The notes under the pieces were generated by a model. That model ran no database searches and had not been told where the DNA came from. It saw nothing but the letters and a program-made list of their open reading frames with translations. The position numbers and the translations under genes were made by a program. Below are positions 1-64,000 of a DNA stretch of 64,000 nucleotides, piece by piece (within the stretch, counting starts at the first letter, position 1; every line of letters starts with the position of its first letter). The stretch comes from Mobula hypostoma. Its lineage: Eukaryota. The stretch spans positions 4,960,001-5,024,000 of the forward strand of contig NC_086097.1 of assembly GCF_963921235.1 (NCBI RefSeq). Direction: 5' to 3'.

Positions 1-150
1 TTTGGACTGTGAGAGGAAACCGGATTACCCAGAGGAAACCCACGTGGTCACAGGGAGAACGTACAGACACTTTACAGGCAGCAGCGGGAATTGAACCCAT
101 GTCATTGCTACTGTAAAGCAGCATGCTAACCACTAAGCTTCTGTGCTGCC
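1..150 (-). mobile_element. tRNA-derived SINE (HE1/V-SINE-like), 5' part
   Basis: Minus strand reads gggcagcac...TAGTGGTTAG (A-box-like)...GGGTTCAATTCCC (B box), then the gtgggtttcctc...ggtttcctc body. Same family recurs at 8905, 46299, 50497 and 59365. Confidence 0.75.
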
Positions 151-169
151 CCAATATTGTAACAGTAAT

Positions 170-750
170 TTAGTTAAAGAGCATTTTGAATACAGATGAT
201 GAAGTTCAAAGTGCTTTACAATGGGATAAAGTGCAAACATAAAAATAAAAGACAAAACAATGTTAGTTAAAAGTAATGTTATAGAAATAGGTTTTGAACT
301 GGTGTTTAAAAGTCTCAACTGAGTCTACATTCTTTATAGTTTTAGATATTGAATTTCACAGTTTTGGAACGTAGTTCAAAAAAGCTGACCTGCCAATTAC
401 CTTTTGAGGGAGATTGTTTAAATTTACGAGACCGGCAGAAGAAGACTTGAGAGCTCGAGCAGGATTATAAAGCAAAAGTGATCCTGCAAAGTTCTCTGGT
501 CCCAGACCACTGAGAGCTTTAAAAACAAGTCAGACAACTATAAATATGTTACATTTTCTACAGTGCTCATTAGTCAGGTTTCCCTAGGATAAAGTTAAAT
601 GATTGCAACGCTAGAGATTGGTGAAGACACTGCAAAGGCGATATGGTTTACTCAAGTGAGAAATTCTTGCTGATATAAGTATTGATTCAATCTAAGGTTC
701 ATTACAAGTAGATTCCTACACTGTTTATTTTAAGCTCCAGCATCCCTGAC
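170..750 (-). mobile_element. Degenerate LINE 3' end, probably L2
   Basis: Minus strand ends in gtaaagcactttgaac, an L2-like 3' terminus, preceded by decayed coding-like sequence. Recognised by eye only. Confidence 0.45.
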
Positions 751-819
751 AGTATTGGACTATTTTCTAGTTTCGTTTATCAAAAGGGAGCACTTGTTTA
801 TTGTACAGCTACATGGGGT

Positions 820-1223
820 GTTGTCACAGGGAAGCAGCATCCATCATCAAGGACCCCCACCATCCTGGCCATACTCTCTTCTGGCTGCTGCCTTCGGGAA
901 GAATGTACAGGAGACTCAGAACTCACCTCACCGGGTTCAGGAACAGTTATTACACCTCAACCATCTAACTCTCGAATCAAAGGGGATAACTTCACTCAAC
1001 ATCACTGGCCCCAACACTAAACTGTTCCTTCAGCCTATGGGCTCACCTTCAAAGATGCTTCATCTCATGTTCTCCATATTTATTGCTTATTTATTTATTT
1101 ATTGTTGTTATTTATTTATTGCTATATTTTGCAGTTTGTTGTCTTTTGCACCACTGGTTGAATGTCCAGAGGGTGGACATTCTATTACAGATTTATTGAG
1201 CATGCCTGCAAGAAAACTAATCT
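820..1223 (+). mobile_element. Rex1/Babar LINE 3' end; split by the Gypsy insertion and resuming at ~7499-7557
   Basis: Encodes AASIIKDPHHPGH.LF..LPSG-type C-terminus. The UTR ...gcaagaaaactaatct resumes after 7498 as ...atatggtga...ataatacatttactttg, collinear with the related UTR at 15250-15330 (minus). Confidence 0.7.
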
Positions 1224-1307
1224 TCTTGTGTCCGTGCACCATTACATATCAAGTAAGTAAAAGCAAGCACAGGGGACGTGGCTTTAACTCTGTATTCATA
1301 TTGCAGT

Positions 1308-1355
<48 letters not shown>

Positions 1356-1439
1356 AATGTGCATGTGTAGACAACAGATCATACATATTGTTGGGGGGTT
1401 GTGCTGCTTGCTGGAAAAGAAATAGATCCATATGTCACC
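1224..1439 (-). repeat. Gypsy 3' LTR containing an expanded (GA)n
   Basis: Collinear with 7321-7498 (ttgtgtc.gtg...attgcag...gaacaat.tgcatg.gt.gacaacagatca...aaaagaaa.agatccata). Confidence 0.8.
1312..1353. repeat. (GA)n microsatellite, ~21 units
   Basis: Direct reading. Confidence 0.95.
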
Positions 1440-1453
1440 CTTCCTCCCCCTTT
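1440..1453 (-). other. Polypurine tract of the Gypsy element
   Basis: AAAGGGGGAGGAAG on the minus strand, immediately before the 3' LTR. Confidence 0.8.
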
Positions 1454-1600
1454 AGGTTATAAAACTGTGTATGCACTTTTTCCCATAGATGCTGCATGGC
1501 TTGCTGAGTTCCTCCAGCGTTTTGTGTGTGTACAAAACATTCAATTTCCCTTTCATAAACTCGTATTCCAAATAAACATATTCTCACAATAACAGCACAA

Positions 1601-3853
1601 CATCGACCCCTGCGGAACACCACTAGTCACTGGCAGCCAACCAGTACAGGATCCTTTTATTCCCACTTGCTGCCTCCTTCCAATCAGCCAATGCTCTAAC
1701 CATGTTAGTAACTTTCCTGTAATACCACGGTATCTTAACTTTGAAAGCAGCCTCGTGTGTGGCACCTTGTCAAAGGTCTTCTGAAAGTCCAAATATACAA
1801 CATCCACTGCATCTCCTTTATCTATCCTACTTGTAATCTCCTCAAAGAATTCCAACAGGTTCGTCAGGCAGGATTTTCCCTGAAGGAAAACATGCTGACT
1901 TTGTACTATCTTGTCCTGTGTCACCAATTATTCCATCACCTCATCCTTAACAATTGGCTCTAACATCTTTCTAACAACTGAGGTCAGGCTAACTTATCTA
2001 TAATTTCGTTTCTGCTGCCTTCCTCCTTTCCTAAAGAGTGGAGTAACATTTGCAATTTTCCAGTCCTCTGGCACCATGCCAGAGTCCAATGATTTCTGAA
2101 AGATAATTTCCAATGCCACCACAATCTTGAACACTACCTCTTTCAGAACCCGAGGGTGCAGTTCATCTGGTCTGCGTGACTTATGTACCTTTAGGTCTTT
2201 CAGCTTTTTGTGCACCTTCTCCCTTGTAATAGTAACTGCAACTACCTCTCTTTCTTCACACACTACAATATCAGGCATAATGCTAATGTCTTCCATAGTG
2301 AAGACTGATGCAAAATACTCATTTAGTTCATCAACCATCTCCTTGTCCCCCGTTATTATTTCTCCTGCCTGATTTTCTAGCGGTCCTATATTCAATCTCA
2401 TTTCTCTTTTTATCTTTAACATACTTGAAAAAACTTCTACTATCCACTTTGATATTATTTGCTTGCTTGCTTTCCTATTTCATCTTTTCCCTTCTAATGA
2501 TTTTTTTAGTTGCTCTTTGCTTTGTTGTATGGCCTTTCTTTTGCTTTTTCAATAGCTTTGACTTCCCTTGTCAGCCATGATTGTACTATTTTACCATTTG
2601 AGTATTTCTTCATTTTTGGAATACACATGTCCTGCATCTTCCTCATTTTTCCCAGAAACTCACGCCATTGTTGCTCTGCTGACATCCCTGCCAGCATCTC
2701 CTTCCAATTTACTTTGGCCAACTCCTCTCTCATATCACTGTAATTTCCCTTACTCCACTGAAAAACTGCTATATCAGACTTTACTTTCTCCCTATTAAGT
2801 TTCAAGTTGAACACAATCATAATGTGATCACTGGTTCCTAATGGTTCTTTTACCTTAAACTCCCTAATCGCCTCTAGTTCAATCCAGTATAGCTGATCCT
2901 CTAGTAGGCTCAATGACGAACTGTTCTAAAAAGCTCTCTCTTAGGCATTCAACATACTCACTCTCTTTAGATCCATTACTAACCCGATTTTCCCGATTGA
3001 CCTGCATATTAAAATCTCCCAAGACTACCATAACATTACCCTTTTGACTCGCCTTTTCTATTTCCTGTTGTAACCTGTGGTCTACCTCCCAGCCACTGTG
3101 GGGAGGCCTGTACTTAACTGCCATCAACATCCTTTTACCCTTGCAGTTTCTTAACTCAGCCCAGAAGGATTCAACATCTTCTGATCCTACATCACATCTT
3201 TTTCCTGATTTGATGTCAATCTTTACCAGTACAGCCACACTACTCCCTCTGCCTATATTCCTATCCCTCTGACACAACTTGTAACCTTGGACATTCAGCT
3301 CCCAACTACAGCCATCCTTAAGCCACGATTCAGTGATGGCCACAACATCATACCTGGCAATCTGTAATATTGCAACAAGAACATCCACCTTATTTCTTAT
3401 ACTACGCGCATTTAGATACAACACCTTGAGTATTTGCTATCTTTTTTGATTCTGCATCCCTAATGATTGTGATCACTGTTGGCTGTAACAAAATCCCATC
3501 ACCTGTCTGCCCTTCCTGACAGTCTGACTGATTGCTGTCTTTACTGTTTTACCATCTATCCTATCCTAAATCCCTTCACTCTGGTTCCGAGTCCCCTACC
3601 AGATTAGTTTAAACCCTCCCTAACAGCTATAACAAACTTGTCCACGAGAATATTGGTTCCCCTCGGGTTCAGGTGCAACCTGTCACTTTTGAACAGGTCA
3701 ACCTCCCCCAGAAAAGATCCCAATTATCCAAGAACCTGAAGCCCTGCCCCCTGCACCAGCTTCTCAGCCACACATTTATCTGCCAAATCATCCTGTTTCT
3801 ACCCTCACTGGTGCGTGGCATAGACAGCAATACAAAAATTACTACCCTGGAGT
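1601..3853 (-). mobile_element. CR1 LINE internal fragment (ORF1 C-terminus, APE endonuclease, RT N-half)
   Basis: ORFs 3905-3669 (esterase-like ORF1 end), 3424-2879 (YLNARSIRNK..ITESWL..GDFN) and 1927-1553 (YLDFQK.FDKVPH..SGVPQGS), with stops and frameshifts. Confidence 0.92.
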
Positions 3854-3899
3854 AGTTGTCAAATGATAAAGTTGTCATTGCACCTCTGGACCTGTGGAA

Positions 3900-6525
3900 T
3901 AACATTAGGTTTGGTAGGTGTCTTGTCTAAGACAATGTTCTCGGTTTCCGGTGTCATGTTGCTATTCAGTGACATCATCACTGAAAGGTAAGTCTGGTGA
4001 CTGTAATATGTTCTTCTTCTTGGATACAGTTGACTCAGATGTGTTCTTTGGGTGAGCGTCCAGTATCTGGTTCACGTGGCATCTCCATGTCTGATCTCCA
4101 ACATCCACTGTGTACATCAGTGGTCCAGTTCTTGTTGCTACCCTACCGGGTGTCCACTTGATTTCTTGGTAATCATGTGCTTGGACATCTAGTCCAATCT
4201 TGAAGTTCTTTGCTGCTTCACTTGGCAACTGCACTCCCTCCGTAGATCTGGTTTCAGAAGGTCTATGCATGATCTCAGATTCCTGTTCATGAACAGCATT
4301 GTAGGTGTTTGATTTATTGTTGTATGAACAGAGTTCTGATACACAGAAAGGAAGTTGTCCACCTTGTGCTGTAGAGAAATGTTGACCGTGTGCATAAATT
4401 TAATGGACTTCTTGAAGGTTTGGATAAACCTTTCAGCTAGCCCATTCATTGCTGGGTGGTGAGGAGTGGACTTGAAATATCTGATGCCATTTTTCTTCAT
4501 GAACAGTCAGAATTCTTCTGATGTGTATTGTGGTCTGTTGTCACTCATAATTTGTTCTGGTAAGCAATTTCTGGTGAAGATAGTCCTCAGAGCAGAGATA
4601 GTCTTTGCTACAGTGATTAATTTCATTGGTATAACCTCTGGCCACTTCGAATGAATTCATTGGTATAACCTCTGGCCACAGCAATCAGAATCATGGAGTC
4701 TGTGAATTGCCCAGTAAAGTCAATATGTACTCTTTACCATAGTGAAGATGGCCATTCCCATGGGTGTAATGGTGCCTTTGGGGGTGCATTTTGAACATTC
4801 TGGTATCCCAAATAGCTTTTGCCCAAGTCTTCAATTTGTTTAACTATTCCTGGCCACTGCTCATAACTGTAGGTGAGACTTTTCATCTTGAATGTACCCA
4901 GGTTCCCTTCAAGCAGATTTTCTAGCACTCTGCTGTGCAGTTTCGAGGGAACCACAGCACAAGATCCACAAGCAGCATTCTTTAACATACTGACAGTTGG
5001 TTATCATGAGCTGGCCATCTTTGCATGGCGGTTTCATAGACTTTTGACAATGTCAGGTCATTCTTTGTTTCATTTTGTATTTTGAAATTCATTATCAGCA
5101 ACTGGTCCACCAAAGCAGTGTGGAACATTTCTGCTGCGTCACAGTAGACTTTTCTTCTTCAGTTGCCATGAGAAGCTATCAGCATTGCTTTGTTATTTGA
5201 TACCCTTGAACTCTATGTCATAAGAGTGGGCTTCTAGAAATAGTGACCAACATTGTAACCGGGTAGCAGGCATCACTGGAATTCCCTTCCAGGGATTGAA
5301 AATGGACTGAAGGTGCAAGTGATCTGTCGCTAGTGTAAACTTTTGTCCATAGAGGTAGTGGTGGAACTTATTTAATCCCCATATTAGACTAAGAGCCTCT
5401 TGGTAGATCTGTACGTAGTTGCGTTCTGCGCTCATCAGTGAGCTTGAACCAAACACAACTGGGCGTTTAGATCATCTTTATAATGTGCAAGAAAACTGCT
5501 CCAGTGACCTAAGGAGATGCATCGCACACCAGTCTGATGGGCAGAGGTGGGTCATAATGGGTGAGCAGTTCATCAGATGTTATTAGACTCTGTTTCCTTG
5601 AATGCTTTTTTACATCTTTTTGACCATTCCCACTTTGCTCCTGTCTGTAACAGTGCATTCAATGGATGCAACATTCTAGCAATGTTTGGGAGAGACCAGT
5701 GGTACTAGTTTACAAGGCTCAAGTATGACCTGAGTTGTGACACACTTTCCAGTTTGGGTGCCTGTAGTACTGCTTCAGTCTTCTCTTGTGACTTATGTAA
5801 GCCCTGCTTGTCAATGACAAGTCCAATATTTGAAATTTCATTCTTGAAAGACTCACATTTCTCTCTCTTTGTGCACAGACCATAGTCACTGAGACTGGTA
5901 AGTAATTTACCAAAGTTCTGGAGGTGCCCTTCATCATGTTGCCAGTCACGATGATGTCGTCAAGGTAACATTGTGTTCCTGAGATATCTTGGGGCACTTG
6001 GTCCAATGCTCTTTGCCAAATTGCTGGAGCTGTTATGACACCAAAGATGAGACGATTATACTGGAACAGTCCCTTGTGAGTGTTGATTATGAGGAACTTC
6101 CTGCTTGACTCCTCAATCTCTGTTTGCAGATAGGCTTGTGACAGGTCAATCTTTGAAAATCTCTCCCCATCTGCCAAAGATGCAAAAATGTCTTCTATTT
6201 GTGGCAGGCGATACTGCACAGTACATAGCACCGGGTTGATGCTCACCTTGAAATCCCCAAATATGCACACAGCTCTAGCCTTCCCCTCCTTGATCACTGG
6301 GACAATGAGCAAGGCCCTAACGCTCCACTCAACCTTGGAGAGAATTCCAGACACCTCCAAGTTCTGCATTTCAGCATCTACTTTAGGAGGTAGTGCGTAA
6401 GGCACTGGACACACTATATGGAATCTTGATGTTGCTGCTTCATCCTGTTCATTTCTGGCCCTCACGACTTTGAGTTTACCAATCCCCTTCTCAAACACCT
6501 TATTAGCATTAAGCAGCTGTGACAC
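3900..6525 (-). pseudogene. pol: Gypsy pol remnant (RT, RNase H, integrase); protease region apparently deleted
   Basis: RT motifs KIDLSQAYLQ, GLFQYNRL.FG, YLDDII (6525-5719); RNase H ERNY.Q..EAL..TDH (5456-5193); integrase PLHPWEWP and HP.MNGLAERFIQTFK (4988-4189). Confidence 0.9.
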
Positions 6526-6529
6526 ATTT

Positions 6530-7139
6530 GGATCATGAGAGGATTTGTCACATCAATAACATGTTTGGCTTTTTGCACCATTCAGGGACATTTGTACATT
6601 TCACTTTCTAACCTCCTTTTCTGTAGCTCTGCCGCATCCTTTGCTGCAGTCTCTAACAATATTTCTTTGGTCAATGTCTGTTCTGAGGCTAGGTCTCTTT
6701 CAGACAGTAGCCTTTTCTGACTTGACTATGCATGTCACATACAAGCCTGTCCCCTAATGCATAAGAAAGTCCATCTTCAAAATCACAGTACTGGGAAAAT
6801 TTGTGCAGTTCAGCAGTGTATTCAGAAATGCTTTCATCCTTTGACTGGTTCCTTTTGTAAAATCTAAGTCTCTCAGCTATTGCCAATGGTTTAGGGCTCA
6901 AGTGATTTTGTAGAAGTGTAACAATTTCATTGAACGTCTTGCTTGCTGGCTTTGCAGGGGTTACTAAGATGCACAAGAGATTTATGTTCTTGGGCCATTA
7001 GGCTAAGAATTGTAGGGGCTTTCTTTTGTTCCTCCATATTGTTTGCGTTACAATACAGATCCTCCCTCTTGATATATGACTCCCATCCTTCATTAGTGTT
7101 ATTAAATTTATCAGCTTTCCCATCTGAAGCCATTGGCAC
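6530..7139 (-). pseudogene. gag: Gypsy gag remnant
   Basis: WESYI.R..Y..AN and L..HLSPKPL.IAER.RF.KR.Q..ESISEY.AEL......C.F...L...L.DRLVC, typical of Gypsy Gag; frameshifted. Confidence 0.85.
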
Positions 7140-7305
7140 ATTATTTTCACTTTAAATTCAGCGCACCTTTCACTGTGTACAATGCTTCAGTTACAGATGC
7201 CTCCCTTTGTTAACATCTTCGTATTGTTTCAATCTCATTGTTTTGACTGGTGATCATGCCGTTACTGTTGGAGCAGTTCGTGATGTCTCCTGACACTCAG
7301 GTTTG

Positions 7306-7317
7306 TTCTCGTCACCA
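7306..7317 (-). other. Primer-binding site, probably tRNA-Ser
   Basis: TGGTGACGAGAA, 3 nt inside the 5' LTR; a decayed match to TGGCGACGAGGA, the complement of the tRNA-Ser(GCT) 3' end. Confidence 0.65.
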
Positions 7318-7320
7318 ATT

Positions 7321-7498
7321 TGTTGTGTCTGTGTCATATTAAATAAACCATACACTTGGGAGATGGCTCTAACTGGTGTATACACATTGCAGCGAGAGAG
7401 AATGAACAATATGCATGCGTGGACAACAGATCAATATACAGTGCTAAGGTGGTGGGGGGGTGGTCATTGCTCTAAAAGAAACAGATCCATACATTACA
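7321..7498 (-). repeat. Gypsy 5' LTR
   Basis: TG...CA termini (tgttgtg...cattaca), adjacent PBS, homologous to 1224-1439. Confidence 0.85.
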
Positions 7499-7557
7499 AT
7501 TGAAACAGTTGTACATATATGGTGAAGTTTTATAATACATTTACTTTGTGCTTTGAG

Positions 7558-8335
7558 GTTTAGAGCCTGATGGTTGAGGGGTAATAACTGTTCCTAGGCG
7601 TGTTTGTGTAAGTCCTGAGGCTCCTGTACCTTCTTCCTGATGGCAGCAGCAAAAAGACAGCATGAGCTGGGTGGTTGGGGTTCCTGATGATGGATGCTGC
7701 TTTCCTGTGCCATGTTGATGTGCTCAGTGGTGGACTGGACCTTATCCACTACTTTTTGTTGGATTTTGCATTTTATGGCATTGGTGTTCCATACCAGGCT
7801 GTGATACAGCCAGATGATATACTCTCCACTATACATCGATAGAGATGTATCCGAAGTTTTAGGTGTCACGTCGAATCTTTGAAAACTTCTAAGGTAGTAG
7901 AGGTACAGCTGTGCTTTCTTCAAAATAGCATTTATGTGCTGGGCCCAGAACAGATGCTCTGAAGAGATAACACCGTGGAAAGTTAAGCTGTTGACCCTCT
8001 CTAAGTCTGATCCACGGATGAGGACTAGCTCATGGACATCTGATTTCCGCCTTCTGAATTACTCCATGTTTTGACGGTCAAAAATGAGCATAGAAGACAT
8101 TTGAGCTCATCTGGGAGCGAAGCGTAACTGTCACCTCTGTCACTGGATTTCAGTTTGTTAGATGTGATAGCACTCCAACCCATGCAACAGCTGTTGAGTA
8201 TCCTTCAGTAATCCAAATTTAGTTCAGAACTGCCACTTTGCCATTGAGATGGCTTTCCGGTGATTGTATCTGCATCTCTTGTATCTTACTTGGTCACCAG
8301 ACCTGAATACCTTTGATCTGGATCTCAGCAGAATC
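7558..8335 (-). mobile_element. Rex1/Babar LINE fragment, internally deleted
   Basis: ORF 7923-7594 KKAQ..LYYLR...F; 8100-8250 resembles Rex1 at 14970-15030. Confidence 0.7.
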
Positions 8336-8337
8336 CA

Positions 8338-9255
8338 GAGCTTTGGTGAGAACCTGAGCTCTAGCCGAAAAAAGCAGAATTACCCGGTGGCCAAATATTT
8401 TAATTCCTATCCCCACTCCTGTTCTGCCATGTCAGTCCATCAGTCCATAGCCTCCTCTTCTGCCATAATGAAGCCACTCTCAGGATGGAGGAGCAACACC
8501 TCATATTCCAAATAGGGAGTGTCCAACCTGTCAGCATGAATATTGATTTCTCTGACTTCTGGTCATTTTTCCCCTCCCCCTTCACTCTTCTTCAGTTTTC
8601 CATTCTGGTCTCTTATGTCTTCCCCTCAGCTGCTTATCATCTCTCGCTAGTGCCTCCCTCTTTCCCCTTCTCCAATGGTCCACTCTCTTCTCCTATTAAA
8701 TTCCTTCTTCTACAGCCTTTTACCTCTTCCACCTCTCACCTCCCAATTCCTCAATCCATCCTCCTTCTTCACCCACCTGGCTTCACTTTCCAGTTTGTCT
8801 TCCTTCCTCTTCCCCATCTTCCTATTCTGGTATCTTCCCCCTTACTTTCCAGTCCTATTGAAGGGTCTCACTCCTAAATGTCAACTCTTTATTCCTTTAA
8901 TTTTGATTTTATTTTAACTTATTGAGATGCAGTGTGGAATAGGCCCTTCTGGCCCTCCCTTCGAGCCACACCACACAGCAATTCCCTGATTTAATCTGAG
9001 CCTAGTCATGGGACAATTTACAAGACCAATTAACCTACTAATTGATCCGTCTTTAGATTGTGAGAGGAAACCAGAGCACCTGGAGGAAACTCATTTGGTC
9101 ATGGGAAGAACGTACAAGCTCCTTACAGAAAGTGGCAGGAATTGAATCTGGGTGGCTTACACTGTAAAACATTGTGCAAACCACTTTACTACCATGCTGC
9201 TTTCTATAGATGCTGCCTGACCTGCTGAGTTCTTCCAGCATTTTGTGTGTGTTAT
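8338..9255 (+). mobile_element. Old Penelope-like element 3' end, interrupted by a SINE
   Basis: GIY-YIG C-terminus (PVAKYFNS.PHS..MSVH; EEQHLIF.IGS.QP..MNIDFS), pyrimidine-rich UTR, decayed hammerhead ~8850-8887; the tail resumes at ~9201. Confidence 0.8.
8905..9200 (-). mobile_element. tRNA-derived SINE
   Basis: Same body as 1-150, plus a CR1-like 3' tail (gaagggcctattcc). Confidence 0.75.
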
Positions 9256-9996
9256 ACAAAGGTTTCCTTCCTTCAGAGGAAAGCAGCAACTGTAATATTT
9301 CATGGAAGATTTGATTATCTTTGGTAATCCTTGTATCCAATAAACAATGGCAATACAAATTTGATGATGGGGAACATATCAGTGACAAGATGTCATTCAT
9401 TTTTATAATTTATTAGATCAGTGTCACTATTTGTTCTGTCAGTCATTTTTAAAATGTAGATTAATCAAGCCACAAGGAGCAGAGACACATCTGTGCCCAG
9501 GACGGAGGGAACTGTCACATTAGCATGATAAATCTGCAGCCCAGCCTGCTCCTAAATATACAATTTTTTATTAAAATTTTCAACACTGTTGTCATGCTTC
9601 AAGCGATGAATGTGACAAATAGGGAAAAGCAGAACATAATTATAATCTGTGCATGATAAAAACATATTATTCTCTTTTAAATTCACATCCTCTATTATTT
9701 TACTTAATGGCTTTATGCTCCAGGGTGCCATCCTTTCAGATTTCTGGGGTTTCCCAGCTTCTTCACTCAACCTGCAGAACTTGGAATGCTTTTAGCACAG
9801 AGCACAGAAACTTGAACAGATACTTCGGCATCATCAAGCTGTACCTAGGCTCCCGACTTCTATTAAAATCTTTTAAACATTATAATGCACATCACTATGC
9901 CAGTATATTCAGATAATCTGCTCTCAAAATGATGGATCAAATCAACCACTGCCTTTAAAGCAATAAGACTATACAAATTCCTGATCAAAATGTTCC

Positions 9997-10399
9997 ACAC
10001 AGCCTTTGTCAAAGCTGAAAACCAACCACAGTCACAGCTCAGATCTCCAGCAGACTTGCTGGCCGTGGCGTGTGACTAGCAACCGGAACTTGATCTTGGC
10101 AAGCAATTAAAGTTCCTTGACTTCATCACATCATCATCCCTGAGGCATGACATGGTCACTCAATTCGAAACCTCGAAGCAGGTGGTCATGATAGAACTGA
10201 TGGTGCCTTGGAAAGACCGGATGAAGGATCCGTTTGAGTGTAAGAAACTCAAATCCCAGGAGCTAGTCGAGCAGTGCCAGAAACGGGATGTGAGCCTGTA
10301 GAGGTGGGGTGTGGCGGTTTGACTGGCTGCTCGCTGTGCAGAACCTACTCTCTCTTTGGCATTATGGGGGCTGCAAAGAAAACAGCCATCAGGATCATC
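9997..10399 (+). mobile_element. HERO-clade non-LTR retrotransposon, restriction-like endonuclease region (part 1)
   Basis: Manual translation: AFVKAENQP..DLGKQLKF...LRHDMV...SKQVVMIELMVPWKDR...K.K.QELVEQC../CEPVEVGCGG...; decayed PD-(D/E)xK-type RLE motif. Confidence 0.8.
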
Positions 10400-13338
10400 A
10401 GAATTAGAATCAGGTTTATTATCACTGGCCGGCATGTGTTGTGAAATTTGTTAACTTAGCAGCAGCAGTTCAATGCAATACATAATGTAGAAGAGGAAGA
10501 AATAATAAATCAATCAATCAATCAATCAATTACAGTATATGTATATTGGAGATTAAAAATCATGCAAAAACAAATAATATATATTCAAAAAGTGAGTTAG
10601 TGTTCACAGGTTCAATGTCCGTTTAGGAATCGGATGGCGGAGGGAAAGAAGCTGTTCCTGAATTGCTGAGTGAGTGACTTCAGGCTTCTGCACTTCCTAC
10701 CTGATGGTAACAGTGACAAAAGGGCATGTCCTGGGTGCTAGAGGTCTTTAATAATGGGCCTTTCTGAGACACCACTCTTTGAAGATGTCCTGGGCACTTT
10801 ATGGGCTAGTACCAAAGGAACCAATGAAATTTATGACCCTCTGCAGTTTCTTTCGGTCCTGTGCAGTAGACCCCTCTCCATACCAGACAGTGATGCACCC
10901 TGTCAGAATGCTCTCCACGGTACATTTATAGAAGTTATTGAGTGTTTTTGTTGACATACCAACTCCCTTCCAATGAAGTTTAGCCACTGTCTTGCCTTCT
11001 TTATAGCTGCATCAATATGTTGGGACCAGGTTAGATCCTCAGAGATCTTGACACCCAGGAGCCTGAAGCTGCTCACTCTCTCCACTTCTGATCCCTCAGT
11101 GATGTTAACCATTGTCTTACTCTTCCTGAAGTCCACAATCAGCTCTTTCGTCCTACTGATGTTAAGGGTAAACATAGAAAATAGGTGCAGGAGTAGGCCA
11201 TTTGGCCCTTCGAGCCTGCACCGCCATTCAGTATGATCATGGCTGATCATCCAACTCAGAACCCTGTACCTGCCTTCCCTCCATACCCCCTGACCCCTGT
11301 AGCCACAAGGGCCATATCTAACTCCCTCTTAAATATAGCCAATGAACTGGCCTCAACTGTTTCCTGTGGCAGAGAATTCCACAGATTCACCACTCTCTGT
11401 GTGAAGAAGTTTTTCCTAATCTCGGTCCCAAAAGGCTTCCCCTCTATCCTCAAACTGTGACCCCTCGTTCTGGACTTCCCCAACATCGGGAACAATCTTC
11501 CTGCATCTAGCCTGTCCAATCCCTTTAGGATCTTATACGTTTCAATCAGATCCCCCCTCAATCTTCTAAATTCCAACGAGTATAAGCCTAGTTGATCCAG
11601 TCTTTCATCATATGAAAGTCCTGCCATCCCAGGAATCGATCTGGTGAATCTTCTTTGTACTCGCTCTATGGCAAGGATGTCTTTCCTCAGATTAGGGGAC
11701 CAAAACTGCACACAATACTCCAGGTGTGGTCTCACCAAGGCCTTGTACAACTGCAGTACCTCCCTGCTCCTGTTCTCGAATCCTCTTGCTATAAATGCCA
11801 GCATACCATTCGCCTTTTTCACCGCCTGCTGTACCTGCATGCCCACTTTCAATGACTGGTGTTTAATGACACCCAGGTCTCGTTGCACCTCCCCTTTTCC
11901 TAATCGGCCACCATACAGATAATAATCTGTTTTCCTGTTTTTGCCACCAAAGTGGATAACTTCACATTTATCCACATTAAATTGCATCTGCCATGAATTT
12001 TCCCACTCACCTAACCTATCCAAGTCACCCTGCATCCTCTTAGCATCCTCCTCACAGCTAACACTGCCACCCAGCTTCGTGTCATCCGCAAACTTGGAGA
12101 TGCTGCATTTAGTTCCTTCATCCAAGTCATTAATATATATTGTAAACAACTGGGGTCCCAGCACTGAGCCTTGCGGTACCCCACTAGTCACCGCCTGCCA
12201 TTCTGAAAAGGTCCCATTTATTCCCACTCTTTGTTTCCTGTCTGCCAACCAATTCTCTATCCACACCAATACCTTACCCCCAATACTGTGTGCTTTAAGT
12301 TTGCACACTAATCTCCTGTGTGGGACCTTGTCAAAAGCCTTTTGAAAATCCAAATATACCACATCAACTGGTTCTTCCCTATCCACTCTACTAGTTACAT
12401 CCTCAAAAAATTCTGTGAGATTCGTCAGACATGATTATCCTTTCGCAAATCCATTCTGACTTTGTCCGATGATTTCACCGCTTTCCAAATATGCTGTTAT
12501 CACATCTTTGATAATTGACTCTAGCAGTTTCCCCACCACCGATGTTAGGCTAACCGGTCTATAATTCCCTGGTTTCTCTCTCCCTCCTTTTTTAAAAAGT
12601 GGGGTTACATTAGCCACCTTCCAATCCTCAGGAACTAGTCCAGAATCTAAAGAGTTTTGAAAAATTATCACTAATGCATCCACTATTTCTTGGGCTACTT
12701 CCTTAAGCACTCTGGGATGCAGACCATCTGGCCCTGGGGATTTATCTGCCTTTAATCCCTTCAATTTACCTAACACCACTTCCCTACTAACATGTATTTC
12801 GCTCAGTTCCTCCATCTCACTGGACCCTCTGTCCCCTACTATTTCCGGAAGATTATTTATGTCCTCCTTAGTGAAGACAGAACCAAAGTAATTATTCAAT
12901 TGGTCTGCCATGTCCTTGCTCCCCATAATCAATTCACCTGTTTCTGTCTGTAGGAGACCTACATTTGTCTTAACCAATCTTTTCTGTAAAAGCTTTTACA
13001 GTCAGTTTTTATGTTCCCTGCCAGTTTTCTCTCATAATCTTTTTTCCCCTTCCTAATTAAGCCCTTTGTCCTCCTCTGCTGAACTCTGAATTTCTCCCAG
13101 TCCTCAGGTGAGCCACTTTTTCTGGCTAATTTGTATGCTTCTTCTTTGGAATTGATACTATCCCTAATTTCCCTTGTCAGCCACGGGTGCACTATCTTCC
13201 TTGATTTATTCTTTTGCCAAACTGGGATGAACAATTGTTGTAAAAAACAGGAATTCTGCAGATGCTGGAAATTCAAGCAACACACATAAAAGTTGCTGGT
13301 GAACACAGCAGGCCAGGCAGCATCTGTAGGAAGAGGTG

Positions 13339-13376
13339 CAGTCGACGTTTCAGGCCGAGACCCTTCGTCAGGACTA
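13339..13376 (-). ncRNA. Minimal type I hammerhead ribozyme (PLE-associated)
   Basis: UAGUC-CUGACGA-AGGGUCUCGGCCU-GAAAC-GUC-GACUG. Confidence 0.75.
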
Positions 13377-13741
13377 ACTGAAGGAAGAGTGAGTAAGGGA
13401 TTTGAAAGTTGGAGCGGGAGGGGGAGATCTAAAATGATAGGAGAAGACAGGAGGGGGAGGGATGGAGCCAAGAGCTGGGCAGGTGATAGGCAAAAGGGAT
13501 ACGAGAGGATCATACAAGAGGGGTGAGGGGCTGTCCCTCTGAATATACCCCTTGCCCATCCTCTGGGTCCCCCCCCTTGTCTTTCTTCCTGGACCTCCTG
13601 TCCCATGATCCTCTCGTATCCCTTTTGCCAATCACCTGTCCAGCTCTTGGCTCCATCCCTCCCCCTCCTGTCTTCTCCTATCATTTTGGATCTCCCCCTC
13701 CCCCTCCAACTTTCAAATCTCTTACTCACTCTTCCCTCAGT

Positions 13742-13779
13742 TAGTCCTGACGAAGGGTCTCGGCCTGAAACGTCGACTG
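13742..13779 (+). ncRNA. Minimal type I hammerhead ribozyme (PLE-associated)
   Basis: CUGANGA and GAAA cores, stem I UAGUC/GACUG, short stem II, palindromic ACGU stem III, GUC cleavage triplet. Confidence 0.75.
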
Positions 13780-15037
13780 CACCTCTTCCTAGAGATGCTG
13801 CCTGGCCTGCTGTGTTCACCAGCAACTTTTATGTGTGTTGCTTGAACAATTGTTGTAGTTCATCCATGCGATCTTTAAATGCTTGCCATTGCATATCCAC
13901 CGTCAGCCCTTTAAGTGTCATTTGCCAGTCTATCTTAGCCAATTCACGTCTCATACCTTCAAAGTTACCCTTCTTTAAGTTCAGAACCTTTGTTTCTGAA
14001 TTAACTATGTCACTCTCCATCTTAATGAAGAATTCCACCATATTATGGTCACTCTTACCCAAGGGGCCTCTCATGACAAGATTGCTAATTAACCCTTCCT
14101 CATTGCTCAATACACAGTCTAGAATAGACTAAAGTCATTGTTGTGACACCACTCCACCAGTTGGCATATCTCGCTCTTGTATGCCCTTTCGTCACCATCT
14201 GAGATTCTGGTGACAAAGGTTGTGTCATCAGCAAATTTATAAATGGTATTTGAGCTATTCCTAGCCACACAGTCATGGGTATAGAGAGAGTAGAGCAGTG
14301 GGCCAGTGCACCAGTGTCGATCATCAACGAGGAGGAGATATCATCACCAATTCTCACAGATTGTGGTCTTCCGGTTAAGAAGTTGAGGATCCAATTGCAG
14401 AGAGAGGTATAGAGGCCCAGGTTCTGTACCTTGTCAATCAGGATTGTGGGAATGATGGTGTTAAATGCTGAGCTATAGTTAATGAACAGAATCCTGACAT
14501 AGGTGTTTGTGTTGTCCAGATGGTTTAAGGCCGTGTGAAGAACCATTGAGATTGCATCTGCCGTTGACCTCTTGTGGTGATCGACAAATAACAGTGGGTC
14601 CAGGTCCTTGCTGAGGCAGGAGTTCAATTTAGTCATAACCAACTTCTCAAAGCATTTCATCACTGTCGATGTGAGTGCTACCAGGTGATAGTCATTAAGG
14701 CAGCTCACATTATTCTTCTTACGCACTAGTATAACTGTTGCCTTTTGTAAACAAATGGGAAATTCCGCCTGTAGCAGTGAGAAGTTGAAAATGTCCTTGA
14801 ATACTCCTGCCAGTTGATTGACACAGGTTTTCAGAGCCTCACCAGGTACTCCGTTGGAGCCTTCCGCCTTGCGAGGGTTCACCCTCTTTAAAAACAGCCT
14901 AACATCGGCCTCTGAGACAGAGATCACAGCGTCACCGGGTGCAGCTGTAATTATATTCTCCCTTTCAAATCGTTGAGTTCATCTGGTAGTGAAGCATTGC
15001 TGTCATTCATGCTACTGGTTTTTGCTTTGTGGGAAGT

Positions 15038-15235
15038 AATCACAGAGACTGCCCAGCAGGCCTCCAGATTGCTATGGATCAAGAGGTGAGATTCATGGAC
15101 CAACGCTACTGGGACACAGGCCAGGGCCTGATCAACTCTGGCTGGGTCACCTGGATGAGGGTGTCCGATGTTGAAAGACCAGAAACACCCAAAGACCCCA
15201 GGTTACATCACTGATGATATATCCAGTGCATCTTA
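15038..15235 (+). mobile_element. HERO element C-terminus and 3' UTR (part 2)
   Basis: ITETAQQASRLLWIKR continues ...KKTAIR from ~10390. Confidence 0.75.
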
Positions 15236-15249
15236 GGATACATCTCAGC

Positions 15250-15560
15250 ATCAAAGTAAATGTATTATCAGAGTACATATATAACATGTCACCATATAAA
15301 ACCCTGAGGCTCATTTTCCTGTGAGCATTCACATTAACTACAAAAAAGCATAAGAGAATCAGTGAAGAACCACACACAACCAATGCACAAAAGAGAACAA
15401 ACTGTGCAAATAGAAAAAGAAACAAAGACAAAATATTAATAATAAATAAATAAGCAATAAATATGAAGAACATGAGCTGTAGAGCCCTCAATAGTGAGTC
15501 CATTAGTTGTTGAATCAGTTCAGTGTTGGACTCATGACAGAGGAGATACAAGAGTCTATG
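15250..15560 (-). mobile_element. Rex1-type 3' UTR fragment
   Basis: Similar to the UTR at 1040-1223 plus 7499-7557. Confidence 0.6.
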
Positions 15561-15564
15561 GATA

Positions 15565-16392
15565 TAGATTAGATTAGATTAGATTCAACTTTATTGTCAT
15601 TGTGCCCGGTACAGATACAAAGCCAATGAAATACAGTTAGCATCTAACCAGAAATGCAAAGAATAGTGTGATTTACAAAATAACTGCAAATAAAAAGTAA
15701 GTGCTACAACACACAAATATAAAAGTACAGAGACAGTCCAATATGGGCGCAATACTGCTTAGCGCTGTGATGTGAGGTTCAGCAGGGTCACAGCCTCAGG
15801 AAAGAAGCTCTTCCTGTGCCAGCTGATGTGGGAGTGGAGGATCCTGTAGTGCCTACAGGATGGGAAGAGAGTAAAAAGTCCATGGTTGGGGTGAGATGCA
15901 TCCCTGATAATGCTTTTCGCCCTGCCCAGGCAGTGTTTATGGTAGATGTTCTCAATAGTGGGCAATTGGGTGCCAATAATCCGCTGGGCAGTTTTTACCA
16001 CACACTGGAGTGCTTTACGGTCCGATACGGGACAATTGCCATACCACACTGAGATGCAGTTGGTAAGTATGCTCTCAATGGTATAGCAGTAAAAGTCCGT
16101 CAGTATCCTGGGACATAGGTGAGCTTTCTTGACACTCCACAGGATATAAAGTAGCTGTTGCGCCTTTTTGATCAGGATGGAGGAGCTCAGGGACCAGGTG
16201 AGATCCTCGGAAATGTGGACACCAAGGAATTTGAAGCTTGATACACACTCCACTACAGCTCGGTTGATGTAGATGGGAACGTGAGTGTAGCTCCTAGCAT
16301 GCCTGAAGTCCACAAAGATCTCCTTGGTCTTCTGGGTGTTAAGGGCCAGGTTGCTCTCGGCACACCACGCAGCCCGGTCCCTGTAGGCCATC
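15565..16392 (-). mobile_element. Rex1/Babar LINE 3' portion with (TCTAA)n tail
   Basis: ORF 16514-15759 (NLALNTQKTKE..VDFR..FKFLGVHISEDLTW..ESILTNCISVWYG). Same subfamily as 40970-41780. Confidence 0.9.
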
Positions 16393-16551
16393 TGAGGCAA
16401 CACACAACCTGCTAGGGGAACCCTGCATCTTTGGATCCTTGGGAAGAAAAAAACTGTCAATGTTTTGCATTGAGATTCTGCATCAGGACAGCACCAAAGC
16501 AAAATAATTTCCATCCTCTCAATCTAATTCTGTTTTTAAGTCCTAATTAAA

Positions 16552-16945
16552 TCCATGGGATGGCAGGGTGGAAATATCTCTCTACCAAAGGAAGTGTAAG
16601 GTGTTCCTTCCCTCTGCTAGCCTGCAGTTCACGCTTGGGCAAGGTGTAACACCTGCTTAGCCCCTCCCCCATCCCATCAGGGTCACATGAAGCCATGGGA
16701 CCAGGAGGTACATGGTCGCATGAGCAGCTGGTGCATATCACAAATGCTGGTTATGCATCCACTGACGTCAGGCAGACAGTCATTGATCAGTATTGATCAT
16801 GGCTGGGGTCACCCATCTTGTAAAGACACTGCCCAGAGAAGGCAATGGCAAACCACTTTGCTAGAAAAATTTGCCAAGAACAATCCTGGTCAGGACCATG
16901 ATCACTACCGTCATATGACACACCACATAATGATAATGATGATGA
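16552..16945 (+). mobile_element. RTE-related non-autonomous element/SINE
   Basis: Contains AGAAGGCAATGGCAAACCAC (RTE/BovB-type motif) and a (TGA)n tail; second copy at 39825-40140. Confidence 0.6.
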
Positions 16946-18319
16946 ATTAACTCCATTTCCTCCACTTCCCACTTCTCTACAAACCTGTTTAGGGGTGTTG
17001 TGGAGAGTGTGGAGGGCTGTCACAGGTTACAGCAGGATATCGATAGGATCGATATGATGCAAAACTGGGCTGTGATGTGGCAGATGGAGTTCAACCGAGA
17101 TAAGTGTGAGGTGGTTCATTTTGGTAGATCAAATATGATGGCAGAATATATCATTAATGGTAAGACTCTTGTCAGTGTGGAGGATCAGGGGGATCTTGGG
17201 GTCCAAGTCCAAAGGACACTCAAAGCTGCTGCACAGGTTGACTGTGTAGTTAAGAAGGCATACAGTGCATTAGCCTTCATCAACCATAGGATTGAGTTCT
17301 AGAGTCTAGAGGTAATGTTGCAGCTATATAGGACCCTGTTCAGACCCCACTTGGAGTATTGTGCTCAGTTCTGGTCACGTCACTACAGGAAGGATGTGGA
17401 AACTGTAGAAAGGGTGCAGAGGAGATTTACAAGGATGTTACCTGGATTGGGGAGCATGCCTTATGAGAATAGGTTGAGTGAACACGGCCTTTTCTCCTTG
17501 GAGCGATTGAGGATGAGAGGTGACATGATAGAGGTGTATAAGATGATGAGAGTCATTGATCGTGTGGATAGTCAGAGGCTTTTTCCCAGGGATGAAATAG
17601 CTAACATGAGAGGGCACAGTTTGAAGGTGCTTGGAAGTAGGTACAGAGGAGATGTCAGGGGTAAGTTTTTCTTAGCTTTTCAAATCTTTTTTTTATTATT
17701 ATCCAAAATTAACAAGAATACATCAAAGTAAGCAACACTTACAAGAAAAAAAAATTGTTTTAAAGATTGAAAACACTTTGGTGACAAAAAAAAGAGAGAA
17801 AAAAACCCTACTAAGCAAGGAAAAGTGAACAATAAGACATTAGGTGTTCAACCCCGGAGCCATGAGTCATGGCTTCTAAAGATAAAGATCAAACTGTCAG
17901 CAAGAAAAAAAATGTACCAAAAATTTACTATTGGATCGTGGAGGAAATCCATCAGTTAACTCAAATGATAATAGCCAGCAAATGAACCCCATCTTTTTTC
18001 AAAATCACACATAGGTTCAAAAGTTCTACTTCTAGTTTTCTCCAAACTAAGACATAGCATCACTTGAGAGAACCATTGTGACAAAATGGGAGCCGGTGTA
18101 TCTTTCCACTTCGCCAAAATCACTAAAAAATATAAGGATCTTTATAAAGCTAATATTGTTCCCTTGGTAGATTCTATGAAGTATTTGTTTTGTAGATGGA
18201 ACCCACTTACATTTTCACTTGTTGGTCGCATCCATGTAGTCAAAACGATGATTTAACCAAAATTTTTATACTTATTTCAGAATATCTCTGCTTTTCTGAC
18301 TAAGAAGTTTTTTAATTGC

Positions 18320-21040
18320 AAACAACAGGAATTCTGCAGATGCTGGAAATTCAAGCAACACACATCAAAGTTGCTGGTGAACGCAGCAGGCCAAGCAGCA
18401 TCTATAGGAAGAGGTGCAGTCGACGTTTCAGGCCGAGACCCTTCGTCAGGACTAACTGAAGGAAGAGTGAGTAAGGGATTTGAAAGCTGGAGGGGGAGGG
18501 GGAGATGCAAAATGATAGGAGAAGACAGGAGGGGGAGGGATAGAGCCGAGAGCTGGACAGGTGATAGGCAAAAGGGGATACGAGAGGATCATGGGACAGG
18601 AGGTCCGGGAAGAAAGACGGGGGGGGGGGTTGACCCAGAGGATGGGCAAGAGGTATATTCAGAGGGACAGAGGGAGAAAAAGGAGAGTGAGAGAAAGAAT
18701 GTGTGCATAAAAATGAGTAACAGATGGGGTACGAGGGGGAGGTGGGGCCTAGCGGAAGTTAGAGAAGTCAATGTTCATGCCATCAGGTTGGAGGCTACCC
18801 AGACGGAATATAAGGTGCTGTTCCTCCAACCTGAGTGTGGCTTCATCTTTACAGTAGAGGAGGCCGTGGATAGACATGTCAGAATGGGAATGGGATGTGG
18901 AATTAAAATGTGTGGCCACTGGGAGATCCTGCTTTCTCTGGCGGACAGAGCGTAGATGTTCAGCAAAGCGGTCTCCCAGTCTGCGTCGGGTCTCACCAAT
19001 ATATAAAAGGCCACATCGGGAGCACCGGACGCAGTATATCACCCCAGTCGACTCACAGGTGAAGTGATGCCTCACCTGGAAGGACTGTTTGGGGCCCTGA
19101 ATGGTGGTAAGGGAGGAAGTGTAAGGGCATTTGTAGCACTTGTTCCGCTTACACGGATAAGTGCCAGGAGGGAGATCAGTGGGGAGGGATGGGGGGGACG
19201 AATGGATAAGGGAGTTGTGTAGGGAGCGATCCCTGCGGAATGCAGAGAGAGGGGGGGAGGGAAAGATGTGCTTAGTGGTGGGATCCCATTGGAGGTGGCG
19301 GAAGTTACGGAGAATAATATGTTGGACCCGGAGGCTGGTGGGGTGGTAGGTGAGGACCAGGGGAACCCTATTCCTAGTGGGGTGGTGGGAGGATGGAGTG
19401 AGAGCAGATGTACGTGAAATGGAGGAGATGCGTTTAAGAGCAGAGTTGATAGTGGAGGAAGGGAAGCCCCTTTCTTTAAAAAATGAAGACATCTCCCTCG
19501 TCCTAGAATGAAAAGCCTCATCCTGAGAGCAGATGCGGCGGAGACGGAGGAATTGCGAGAAGGGAATGGCGTTTTTGCAAGAGACAGAGTGAGAAGAGGA
19601 ATAGTCCAGATAGCTGTGAGAGTCAGTAGGCTTATAGTAGACATCAGTGGATAAGCTGTCTCCAGAGACAGAGACAGAAAGATCTAGAAAGGGGAGGGAG
19701 GTGTCGGAAATGGACCAGGTAAACTTGAGGGCAGGGTGAAAGTTGGAGGCAAAGTTAATAAAGTCAACGAGTTCTGCATGCGTGCAGGAAGCAGCGCCAA
19801 TGCAGTCGTCGATGTAGCGAAGGAAAAGTGGGGGACAGATACCAGAATAGGCACGGAACATAGATTGTTCCACAAACCCAACAAAAAGGCAGGCATAGCT
19901 AGGACCCATAGCTACACCTTTAGTTCGGAGGAAATGGGAGGAGCAAAAGGAGAAATTATTAAGAGTAAGGACTAATTCCGCTAGACGGAGCAGAGTGGTG
20001 GTGAGGGGAACTGATTAGGTCTGGAATCCAAAAAGAAGCGTAGAGCTTTGAGACCTTCCTGATGGGGGATGGAAGTATATAAGGACTGGACATCCATGGT
20101 GAAAATAAAGCGGTGGGGGCCAGGGAACTTAAAATCATCGAAAAGTTTAAGAGCGTGAGAAGTGTCACGAACATAGGTCGGAAGGGATTGAACAAGGGGT
20201 GATAAAACAATGTCGAGGTATGCAGAAACGAGTTTGGTGGGGCAGGAGCAAGCTGAGACAATAGGTCGGCCAGGACAGGCAGGTTTGTGGATCTTGGGTA
20301 GGAGGTAGAAACGGGAAGTGCGGGGTGTGGGAACTATAAGGTTGGTAGCAGTGGATGGGAGATCCCCTGAGCGGATAAAGTCGTTGATAGTGTGGGAGAC
20401 AATGGTCTGGTGCTCCTTAGTGGGGTCACGATCGAGGGGTAAATAAGAGGAGGTATCCGCGAGTTGCCGCTGTGCCTCGGCAAGGTAGAGGTCAGTACGC
20501 CAGACTACAACAGCACCCCCTTATCAGCGGGTTTAATAATAAGGTTAGGATTAGTGCGGAGGGAGTGGAGAGCAGAGCGTTCCGAAGGAGTGAGTTTGGA
20601 ATGGGGACAAGGTGCGGTGAAGTCGAGACGGTTGATGTGCCGTCGGCAGTTGGCAATAAAGAGATCCAGAGCAGGCAGAAAACCAGAGCGGGGTGTCCAT
20701 GAAGAAGAGGAGGGTTGAAGACAGGAGAAGGGGTCATCGGTGGGGGTGGAAGAGTCCTTGCCGAAGAAGTAGGCTCGGAGACGGAGACGGCGAACACGGA
20801 ACTCGCTGAGGTGTGGGCGAAGGGGGACAAACGTGAGGCCCTTACTGAGGACAGAGCGTTCTGCCTCCGACAGTTGAAGGTCGGAGGGGATGGTAAAGAC
20901 CCGGCACGGATGAGAGCTGGGATCAGAGGGGGGAGGGGGGAGGCTGGGGGTGTCAATGGAGAGGGGAGGGTTGGGGTGAGAGGAAGATGGAGCCTCTGAG
21001 GGCCCAGGAGCTGACGGTGGGATCTGAGGAAGACGGGGCT
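18320..21040 (-). mobile_element. Near-full-length Penelope-like element (RT + GIY-YIG, Neptune-like Cys linker), frameshifted
   Basis: Manual frame LSKGL.F.P..IKPADKGG.VV..FYLLPKIHK..GRPIVS..MDVQSLYTSIP; ORF 19909-18749 MGPSYA..RYIDD..FLD..CKRNKCYKC..VIYCVRC..C.LLYIGET..RF.EH. Confidence 0.93.
18417..18454 (-). ncRNA. Minimal hammerhead ribozyme (PLE 3' end)
   Basis: Identical to the motif at 13742-13779. Confidence 0.75.
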
Positions 21041-22694
21041 TGATTCTATTATTTTATCTTTTATTTGGAATAATAAAAGACCAAGAATTAGTAAATGTCT
21101 TTTACAAAAGTTGAAAAAGGATGGAGGTCTCGTTTTGCCTAATTTAAGAATGTATTACTGGGCTGTTAATGTGCAATACATGTCCTTTTGGTTACACTGG
21201 GTTGATAAGAACGATCGGCCAATTTGGGTAGATTTGAAATTGAAAGCCGTGAAACAGTTTTATTTAACCTCGTTATTGGGAGCTGCTTTACCTATACAAT
21301 TAGCTAAAGTTGCTAATTTAGATTTATACCCTGTGATTAAGCATCCTTTGCAAAGTTGGCTCCAGTTTCGTAATCTTTTTACTCTTAAAAAATTTAAACT
21401 TTGTAGTTTAATTTATCGAAATTACTTTTGTAAGCCTTCTTTGAGTGATCCAATTTTTTTACTTTGGTAAAATAAAGGTATTAATTCTTTTCTGGATTTA
21501 TTTAAAGAAGATAGACTGATGTCTTTTGAACAATCAGTTGATAAATATTCTCTTCCATACTCACACTTATTACAATACCTTCAGGTTAGACATCTCTTAC
21601 AAAAATTTTAAGTAATTTTCCTTACATATTGGATGCCGACCTGTTAGATACTATTACGAGTTTGAACCATTTGATGAAGGGTTCCACTGGAAGAATTTAT
21701 AATTTACTATTACAATGGAATAAGCATCCTTTATTTAAAATTAAACAAGATTGGGAAAAGGAACTTAATTTGACTTTTATGACAGAGGACTGGACGCAGA
21801 TTCCGAAGTTGGTTAACTCTTTTTCGAGCTGTGTTAGTCATTAACTGATTCAATTTAAAATTGTACTTCATTACTATTTGACGAAGGAGAGATTGTCTAA
21901 AATGTTTACTAATGTTGATAGTTATTGCGATAGATGTAAAACTCAGACAGCTACACTGACACACATGTTTTGGTCCTGATCTATACTGGAACAGTTCTGG
22001 AAGTCAGTTTTTTCTACAATTTCAAAAGCACTTAAAATTAATTTACAACCTAACAAATTAACTGTGCTTTTTGGAATAATTCCTCAAAATATCCGTAGTA
22101 TCTCTTTGTACGACCAACACGTTTTTGTTACATTGATAGCTAGGAGGGCCATTTTGTTGAAGTGGCAGGGGTAAGTTTTTACACAGAGAGTGGTGAGTGC
22201 GTTGAATGGGCTGCCAGCGACGGTGGTGGAGGCAGATGCAATAGGGTCTTTTAAGAGACTCCTGGATGGATACATGGAGCTTAGAAATATAGAGAGCTAT
22301 GAGTAACCCTACATAATTTATAAAGTAAATACATGCACAGCTTTGTGGGCCGAAGGGCCTGTACTGTGCTGTAGGTTTTCTATGTTTCTATGTTTCTTCT
22401 ATTCAAGTTCAAGTTTAATTGTCATTCAGCCATACATGAATACAACCATTTGAAACAGTATTACTCTGGGGTCAAGGAGCAAAACACAGTACTAACAGTC
22501 ACACACAACACATAACACATACAGTATAATTACAATAGCAGAAAAACATATAGTTCCAAAAAAATCTGAAAGTAATAATAATATGGACAAATTGCTGAGT
22601 GTCATGGCCTGCAGATTGATGGTGCATTGATGTCCTCCTGGAGCCATGTTTCTGCAAGAACAACCCTGCATGAGTTCCTCATCTTTTTATGTTA

Positions 22695-23660
22695 TATGTC
22701 AATGATTTGATGGTGGGATTGATGGCTTTGCGGCCAAGTTTGCAGATGATACGAAGATAGATGGAGGAGCTGGTAACGTTGAGGAAGCAGATAAGCTGCA
22801 AAAAGACTTAGGTGAGGAGAATGGGCAAAGAAGTGGAAGATGGAATACAGTATCAGGAAGTGTACAATATTGCACTTTAGTAGAAGATATAGAAACATAA
22901 ACTATTTTCTAAATGGAAAGAAAATTCAAAAATCTGAGGTGTAAATGGATTTGGGAGTCCTCGAGCAGAATTCCCTAAAGGTCTATTTGCAGGTTGAGTC
23001 CTTGGTGAGGAAAACATAAACAGAGTTAGCATTCATTTTGGGTGGACTAGAATATAAAAGCAAAGATATAATGATGAAGCTCTATAAGGTGCTGGTGAGT
23101 TCTCACTTGGAGTATTGTGAGAGGTTGTGAGCCCCTTTTCTAAGAAAGGATGTGCTGACATTGGAGAGGGTTTGGAGAAGGTTCATGAAAATGACTCCAG
23201 GACTGAAAGGCTTATCATATGAGGAGTGTTTGATGGCTCTGGGCCAGTACTCACTGGAATTCAGAAGAATGAAGGATGACCTCATTGATGCCGATTGAAT
23301 GTTGAAAGGCCTTGAGAGAGTGGATGTGGTGAGAATGCTTCCTATGGTGGAGGAGCCTAAGACCAGAGGACACTACCTCAGAATAGAGGGGCATCCTTTT
23401 AAATGGAAATGAGGAGGAGTTTCTTCAGTCAGAGAGGGTGGTGAATCTGTGGAATTCTTTGCCACCGGCAGCTGTGGAGGCCAAGTCATTGGGTATATTT
23501 AAGGCAGAGATTGATAGATTCTTGATTAGTCAGGACGTGAAGGGATACAGGCAGAGGGCTGGCAGGGGAAATAGATCTGCTGTGATGGAATGATAGAACA
23601 GACTGGATGGACCAAATGGGTTAACTCTGCTGCTGTATCTTATGATCTTATGGTCTTATC
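22695..23660 (+). mobile_element. Old CR1 3' portion
   Basis: AKFADDTK, HLEYC, ERV.RRF remnants; tcttatg tail. Confidence 0.85.
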
Positions 23661-23940
23661 TTGTGCAAGTGCAGCCACAGATGAATGCAGTCCAGCTTGT
23701 CTTCCACTGAGCAAAAAACTAGAGAACAGCACCCATGGATCCAGTGGCACACATCCAGCTCGAGCATCTCCTTCCCTGAGCAGCTGGATTCATCTCATTC
23801 TTGACATTGCTCAGTCCTGTGGGGGCGTGCCTTATTCCGATTGTCTAAAGCCACTTCCGTTGTGATTGGGTAGTTTAGCGGCTGTAGATTTGCCACTTGG
23901 ATAGATGCCTGATGTCTAGTTTCAAAAATCTTGGGAATAT

Positions 23941-25420
23941 AAAGACCATAAGACCATAAGACATAAGAGTAGAATTAGGCCATTCAGACCATCGAATCTG
24001 CTCTGAAATTCCATCATGGCTGATTCCAAATACCACTCAGCCCCATAAACCTGTCTTTTCCCCATATCCTCTGATGCCCTGACCGATCAGGAAATGATTA
24101 GCTTCCACCTTAAATACATGTCTGGACTTGGCCTCCACTGCAGTCTGTGGCCGAGCATTCCACAGATTCACTACCCTCTGGCCAAAAAAAAAATCCTCTT
24201 TACCTCTGTTCTAAAGGGTCACCCCTCAATTCTGAGGCCGTGCCCTCTAGTTCTGGATACCCCCATCCTCTCCACATCGACCCATTCTAGTCTTTTCAAC
24301 ATTCGATAGGATTCAATGAGATCCGGCCGCATTCTTCAAAATTCCGGTGAGTTCAGGCCCAAAGCTGCCAAACAGTCCTCATATGTTAACCCCTTCATTC
24401 CCAGAATAATCCTCGTGAACCTCCTCTGGACTCTCTCCAATGACAACATATCCCTTCTGAGATATGGGGCCCAAAACTGTTCACAATACTGTTGACAAGT
24501 GCAGCCTGACTAGTGCCTTATAAAGGGTCAGCATTATCTCCTTGCTTTTATATTCTATTCCCCTTGAAATAAATGCCAACATTGCATTTGTCTTCTTTAC
24601 CACAGACTCAACCTGTAAATTAACCTCTGAGAGTCTTGTACAAGGACTCCTAAGTCCCTCTGCACCTCTGATGTTTGAATTTTCTCCCCATTTAGGTAAA
24701 AGTCCGCCCTATTGTTCCTTTTACCAAGATGCATTATCGTACATTTCCAAACACTGTATTCCATCTGCCAATTTTTGCCCATTCCAATTTGTCTAAGTCC
24801 TGCTAAGTTCCCCCTTCCCTCTCCTGACAGTCACCCATTTATCTGTCTGCTGTAGCCTTGGGGTGACTACCCCCCTGTCGCTCCTGTCTATCACTGCTTC
24901 ACTTTCCCTAACAAGCAGAAGGTCATCGAGCTGCAGCTCCAGTTCCTTAACATGGTCTCTAAGGAGCACCTGGTGCAGATCTGGCCATCGAGAAGGCTGG
25001 AAGTCTCTTGGAAATCCCACATCTGACACCATAACAGAACACCGGCTCTGTAGACATGCCCCTATTCTCTCTAGCATTGAATAAGAAATAAGAAATAAAC
25101 TTACCTGGACCCTGCCTGTTCTTGCCAAAGCCCTGTTTGAACCAAAGCCTTCCTACTCTGCCTCAGACTACTCTGATGACGACCGCTCCCATCATGTCCA
25201 TTCCACTAGTGGTACCTCTCTTTTATAGAGACTGGGTTTCCAGTCAAAAATCTTTGTCAGACCTGCATGGGAACGTTCCTGTTGCATCTGCACAGTACTC
25301 CCATCAGCAACTCCCATTGAGAAACTTGCTGCTTTTTTAAGCTCTTTGTTGGACCTACACGGGAATGCTCCCATTGCGTCTGCACAGTATTCCAATCAAC
25401 ACACTCCAGTAGCACGTGGA
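23941..25420 (-). mobile_element. CR1: 5' UTR/ORF1 start joined to the RT 3' end
   Basis: ORF 25128-24793 (V.ELELQLDDL..KWVTVRRGKG, ORF1-like) abuts WQMEY..KC..MHLG at ~24795; (CTTATGGT)n tail at 23941. Confidence 0.75.
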
Positions 25421-25854
25421 AGGGGCTTGTTCTCTTCTTCCTTTGTTATGCTCTGCGCACACTTTTAAATATGTTTGTTGAATATTCAGATTTGTAGTTT
25501 CTGTAACTTGGGGAACATGAATGCTTGGTCGAATTTTTACTGCTTGTGAATAAATGATTAATATGGCTATTCGCAGAGAGGGCTTTATGTACCACTTGCC
25601 AGATCCATGAACCTGATTCAACATCAAATGCTCTTTAATCTTTGGACACATCTACCTGGACACCTGGCCATGCTGTGGAACACGCTTCCCACATCTCTCC
25701 GTTTCCACTCCTGGTCCCATAGTTGAGCAGAGGATTTACCACTAATTAACAGCAAGACTGGTCTATTTGCAGTAGTTATATGGCACTTAATATCGGTCAC
25801 AGCACGCCCCTGCTTAAAGGAGCTTTTTCTTCACATACCACTACAACTTAGATC

Positions 25855-26416
25855 CATTGGATCTTGGAGTCCAAGCCTATAGCTCCATTAAAGATGGCAC
25901 ATAATTTCATAGAGTAGCAAAGAAACCATAAGGGATGCTGATCTTCATTGGTTGACGCACTGAGTTACTGAGTTCAAGAGTTAGAAAGATAAGCTACAAC
26001 TTTATAAAGTTCTGAATGGCCAATGAACCCATGTACACTATTCACAATAAATCTATTGAATATTGAAAGGCCTCGATAGAGTGGATGTGGAGAGGATGTT
26101 TCCTATAGCGGGTGAGCCTAGGACCAGAAGACACAGCCTCAGAATAGAGAGATGTCTATTTAGAATGAAAATGAGGAGGAATTTCTTTAGCTAGAGGGTG
26201 GTGAATTCGTTGCCACAGGTGGGTGTGGAGGTCAAGTCTTTGAGTATATTTAAAACAGAAGCTGATGTGTTCTTGATAAGTCAGGGTGTCAAAGGTTACA
26301 GGGGGAAGGCAGAAGAATGCGGTTCAGAAGGATAATAAATCAGCTGTAATGGAATGGTAGTATGGACTTGATGGACTGAATGGCCTAATTTTGCTCCTGT
26401 ATCTTATTAGCTTATA
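25855..26416 (+). mobile_element. Old CR1 3' fragments
   Basis: SRTR.HSLRI..RRNFFS.RVVN remnants and CR1 tail. Confidence 0.75.
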
Positions 26417-26930
26417 CACACAAGACGTTGACGAAAATATGTCTACTAAATCAGGTACAGTTAATTGGCAAAGTGTACCTGGTTCAACTTAAATTATATA
26501 AAATATCTCAAGCATTTTCAGTCCCACCTACAGCAGATTTGTGCTTTGAAATGAACGATGATTGCTTTTGAATTCCTCTTCAATTCTGTTTCAAAATTGC
26601 CCATGATTGCACAGATCTTTTAATGAGTTTGTGGGATTATGCAGTTCAGCAATGAGTTTGTGGGATTATGCAGTTCAGCACTGAGTTTGATTTCATCTGC
26701 ACAACAGTTAAGACATTTTAACTGCCTTTAATATTTAATTAATATCACTTATTTTAAATGAGAAATGTTGATGTAAATTGCAAAGAATATTAACTGTGGG
26801 AGAAGGTTTATCATGATACCTAATCAATGTCTGTAATTGCCATTTGAAATTACCGGGGGAATGCTGTCAATGATCAGCCCTGTATTTGCCCACTGTTTTA
26901 GGGACTGCTCGTGTGTTTGTTGTTAACTGG
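26417..26930 (+). repeat. Left arm of a long-range inverted repeat (non-coding, unclassified)
   Basis: Reverse complement aligns by eye with 45935-46652, including 40-bp and 30-bp identical runs. Confidence 0.9.
26622..26689. repeat. 29-bp tandem duplication (~2.3 copies)
   Basis: aatgagtttgtgggattatgcagttcagc x2; a single copy in the partner arm. Confidence 0.9.
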
Positions 26931-26972
26931 CCCTGTTGATGAGCAAGTGAGGAGGATATGAACATGTATAAT

Positions 26973-27053
26973 CAGGGGTTCCCATTCTTATTCATGCCAT
27001 GCAACCTCTATAATTACCTGAGAGGTTCGTGGATCGCAGGTTGGGGACGTCTG
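26973..27053. mobile_element. Small hAT-like MITE
   Basis: Imperfect TIRs caggggttccca / tggggacgtctg; no clean TSD. Confidence 0.5.
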
Positions 27054-27920
27054 TTTGATGGTTGGCATGCATTTAGTGGGCCGAATGGCCTGTTTCTATG
27101 CCAAATGAATCCATGACAGATCTTTTCACATAGCTACAAATTATATGTTATATCAACTATTCATAGATGTCCTATGCACTGCAATTACTTATGAAGAAAC
27201 TGTGGCCAAACTAGCATTATGTACAACAATTCAATCCAAGAAGAGTTGACGGAAAGGCGGATGATAGTGTTGAAGAGGAGGTGGCTGGTTTACAAACAGG
27301 GGTGATGTGTAGAAAGGAGAGGCTGTTGACAGGGCAATGCTGCAGTCAAAAGGATTAGCTCCAAAGTAAAACGCAGACAAAATCAAAAAGGGTGAATATA
27401 GGACTGAAGGTGTTGCATTTGAATGTGCGCAGTATATGGAATAAGGTAGATGAACCTGCAGCACAGTTGCAGATTGGCAGGTATGATCTTGAAGGCATCA
27501 CTGAATCATGGCTGAAAGATGATAAATGGGAGCCTAAAGTCCAAAGATACACATTGTATAAGAAGGATAGGCAGGAAGGCAGAGAGGGCGGTACTGCTCT
27601 GTTGGTAAAAAATAAAATCATATCATTAGAAAGAAGCGACATAGGGTCAGAAGATGTTGAATCATTGTGGGTAGAGCTAAGGAACTGCAAGGGTAAAAAG
27701 ACCTTGATGGGAGTTGTATACAGACACCTAATCAGTAGTAAGGATGGGGCCAATGAATTACAACAGGAGATAGAAAATCCATGCCAAGGGATCCGGTGAC
27801 ATCATCATCCAGAATGGCAGCTTAAATCAATAGCTCCTCCAGAAAAATGCATATATTGCCCCGTTAATCCATCAAATATAAGATCTTTCGAAAATATCTG
27901 AATTGATAAGGGGGGCAAGA

Positions 27921-28863
27921 ATGGGGAGAAAGAATGGAGATTAAAAAAGCTTCACTGCGGAGCCTATGGACGGGAAGGGTACAACGCGCGGCTCTCCTAC
28001 CCAAACGCGTGCTAGCGAGGCTGACGATGGGCAAATATGATAAAAATTCTGGAAGAGATATGGGGATTCCGAAAAGATATAAAATAGCAACTCAATGATA
28101 TCAAGTCAGAGCTCGCCAACGTCAATCAGAAAATAGCAGTGGCAGAGACTCGAATTGAGAAGGTGGAAGATCGCGTGCAAAATGTGGAACGGATACTAAG
28201 TAAGACGATAAAAATATTAAATCAACAAGAAAGTAAACTGATTGACCAAGAGGGAAGATCACGATGCAAAAATATCAGGATATACAATGTTCCCGAAGGA
28301 GTGGAGAATTTGTCTATGATGGAGTTTGTAGGAAAGTTGCTGCGGGATGCGCTAGCGATTCCCTCCACTATGGAGTTGAAATTGAGAGGGTGCATTGTGC
28401 GCTTATCCCAAGGCCTACTGGAGATAGAGAAGATAAGCCACACTCAATAATAATTAGACTCCTTCGATATAATACCAAGGCGGAGATTCTATGAAGGGCC
28501 TGGGTAAGAAGAGGGAGTTTTTGGATGGGAAATTAATATATTTCGATCAAGATTACCCCTCAGCGGTCCTGCAGAAACGTAAAGAATACTCTGCAGTAAA
28601 GCGAATATTAAAGCAAAGAAAAATTAAGATTCCAAACTCCGTACCCTGCTAAACTGAAGGCGCTTTATGAAGATGGTATGCAACTGTATCAGACAGTGGA
28701 AGAGGTGTCTACAGACATGAGGAACAGAGGGCTGCCCGTCAGCGTGATCAAACCGAGGGAAAGCCTGACTGAGCAGTTATCCCGATCTGCTTGGGAAATA
28801 GTAAGAGAACTGAGAAAGCAGGGGATGGGAGGAGGGCGAGAGAATATCAGGAAAAGACTGTGA
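27921..28863 (+). pseudogene. L1 ORF1 remnant
   Basis: Coiled coil followed by EGRSR.KNIRIYNVPEG.E, IERVH, IYFDQDY, YPAKL motifs; stops and frameshifts. Confidence 0.88.
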
Positions 28864-29028
28864 GTTTTCCAAACCCCCTCCAGAAGAGCCATAAGGTTTG
28901 GCTAACCTTAGAAGTGTTGATAAGATAAACGGAAGCAAAAATAGACGATGCTATACCTATTTCAAGAAATACTTATTATAATGTGGATTTTATATTACTC
29001 AATTTTTTTTTATTCATTCATTCACTCC

Positions 29029-29593
29029 TTTCTATGTTTCTATGTTGGTCCCCTAATCTGAGGAAAGACATCCTTGCCAGAGAGGAGTGTAAAGAAGGTT
29101 CACCAGATTGATTCCTGGGATGGCAGGACTTTCATATGATGAAAGACTGGATCGACTAGGCTTATACTCATTGGAATTTAGAAGATTGAGGGGGGATCTT
29201 ATTGAAACGTATAAAATTCTAAAGGGATTGGACAGGCTAGATGCAAGAAGATTGTTCCCGATGTTGAGGAAGTCCAGAACGAGGGGTCACAGTCTGAGGA
29301 TAAAAGGGAAGCCTTTTAGGACCGAGATGAGGAAAAACTTCTTCACACAGAGAGTGGTGAATCTGTGGAATTCTCTGCCACAGGAAACAGTTGAGGCCAG
29401 TTCATTGGCTATATTTAAGAGGGAGTTAGATATGGCCCTTGTGGCTAAAGGGATCAGGGGTTATGGAGAGAAGGCAGGTCTGGGGTTCTGAATTGGATGA
29501 TTGGCCATGATCATACTGAATGGCGGTGCAGGCTCGAAGGGCCAAATGGCCTACTCCTGCACCTATTTTCTATGTTTCTATGTTTCTATGTTT
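29029..29593 (+). mobile_element. Young CR1 3' fragment in the L1 inter-ORF spacer
   Basis: ORF 29108-29491 nearly identical to the C-terminus of 12386-11256; (TTTCTATG)n at both ends. Confidence 0.93.
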
Positions 29594-29914
29594 TCCCCAC
29601 CTAAATGAGAATATATATATATGGGAGGAATACACAGGGAAATCTTTTTTGTGTAATGGATATAGACTTGTTCACTCACTTTTATGGGTACTGTAATGGG
29701 GGTCCCCAACCCACAGGGAAAAGGGGCTATCCCCCACGGCTAGACGTTTCCTCCAGCTCAACCCAGGGTCATCTACTAGAGACCTCAGCCTTGCAACCAC
29801 AACTTCGTTGCCTTTTTTAAAATTATTCGCGTTTCTTGGTTCTTATTTGCTCAGGGAATAGATCGATTAAGTTTTATTCTGCTAATTTCAGTGATATATT
29901 GACAGATAAATACA

Positions 29915-32900
29915 ATGGCTAAGGACAAAGTAAAATTCATTTCTTTTAATGTCAATGGGCTGTTAAATCCAATCAAACGCAGTAAAATTCTAACCAAAAT
30001 AAAAAAAAGAACAAGCCCATGTAGTATATTCGCAGGAAACTCACTTAAGTGATATTGAGCATGGAAAATTAAAGAGAATGGGCTTCACTAATTTGTTTTT
30101 CTCCTCATATAAATCAGGACATAGGAGAGGAGTTGCTATTCTTATCTCAAGTAAGCTAAATATTGAAAAAGTATTCAAAGTGGGAGATAAGGAGGGCTGA
30201 TATATACTGGTAAGGTGGATATAGATGGAAATTCAGTTACTCTATTGAATATATATGCACCCCCAGGATGATATTAGTTTCCTCCAGAAAATTACTAATA
30301 TTACACTCATTATTCTGCCCCCATTCCGTATATACAAGAATAGACTATTTCATAACATTTGGAAAAGATAAAGACAAAATAAACACCTGTGGAATTGGGA
30401 CAATAGATGTAAGTGACCATGCACCCTATATATTTATCTGTTGATTTTGACCTACAACCGAAGAATACTATTTGGAAACTTAATTCAAATCTACTCAATA
30501 ATGCCTATTTTAAGGAACAAATTAAAAAAAGAAATTGGTCTTTACTTTGAATTTAATGATAATGGAGAGGTTTCACCTATCATTCTATGGGATACTCTGA
30601 AGGCTGTCCTAAGAGGGAAAATTATAGCGATATCTTCATATAAGAAAAAAATAAGGAATAAAACATTAGAGGAATTACAAAATAGGCTGAAGGAACTAGA
30701 AAAAAAACACAAATTTAATTTGGCACAGGATACATTAGAGGAAGTTAAAAGAATTACGAATGAAATTGATAGTTTGGCTACGCAAGAAATCAGGAAAAAT
30801 TTAATGTTTCTGAAACAGAGACACTATGAAAGTGGATCTAAGTCGATGAAGATACTGGCATGGAAAATGAAGAAAAAGATAGTATAGAACAATGACTGCT
30901 GACATAATTGAAGTTGAAATAAAAACTGCAATTAGTAGGCTTAAATTAAGCAAGTCACCAGGTTCAGATGGATATACGGCAGAGTGGTACCAAGAATTTA
31001 AAAATGAGTTCATTCCTGTCTTACTCCCCACACTGAACTGGGCTCTTAAGAAAGGCACAAATGCCCCCCAGCTGGAAGGAGGCGATAATCTCAGCTACAC
31101 CGAGCGAAGGCAAGGATAAAATGGAATGTGGGTCATTTAGACCAATATCCGTTCTTAATGTAGATTATAGATTATTTACCTCCATCATAGCCAAACCATT
31201 AGAAGAGTGTCTATCCATACTGATACATAAGGATCAGACAGGTTTTATACAACAACGCCAAACACAGGACAATATATGAAGGACACTTCACATTATGGAT
31301 CATATACAAAAAAATAAAATCGAAGCAATAGTGATAAGTGTGCACATTGAAAAGGCATTGATTTGGTTAATTGGAATTTTCTTTACAGAATTTTACGTAG
31401 ATTTGGTTTCCATGACACAATAATTAAAAATATACAGGCACTCTATGACAATCCAACTGCTAGGATTAAAATCAATGGATATTTATCAAACAGAAACATA
31501 GAAAATAGGTGCAGGAGTAGGCCATTCGGCCCTTCGAGACTGCACTGCCATTCAGTATGATCATGGCTGATCAACCAATTCAGAATCCTGTACCTGCTTT
31601 CTCTCCATACACCCTGATCCCTTGAGCCACAAAGGCCATATCTAACTCCCTCTTAAGTATAGCCAATGAACTGGCCTCAACTGTTTCCTGTGGCAAAGAA
31701 TTCCATAGATTCACCACTCTCTGTGTGATGAAGTTTTTCTTCATCTCGGTCCTAAAAGGCTTCCCCTTTATCCTCAAACTGTGACCCCTCATTCTGGACT
31801 TCCCCAACATAGGGAACAATCTTCCTGCATCTAGCCTGTCCAATCCCTTTAGAATTTTATACGTGTCAGTAAGACCCCCCTCAATCTTCTAAATTCCAGC
31901 GAGTATAAGCCTAGTCGATCCAGTCTTTCTTCATACGAAAGTACTGCCATCCCAGGAATCAATCTGGCGAACCTGCTTTGTACTCTCTCTATGGCAAGAA
32001 TGTCTTTCCTCGGATTAGGGGACCAAAACTGCATACAATACTCCAGGTGTGGTCTCACCAAGGCCTTGTACAACTGCAGGAGAACCTCCCTGCTCCTGTA
32101 CTCAAATCCTCTTGCTATGAATGCCAGCATACCATTCGTCTTTTTCACCGCCTGCTGTACCTGCATGCCCACTTTCAATGACTGGTGTACAATGACACCC
32201 AGGTCTCGTTGCACCTCCCCTTTTCCTAATCTGCCACCATTCAGATAATAATCTGTTTTCCTGTTTTTGCCACCAAAGTGGATAACTTCACATTTATCCA
32301 CATTAAATTTCGTCCGCCATGAATTTGCCCACTCATCTAACCTATCCAAGTCACCCTGCATCCTCTTAGCATCCTCCTCACTGCTAACACTGCCACCCAG
32401 CTTCGTGTGATCCGTAAACTTGGAGATGCTGCATTTAATTCCCTCGTCTAAATCATTAATATATATTGTAAACAACTGGGGTCCCAGCACTGAGCCTTGT
32501 GGTACCCCACTAGTCACTGCCTGCCATTCTGAAAAGGTCCCGTTTATTCCCACTCTTTGCTTCTTGTCTGCCAACCAATTTTCTATCCACATCAATACCA
32601 TACCCCCAATACCGTGTGCTTTAAGTTTGCACACTAATCTCCTGTGTGGGACCCTGTCAAAAGCCTTTTGAAAATCCAAATATACCACATCCACTGTTTC
32701 ACCCCTATTCACTCTACTAGTTACATCCTCAAAAAATTCTATAAGATTCGTCAGACATGATTTTCCCTTCACAAATTCATGCTGACTTTGTCCAATGATT
32801 TCACTGCTTTCCAAATGTGCTGTTACCACATCTTTGATAACTGACTCTAGCATTTTCCCCACCACTGATATCAGGCTAACCGGTCTATAATGCCCTGGTT

Positions 32901-35482
32901 TCTCTCTCACTCCTTTTTTTAAAATGTGGGGTTACATTAGCCAGCCTCCAATCCTCAGGAATTAATCCAGAATCTAAAGAGTTTTGTAAAATTATCACTA
33001 ATGCATCCACTATTTCTTGGGTTACTTCCTTAAGCACTCTGAAATGCAGACCATCTGGCCCTGGGGATTTATCTGCCTTTAATCCCTTCAATTTACCTAA
33101 CACCATTTCCCTACTAACATGTATTTCCCTCAGTTCCTCCATCTCACTAGACCCTCGGTCTCCTACTATTTCCGGAAGATTAATTATGTCCTCCTTAGTG
33201 AAGACAGAACCAAAGTAGTTATTCAATTGGTCTGCCATGTCCTTGTTCCCCATGATCAATTCACCTGTTTCTGACTGTAAGGGACCTACATTTGTCTTAA
33301 CCAATCTTTTTCTTTTCACACATCTATAAAAGCTTTTAGTCAGTTTTTATGTTCCCTGCCAGTTTTCTCTCATAATCTGTTTTCCCTTTCCTGCTGGACT
33401 CTGAATTTCTCCCAGTCCTCAGGTGTGCCGCTTTTTCTGGCTAATTTGTATGTTTCTTCTTTGGAATTGATACTATCCCTAATTTCCCTTGTCAGCCATG
33501 GGTACACTACCTTCCCTGGTTTATTCTTTTGCCAAACTGGGATGAACAATTGTTGTAGTTCATCCATGCGATCTTTAAATGCTTGCCATTGCATATCCAC
33601 CATCAATCCTTTAAGTATCATTTAAGTAAATAGTTTTACCCTAGCAAGGGGCACGAGACAGCATTATTCATGGTCACCGCTACTCTTCGCATTTTATCTG
33701 GAACCATTTGCTCAATACATCAGACAAAATGAAGACATCAAGGGAATTACTATTAAAGGGACAGAACGCATATTGGCCTGTTACGTGGATGACATTTTGA
33801 TCTATCTAGAGCTACCAACATACTCTTTAGCTAAATTGTTGCAATCGTTTGAACAATATGGTCAATTATCAGGATACAAGATCAACATAGATAAAACCCA
33901 ATTACTTTCATATAACTGTAGCCCACCAAGAGAAATTGAAAGTAGATATCCCTGGGCATAGCGAAAAGGGTCTTTCAAATATTTGGGCATCATTATGCCA
34001 AAAGATTTGTCAAAATTATCAGAATGCAATTATCAGCCTATATATAAAAAAATTAAGGAAGCTCTAACAAGATGGAACCTAAATCCTTTTTTTAGTCTCA
34101 GTTCAAGCACTGAATCTATTAAAATGAATATATCGCCCAGACTATTATACCTCGTTCAGACCCAACCAATAGAGAATAATCAGAATCAATTCAATGAATG
34201 GAACAAGATGCTATCAAGATATATATGGCAAGGTAAAAGGCCTAGAGTTCGTCTCAAAACTTTGCAATTAGCCAAGGAAAAGGGGGGATGGGGCCTACCT
34301 TCTCTTAGAGATTACTATTTTGCAGCACAGTTGAGAGCTGTGATATGCTGGTGCAACCCATCGTATGACGCTCAATGGAAAAACATTGAGGAGAGGGTAC
34401 TTCCCATCCCATACGGGCAATTTTGGCTGATAACAACCTACAAAGGTGCATAAATACTATTGATAATACATGGGTGAAATGGACTCTTAAAATATGGAAA
34501 TCTATTCTAAAAGAATATAAACTAGAGGGAGATATTGCATTTCTTAAATGGTGTACATATGACGCAGATTTTACACCAAATAAACTGGATGCTAGATTTA
34601 AGGACTGGACAGCTAAAGAAATAACAGCTATTTGCAATATAATGAAAGAAGGAACACTGTTCAGTTTTGAAATGCTTAAAGAGAAACACATTAGAAAAAC
34701 AAGACTTTTATCGGTATCTACAGATGCGACAGTATGTTAATAGGACAGTTAAAAATGTAACCAAGGCAAGTGCATGTCTGATAGAGCGATTTAGAAAAGC
34801 ATACAATTCAGATAACGGTAGTAGAATCATTTCAAATATGTATAAGCGTTTGTCAAATCTTAAAACATATTCAACTTCAGACATTAAAACAAAATGGGAG
34901 AAGGAAGGAGGGATAATAATATCTGAGGAAGACTGGACAATAATATGGAGGTATCAATGGAAGTGTACCAGTTCACAGAAATGGAGGGAGTTCAGGTGAA
35001 AAACCTTGATAAGATATTTTATTACACCCTCTCAGAAATCCCATTATGATAGTAACCTCCCTGTTTGCTGGAGAAATTGTGGAAATCAAAATACAAACTA
35101 TTATCATATTTTCTGGGAAAGCCCCGTTATCAAAGACTATTGGAGTGGGATACACAATGCCCTACAAGATATTTTAAAATGTGAAATACCCTTAGAAAGT
35201 AAGACAATACACTTTGGGTATATACCTCAAGAATAGTTGAAAAGAGATAAATATTTAATGAATATACTGCTGGTGGTTGGTAAAAAGACTCTTAACAGGA
35301 AATGGTTATCACAGGAGAGCCCAACTTTAAATGCACAGATGGAAATTACAATGGACATTTACAAAATGGAGAAGATAACAGCATCTGTTAATCATAAGTT
35401 GGAACAATTTGATTCATACTGGGAAAAATGGTTCAACTACATAACACCTCATAGGCCTGATTTTATTCTCAAAAATCAATGA
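29915..35482 (+). pseudogene. L1 ORF2 remnant (APE-RT-CCHC); internal deletion near 30885, CR1 insertion
   Basis: ISFNVNGL..QETHL; NIYAP; SDHAP; KSPGSDG; FRPISVLNVDY; KAF-like; YVDDIL; CWRNC....YYHIFW. Confidence 0.9.
31491..33627 (-). mobile_element. Young 5'-truncated CR1 inside L1 ORF2
   Basis: ORFs 33621-33370, 33319-32885, 32910-31849 and 31843-31580. L1 INGYLSN resumes at 33628 (SFTLARGTRQ). Confidence 0.95.
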
Positions 35483-35570
35483 ATATGTTGTTAAAAAAAG
35501 ACCACTCCCTACTTGTACATAGTTTTCTCCTTTTGCTTCTTCTTTCTTTCCTCTCTTTTCTATATGCGTA

Positions 35571-37124
35571 TCGAGGTATCCCTCACTTTTCGAACGTTCG
35601 CTTTATGAAACCTCACTGTTACAAAAGACCGACATTAGTACCCTCTTTTCGCTTTCAGAAGGTGTTTTCACTGTTACGAAGAAAGGCAGCATGCGAAAAA
35701 ATCAGTGCGTGATAAAAGGCAGCGCGCGTCCCGAGCAGCCGCTCTCCCCCCGATTCCGAATGGCATTGCTTAAACATGTGCCTGTGAGCAGCCGTTAGCA
35801 AGATGAGTTCTATGCTATCGAAAAAGCCTAAAAGAGCTCATAAGGGCGTTACACTTAGCGTAAAACTAGACATAATTAAGCGTTTCGATTGTGGTGAACA
35901 AAGTAAGGACAAAGTGATCTTGGCTGTTGGAAGCTGACGAAGATGATGTTGAAGAGGTTTTGGCATCCCATGACCAAGAACTGATAGATGAAGAGCTGAT
36001 GCAGTTGGAAGAGGAAAGGATAACAATCGAAACCGAATGCAGTAGCGAACTGAACGTGATAAAGTACGACTTTAATTTTGAAAGGGTACGTAGGTTTAGG
36101 GGATATTTGCAGGATGGTTTGCATCCTTACAAACAACTGTATGATAGAAAAATGCGCGAGGCTCAGCAGTCAAGCAAGCCTTCCACATCAGCCACAGCAA
36201 ATGACGAACCTTGATCTTTGACATCGAGGCGGGCAGTCATCAGAGAAGATGAGCTGCCTGCCCTGATCGACGATGAGATGACACCCCCGTGTCCCACCAT
36301 CCCAACACCCGGGCCCCGGACAGAGTCTGTACTGATTCGCTGAGAATGCAATGGTAGCTAGGAGGCTCACAGTACATCTTTAAGAAAAAAATCGAAATAA
36401 CAAGCTAATTAATTAGGTGCCGCCGACACGTAATTTTCGGCCCAGATCAGTGCCGATTTACGATTGCATCGCCTCTGATCTGGGCCAACAATTGCATGTC
36501 GGCAGCACCTAATTAATTAGCATGTTTATTTTGGCTTTTTTCTTAAAGATGTGCTGTGTGCCTCCCGGCTACTGCTGCGTTCTTCGCGGCAATGTATCGG
36601 GTCGGCGGCCTGGAGGGTGGGGGGCCACTGCACCACCCAGCCTGCGACGACCCAGTCTAACACACCATCATCAGTGTGCTCGGCAAGCTGTCTTCCCGAT
36701 TCCGGTAAGTGATACTACACTGTACATACATTATTTCTACTTTATATAGGCTGTGTATTTTTACATGTTATTTGGTAGATTTGGCAGCCTCATAGCTTAA
36801 AGGTTACTGGAGAGCGCATTTATGCCAACAGCGCTTGCGTGAGATATTCGCTATAGAGATCTGTGCAGGCAATCGTTGCAGAGAAGTATTTCTACTATAT
36901 ATAGGGTGTGTATTTATCATATCATTCCTGCTTTTACTATATGTTACTGTTATTTTAGGTTTTATGTGTTACTTGGCATGATTTGGTAGGTTATTTTTGG
37001 GTCTGCGAATGCTCACAAAATTTTCCTATATAAATAAATGGTAATTGCTTCTTCACTTTACGACATTTCGGCTTACGAACCATTTCATAGGAACGCTCTA
37101 CCTTCGGATGGCGGGGGCAACCTG
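35571..37124 (+). mobile_element. Internally deleted Tigger/pogo DNA transposon in the L1 3' UTR
   Basis: TA on both flanks; imperfect TIRs; CENP-B-type HTH start MSSMLSKKPKRAHKGVTLSVKLDIIKRFDCGE (35803) fused to the acidic C-terminus DVEEVLASHDQELIDEELMQLEEER; no DDE domain. Confidence 0.85.
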
Positions 37125-37931
37125 TACCTCAGATAAATATTATGGGAGATTTGTGGCAAATAGGATTATATGATATATATGTACAATATCTGAAATACGT
37201 CTTATGGAAATGTTTTTTGATGATGAACTTCAATAAAAAATAAATTTCACAAAAAAAGAAAGTCCATGCCAAAAGGGCAATGTTACAATCGTAATGAGGG
37301 GCTTCAATATGCAAGCAAATTGGGGAAATTCCTGTGCTGGAATGCAGGAGAGGGAATTTCTAGAGTGCCTACAAGTTGGCTTTTTAGAGCACCTTGTGGT
37401 TGAGCCCACTAGAGGATCAACTATTCTGGACTGGGTGTTGTGCAATGAACCAGAATTGATTAGAGAGCTTAAGGTAAAAGAACCCTTGGGGCAACTAATC
37501 ATAATATGATTGAATTCACCCTAAAATTCGAGAAGGAGAAGCTGAAGTCAGATGTATCAGTATTACAGTGGAGTAAAGGGAATTACAGATCCATAATGGA
37601 GCAGTTGGTCAGAATTGATTTGAAAAGAACACTGGCAGGGATGACGGCAGAGCAGCAATGGCTGGAGTTTCTGGAAGTAATTTGGCAGGCACAGGATACA
37701 TACGTCCAAAATTCCTTAGAGAGGACACTGAAACTGATCTCTGAATTCTGACATTTGAGTTGTAATTGCGTGACACTGACTGCGATCCTACTATGGTGCC
37801 CAATTGACGCTGACTTAACCTAATTGATCTTGGTAAACAACAGGAATTCTGCAGATGCTGGAAATTCAAGCAACACACATCAAAATTGCTGGTGAACGCA
37901 GCAGGCCAGGCAGCATCTCTAGGAAGAGGTA

Positions 37932-37969
37932 CAGTCGACATTTCAGGCCGAGACCCTTCGTCAGGACTA
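37932..37969 (-). ncRNA. Hammerhead ribozyme motif (GAAAUGUC variant)
   Basis: As 13742, with one CpG-type change. Confidence 0.65.
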
Positions 37970-39720
37970 ACTGAAGGAAGAGTGAGTAAGGGATTTGAAA
38001 GTTGAAGGGGGGGGAAGATCCAAAATGATAGGAGAAGACAGGAGGGGGAGGGATGGAGCCAAGAGCTGGACAGGTGATAGACAAAAGGGATATGAGAGGA
38101 TCATGGGACAGGAGGTCCGGGAAGAAAGACAAGAGGGGGGGGACCCAGAGGATGGGCAAGGGGTATATTCAGAGGGACAGAGGGAGAAAAAGGAGAGTGA
38201 GAGAGAGAATGTGTGTATAAAAATAAGTAACAGATGGGGTACGAAGGGGGAGGTGGGGCATTAGTGGAAGTTAGAGAAGTCGATGTTCATGCCATCAGGT
38301 TGGAGGCTACCCAGACGGAATATAAGGTGTTGTTCCTCCAACCTGAGTGTGGCTTCATCTTTACAGTAGAGGAGGCCGTGGATAGACATGTCAGAATGGG
38401 AATGGGATGTGGAATTGAAATGTGTGGCCACTGGGAGATCCTGCTTTCTCAGGCGGACAAATGGGATGTGGAATTAAAATGTGTGGCCCTTCTAGATCTT
38501 TCTGTCTCTGTCTCTGGAGACAGCTAATCCACTGATGTCTACTATAAGCCTACTGACTCTCACAGCTATCTGGACTATTCCTCTTCTCACCCTGTCTCTT
38601 GCAAAAAGGCCATCCCCTTCTTGCAATTCCTCCGTCTCCGCCGCATCTGCTCTCAGGATGAGGCTTTTCATTCTATGACAAGGGAGATGTCTTCCTTTTT
38701 TAAAGAAAGGGGCTTCCCTTCCTCCACTATCAACTCTGCTCTTAAACGCATCTCCCCCATTTCACGTACATCTGCTCTCACTCCATCCTCTCGACACCCC
38801 ACTAGGAATAGGGTTCCCCTGGTCCTCACCTACCACCCCACCAGCCTCCAGGTCCAACATATTATTCTCCGTAACTTCTGCCACCTCCAAAGGGATCCCA
38901 CAACTAAGCACATCTTTCCCTCCCCGCCCCCTCTGCATTCCGCAGGGATCGCTCCCTACGCGACTCCCTTGTCTATTCGTGTCCCCCCCATCCCTCCCCA
39001 CTGATCTCCCTCCTGGCACTTATCCGTGTAAGCGGAACAAGTGCTACACATGCCCTTACACTTCCTCCCTTACCACCATTCAGGGCCCCAAACAGTCCTT
39101 CCAGGTGAGGCAACACTTCACCTGTGAGTCGGCTGGGGTGATATACTGCGTCCGGTGCTCCCGATGTGGCCTTTTATATATTGGCGAGTCCGGAAGCAGA
39201 CTGGGAGACCGCTTTGCTGAACACCTACGCTCTGTCCGCCAGAGAAAGCAGGATCTCCCAGTGGTCACATATTTTAATTCCACATCCCATTCCCATTCTG
39301 ACAAGTCTATCCACAGCCTCCTCTACTGTAAAGATGAAGCCACACTCAGGTTGGAGGAACAACACCTTGTATTCCGTCTGGATAGCCTCCAACCCGATGG
39401 CATGAACATCGACTTCTCTAACTTCCGCTAAGGCCCCACCTCCCCTTCGTACCCCATCTGTTACTTATTTTTATGCACACATTCTTTCTCTCACTCTCCT
39501 TTTTCTCCCTCTGTCCCTCTGAATATACCTCTTGCCCATCCTCTGGGTCCCCCCCCTTGTCTTTCTTCCCGGACCTCCTGTCCCATGAACCTCTCGTATC
39601 CCCTTTTGCCTATCACCTGTCCAGCTCTTGGCTCCATCCCTCCCCCTCCTGTCTTCTCCTATCATTTTGGATCTCCCCCTCCCCCTCCAACTTTCAAATC
39701 CCTTACTCACTCTTTTCAGT

Positions 39721-39758
39721 TAGTCCTGACGAAGGGTCTCGGCCTGAAACGTTGACTG
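39721..39758 (+). ncRNA. Hammerhead ribozyme motif (GUU triplet variant)
   Basis: tagtc-ctgacga-agggtctcggcct-gaaac-gtt-gactg. Confidence 0.7.
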
Positions 39759-39824
39759 TACCTCTTCCTAGAGATGCTGCCTGGCCTGCTGCGTTCACCA
39801 GCAACTTTTATGTGATCTTGGTAA

Positions 39825-40140
39825 CCTTAGTCTTGGGTAGCGGGTGGAAATACGTCTCTACTAAAGGAAATGTAAGGCACTCGTTCCTTCCACTAGCCTG
39901 CAGGTCATCCTTGGGTATTGTGCAGCACCCACTGAGCCCACAGATCAGGGTCACGTGAGGCCATGGAAGCAGGTGGTGGATGGTCGTATGAGCAACTGGA
40001 GCATATCACAAGTCCTGGGTATGCGACTACTGACTGTAGGCAAACAAAGTATTAATAATGGCTGGGGTCACCTGTCTTGTAAAGGCACTGCCCAGAAGAA
40101 GGCAATGGCAAACCACTTCTGTAAAAAAAAAATTGCAAAA
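39825..40140 (+). mobile_element. RTE-related non-autonomous element, second copy
   Basis: Collinear with 16560-16880. Confidence 0.6.
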
Positions 40141-40517
40141 TTATTTCCAGGCTTTCTGCATGACCCTGATGTCTGCTCAAAGTTCATTATGTTGCTCCTC
40201 AGTTCTGAGTGACCAAGTGCATGTATTCCCAGGATCTGTGTGACTGTTGTATTTTTTCCAGGATGCTTCTTCCCAAACAAGGATTGTTTTTTTTTCTCAT
40301 CCTGGTGTACAGTAGAATTTGCCCCTATTTGTGACATTCAGAAGGAGTATTGTAGACAAAGCTTTGCTGAGGATCCCTACCTGCCATAACCCTCTACTGT
40401 CAGGAAGGATGTACAGGAGCATCAGGACCAGCACTGTCAGATCAGGTAACAGCTTCTTCCCCCAGGCTGTGAGACCAATGTTTACCCTGCCACCACCGAG
40501 GTCTTGGCAACAGACTC

Positions 40518-40534
40518 AAACACACATACACATT

Positions 40535-40567
<33 letters not shown>

Positions 40568-40671
40568 TCATACACGCACACACACTCAAACACACATACA
40601 TACACACACATACACATTCATACACACACACACACACACATTCATACATACACACATACATACACATTCAC
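40518..40671. repeat. Compound (CA)n/(CATA)n microsatellite
   Basis: Direct reading. Confidence 0.95.
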
Positions 40672-40969
40672 CGTGTCATTACCAATTCACCTTGATCCCT
40701 TCCCTTTATATGCTAAATGCCCCGGTCCCTGGTCCCTGAACCTCTTCATTTTGTGTGTCAATATTGCAACCTTTAACCTTGATATCTTCATCCCTAACTC
40801 TGCTTTCCATTTTTGCACACATCTACCAACACCCTACATTCCTAGCCATGTTCTGGCCCAAATTCCTAGATGAACACTGGAACACATTCCCATCTCTCTG
40901 CAGCTACACACCCAGTCCATTGCCTTGTGATATGCCTCGGACTGTAATCGAGACTGGCCAATATGCACA

Positions 40970-41780
40970 GACCTTGGACTTTCTGACTAACAGACGCCAA
41001 TCAGTTAAGTTAGACAACCTCTCCTCCTCCACTCTCACCCTGAACACCGGCGTGCCTCAAGGCTGTGTGCTGAGCCCTCTTCTGTATTCCCTTTTCACCT
41101 ATGACTGCGTTCCTGTACATGATTCTAACTCCATAATCAAGTTTGCAGATGACACCACGGTGGCTGGCCTGATCAACGGGGATGACGAGACAGCCTACAG
41201 GGACGAGGTCCAGCACCTGGCCGCGTGGTATGCCGACAACAACCTGGCCCTTAACCCAGAAGACCAAGGAGATCATTGTGGACTACAGGCATGCTAGGAG
41301 CCACACTCATGTCCCCATCTACATCAACGGACCTGTAGTGGAGTGTGTATCAAGCTTCAAATTCCTTGGTGTCTACATTTCCGAGGATTTTACCTGGTTC
41401 CTCAACTCCTCCATCCTGATCAAAAAGGTGCAACAGCACCTTTATTTCCTGCGGAGCATCAAGAAAGCTCACCTCTGTCCCAGGATACTGACGGACTTTT
41501 ATCGCTGTACCATTGACAGCATACTCACCAACTGCATCTCAGTGTGGTATGGCAATTGTCCTGTATCGGACCGCACTCCAGCATGTGGTGAAAACTGCCC
41601 AGTGGATTATTGGCACCCAATTGCCCACCATTGAGAATATCTACCATAAATGCTGCCTGGGCAGGGCGAAACACATTATGAAGGATGCATCTCACCCTAA
41701 CCATGGACTTTTTACTCTCCTCCCATCTGGTAGGTGCTACAGGAGCATCCGCTCCCGCACCAGCAGGCACAGAAAGAGCT
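40970..41780 (+). mobile_element. Rex1/Babar LINE RT portion
   Basis: TGVPQGCVLSPLLYSLFTYDC..KFADDTT..; cut off at 41780 by a PLE. Confidence 0.9.
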
Positions 41781-42808
41781 TAAACACAAGGAATTCTGCA
41801 GATGCTGGAAGTTCAAGCAACACACATCAAAGTTGCTGGTGAACACAGCAGGCCAGGCAGCATCTCCAGGAAGAGGTACAGTTGATGTTTCGGGCCGAGA
41901 CCCTTCGTCAGGACTAACTGAAAGAAGAGCTAGTAAGAGATTTGAAAGTGGGAGGGGGAGGGGGAGATCCAAAATGATAGGAGAAGACAGGAGGGGGAGG
42001 GATGGAGCCAAGAGCTGGACAGGTGATTGGCAAAAGGGGATACGAGAGGATCATGGGACAGGAGGCCCAGGGAGAAGGAAAAGGGGGAGGGGGGAAAAAC
42101 CCAGAGGATGGGCAAGGAGTATAGTCAGAGGGACAGAGGGAGAAAAAGGAGAGAGAGAGAGAAAGAATGTGTGTATATAAATAAATAACGGATGGGGTAC
42201 GAAGGGGAGGTGGGGCATTAGTGGAAGTTAGAGAAGCCAATGTTCATGTCATCAGGTTGGAGCCTACCCAGACAGAATATAAGGTGTTGTTCCTCCAACC
42301 TGAGTGTGGTTTCATCTTTACAATAGAGGAGGCCATGGATAGACATATCAGAATGGGAATGGGATGTGGAATTAAAATGTGTGGCCACTGGGAGATCCTG
42401 CTCTCTCTGGCGGACAGAGCATAGATGTTCAGCAAAGCGGTCTCCCAGTCTGCGTCGGGTCTCACCAATATATAGAAGGCCACATCGGGAGCACCGGATG
42501 CAGTATATCACCCCAGCCGACTCACAGGTGAAGTATCGCCTCACCTGGAAGGACTGTCTGGGGCCCTGAATGGTGGTGAGGGAGGAAGTGTAAGGGCATG
42601 TGTAGCACTTGTTCCACTTACAAGGATAAGTTCCAGGAGGGAGATGGATGGGAAGGGATGCGGGGGTACGAATGGACAAGGGAGTCGCGTAGGGAGCGAT
42701 CCTTGCGGAAAGCAGAGAGGGCGGGGAGGGAAACATGTGCCTTCACTAAGCCTTCTATATATTGGCGAGACCTGATGCAGACTAGGATCATGGGACAGGA
42801 GGACCAGA
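41781..42808 (-). mobile_element. 5'-truncated PLE with scrambled 5' junction
   Basis: ORF 42736-42218 GIY-YIG; decayed hammerhead at 41879-41916. Confidence 0.9.
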
Positions 42809-42809
42809 G

Positions 42810-43513
42810 GTTCTACGTATCGTGACTTCAAAACATTAAACTAATTCAAAGGAAGATGTGGGAGTCTGAAATGCAGGTTGTACTTCGTGTTTACTTTAAG
42901 TGATTGTGGAGGAAAAGGGTTAATAAGCTACGTGACTAGGGTCAAGGAGACTGCAAAAACCCTTGTGTGCAAATGGAAGAACATCATGTGCTAACTCTTG
43001 TGAGATAAGGTATGAGTCTAATCTGCTGCGACCACAGAAACAGACACTAACGTGCTGAGCTCTGCAGGACAGTTTAACTTGTAACTGCTCCTTTCACTCT
43101 AAATATTTTTAGTGAATGGTAACATATTGTTATAGTGTGGTAATATTTCTACACAATGATTGGATATATTATAATAAGTCTGCTGTTATTATTCTGAACT
43201 GTATAAAAGGATGCCATTGTACCAGGAGAGCAGAGTCCAGTGCTGGAGGAGACCAGCCCTTTCTCTCCTTGGTACCATGTAAAATAAGGGTCCTGAAACG
43301 AGACTACGGAGGCGAGTATTCTTTTCACCTGACTAAAGTCAAACTTCCACAACAGTGATGCGTGCATGTATCATGTAGAAGCGTGATGACAAATGCATTT
43401 CATGTATTTATACAGATAACCTGTAAGAGATTACTTAACCAATGAAGAATGCTTAATCAAACAATATGTATCCAGGATTACTCAAATGTTACTGAAATAT
43501 TAAATACACAACA
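42810..43513. mobile_element. Probable solo LTR with a second LTR nested at 42904-43354
   Basis: Outer element ends ...acacaaca. Inner element ttgtggagg...cttccacaaca is flanked by gtga on both sides and has TATAAAAG at 43203. Confidence 0.5.
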
Positions 43514-43717
43514 AGGGGCACTGCCTCTAAACAATTAGGAACTGGTAAATTTTTTGGAACCCATCATTCTGGAGAGCTGCAGCTCAGTTCATTCAAAATA
43601 CAGATCAATAGATTTCTGAATATTAAGGAAATCAATTCATATGGGAATAGTGTGGAAAATTGAATTGGATGGGTTTATTATTGTCGCAGGATACAGTGAA
43701 AGGCCTTTGTTTTGTGT

Positions 43718-44055
43718 AGCAAAATACTGGGGGAATTCAGTAGGTCAGTCAACATTTATGGAAATGAATAAACAGTCGATATTTCTGCTGCGACCCTTCA
43801 TCATAGTTCTAAATTGTAAAGATCCTGGCTTCACACACAAGATGCTGGGGGAACTCAGCAGGTCAGGCAGCATCTATGGAAATGAATAAACAGTCAACGT
43901 TTTGGGCTGAGACCCTTCTTCATAACTGCAAAGGAAGTGGGAAAGACGCCCAAGTAAAATGGTGGGCGGACGGGAAGGAAGATAGCTGGAAGGTGATCGG
44001 TGAAACCAGAAGGATGGAAAAGTTAAAGGGCTGGAGAGGAAGGAATCTAATCATC
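43718..44055 (-). mobile_element. Two tandem old PLE 3'-terminal units
   Basis: aaatactggggg aattcag..ggtcag..atggaaatgaataaacagtc..tt..gacccttc repeated at ~43720 and ~43835. Confidence 0.65.
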
Positions 44056-44409
44056 ACAGCATGGGCTCGGCTGAGCAACAGATTCGGCAATTGTGCTTGT
44101 AAATATGCACATGTCAATGAATTATTATTTCATGATGGCAGTATTTAACTCCCTTCTTTTCGTTGTAACATTTTCCGAGACTTGAGCGCAACAAGGCAAT
44201 GTTATGCTGCCTACTTGAATTTGGTCTTGCTTGAGAAAGTGGACTGCCAAATGGACTGATGCTGAAGATTAGCGATATCTGTTTTATCTTTAGATATTCC
44301 TTTCAGCTGTGGTGTTGACATCTAGTTTTCTGTTTGAGAGTTTTACTTCCTCATTCTCCCCCTCGGCCCCAATCCTGCAGATACACAGATGAGTCTCCTC
44401 ATAGAGAGA

Positions 44410-45121
44410 GTATTTAAAAATCTGAGGTGCAAAGGGTTTTGAGAGTTCTTGTGCAGGACTCCTAAAGGTTAACTTGCAGGTTGAGTCCGTGGTGAGGAAA
44501 GCAGATGCCATGTAAACATTCATTCTGAGAGGACCAGAATATAAAAGCAAGGATGTAATGCTGAGGTTTTATAAAGCACTGGTGAGGCCTCACTTGGAGT
44601 ATTGTGTGCAGGCTTGGGCCCTTGTCTTAAAAAGAACGTGTTGACAAAGGAGTTTCATGAAAATGATTCCTAGATTGAAAGGTTCTCCCGGATATGAGGA
44701 GCATTTGATGCCTCTGGGTTTTTACTCACTGGAATTCAGAAGAATGAGAGGTGAACTCAGTGAAACCTATCGAAAGTTGAAAGGCCTCAAGAAAGGAGAG
44801 AATATTTCCGATGGTGAGGGAGTCAGAGGACACAGCTTCAGGATAGAGGGACGTGCTTTTAGAACGGGAAATGAGGAGGAATTTCTTTAGCTAAAGAGTG
44901 GTGCATCCATGGAATTCATTGCTTTAGGTGACTGTGGAGGTCAAATCATTGGGTATATTTAAGGCAAAGGGTAACAGATTCTTGATTAGTCAGGTCATCA
45001 CGGGATACGGGGAGAAGGCAGGAGATCGGGGCTGAGAGGGGAATGGATCAACCATGATGAAATGATGGAGCTGATCCGCTGGGTCAAATGGCCTAATTCT
45101 GCTCCTGTATTTTATGGTCTT
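44410..45121 (+). mobile_element. Old CR1 3' portion
   Basis: LVRPHLEYCVQ, YSLEFRRMRG remnants and tail. Confidence 0.85.
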
Positions 45122-45157
45122 ACAAACACAAGAACTCAGCAGGAACAACACACAATT

Positions 45158-45200
45158 GTGCACTGATGATGTCACCTCGACTGGTGATGAAACATTTGTG
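45158..45200 (+). ncRNA. Second-type hammerhead-like motif (decayed)
   Basis: gtgca-CUGAUGA-u-GUCACC-ucgacu-GGUGAU-GAAAC-auu-ugug. Confidence 0.55.
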
Positions 45201-45934
45201 ACCTAACCTCCAGGCTCGGCGAACAACCCTACTAACAAGCAGCCAAGCAGAGCCTCCGGTTTTCCCTTTCATTTTCAATGTATGTATATCTTAGTAAAGG
45301 TTAGTAAATTGTGGGCATTGTGTGTTTTCACTTGAAGCCAGGGGCAGGGGTGGCTTCGGGGCTTCAATGTTTCAATCATTCATTCAATGGGTTTCTTGTT
45401 TTGGGGATGTCTGTGAAGAGTACAAATTTCGGGTTGTAGACTCTATACATTGTCTGATAATAAATGAACCTTTGAACCATTGAAGCATGGTAACACTTGC
45501 AGGCTGCCCCCAGCACATCTCGTCAAATCCTGCACCAAAATCTGCCAATTTTCTAACAACAGTAATAGATTAAAGGAACTTGAATCTGTTGTCCAAAGCT
45601 GTCTGAGGCTGCTCCTTGCCCACCAGATAGAAATTTTATCTCTTTGGGACCTCCGTTACAGACACTCTATCATCCCTACTTCCTGGCATTGCTCACTGCT
45701 TTACTCAACTGAAGGATAATTCCCAGGAAGTCATTCCCCAACGTGTCAATCAAACCTGAAAGATTAGCAAGAAGTGACTGGGCTTTTTGCTGTGGGGAAA
45801 TTGCTCATGACCACAAGATCTCCCTTATGAGCAGGAACTGGGTTGATTCAGAGGCTTTAACATATTTGCTCAAACTAATAAATTGTCCGTCTCTCCATTC
45901 AGTTCTTGAGATTAGTTCATAATCATCTGCACTG

Positions 45935-46652
45935 TGGCAGTTAACAACAAACACGTTATTAGCTCCTGCAAACAGTGGGCCAAATACAAGGCTGTTGATT
46001 GACAGCATTCCCCTGGCTATTTCAAATGGCAATTACAGACATTGATTACCTTTTCTCACAGTTAATATTCTTTGCAATTTACATCAACATTTCTCACTTA
46101 GAATAAGTGATATTAATTAAATATTAATGGCGGTTAAAATTTCTTAAAATCAAACTTAGTCCCGAACTGCATAATCCCACACACTCATCAAAAGACCCAT
46201 GCAATCATGGGTAATTTTGAAACCGAAGTGAAGAGGTGTTCAAAAGCAATCATCATTCAGCTCAAAGCACAAATTCGCTGTAGGTGGGACAGAAAATGTA
46301 TTCATTGAGATGCAGCATGGAACAGGCCCCTCCAGTGATTGAGCCACACCACATAGAAACCCACCCATTTAACCCTACCCTCATCAATTTGCAATGACCA
46401 ATTAACCTTCTAATCAGTATGTCATTAAACGGTGGAAGGAATGAGGAGAACATACAGACTCCTTGCAGGTGACATTGGAAATGAACTCTGAACTCTCAAT
46501 GCCCTGAGTTGTAATCGCATTGCACGAACCATTATGTTACCATGGTCTCCCAAAATGCATAACCTATTTTGTATTATTTGATTTGAACCAGGTCCATTTT
46601 GCTTATTAACTGAACTTGATTTGGAAGTCATGTTTATCCAGCATTTTGTGTG
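45935..46652 (-). repeat. Right arm of the long-range inverted repeat, interrupted by a SINE
   Basis: Matches the reverse complement of 26417-26930 on both sides of the SINE. Confidence 0.9.
46299..46552 (-). mobile_element. tRNA-derived SINE
   Basis: Same family as 8905-9200; flanked by aaaatg on both sides (probable TSD). Confidence 0.75.
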
Positions 46653-47750
46653 TATAAGAACACAAGAACAAGGCCATTCGGCCCATTGAGTCTGCTCCAT
46701 CATTCTATCATAGCTGATTTATTATCTCTCTCTCAAACCCATTCTGCAGCCTCCTCCCTGTAACTTTTGATCCCCTTAATAATCAACAACCTATCAACCT
46801 CGGCTTTAAATATACTCAATGTCTTGGTCTCCACAACTGTCTGTGGCAATGAATTCCACAGTTTTATAACCCCTTTATCTAAAGAAGTTCCTTCTCATCT
46901 CTGTTCTAAAGAGATGTCTTTCTATTCTGAGAGACCAAGACTCCCACACTATATGATACATCTTCCCACATTCACTCTATGCAGACCTTTCAGAATTTGA
47001 TAGGTTTAAATGAGGTCCCCCCGCATTCTTCTCAATTTCAGGAGTACAGGCCCAGAGCCATCACATGCTCCTCATACATTAACCCTTTAATTCCCTGAAT
47101 CATTTGCATAGACCTCTTCTGGACCCTCTCCAATGCCAACATATCTTTTTTTTAGATAAGGAGCCCGAAATTGCTCACAATACTCCAAGTGTGGTCTGAC
47201 CAATGCACTAAAAGGTGTCAAACTGAAAGGTATCCTTGCTTTTATATTCTATCCTTCTCAAAATAAATGCTAATATTGCATTTGCTTACTTTGACCCAAG
47301 TGGCAGGTTAACCTTTAGGGAATTCCCTTTGCCCCTCTGATTTTTGAATTTCTATCCTTTTAGAATATAATTTATGCCCATTCCCCCAATCTGTCTAAGT
47401 CTTTCTGCAGACTCCGGTTTTCAAAGCTACATTCCTCTGAACATATCTTTGTATCATCCACAAACTTGGCCACAAAGCTAGCAATTCCATCAATTAAATA
47501 TTTAACAAATGTATGACCTGAAAAGAAGACGTGTCAACACCGACTCATGTAGAACACCAGCAGCAAACCAGAAAAGGCTCCCTTTATTCCCACTCCTTGC
47601 CTCCTGCCAGTCAACCAATCTGCTGGTACCCTTCCTGTAATACCATGGGCTCTGAACTTGTTTAGCAATCTCATGTGCAGCACTTTGTCAAGGGTCTTCT
47701 TAAAATCCAAGAAAACAATTTCCACTGATTCCCTTTTATCTATCCTGTCT
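46653..47750 (-). mobile_element. Old CR1 3' portion
   Basis: FLDFKK.LDKV.H.RLL.K..AHGI; tail at 46653. Confidence 0.85.
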
Positions 47751-48387
47751 CTGACCTCCGCCACCCCAAGCTGTAACAGTGCTGCACTAACCATTAAGCT
47801 ACCACAGATTACAGAAAAGCAGGGAAATGACTTGGAACCTTCAAACGCCGATTTGTCATTGCTTATCGTAGCTCTTCGTTTGTACTGCATAGCTAGCGTA
47901 GAGTTTTGATGGTACGTCTTGCATGCAATGTGAAAAATACAACTTTTATACATAAGGTTCAAATGCAACTGTGGAATTTCTCAGCAATATAAAACTTGAT
48001 ATCTAGTAAGAGTTAGGAAAATAAATGATCTTTTATTGATATAGTAGTCATTGAGTCTTAGGGACATATGTAACATGCTGTAGGGTTTCACTGATAATGT
48101 AATGGTTTCTCTGTAGCAGCAATGTTTGGGTTATGATTAGAGATAACAGGTTTTGGAATGCTGTTGTTCTTTCTTGTGAGTCTGGAAGAGAGATTTTCGC
48201 AGTCTTTTTGGCCAGGGAGAGATGAGGAGAGAAGACGCGAATGCAGAGAGTTGGTAGACTGCCGGACGGGGTGGACTTGGAGCGAGAGTCCGAAGGGCAG
48301 CGACGATTGCAGGAGGTCGATGGTGAACGAATGGCCATGTTTGTGAGCTCCAACATTGCGCAACAGACCGTTAAATAAGATTGGGCA

Positions 48388-49585
48388 ACTCACACAAAAT
48401 GCTGCAGGAACTCAGCATCTATGGGAAAAAGTGTAGATGACATTTCGGCAGGACTGGAGAAAAAAAGACGAGGAGTAGATTTGAAAGGTGAGTGGAGGAA
48501 ACACCAGTTGATAGGTATAACTTGAAGTGGGAGGGATGAAGCAAAGAGCTAGGAAGTTGATTGATGAAAGAGACAGAAGGCCATGGAAGAAAGAAAATGG
48601 GGTGGGGGAGGAGCACCAGAGGGAGGCAATGGGCGGGCAAGGAGATGAGAGAGAAACAAGGGGATGGGAAATAGTGAAGGAGGAGAGGGGAGGCATTACT
48701 GGAAGTTTGAGAAATCGATATTCATGCTATCAGGTTGGAGGCTACCAAAATGGAATATAAGGTGTTGTTCCTCCAAGTGTGGTCTTATCTCGACAGTAGA
48801 AGAGGCCATGAATGGACATATTGGAATGGGAATCGGAAGTGGAATTAAAATGTGTGGCCACTGGGAGATCCCACTTGTTCTAGTGGACGGAGAGTAGATG
48901 CTCGGCAAAGCAATCTCCCAATCTACGTCAGGTCCCACCGATGTGCAAGAGGCCACACTGGGAGCACCAAACATGGTTGAGTGGTTGTGGGAGAGAAGCT
49001 TTAGGGGCAGGCGTAGCACTTGTTCCACATGCAAGGATAAAAGCCAGGAAGGAGGTCTGTGGGGAGGGATGAATGGACAAGGGAGTGATCTCTGTGGAAA
49101 ACAGAAAGTGGGGAGGAGGGAAGATGCATTTGGTGGTAGGATCCAGTTGGAGGTGGCAGAAGTTTCGGAGAATTATGTGCTGGACGAGGAGGCTGATAGG
49201 GTGGTAGATGAGGACAAGAGGAACTCTATCCCTGATAGCATGGCGGGAGGATGGGGTAAGAGTAGATGTGCTTGAAATGGAAGAGCTGCAGTTGAGGGCA
49301 GCATTGATAGTGGAGAAAGGGAAGCCCCTTTCTTTGAAAAAGGAGGACATCTCTTTCATTCTAGAATGAAAAGCCTCATTCTGAGAGCAGATGCGGTGGA
49401 GATAGAGGAATTGAGAAAAGGCAATGGCACTTTTACAAGTAGTAGGGTTGGACGAGGTATAGTCCAGGTAGATGTGAGAATCCATTGGTTTATAATAGAC
49501 CGGTGGGTAAGCTGTCTCCAGAGATAGAGACAGTGAGGTTGGGAAGGGAAGTGTTGAAAATCATCCAGGTAAATTTGAGGGCAAG
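48388..49585 (-). mobile_element. Older PLE fragment
   Basis: ORFs 49485-48928 and 49034-48696, homologous to 19909-18749. Confidence 0.88.
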
Positions 49586-49589
49586 GTGG

Positions 49590-50440
49590 AAGTCCTGTCA
49601 ACATCCTTGTAAACTTTCTCTGTACTCTTTCAACCATATTTACATCTTTCCTGTAGGTAGGTGAACAAAACTGCACACAGTTCTCCAAATTAGGCTTCTC
49701 AAGCATTTTATACAATTTCAACATAACATTCCAACTCCTGTACTCAATACATTGATTTATGAAGGCCAATGTGCCAAAAGCTTTCTTTTGAACCCAGTCT
49801 AACTGTGATGCCACTTTCAAGGAATTATGGATCTGTATTCCTAGATCCCTCTATTCTACCACACTCCTCAGTGCCCGACCACTCCCCATGTAAGACCTGC
49901 CCTGGTTGGTCCTACCAAAGTGCAACACCTTGCCCTTGTCTGCATTAAATTCCATCCACCATTTTTCAACCCTTTTTTCAGCTGGTCCAGCTCCCGCTGC
50001 AATATCTTCCACATTGTCCACTACACACCCAAGCTAAGTGTCATTCAAAAATTTGCTGATCCAGTTAACCGCATTATCATCTAGATTGTTGATATAGATA
50101 ACAAACAACATTAGACCCAGCAATGATTCCTGCGGTACATCACTTGTCACAGACCTTCAGTCAGACAGCAACCTTCTACTACCGCCCCCTGGCTTCTCCC
50201 AGAAAGCCAATGTCTAATCCAATTCACTACCTCATCTTGAATGCTGAGTGACTGAACCTTCTTCACCAACCTTTCATGTGGGACCTTGTCAATGCCTTCC
50301 TAAAGGCCATGTGGACAAAATCGACTGCCTTGTGTTCTTCAACTTTCCTGGTAATTTCTTCAAAAACTGGTTAGACATGACTTACCACGCACAAAGCCAT
50401 GATGACTATTCTTACTCAGTCCCTGTCTATCCAAATACAG
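49590..50440 (-). mobile_element. Old CR1 RT fragment
   Basis: VQKKAFG.LAFI...IEYRS..VML.LYK..VERVQRKFTRML. Confidence 0.8.
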
Positions 50441-50496
50441 TCTGTGGCTGAGTGTTCCACAGGTTCACTATTCTCTGGCTAAAAAATTCCTCCTTA

Positions 50497-50755
50497 CGAC
50501 TATTATAGCTCAGGGCATCGTAGTTTGGAGTTTAATTCTCGCACCATGAAAGTTTGTATGTTCTTCTGTGTGCGTGTGCTTTTCCTCCAGATGCTCCAGT
50601 TTCCTCCCACAGTCCAAAGACGTATACCGGGTAATAGGTTCATTGGTCATTGTAAATTGTCATGTAATTAAGCTAGGTTTAAATCAGTTGCTGAGCAGTG
50701 TGGCTCGTTGGCCAGAATGGCCTGTTCTTGCACTGTATCCCTCGGTAAATAAATA
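50497..50755 (+). mobile_element. tRNA-derived SINE
   Basis: ctccagtttcctcccacagtccaaagacg body and tail. Confidence 0.7.
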
Positions 50756-51857
50756 CATATTTCTAACCTTACCATAAAACCTGCTGATAAGGGGGGTGCT
50801 GTTGTAGTCTGGCGTACTGACCTCTACCTTGCCGAGGCACAGTGACAACTCGCTGATACCTCCTCTTATTTACCCCTCAAATATGACCCCACTAAGGACC
50901 ACCAGGCCATTGTCTCCCACACCATCACCAACCTTATCAGCTCTAGGGATCTCCCATCTACCGCCACCAACCTAATAGTTTCCACACCCCGCACTTCCTG
51001 TTTCTACCTCCTACCCAAGATCCACAAACCTGCCTGTCCAGGTAGACCCATTGTCTCAGTTTGCTCCTGCCCCACCGAACTTGTTTCTGCATACCTCGAC
51101 ACGGTTTTATCCCCCCTTGTTCAATCCCTTCCCACCTATGTTCATGACACTTAGCACGCTCTGGATTTTTTCAATGATTTTAAATTCCCTGGCCCCTGTT
51201 GTTTTATTTTCACCATGGATGTCCAGTCCCTATATACCTCCATCCCCCACCAGGAAGGTCTCAAAGCTCTCTGTTTCTTTTTGGATTCCAGATCCAACCA
51301 GTTCCCCTCTACCACCACTCTCCTCCATCTAGCGGAATTGGTCCTTACTCTTAATAATTTCTTTGGCTCCTCCCACTTCCTCCAAACTAAAGGTGTAGCC
51401 ATAGGCACCCATATGGGTCCCAGCTATGCCTGACCTTTTGTTGGCTATGTGGAACAGTCCATATTCCAAGCCTATACCTTTACTGGTATCCGTCCCCCAC
51501 TTTTCCTTTGCTAAATCGATGACTGCATTGGCGCTGCATGCTGAGCTCATTGAATTCATCAACTTTGCCTCCAACTTTCACCTTGCCCTCAAACTTACCT
51601 GATCCATTTCCGACACCTCCCTCTCCTTCCTTGATCTCTCTGTCTCTATCTGTGAAGACAGCTTATCTACTGATGTCTACTATAAGCTCACGGACTCTCA
51701 GAGCTACTGGACTATTCCTCTTCGCACCCTAGTACTTGTAAAAATGCCATCCCCTTCTCTCAATTCCTCTGTCTCCGCTGCATCTGCTCTCAGAATGAGG
51801 CTTTTCATTCCAGGACGAAGGAGATGTCTTTCTTTTTTAAAGAAAGGGGCTTCCCTT

Positions 51858-52702
51858 TGTCACGTGACTGGCAACAATGAATATAGAATTGAGTAAGGTT
51901 TTATAAAAATAAATGAACTTTTATTAAACTCTGCTCAAAAATAGCAAAATGTATTTAAACGACTAACTTAACCAGAAGTTAACTGCTATATGGCAACTCT
52001 GGAACAGTTCTTAAAAGGGTAAATGTGAATCAGTTCTTAAAGTGGTAAATTCGAATACAGTTCTTAGAATAGGAAATTCGAAAGTCCAAGAGATTTATAC
52101 AGTCCTGAAGTAAAGAATTCCTCAAAGACGTGACGTTACTGCTGATCCCAGCCAGAACCTGCCTTGTCCACAGGATTCACAATGATAGAAATAAAACGGT
52201 TTAAAGGAACTGACCTTTTCCTCTGGAGAATAGATACTGCGCAATCCTTCCTGCTTTAGCAGAGGATATCTCATGCAGGTCACTATTTCTTGAACGAAGA
52301 TTCAATAAAGGTCGATCCTCTCCAAAACCGCCACACGATATCAGCTTTACTTGACTCTGCGAATTCCTGTACTTTGGTAAGGTCTTCACTCTCCAATACT
52401 ACTACAATAGAAAGTAGAACTCCACTTTAAAACGAAACTGTGTCATAAGACAAATATGCAGCATAACGGAGTGTCTGACGAATTAAATAATGAACTAAAC
52501 TTAAAACTCAACTGGAAAAACTAACTGCGCCCCACCAGGATCTCCCTTTATATACCTGGTCAGAACATGTTATGACGTGACCTCACATCGGCGGGAAAAT
52601 TACATCATGTGACCTCCACAAGCCCATTACATCACGCTCATTGGATACTCAATTACATCATGGTCATAAGACGGTCACAGAATACCCATGAGGTATGTAA
52701 CA
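51858..52702 (-). mobile_element. Solo LTR (845 bp) with 4-bp TSD
   Basis: tgtcac...tgtaaca termini; cctt at 51854-51857 and 52703-52706; minus-strand TATA (~52550) and AATAAA (~51920); PLE is contiguous once it is removed. Confidence 0.85.
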
Positions 52703-53705
52703 CCTTCCTCCACCATCAGCTCTGCCCTCAAACTCATCTCTCCCATTTCACACACATCTCCTCGCACCCCATCCTCCTGCCACCCCACTATGGATAGGGT
52801 TCTTCTTGTCCTCACCTACCACTCCACCAGCCTCCGTGTCCAAAATATAATTCTCTGTAACTTCCGCCATCTCCAACGGGATCCCACCACAAAACACATC
52901 TTTCCCTCCCCCCCACTTTCTGCTTTCCGCAGGGATCACTCCCTATGCGACACCCTAGTCCATTTGTCCCCCTCATCCCTTCCCACCGATCTCCCTCCTG
53001 GCACTTATCCTTGTAAGCAGAACAAGTGCTACACATGCCCTTACACTTCCTCCCTTACCACCATTCAGGGCCCCAGACAGTCCTTCCAGGTGAGGCGACA
53101 CTTCACCTGTGAGCCTGCTGGTGTGATATACTGCATTTGGTGCTCCCTTCTATATTTTGGCGAGACCTGATGCAGATTGGGAGAACGCTTCGCTGTACAC
53201 CTACGCTCTGTCTGCCAGAGGAAGCAGGATCTCCCAGTGGCCACACATTTTAATTCCATGTCCCATTCCCATTCCGATATATCAGTTCACGGCCACCTCT
53301 GCTGTAAAGATGAAGCCACAGTCAGGTTGGAGGAACAACACCTTATATTCTGTCTGGTTAGCCTCGAACCTGATGGCATGAATATTGATTTCTCTAACTT
53401 CTGTTAATGCCCTTCCTCCCCTTCTTACCCCATCGCTATTTATTTATTTGTTTGTTTGTTTGTTTATTTATTCTCTCTTTCCCTCTCACAATAACCTTTT
53501 GCCTGTTCTCCATCTTCCTCTGGTGCTCCCCTCCCCCTTTCTTTCTTCCAAGGCCTCCCGTCCCATGATACTCCCCCTTCTCCAGCCTATTGCCAATCAA
53601 CCTCCCAGCTCTTGGCTCCATCCCTCCCCCTCCTGTCTTCTCCTATCATTTTGGGTCTCCCCCTCCCCTTCCCACTTTCAAATCTTCTACTATCTTTTTT
53701 TCTGT

Positions 53706-53742
53706 TAGTCCTGACGAAGGGTCTCGACCGAAACGTCGACTG
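53706..53742 (+). ncRNA. Minimal hammerhead ribozyme (stem II variant)
   Basis: tagtc-ctgacga-ag-ggt-ctcg-acc-gaaac-gtc-gactg. Confidence 0.7.
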
Positions 53743-54269
53743 TACTTCTTCCTATAGATGCTGCCTAGCCTGCCATGTTCCACCAGCATTTTGTGTGTGT
53801 TGATTGAATTTCCAGCATCTGCAGATATTCTCGGTGTTTACATATTTTTGTGGTTGCTTTTTGCCAGAATACTTTCCCCAACCTCTCCTAATAAAATGTA
53901 AAGTTGGAAGAAGATTGCTTTGGAATTTAAGAAAGGTTAAACACAGTTTGCAGCAAAAACCATTAGCATGAATGAATAGAAATTGATCCGAGTTTTCTGG
54001 GAACTGTATTTATAGTGAAATGAAAAGCCACTTGCCTGTTTAGATTTTCTTAGTTTGATAGTTTGCATAATTTATTTCTATGATTATGCTAATCACTCCC
54101 AGTTATAATGAATTTTAGCATTGATTTTTGAGGTTAGCATTAATTTTAACTTGTAAAATGCTTCACAAATTTATAGACTGCCTTTATTTGATTTTGCTAA
54201 AGTTATGGAACATTTGGTAGTCTACAGCTAAGGACATGTTGGATTTGAAAAATATCTTTTGAGGTGAAT

Positions 54270-54850
54270 TGTTATTTTGTGGGCCCTCTATTGCCTGGGA
54301 TCAACTATGGATATTGGTCGCATTTGTTAACGAGATATGCATGCCTGGGCAGTACTATATGGAGAACAAGCTGTTGCCCATGAAGCAGGCTCCCCTGCTC
54401 CATGCAGCTCATGAATCCAAAGAAATAGCAGAGACCACCAGCGGTATTGCAGCAGTTACCAACCAGTGCCGAACTCACCATCGGACTGCCTGAGAGACTC
54501 CAGCTCTGGAGTTTTCCTCAGTATTTACTCCTGAAGACTGCCTCATGAGTGGGTATAGCCGCAAGGCAACGGAAGTTTGATGTCAGAATTTTCCTTTAGA
54601 TGAGCTGCCAACCATGGCTGGTGGGGCCCATCTGCCTGAAGCAACTGGTTTTAAGGTGCCAGTAACCCACCTTTGCCCCTTCTCCTGTTAGCAGAAATGG
54701 TTCAACAGAGCTCAGTAGTTAAGGCACACGTGGCTAGGAGCTGGGCTGGTTGTCAGAAGCTCATTGAGACACATGCCTTTGGCAGCATATTATAGGTAGT
54801 GGGAGCTTATCCCCACTATGTCTCCTGCCTATGAGAACCTTAAGGAACCA
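54270..54850 (-). mobile_element. Probable RTE-type 5' UTR or non-autonomous derivative
   Basis: Resembles RTE-clade leaders (atggttggcagctcatct..gccttgcggctatacccactc); by eye only. Confidence 0.4.
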
Positions 54851-55114
54851 ATTCTTGTTTTAAAAAAAAAGATTTTGAAGGGTACAGACTTTACCCAATT
54901 CATTCGATTATTCGGTGTGAAAGAAGTTCAGAGATGATGAAATGGTGCTGATACTCATGGAATCTCTGCTATAGTTCTGTCTCTTACTTCAATTAACTAT
55001 TTATCTGAATGCCTCCTAAGTCAAGAAATGCTGAGCTTTGTACTTCAATTAATAACTTCTCAGTTTTATGGAAGAAAGTGAAAAAGGGAAGGTGGTGATA
55101 AGCTTTCTTTAGTT

Positions 55115-55447
55115 CGCCCAACAGAAGGACGAAACAAATATCTAACGAGGACGTCATGAACAGAGCAAACACAAAAAGAGAAATAATGTATGAGATCATG
55201 AAAAGGCAACATAACTTCATTGGACATGTGATTGGGAAAGAGGAGTTAGAATGCACGGTAATTATGGGAAAGATTGAAGGGAAGAAAGCAAAGAGGAAGA
55301 CAAAGACAAATGATGATGGAAACAGCAGTCAAAGAACTGGAAATGAATTGATCCACTTGACCCGAAACAGGAGTGTGTGGGCCACGGCAGTCAAAGCTCA
55401 AACTGGGCACGGCACCTGATGATGATGATGATGATGATGGTGATGAT
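55115..55447 (+). mobile_element. RTE/RTE-X LINE 3' end with (GAT)n tail
   Basis: SNEDVM.RA..KR.I...I.KRQ..FIGHV...ELE..V.MGKIEGK..RGRQR. Confidence 0.85.
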
Positions 55448-55486
55448 AAGCTACTTCTAACGTGCCACTTAAATATAAAATTTATA

Positions 55487-56029
55487 TAGTCATCAGCCAC
55501 TTTATTTGGTGCACTTGCACACTTGACCATTAAAGCAAACATCTCCTCAGCCAATCACGAGGCAACAACTCAATGTATAAAAGCATGCAGACATGGTCAA
55601 GAGGTTCACCTGTTGTTCAGACCAAACATCAAAATAATTGTTGGTGCCAGACAGGGTGGTTTTAGTATCTCAGAAACTGCTATTCTCCTGGGATTTTCCC
55701 ACACAACAGTCTCTGGAATTCACAGAAAATGGTGCAACCCCCTCCGCCCAAAAAAAAAACACATCCATTGTGTGGCAGCTCTGTGGGTGAAAATGCTTTG
55801 CTAATGAGAGAGGTCAGAGGAGAATGGCCAGATTGGTTCAAGCTGATAGGAAGGCGACAGTAACTCAAATAACCACACATTACAACAGCGGTGTGCAGAA
55901 GAGCATCTCTGAATTCTCAACATGTCAAACTTTGAAATGGATGGACTACAGCAGCAAAAAATTGTGAACACGTACTCAGCGGTGACTTTACTGGGTATAG
56001 GAGGTACCTAATAAAGTGTCTCTGAGTGT
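55487..56029 (+). mobile_element. Tc1/mariner non-autonomous derivative
   Basis: Imperfect TIRs (gccactttatttggtgcac / gtacctaataaagtgtctctgagtg); HTH remnant IVGARQGGFSISETA.LLGFSHTTVS. Confidence 0.8.
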
Positions 56030-56244
56030 CTCTATCTAACATTATAATTTACGCTCTTCTATGCAATGAACATTGAGCAGGAAGTGTCTTTTTCTGGGCA
56101 ATTAATTACCCTCAATGCACCTAATTCAACAATGTCCTCTTGCAAGTTCCCTTGCAAATCTTCAGAGCTTCTAAATCCACACCCAAATTTTACACGCTCA
56201 TCTGGTTACTTATACCACTGTGAAAAAGTAGCCATTTTACTGGA

Positions 56245-56825
56245 TCACATGAAGGTTGAAGAAATTCTTTCCAAGGTTGAGTGAAGTCCATGGACAATGC
56301 CAGTGGTCTCTGTAGCCAAGAAGAATGCGTTTGTCAGGATCTGTGGAGCTTTTAAGGTCACTCTCTGCCTAGTACAGAAAGTAGATCAATACTCTCTGTC
56401 CAGGATAGAGGAGACCTTTACAAATGTTTCTGGAGGAAAACACCTCAGTAGAGTGGATAAGTCGAGGCCTACCTACAGATGGAGATGGAAGAAGAGTCCA
56501 AAGTATTTCTCACCACGCACAAAGGGCTTTATTTTTGGATTAGCACCTGCACCTGCATTCTGACAGAAAGCTATGGACCAGGTGCAGCAGGTGCGCTCTG
56601 TGTTACCTGGACAACATCATTGTTAACAGCAAGGATGACAAGGAACATCTCCAAAATTTCAAGACAGTGTTAAAAAGATTCAAAGATTATAGAGCTTAGA
56701 GCATCACGCGACGAGTATGAATTCTTTATACTGTGGTCACATCACTGATGCCCAAGAATTACACGGAGTGCTAAATAAATTCAAGCAGTAGTGGGTTCCC
56801 TCAGTCCAAAAGACATGTCACAGGT
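56245..56825 (+). pseudogene. Gypsy RT fragment
   Basis: PVV.V.KK...VRICG.FKVT..DQY.L.RIEE.F; YLDNII; homologous to 6525-5719. Confidence 0.8.
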
Positions 56826-59340
56826 CTTAGTATTTGGCACAAATCAGTACATGGCAGTATTAGGAATAGTAAAGGGAAAAAAAAATCACTGCTGGGAGTT
56901 GTCTATCGGCCACCGAATAATAGCATTACAGTGGTATAGGCAATAAATGGAGAAATATCTGAAGTTTGTAAGAATGGACCAGAAGTTATCGTGGGGGACT
57001 TTAACTTACGCCTAGATTGAGTGAATCAAGTTGGTTGAGGCAGTCTGAAGGAGGACTTCATTGAATGCATACACGATGGCTTCTTGAACAGCATGTTACT
57101 GAACCTACAAGGGAACGTGCGATCTTAGATCTGGTCCTATGCAATGAGACAGGTAATACTAGTGACCTTGTAGTTAGGGATCCTCTTGGAAAGAATAATC
57201 ACAGAATGATCGAGTTTCTCATACAAATGAAGGGTGTAGTGTAATAGTTCAATTGAAAACCAATCCATTATACCTAAACAATGAGGACTCCAATGGGATG
57301 AGGGTGAATTTGGCTAGTGTAGACTGGGAAAACAGGCCATATGGCGGGATGGCTGAGGAACAGTGGAAGACTTTCAGAGATTTTTCACAGTGCTCAACAG
57401 AAGTATATTCTAGTTAAAAGCAAGGACAGTAAGGGTGGGGAGGACCAGCCTTGGATAATGAAGGAAATAAAGGAAGGCATCAAACTAAAATCTCATGCAT
57501 ACAAAGTCACCAAGAGTAGTGGGAAACTTTAAAAAATTATCAAAATACCACTAAGCAAGCAATAACTAAAGGGAAGCTAGATTATGAAAATAAAATAACA
57601 CAAAAAATAAAAGTGAATAGTAAAAGTTGTTATAATTATATAAAGTAGAAAAGGGTGGCTAAAGTGAATGTTGGTCCCTTGGAGAACGAGAAGGGGCAAT
57701 TGATATTGGATAATGAGGAAATTGCTAAGGCTTTGAATGACTACTTTACGTTGGTCTTCATGGTGGACATATCTAGCATGCCAAAGAGCGAGGATATGGA
57801 CACAATGGGAGGCGAGGACCTTGATACAATCACTATCACTAATGTGGTAGTGCTGAGCAAACCTGTGGCCCGAAAGATGGATAAGTCCCCTGGTCCTGAT
57901 GGAATACATCCCAAGGTACTGAAAAAAATGGCAGAGGATATAGTTGAGGCTTTGGCGATAATTTACCAAAATTCTCTGGACTCCGGGCAGGTCCCAGCGG
58001 ATTGGAAAATGGTGAATGTAACACCACCACTCAAAAATGGATGTAGGCAAAAGGCAGGTAGCTATAGGCCAGTTAGTTTAGCATCTGTAGTTGGGAAAAT
58101 GCTTGAAGCTATTATTAAAGAAGAAATAGCGAGGCATCTGGAAAGAAATGGATCCATCAGGCAGACGCAGCATGGATTCAGCAAAGGTAGGTTCTGTTTG
58201 ACAAACTTTCTGGAGTTCTTTAAGGATTTAATGAGTGCAGTGGATAGAGGGGAACAGATGGGACGTTAATTATTTGGATTTCCAGAAGGTGCCACATAAA
58301 AGGTTCAATAAGGTGCCACATAAAAAACTTATCCATAAGATAAGGGTGTATAGAGTTGAGGGTGATGTATTAGCATGGATAGAGGATTGGTTAACTAATA
58401 GAACGCAGTGAGTTGGGATACATGGGTGTTTCTCCGGTTGGGAATCAGTGGTGAGTGGTGTGCCGTAGGAATTGGCTCTGGGCCTGCAACTGTTCACAAT
58501 ATTCTTTAACAATCTGGAAGAGGGGACCAATCTTAGTGTATCTAAGTTTGCTGATGATACTAAATTGAGTGGAAAAGCATATTGTGCAGAGGATACAGAG
58601 AGTCTGCAGAGAGATATAGATAGGCTAAGTGAGTGGGCAAGGGTCTGGCAGATGGAGTACAATGTTAGTAAATGCAAGGTCATCCACTTTGGAAGGAAAA
58701 ATGGAAGAACAGATTATTATTTAAATGGTAAAAAATTGCAGCATGCTGTTGTGCAGAGGGACTTGGGAGTGCTTGTGCATGAATCACACAAGGCTGGTTT
58801 GCAGGCTATCAAGAGGGATCGAATTTAAGAGCAAGGAGGTTATGCTGCAACTGTATAGGGTACTGCTGAGGCTGCATCTGGAGTAATGCATGCAGTTCAG
58901 GTCTTCTTACTTGAGGAAGGATATACTGGCTTTGGAGGCAGTGCAGAGGAGGTTCCCCAGGTTGATTACAGAGATGAGAGGTTAGAATGTGAGGAGAGAT
59001 TGAGTCGCCTATGACCGTACTCTGTGGAATTCAGAAGAATGCGAGGAGTTCTTATAGAAGCATATAAAATTATGAAAGGGATAGATAAAACAAAAGCAGG
59101 AAAGTTGTTTCCAATAGTAGGTGAGACTAGAACTAGGGGACATAGCCTCAAGAATCAGGGGAGTAAACTTAAGATGTAGATGAGAAGGAACTGCTTTTCC
59201 CAAAGAGTGGTGAACCTGTGGAATTCTCTGCTCAATGAAGCAGTGGAGGCTACCTTTGTAAATATATTTTAGACAATATTGGATAGATTTTTGCATAGTA
59301 GGAGAATTAAGGATTATGGGGAAAAGGCAGGTAGGTAGCT
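56826..59340 (+). mobile_element. CR1 ORF2 (EN C-half, RT, 3' end), decayed
   Basis: ORFs 57655-58269 and 58472-58828 (SKFADDTKL). Confidence 0.9.
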
Positions 59341-59364
59341 GCATCCACTACTACCAAGAATCTG

Positions 59365-59490
59365 GGGTGCCACAGTAACAGTGGTTAGCACAATGCTTTA
59401 CAGTACCAGCAATCTGGTTTCAGTTCCCGCTGCCATCTGTAAGGAGTTTGTATGTTCTCCCCTTGACTGCGTGAGCTTCCTCCGGGTAAG
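59365..59490 (+). mobile_element. SINE 5' head
   Basis: A-box-like cagtggttagc and B-box-like ggtttcagttccc. Confidence 0.6.
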
Positions 59491-59634
59491 TTCATCCCAG
59501 TGCTGGTGAAAAAGGGGAAACTGGAATTTCTGCTGCATATTCCAGCCATTTTAGGTGGCCATTTACTGAGACAGTCTGGCTTCCCTTTCAAACATCTTTG
59601 CCATAAGAGGGTGACTTTTGATTCATATTGGGGC

Positions 59635-60480
59635 ATAAAACCATGAGATATAGGAGCAGAATTAGGCCATTTGGCCCATCGACTCTCCTCCACCATTTCA
59701 TCAGGGCTGATCTAATTTTCCTCTCAGCCCCAATCTCCTGCTTCTCCCCATATCCCATCATGCCCTGAACAATTGAGAATCTATCAAGCTCTGCTTAATA
59801 TATACATAAAAACTTGGCCTCCACAGCTGCTAGTGGCAAAGAATTCCACAGATTCACCACTCTCTGGCTGAAGAAATTCCTCCTCATCTCCATTCTAAAA
59901 GGATGCCCCAATATTCTGAGGCTGTGTCATCTGGTCTTAGACTCCGCCACCACAGGAAACATCCTCTCCACATCCACTCTATCAAGGCCTTTCACTATTC
60001 AATAGGTTTCAATGAATTCACCCCTCATTCTTCTGAATTCTAGTGAATACAGGCCCAGAGCCAAACTCACTTAAAATGACAAGCCATACAGTCCTGGAAT
60101 CAGTTGTGAACCTTCTATGAATCTTCTCCAGTTTCAGCACGTCCTTTCTAAGATAAGGGGCCCAAATCTCCTCACGATACTCCAAATGAGATCTCTCCAG
60201 TGCTTTGTAAAGACTCAACATCACATCCTTCCTTTTATATTCAATTCCTTTTGAGATGAATGCTAACATTACATTTGACTTCTTCACCACAGACTCAACC
60301 TGAAAATTAACCTTTAGGGAATCCTGCACAAGAACTCCCAAGTCCCTTTTCACCTCAGTTTTGAGTATATTCTCTCAATTGAGTAAATAGTCAACTCTTG
60401 GATTTCCTCTACCAAAGTGCATGAGCATGCAGTTCCCCACATTGTATTCTACCTGCCATTTCTTCAGTAGCATCTCTAAT
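59635..60480 (-). mobile_element. CR1 3' portion
   Basis: ORF 60353-60018; tail at ~59640. Confidence 0.85.
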
Positions 60481-60484
60481 TTCT

Positions 60485-60990
60485 CAAAAATACCTGCCTC
60501 TCCATCTATGGTTTGTATGGCTGGGTAGCTCTCTGTCTGAGAAGGTGGAGAGTGGCACTGGAGCGCCACAGGTGACTGTCCTGTCTTCATTTTTGTTCAC
60601 GCTGTACATCTCAGACTTGCAGTACGAATCTGAGTCTTGCCACTTCCAGAAGTTCTCTGATGACTTTGTGGCAGTTGGGTGTATTAGAGATGGGCAGAAG
60701 TTGGAGGACAGAGGACTGGTGGACAAGTTCATGGAGTGGTGCAGGAGGAACGACCTGCTTCTGAATGTGGCGAAAACCAGGGAGATGGTGATTGATTTTA
60801 GGAGGAAGAGGACTGTGACGTGTCCTGTATATATTCTGGGAGAAGATGTTGCAGTGGTGGAGGAGTACAAATACTCAGGTGTTCACCTTGACAACAGAGG
60901 ACTGGAAAAGCAACACCAAGGCTGTTTACAAGAAGGGGATGAGCAGACTCTATTTTCTCAGGAAGCTGAGATCCTTCAATGTGTGCATTG
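60485..60990 (+). mobile_element. Rex1/Babar RT fragment
   Basis: TGAPQ.TVLS.FLFTLY.SD..KFSDD..LLLNVAKTREMVIDFRR. Confidence 0.85.
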
Positions 60991-62725
60991 GGCTATAGTT
61001 TCCTTTCTTCTGCTTCTCCCTCTTCTTGAAGAGTGGACTATATTTACAATTTTCCAATCCTCCAGAACCATTCCAGAATCTAGTAATTCTGGAAAGATCA
61101 TTACTAATACCTCCATGATCTCCTCAACAACCTCTTTCAGAACTCTGCGGTGTACACCATATGGTGCAGGTGACTTATCTACCTTCAGATCTTTCAGTTT
61201 CCCAGGAACCTTCTCTCTAAGTATGGCAACTTCACACACTTCATACCCCCGACACCTGGAACTTCCACCATACTGCTAGTGTCTCCCGCAGTGAAGACTG
61301 TTGCAAAATACTTAGAACATAAGACCACAAGACATAAGATTAGAATTAGGCCATTCAGCCCATCGAATATGCTCCACTATTCCATCATGGCTGATCTCAG
61401 ATCCCACAAAACCCCATACACCTGCCTTCTCCCCATATCCTTTGATGCTCTGACCGATCAGAAAATGATCAACTTCCACCTTAAATATGTGCACAGACTT
61501 GACGTCCACCATAGTCTGCGGCAGAGCATTCCACAGATTTACTACTCTCTGCCTAAAAAAATTCCTTCTTACCTCTGTTCTAAAGGTTTCCCCTTCAATT
61601 TTGAGGCTGTGCCCTCCAGTTCTGGATACCCCCACCACAGAGTCCTTTCAACATTCAGTAGATGTCAATGAGATCATCCTGCATTCTTCTAAATTCCAGT
61701 GAGTACAGGCCCAAAGCTGCCAAATGCTCCTCATATATTAACCCCTTCATTCCTGGAATCATCCTTGTGAACCTCCTCTGGACTCTTTCCCATGACAACA
61801 CATCCTTTCTGAGATATTGGGCCATAAACTGTTGACAATACTCCAAATGCAGCCTGACTAGTGTCTTATAAAGGCTCAGCATTATCTCCTTGTTTTTATA
61901 TTCTACTCCCCCTGAAATAAATGCCTACATTGCATTTGCCTTCTTTACCACAAACTCAACCTGTAAATTAATTCTGGGAGTCTTGCAAGAGGACTCCTAA
62001 ATCCCTCTGCACCTTTAATGTTTGAACCTTCTCCCCACTTAGATAATAGTTCGCACTATTGTCCCTCTTACCAAAATACATTATCATACATTTCCCAACA
62101 CTGTATTTCATCTGCTACTTTTTTGTCCATTTTTCCAATTTGTCTAAGTTCTGCTGCAATCACATTGCTTCCTCAGCACTACCTACCCCTCCACCTATCT
62201 TCATATCATCCACAAACTTTGCCACAAAGCCATCAATTCCATTATCTAAATCATTTGCAAACAATGTGAAAAGTAGGAGTCCCAATACTGACTCCTGAGG
62301 AACACCACTTGTCACTGGCAGCCAACCAGAAAAGGCCCCTTTTATCCCCACTCACTGCCTCCTGCCTGTCAGCCATTCCTCTATCCATGCCAGTATCTTT
62401 CCTGTAAAGCCATAGGATTTTATTTTGTTAAGGAGCCTCATGTGTGGCACCATATCAAACACCTTCTGAAATCCCAATTAAATAACATCCACTGCCTCTC
62501 CTTTGACCACTCTGTTTGTTACCTTCTCAAAGAACTTGTAACAGTTTGTCAGTCAAGGTTTCCCTTTACAGAAACTATGCTGACTTTGACTTTTTTTATC
62601 ATTAGTCTCCAAGTACCTGAAAACCTAATCCTTAATAATAGACTCCAATGCTTTCCCGACTACTGAAGTTAGGCTAACTGGCCTATAATTTCCTTTCTTT
62701 TGCCTTCCACCCTTCTTAAAGAGTT
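60991..62725 (-). mobile_element. Two adjacent CR1 fragments (60991-61312 and 61313-62725)
   Basis: ORFs 61239-60976, 61638-61312, 61882-61655 and 62351-62160; tail at ~61313-61340. Confidence 0.88.
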
Positions 62726-62783
62726 TCAGTAACGTTTGATAAATATTGTAAATATTTTGTTTGATTCAGCATTCTTTGTTTAT

Positions 62784-64000
62784 GTAGAAACATGGAAACA
62801 TAGAAAACCTACAGCACAATACAGGCCCTTCGGCCCACAAAACTGTGCTGAACATGTCCCTACCTTACACTACCTAGGCTTTACCCACAGCCCTCTATTT
62901 TTCGAAGCTCCATGTAGCCATCCAGGAGTCTCTTAAAAGACCCTGTCGGTTCCACCTCCACCAACACCGCTGGCAGCCCATTCCACGCACTCACCACTCT
63001 CTGTGTAAAAAACTTGCCCCTGACATCTCCTCTGTACCTACTTCCAAGTACCTTAAAACTATGCTCTCTCATGCTAGCCATTTCAGCCCTGGGGAAAAGC
63101 CTCTGACTATCCACATGATCAATGCCTCTCACTATCTTGTACACCTCTATCAAGTCACCTCTCATCTTCCGTCACTCCAGGGAGAAAAGGCCGAGTTCAC
63201 TCAACCTATTCTCAGAAGGCATGCTCCCCAATCCAGCCTTGTAGATCTCCTCTGCGCCCTTTCTATGGTTTCAATGTCCTTCCTGTAGTGAGGTAACCAA
63301 AATTAAGCACAATACTCCAAGTGGGGTCTGACCAGTGTCCTATATAGCTGCAACATTACCTCTCGGCTCTTAAACTCAATGCCACAGTTGATGAAAGCCA
63401 ATTCACCTTATGCCTTCTTAACCACAGAGTCAACCTGTGTGGCAGCTTTGAGTGTCCTATGGACCCCAAGATCCTTCTGATTCTCCACACTGCCAAGAGT
63501 CTTACCATTAATACTATATTCTGCCATCATCTTTGACCTACCAAGGTGAACCACCTCACACTTATTTGGGTTGAACTCCATTTGCCACTTCCCAGCCCAG
63601 TTTTGCATTCTATCAATATCCCCCTGTAACCTCTGACAGCCCTCCACACTAACCACAACACCCCCAACCTTTGTGTCATCAGCAAATTTACTAATCCATC
63701 TCTCCAGTTCCTCATCCAAGTCATTTATAAAAATCGTGAAGAGTAGGGGTCCCAGAACAGATCCCTGAGGCACTCCACTAGTGATCCACCTCCATGCAGA
63801 ATATGACCCATCTACAACCACTCTTTGCCTTCTGTGGGCAAGCCAGTTCTGGATCCACAAAGCAATGTCCCCTTGGATCCCATGCCTCCTTACTTTCTCA
63901 ATCAGCCTTGCATGGGGTACTTTATCAAATGCCTTGCTGAAATCCATATACACTACATCTACCGCTCTTCCTTCATCAATGTGTTTAGTCGCATCCTCAA
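62784..64000 (-). mobile_element. CR1 3' portion, running off the window
   Basis: ORF 63953-63408 (YMDFSKAFDKVPH..FADD); TTTCTATG tail at 62784-62806. Confidence 0.93.

Follow-up and report, generated by a model that had tools for sequence, protein, structure and literature searches.

A constrained non-coding element of Mobula hypostoma, probably an enhancer, duplicated nearby in inverted orientation long ago, its copies apparently separated by transposons since

A segment of 64,000 nucleotides of the Mobula hypostoma genome (contig NC_086097.1, positions 4,960,001 to 5,024,000; hereafter the window, in whose numbering all coordinates are given) contains two copies of a ~500-bp non-coding sequence lying ~19 kb apart in inverted orientation. 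The original prediction proposed that both are constrained around a near-invariant core, and offered as options a duplicated enhancer, a long-range RNA duplex in an intron or an exapted ancient repeat. Low copy number and constraint on the body are supported, and of the three options a putative duplicated regulatory element fits best; with a probability of roughly 0.55, the pair goes back to an ancient event in which a constrained non-coding element, a probable enhancer, was duplicated locally in inverted orientation, the copies being separated by transposons afterwards.

The proposed inverted arrangement is real. Once reverse-complemented, 45938-46656 aligns with arm A (the body at E 4e-94 in BLAST), and the SINE and the 29-bp tandem copy that had been set aside in proposing it are both confirmed, the former being an insert that we take to be a SINE. 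The features are as follows, organisms B, D, G and J being relatives with contigs available for comparison.

26048..26412, plus strand: CR1-type LINE 3' fragment adjoining arm A, the outer duplicated block used as neutral clock (250/329 identical to 46665-47008)
26413..26932, plus strand: non-coding element, copy A (arm A), 395/461 columns (86%) identical to arm B, with orthologous contigs in organisms B, G and J and partly in D
26413..26512, plus strand: arm A's outer stretch, which appears to be neutral (75/99 identical to arm B, matching the level of the CR1 piece)
26513..26887, plus strand: constrained body of arm A (32 differences from arm B versus 75.9 expected, corrected for A/T versus G/C)
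26622..26650, plus strand: recent 29-bp tandem duplication, absent from arm B and from the contigs of organisms B, G and J
26693..26707, plus strand: 15 bp in arm A missing from this genome's arm B (arm alignment)
26728..26850, plus strand: AT-rich core, 76% A+T and no CpG, holding identical runs of 26, 40 and 30 bp
26807..26820, plus strand: 14 bp in arm A missing from this genome's arm B (arm alignment)
26933..45937, no strand: spacer, for the most part transposon remnants (CR1, L1-like, Penelope and other RT elements) by repeat and Pfam evidence
45938..46298, minus strand: arm B body (320/362 identical to 26513-26932)
46299..46552, minus strand: 254-bp SINE-like insertion into arm B, where a 9-bp repeat resembles a target-site duplication (8/9 match)
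46553..46656, minus strand: arm B outer part, whose first 17 bp match a Penelope-type repeat end
46657..47008, minus strand: CR1-type LINE 3' part adjoining arm B (alignment with the arm A CR1)

Although the arms align along their length as predicted, the limits given to them do not hold, homology ending ~360 bp further outward, in the 3' fragment of what we take to be a CR1 element. The CR1 3' junction is identical to the base in the two arms, and the two flanking fragments are sisters (support 0.934) in a tree of 13 CR1 pieces from the window; the CR1 of arm B runs outward to ~47376, past the duplicated block. The copied block is thus at least ~890 bp long, including the CR1 tail, and carries its own neutral clock. 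Beyond it, whether outward or inward, further inverted homology consisted of repeat pieces only, with one CR1 pair as the sole inverted homology of the inner flanks. Two other origins for the shared junction were considered and rejected. CR1 3' transduction fits the layout, but neither a tail nor a target duplication is seen at the inner end of arm A, and a nearby landing is unexpected for retrotransposition. Separate CR1 insertions into a favoured site would agree with a third CR1 (ending at ~45122) that has a similar following word, but four other close copies do not have it; the loose ends behind CR1 tails in the relatives showed no common downstream word (agreement 0.41-0.43), which makes CR1 targeting of the site unlikely.

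The outer part of arm A opens, by motif comparison, with a decayed Penelope-end-like stub, and the Penelope-type repeat end matched by the first 17 bp of arm B occurs elsewhere in the window, as do pieces of the SINE-like insertion. The arms thus bear a small transposon hallmark, where the earlier statement had recognised none; the three ORFs of at least 52 residues that overlap them have no Pfam match. The stub makes a Penelope-driven duplication possible. It also bears on whether the arms, inverted and ~19 kb apart, might both belong to an ancient repeat that is low-copy or exapted (UCON, Eulor and MER being names for exapted ancient repeat types), or might be what is left of a large DNA transposon's terminal inverted repeats: together with the common CR1 junction, it indicates that a block was copied and not that an element was inserted twice. 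Moreover, no transposase is linked to the arms, and a sensitive profile search revealed no third arm copy within the window. Copy number was taken from contigs of organisms B, D, G and J, four of the 24 listed runs, with organisms C, E, F, H and I, a metagenome from skin, two more runs of G and four runs that may derive from the window's own source outside the count; the compared organisms are within ~10% of this genome, and contig copies were detected at 80% likeness or above, such that repeat copies of lower likeness would escape the comparison. In all four runs, one or two contigs covered most of the arm, with three at single columns, compared with ~100 contigs per run for a neighbouring repeat in the same relatives. 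The element is therefore not a high-copy repeat, and the hundreds of copies that an ordinary old transposon would have left were not seen; we regard the repeat and transposon readings as very unlikely. Exact-pattern scans of metagenome and viral contigs, which are non-vertebrate collections, gave 0 matches, a result that carries no information here.

With the CR1 piece as yardstick, the slow divergence of the body is evident. The paralogs differ at 79/329 positions in the CR1 and at 24/99 in the outer part of the arm, compared with 42/362 in the body (Fisher p 2e-5 for body versus CR1, p 0.003 for body versus outer part); after composition correction, 87.2 differences would be expected in the body where 42 are observed, which supports the proposed constraint on both copies. 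The ratio of arm to flank divergence is ~0.55 between orthologs, close to the ~0.44 seen between paralogs. Both copies evolve at about half the neutral rate, each independently, and we consider it highly probable that the element is a constrained duplicate.

Within the AT-rich core, only four differences separate the arms, versus 25.3 expected, and the three identical runs that had been reported, at 26759-26798 (40 bp), 26821-26850 (30 bp) and 26728-26753 (26 bp, AT-rich), are all confirmed by the alignment. The core has an overall identity of 105/109 but is not free of indels, arm B lacking 15 and 14 bp, the latter between the 40- and 30-bp runs. By itself, the longest run is not significant when set against the identity of the element as a whole (p 0.10 in 10,000 permutations). 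A window of 110 columns, at its best, is significant over the whole element (p 0.0096), with p 0.057 in the post-SINE body alone. Among the relatives, the core is not invariant. Both copies retain words that we take to be homeodomain-, Meis- and forkhead-like.

Comparison with orthologs gives a concordant, if modest, picture. Arm divergence from this genome lies below flank divergence in all four organisms, significantly only in J (19/389 versus 40/440, Fisher p 0.021) and B (3/381 versus 13/423, p 0.023), with G borderline (21/395 versus 37/414, p 0.056) and D not significant (10/184 versus 29/408, p 0.59); the four tests are not independent, all sharing this genome's lineage, and the flank contigs contain 64-90 bp of arm plus repeat fragments. 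An excess of cross-species conservation is thus present, at ~5% for the arm versus ~9% for the flank in G and J, but it is modest and significant in two of the four. The strength of constraint is moderate. Two contigs each from G and J span 26514-26840, the second sharing a 1-bp gap in both organisms, and the second contigs in D, G and J cease aligning at the SINE site; those of G and J are probably the B copy. Their first contigs carry 56 unaligned letters outward of 26423, organism B has one contig over 26446-26742, and the contig of D skips 43 bp at the site of the tandem duplication; contigs covering the arm are shorter than 500 bp. Since the depths of the arm contigs (10.1 and 8.4 in G, 17.3 and 13.5 in J) are below those of the flank contigs (12.4 and 25.1, respectively), the two contigs in G or J may, formally, be two alleles.

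Inverted arms allow gene conversion, and the identity of the two arms climbs toward the inner core. Contig breaks, as judged from overlaps and depth, also suggest that the copies share long runs of identity in J (~26810-26872) and in G. The inner part of a neutral, or single-copy-functional, duplicate might accordingly have been homogenised by conversion, as in chromosome palindromes. Yet the paralog distance within this genome (26/275, 9.5%) is no smaller than that across species (24/303, 7.9%; 21/297, 7.1%), the differences not being significant, which argues against both ongoing gene conversion and co-evolving RNA pairing. Among the informative columns listed, arm B carries the letter of the relatives at 7/7, and concerted changes are found at 0/7.

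26556, 26714, 26727, 26802, 26851, 26855, 26880: informative columns listed, with a letter present in arm B and a difference from arm A in at least two contigs of G or J

Conversion alone, moreover, would not slow ortholog divergence, yet the arm is less diverged than the flank in all four relatives (significantly in J and B only). Homogenisation is unlikely to explain the pair, and conversion predating the species split may be the sole variant of it left.

That the element is non-coding follows from indels in the arms that break the reading frame, from 0 Rfam matches at the gathering score over the whole window and from the absence of a stable fold in arm A (z -0.53). Among 100 ORFs from unique segments of the window, no Pfam match could be read as a host gene, the five matches all fitting transposons. 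The body is AU-rich and arm B (plus strand) folds better than its shuffles (z -2.01), features that could suit a transcribed element, whether it belongs to a non-coding RNA or to an untranslated region some distance away, in which each copy is constrained at the RNA level without pairing between arms. This is, however, unlikely given the lack of a fold in arm A, the Rfam results near it (two weak, off-target chance matches, outside the arm), the lack of a recognised coding exon within the window and a candidate splice-acceptor AG (26520-26521) that is not retained in arm B.

The option of a long-range RNA duplex, in which the arms would pair within one long intron to influence how the transcript is edited, spliced or circularised, gained no positive support. 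The arms are inverted, the pair has a predicted energy of -485 kcal/mol, and G and J retain both copies; like the Alu-type duplexes of introns, which involve high-copy repeats flanking exons, similar inverted sequences kilobases apart could pair in pre-mRNA. Unlike those repeats, the element here is low-copy and constrained, and no exon is recognised between the arms. Concerted changes within species are lacking, and the 29-bp duplication, the 15- and 14-bp losses and the 254-bp SINE have all been tolerated unmatched. The mismatches bear out the earlier view that there is no decisive G-U bias, none being specific to the arms: G-U and A-C mismatches number 24 versus 15 in the element and 33 versus 16 in the adjacent CR1 pair, a control that is equally or more biased. 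Younger inverted transposon pairs in the spacer are predicted to be much more stable (-1154 and -946 kcal/mol), so the arm duplex is not special, and we consider it most improbable that such pairing explains the locus.

The spacer, predicted to be mostly transposon sequence, is indeed so: of its 19,005 bp, 8,745 recur at other places in the window, and coverage rises to 15,915 bp once hand-drawn L1-, RT- and transposon-like intervals are added, leaving ~2.9 kb in blocks of at least 100 bp without element assignment. Pfam RT or GIY-YIG matches occur in 5/12 spacer ORFs. This largely transposon-derived composition supports the proposal that the arms were once much closer.

Taken together, the observations would fit a history in which one old, local inverted duplication, probably at the DNA level, took in at least 890 bp comprising the CR1 tail, ~100 bp of neutral sequence and a non-coding element of ~400 bp under constraint. 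Both copies would then have been retained, each evolving separately at about half the neutral rate; a SINE would have entered copy B, and later transposons would have stretched a gap of no more than ~3 kb to 19 kb. Judging from sequence, the balance tips somewhat towards the body being a cis-regulatory element, a putative enhancer bound by transcription factors and acting on a gene outside the window, and the copies would probably be a redundant (shadow) pair indifferent to orientation. If so, the locus would record a clean, datable birth of a shadow enhancer in a cartilaginous fish, with the copied CR1 tail and the SINE as internal clock.

Local enhancer duplication is common in mouse, so the duplicated-enhancer reading would be useful but not surprising. 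Signs of duplication are reported in 33.9% of mouse shadow sets, most hit pairs having flank homology (Ness et al. 2026 preprint, PMC13345019). As in those sets, there are here two nearby copies with homology in the body and in one flank; those enhancers, as there described, are chromatin-defined with assigned genes, whereas the present pair is a putative one, and the inverted orientation and CR1 clock are peculiar to it. Duplicated conserved non-coding elements (dCNEs), as described by McEwen et al. (2009, PMC2781166), are conserved between human and fish, lie beside paralogous genes and derive mostly from whole-genome duplication. The pair resembles them in being paralogous non-coding copies that are both still constrained, but differs in that the copies share one locus, 19 kb from each other, have a local origin that postdates a CR1 insertion, have no recognised host gene between them and show conservation among close relatives only.

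In the 3' regulatory region of mouse IgH, Saintamand et al. (2016, PMC4757795) describe hs3a and hs3b as 97% alike, with intervening DNA palindromic around a central enhancer. There as here, two inverted non-coding copies bound ~20-25 kb, but the present arms are 86% alike, the spacer is mostly transposon sequence without dyad symmetry to the arms, and neither a central element nor an Ig gene is seen. That the inverted orientation is itself functional and conserved across rays, the copies pairing (as DNA or nascent RNA) or bracketing the locus as in the IgH palindrome despite growth of the spacer from a few kb to 19 kb, would be a long shot. Were it true, the locus would serve as a natural test, in a cartilaginous fish, of whether twin non-coding elements act in a manner that depends on orientation and distance, and only if orientation or pairing is under selection would its importance be much greater. 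Literature searches, made without a host gene to go by, listed nothing on this locus, which does not imply that it is unpublished.

Finally, G and J retain the 15 bp at 26693-26707 in their second contigs, which contain only 30 gap letters (29+1), and the 14 bp at 26807-26820 are likewise kept there. The two losses in this genome's copy B point to a relaxation of constraint, and this copy may be starting to decay.

Full alignment of arm A (26413-26932) with arm B (45938-46656), its inverted copy, gives 395 identical columns of 461, and self-BLAST of the window recovers the opposite-strand match 26513-26929 vs 46298-45938 (E 4e-94). The segments of arm A compare with arm B as follows.

Segments of arm A (window positions) and columns identical to arm B
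26413-26512, outer part, 75/99
26513-26621, body segment, 95/109
26651-26692, body segment, 37/42
26708-26806, body segment, 92/99
26821-26887, body segment, 61/67
26888-26932, inner part, 35/45
26728-26850, core, 105/109

In the alignment the SINE-like insert, the tandem copy of 29 bp and the three identical runs (40, 30 and 26 bp) fall at the positions of the original prediction, which omitted two gaps in arm B, of 15 and 14 bp. Taken alone, the identical runs are weak evidence: when the element's columns are permuted, the longest has p 0.10. For the best window of 110 columns the same permutation gives p 0.0096 across the whole element and 0.057 when restricted to the body.

The pair of arms arose by local inverted duplication, and the copied block exceeds the size originally given. 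A 3' fragment of what we take to be CR1 type stops at the identical base before each arm (26048-26412 and 46665-47008; 250/329 identical), and the two fragments are sisters with support 0.934 in a tree of 13 CR1 pieces of the window, two of which aligned poorly. Pairwise identity does not itself single out the pair (0.758, compared with 0.758 and 0.764 between the arm A fragment and two other copies), so what supports a single duplication is the common junction together with the tree. Independently of CR1, the arm's outermost 100 bp show the same 76% identity. Independent CR1 insertion at a preferred site is unlikely, since in contigs of four related organisms (B, D, G and J) no common word follows CR1 tails and loose-end agreement is only 0.41-0.43. 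Within the window, no homology except repeats extends beyond the block, outward or inward. We read the whole as a single inverted duplication that copied 890 bp or more (26048-26932). The SINE-like insert of arm B (46299-46552) is bordered by a 9-bp repeat that matches at 8 of 9 positions, and so came later. At 45100-45240 a third CR1 3' end leads straight into a shortened Penelope-end-like word, an arrangement also present at the outer edge of both arms; in the tree this CR1 is weakly supported (0.699) as sister to the two arm-adjoining fragments.

With the CR1 pair as neutral clock (79/329 columns different), the body (A 26513-26932, B 45938-46298) has diverged less between the copies (42/362, p 2e-5), and less than the outer part (24/99, p 0.003). 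Because the core is AT-rich (76% A+T) and has zero CpG, a base-class correction was applied, giving 87.2 expected differences against 42 observed in the body and 25.3 against 4 in the core; the body figure is the fairer, the core window having been picked after the data were seen. The constraint on both copies originally suggested from the core is supported by slowed evolution of the body.

A search listed 24 sequencing runs (ten organism labels and one metagenome), 20 with part of arm A; four, from organisms B, D, G and J, were compared in detail over 26380-27350 at 80% likeness. At the columns listed, one or two contigs per run cover the arm (three at 26880 in D), with summed depth 0-60, whereas nearby repeat fragments in these runs yield ~100 contigs at depths in the thousands. 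Above 80% likeness, then, the arm does not behave as an ordinary repeat family, and the low copy number speaks for the original prediction, which hundreds of genomic copies would have refuted. An origin as an old repeat or terminal repeats is accordingly improbable, the more so as a sensitive profile built from both arms detects only these two copies in the window.

Both copies are kept in at least two relatives. In G and J two contigs each cover the arm: the first (26423-26846 in G, to 26840 in J) differs from arm A at 21/395 and 19/389 positions, respectively, and the second, from 26514 onward, at 24/303 and 21/297, with 36 unaligned letters past the SINE site. In D, one contig leaves 74 letters unaligned at the SINE position, and another has, like arm B, an extra base near 26898. 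These second contigs and those of D probably represent copy B carrying its SINE. Two alleles in place of two copies are unlikely, as two species share both the stop and the 1-bp gap and the contigs do not merge across 300 bp, though the arm contigs of G and J are less deep than the flank contig. A second copy was not seen in organism B over 26446-26742 (contigs of one run). Both the 29-bp duplication, which organisms B, G and J lack, and arm B's deletions of 15 and 14 bp, which neither second contig (G or J) shows, are thus recent. Flank contigs differ at 37/414 (G), 40/440 (J), 29/408 (D) and 13/423 (B) positions; arm-versus-flank tests, all four sharing one lineage, give p 0.056, 0.021, 0.59 and 0.023, respectively. 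Constraint across species is moderate, with an arm rate ~0.55 of the flank rate. From JC distances of 0.29 (CR1 pair) and 0.095-0.097 (G and J flanks), an uncalibrated ratio, the duplication would be roughly three times older than the G and J splits.

Were the arms homogenised or co-evolving, copies in one genome should resemble each other more than copies from different species do. They do not (26/275 within this genome vs 24/303 for G and 21/297 for J, differences not significant), and there is no sign of concerted change relative to G and J. Arm B has the relatives' letter at 7/7 columns where at least two G/J contigs are unlike arm A and arm B is lettered, among the difference-table rows listed (56 rows are further to these; an eighth column falls in an arm B gap). 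These are private arm A changes, none transferred to arm B. Both results speak against gene conversion between the arms; an old conversion, before the species split, is possible but unlikely. About as unlikely is a transcribed element without pairing between the arms: arm B has a borderline fold (z -2.01), but arm A has none of its own (z -0.53), and Rfam finds nothing at gathering score in the window. An RNA duplex between the arms, predicted at -485 kcal/mol, is very improbable given that TE pairs within the spacer are predicted to be more stable (-1154 and -946 kcal/mol), that changes are not concerted, and that the ratio of G-U to A-C mismatches (24:15) is no stronger than in the CR1 control pair (33:16), in line with the lack of decisive G-U bias reported earlier.

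We favour a duplicated enhancer (probability about 0.55), the body of which would bind transcription factors. The tolerated indels and widening spacer fit a DNA-level function. Enhancers are largely independent of orientation, so the inversion calls for no special explanation; that the orientation is itself functional and conserved is as doubtful as the RNA duplex. Words presumably of homeodomain, Meis and forkhead type are kept in both copies, such words being frequent by chance in AT-rich DNA. The feature is real and belongs to an already known kind. Judged from sequence, the pair resembles shadow enhancers born by duplication, of which 33.9% of mouse sets bear signs (PMC13345019). It is not a classical dCNE, such elements adjoining paralogous genes and stemming mostly from genome duplication (PMC2781166). 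Only the outline is common to the IgH 3' palindrome, whose 97% alike arms and symmetric spacer differ (PMC4757795). No paper on the locus was found, which falls short of showing it unpublished.

The 19,005-bp spacer (26933-45937) is mostly TE sequence, as originally proposed: 46% is repeated elsewhere in the window, and including hand-drawn intervals (L1, RT and transposon-like) brings the assigned share to 84%, leaving seven blocks (~2.9 kb in total). RT or GIY-YIG domains occur in 5/12 spacer ORFs (Pfam). Among 100 unique-segment ORFs of the window, five match Pfam (two RVT_1, two ALKBH8_N, one HTH_23), all apparently transposon-derived; the window is therefore a gene desert or large intron, on a survey that short exons would escape.

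An L1-like element (27802-37260) is interrupted by two CR1 insertions (29045-29590 and 31492-33623) and holds a 1.5-kb CpG-rich insertion (~35566-37089), by eye a DNA transposon, whose two ends do not match at the coordinates compared. The Penelope-type element at 37833-39814 (GIY-YIG match, E 0.002) folds back, 37876-38459 being inverted relative to 39233-39814 (94.7%). A decayed Gypsy-like LTR retrotransposon lies at 3900-7300 on the minus strand, with RT- and integrase-like ORF pieces by eye; it and a CR1 are flanked by a short direct repeat pair (1339-1432 and 7391-7491, 75%, ~6 kb apart), possibly the ends of a small non-autonomous element. The AT-rich, non-repeated stretches 9254-10000, 25450-25950 and 53843-54300, without ORF matches, are candidate further conserved non-coding elements. 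Two young CR1 copies (11170-13242 vs 31494-33557) share 91.8% identity across 2.1 kb, and a number of Penelope copies in the window are at 91-95%; both families have thus been active recently.
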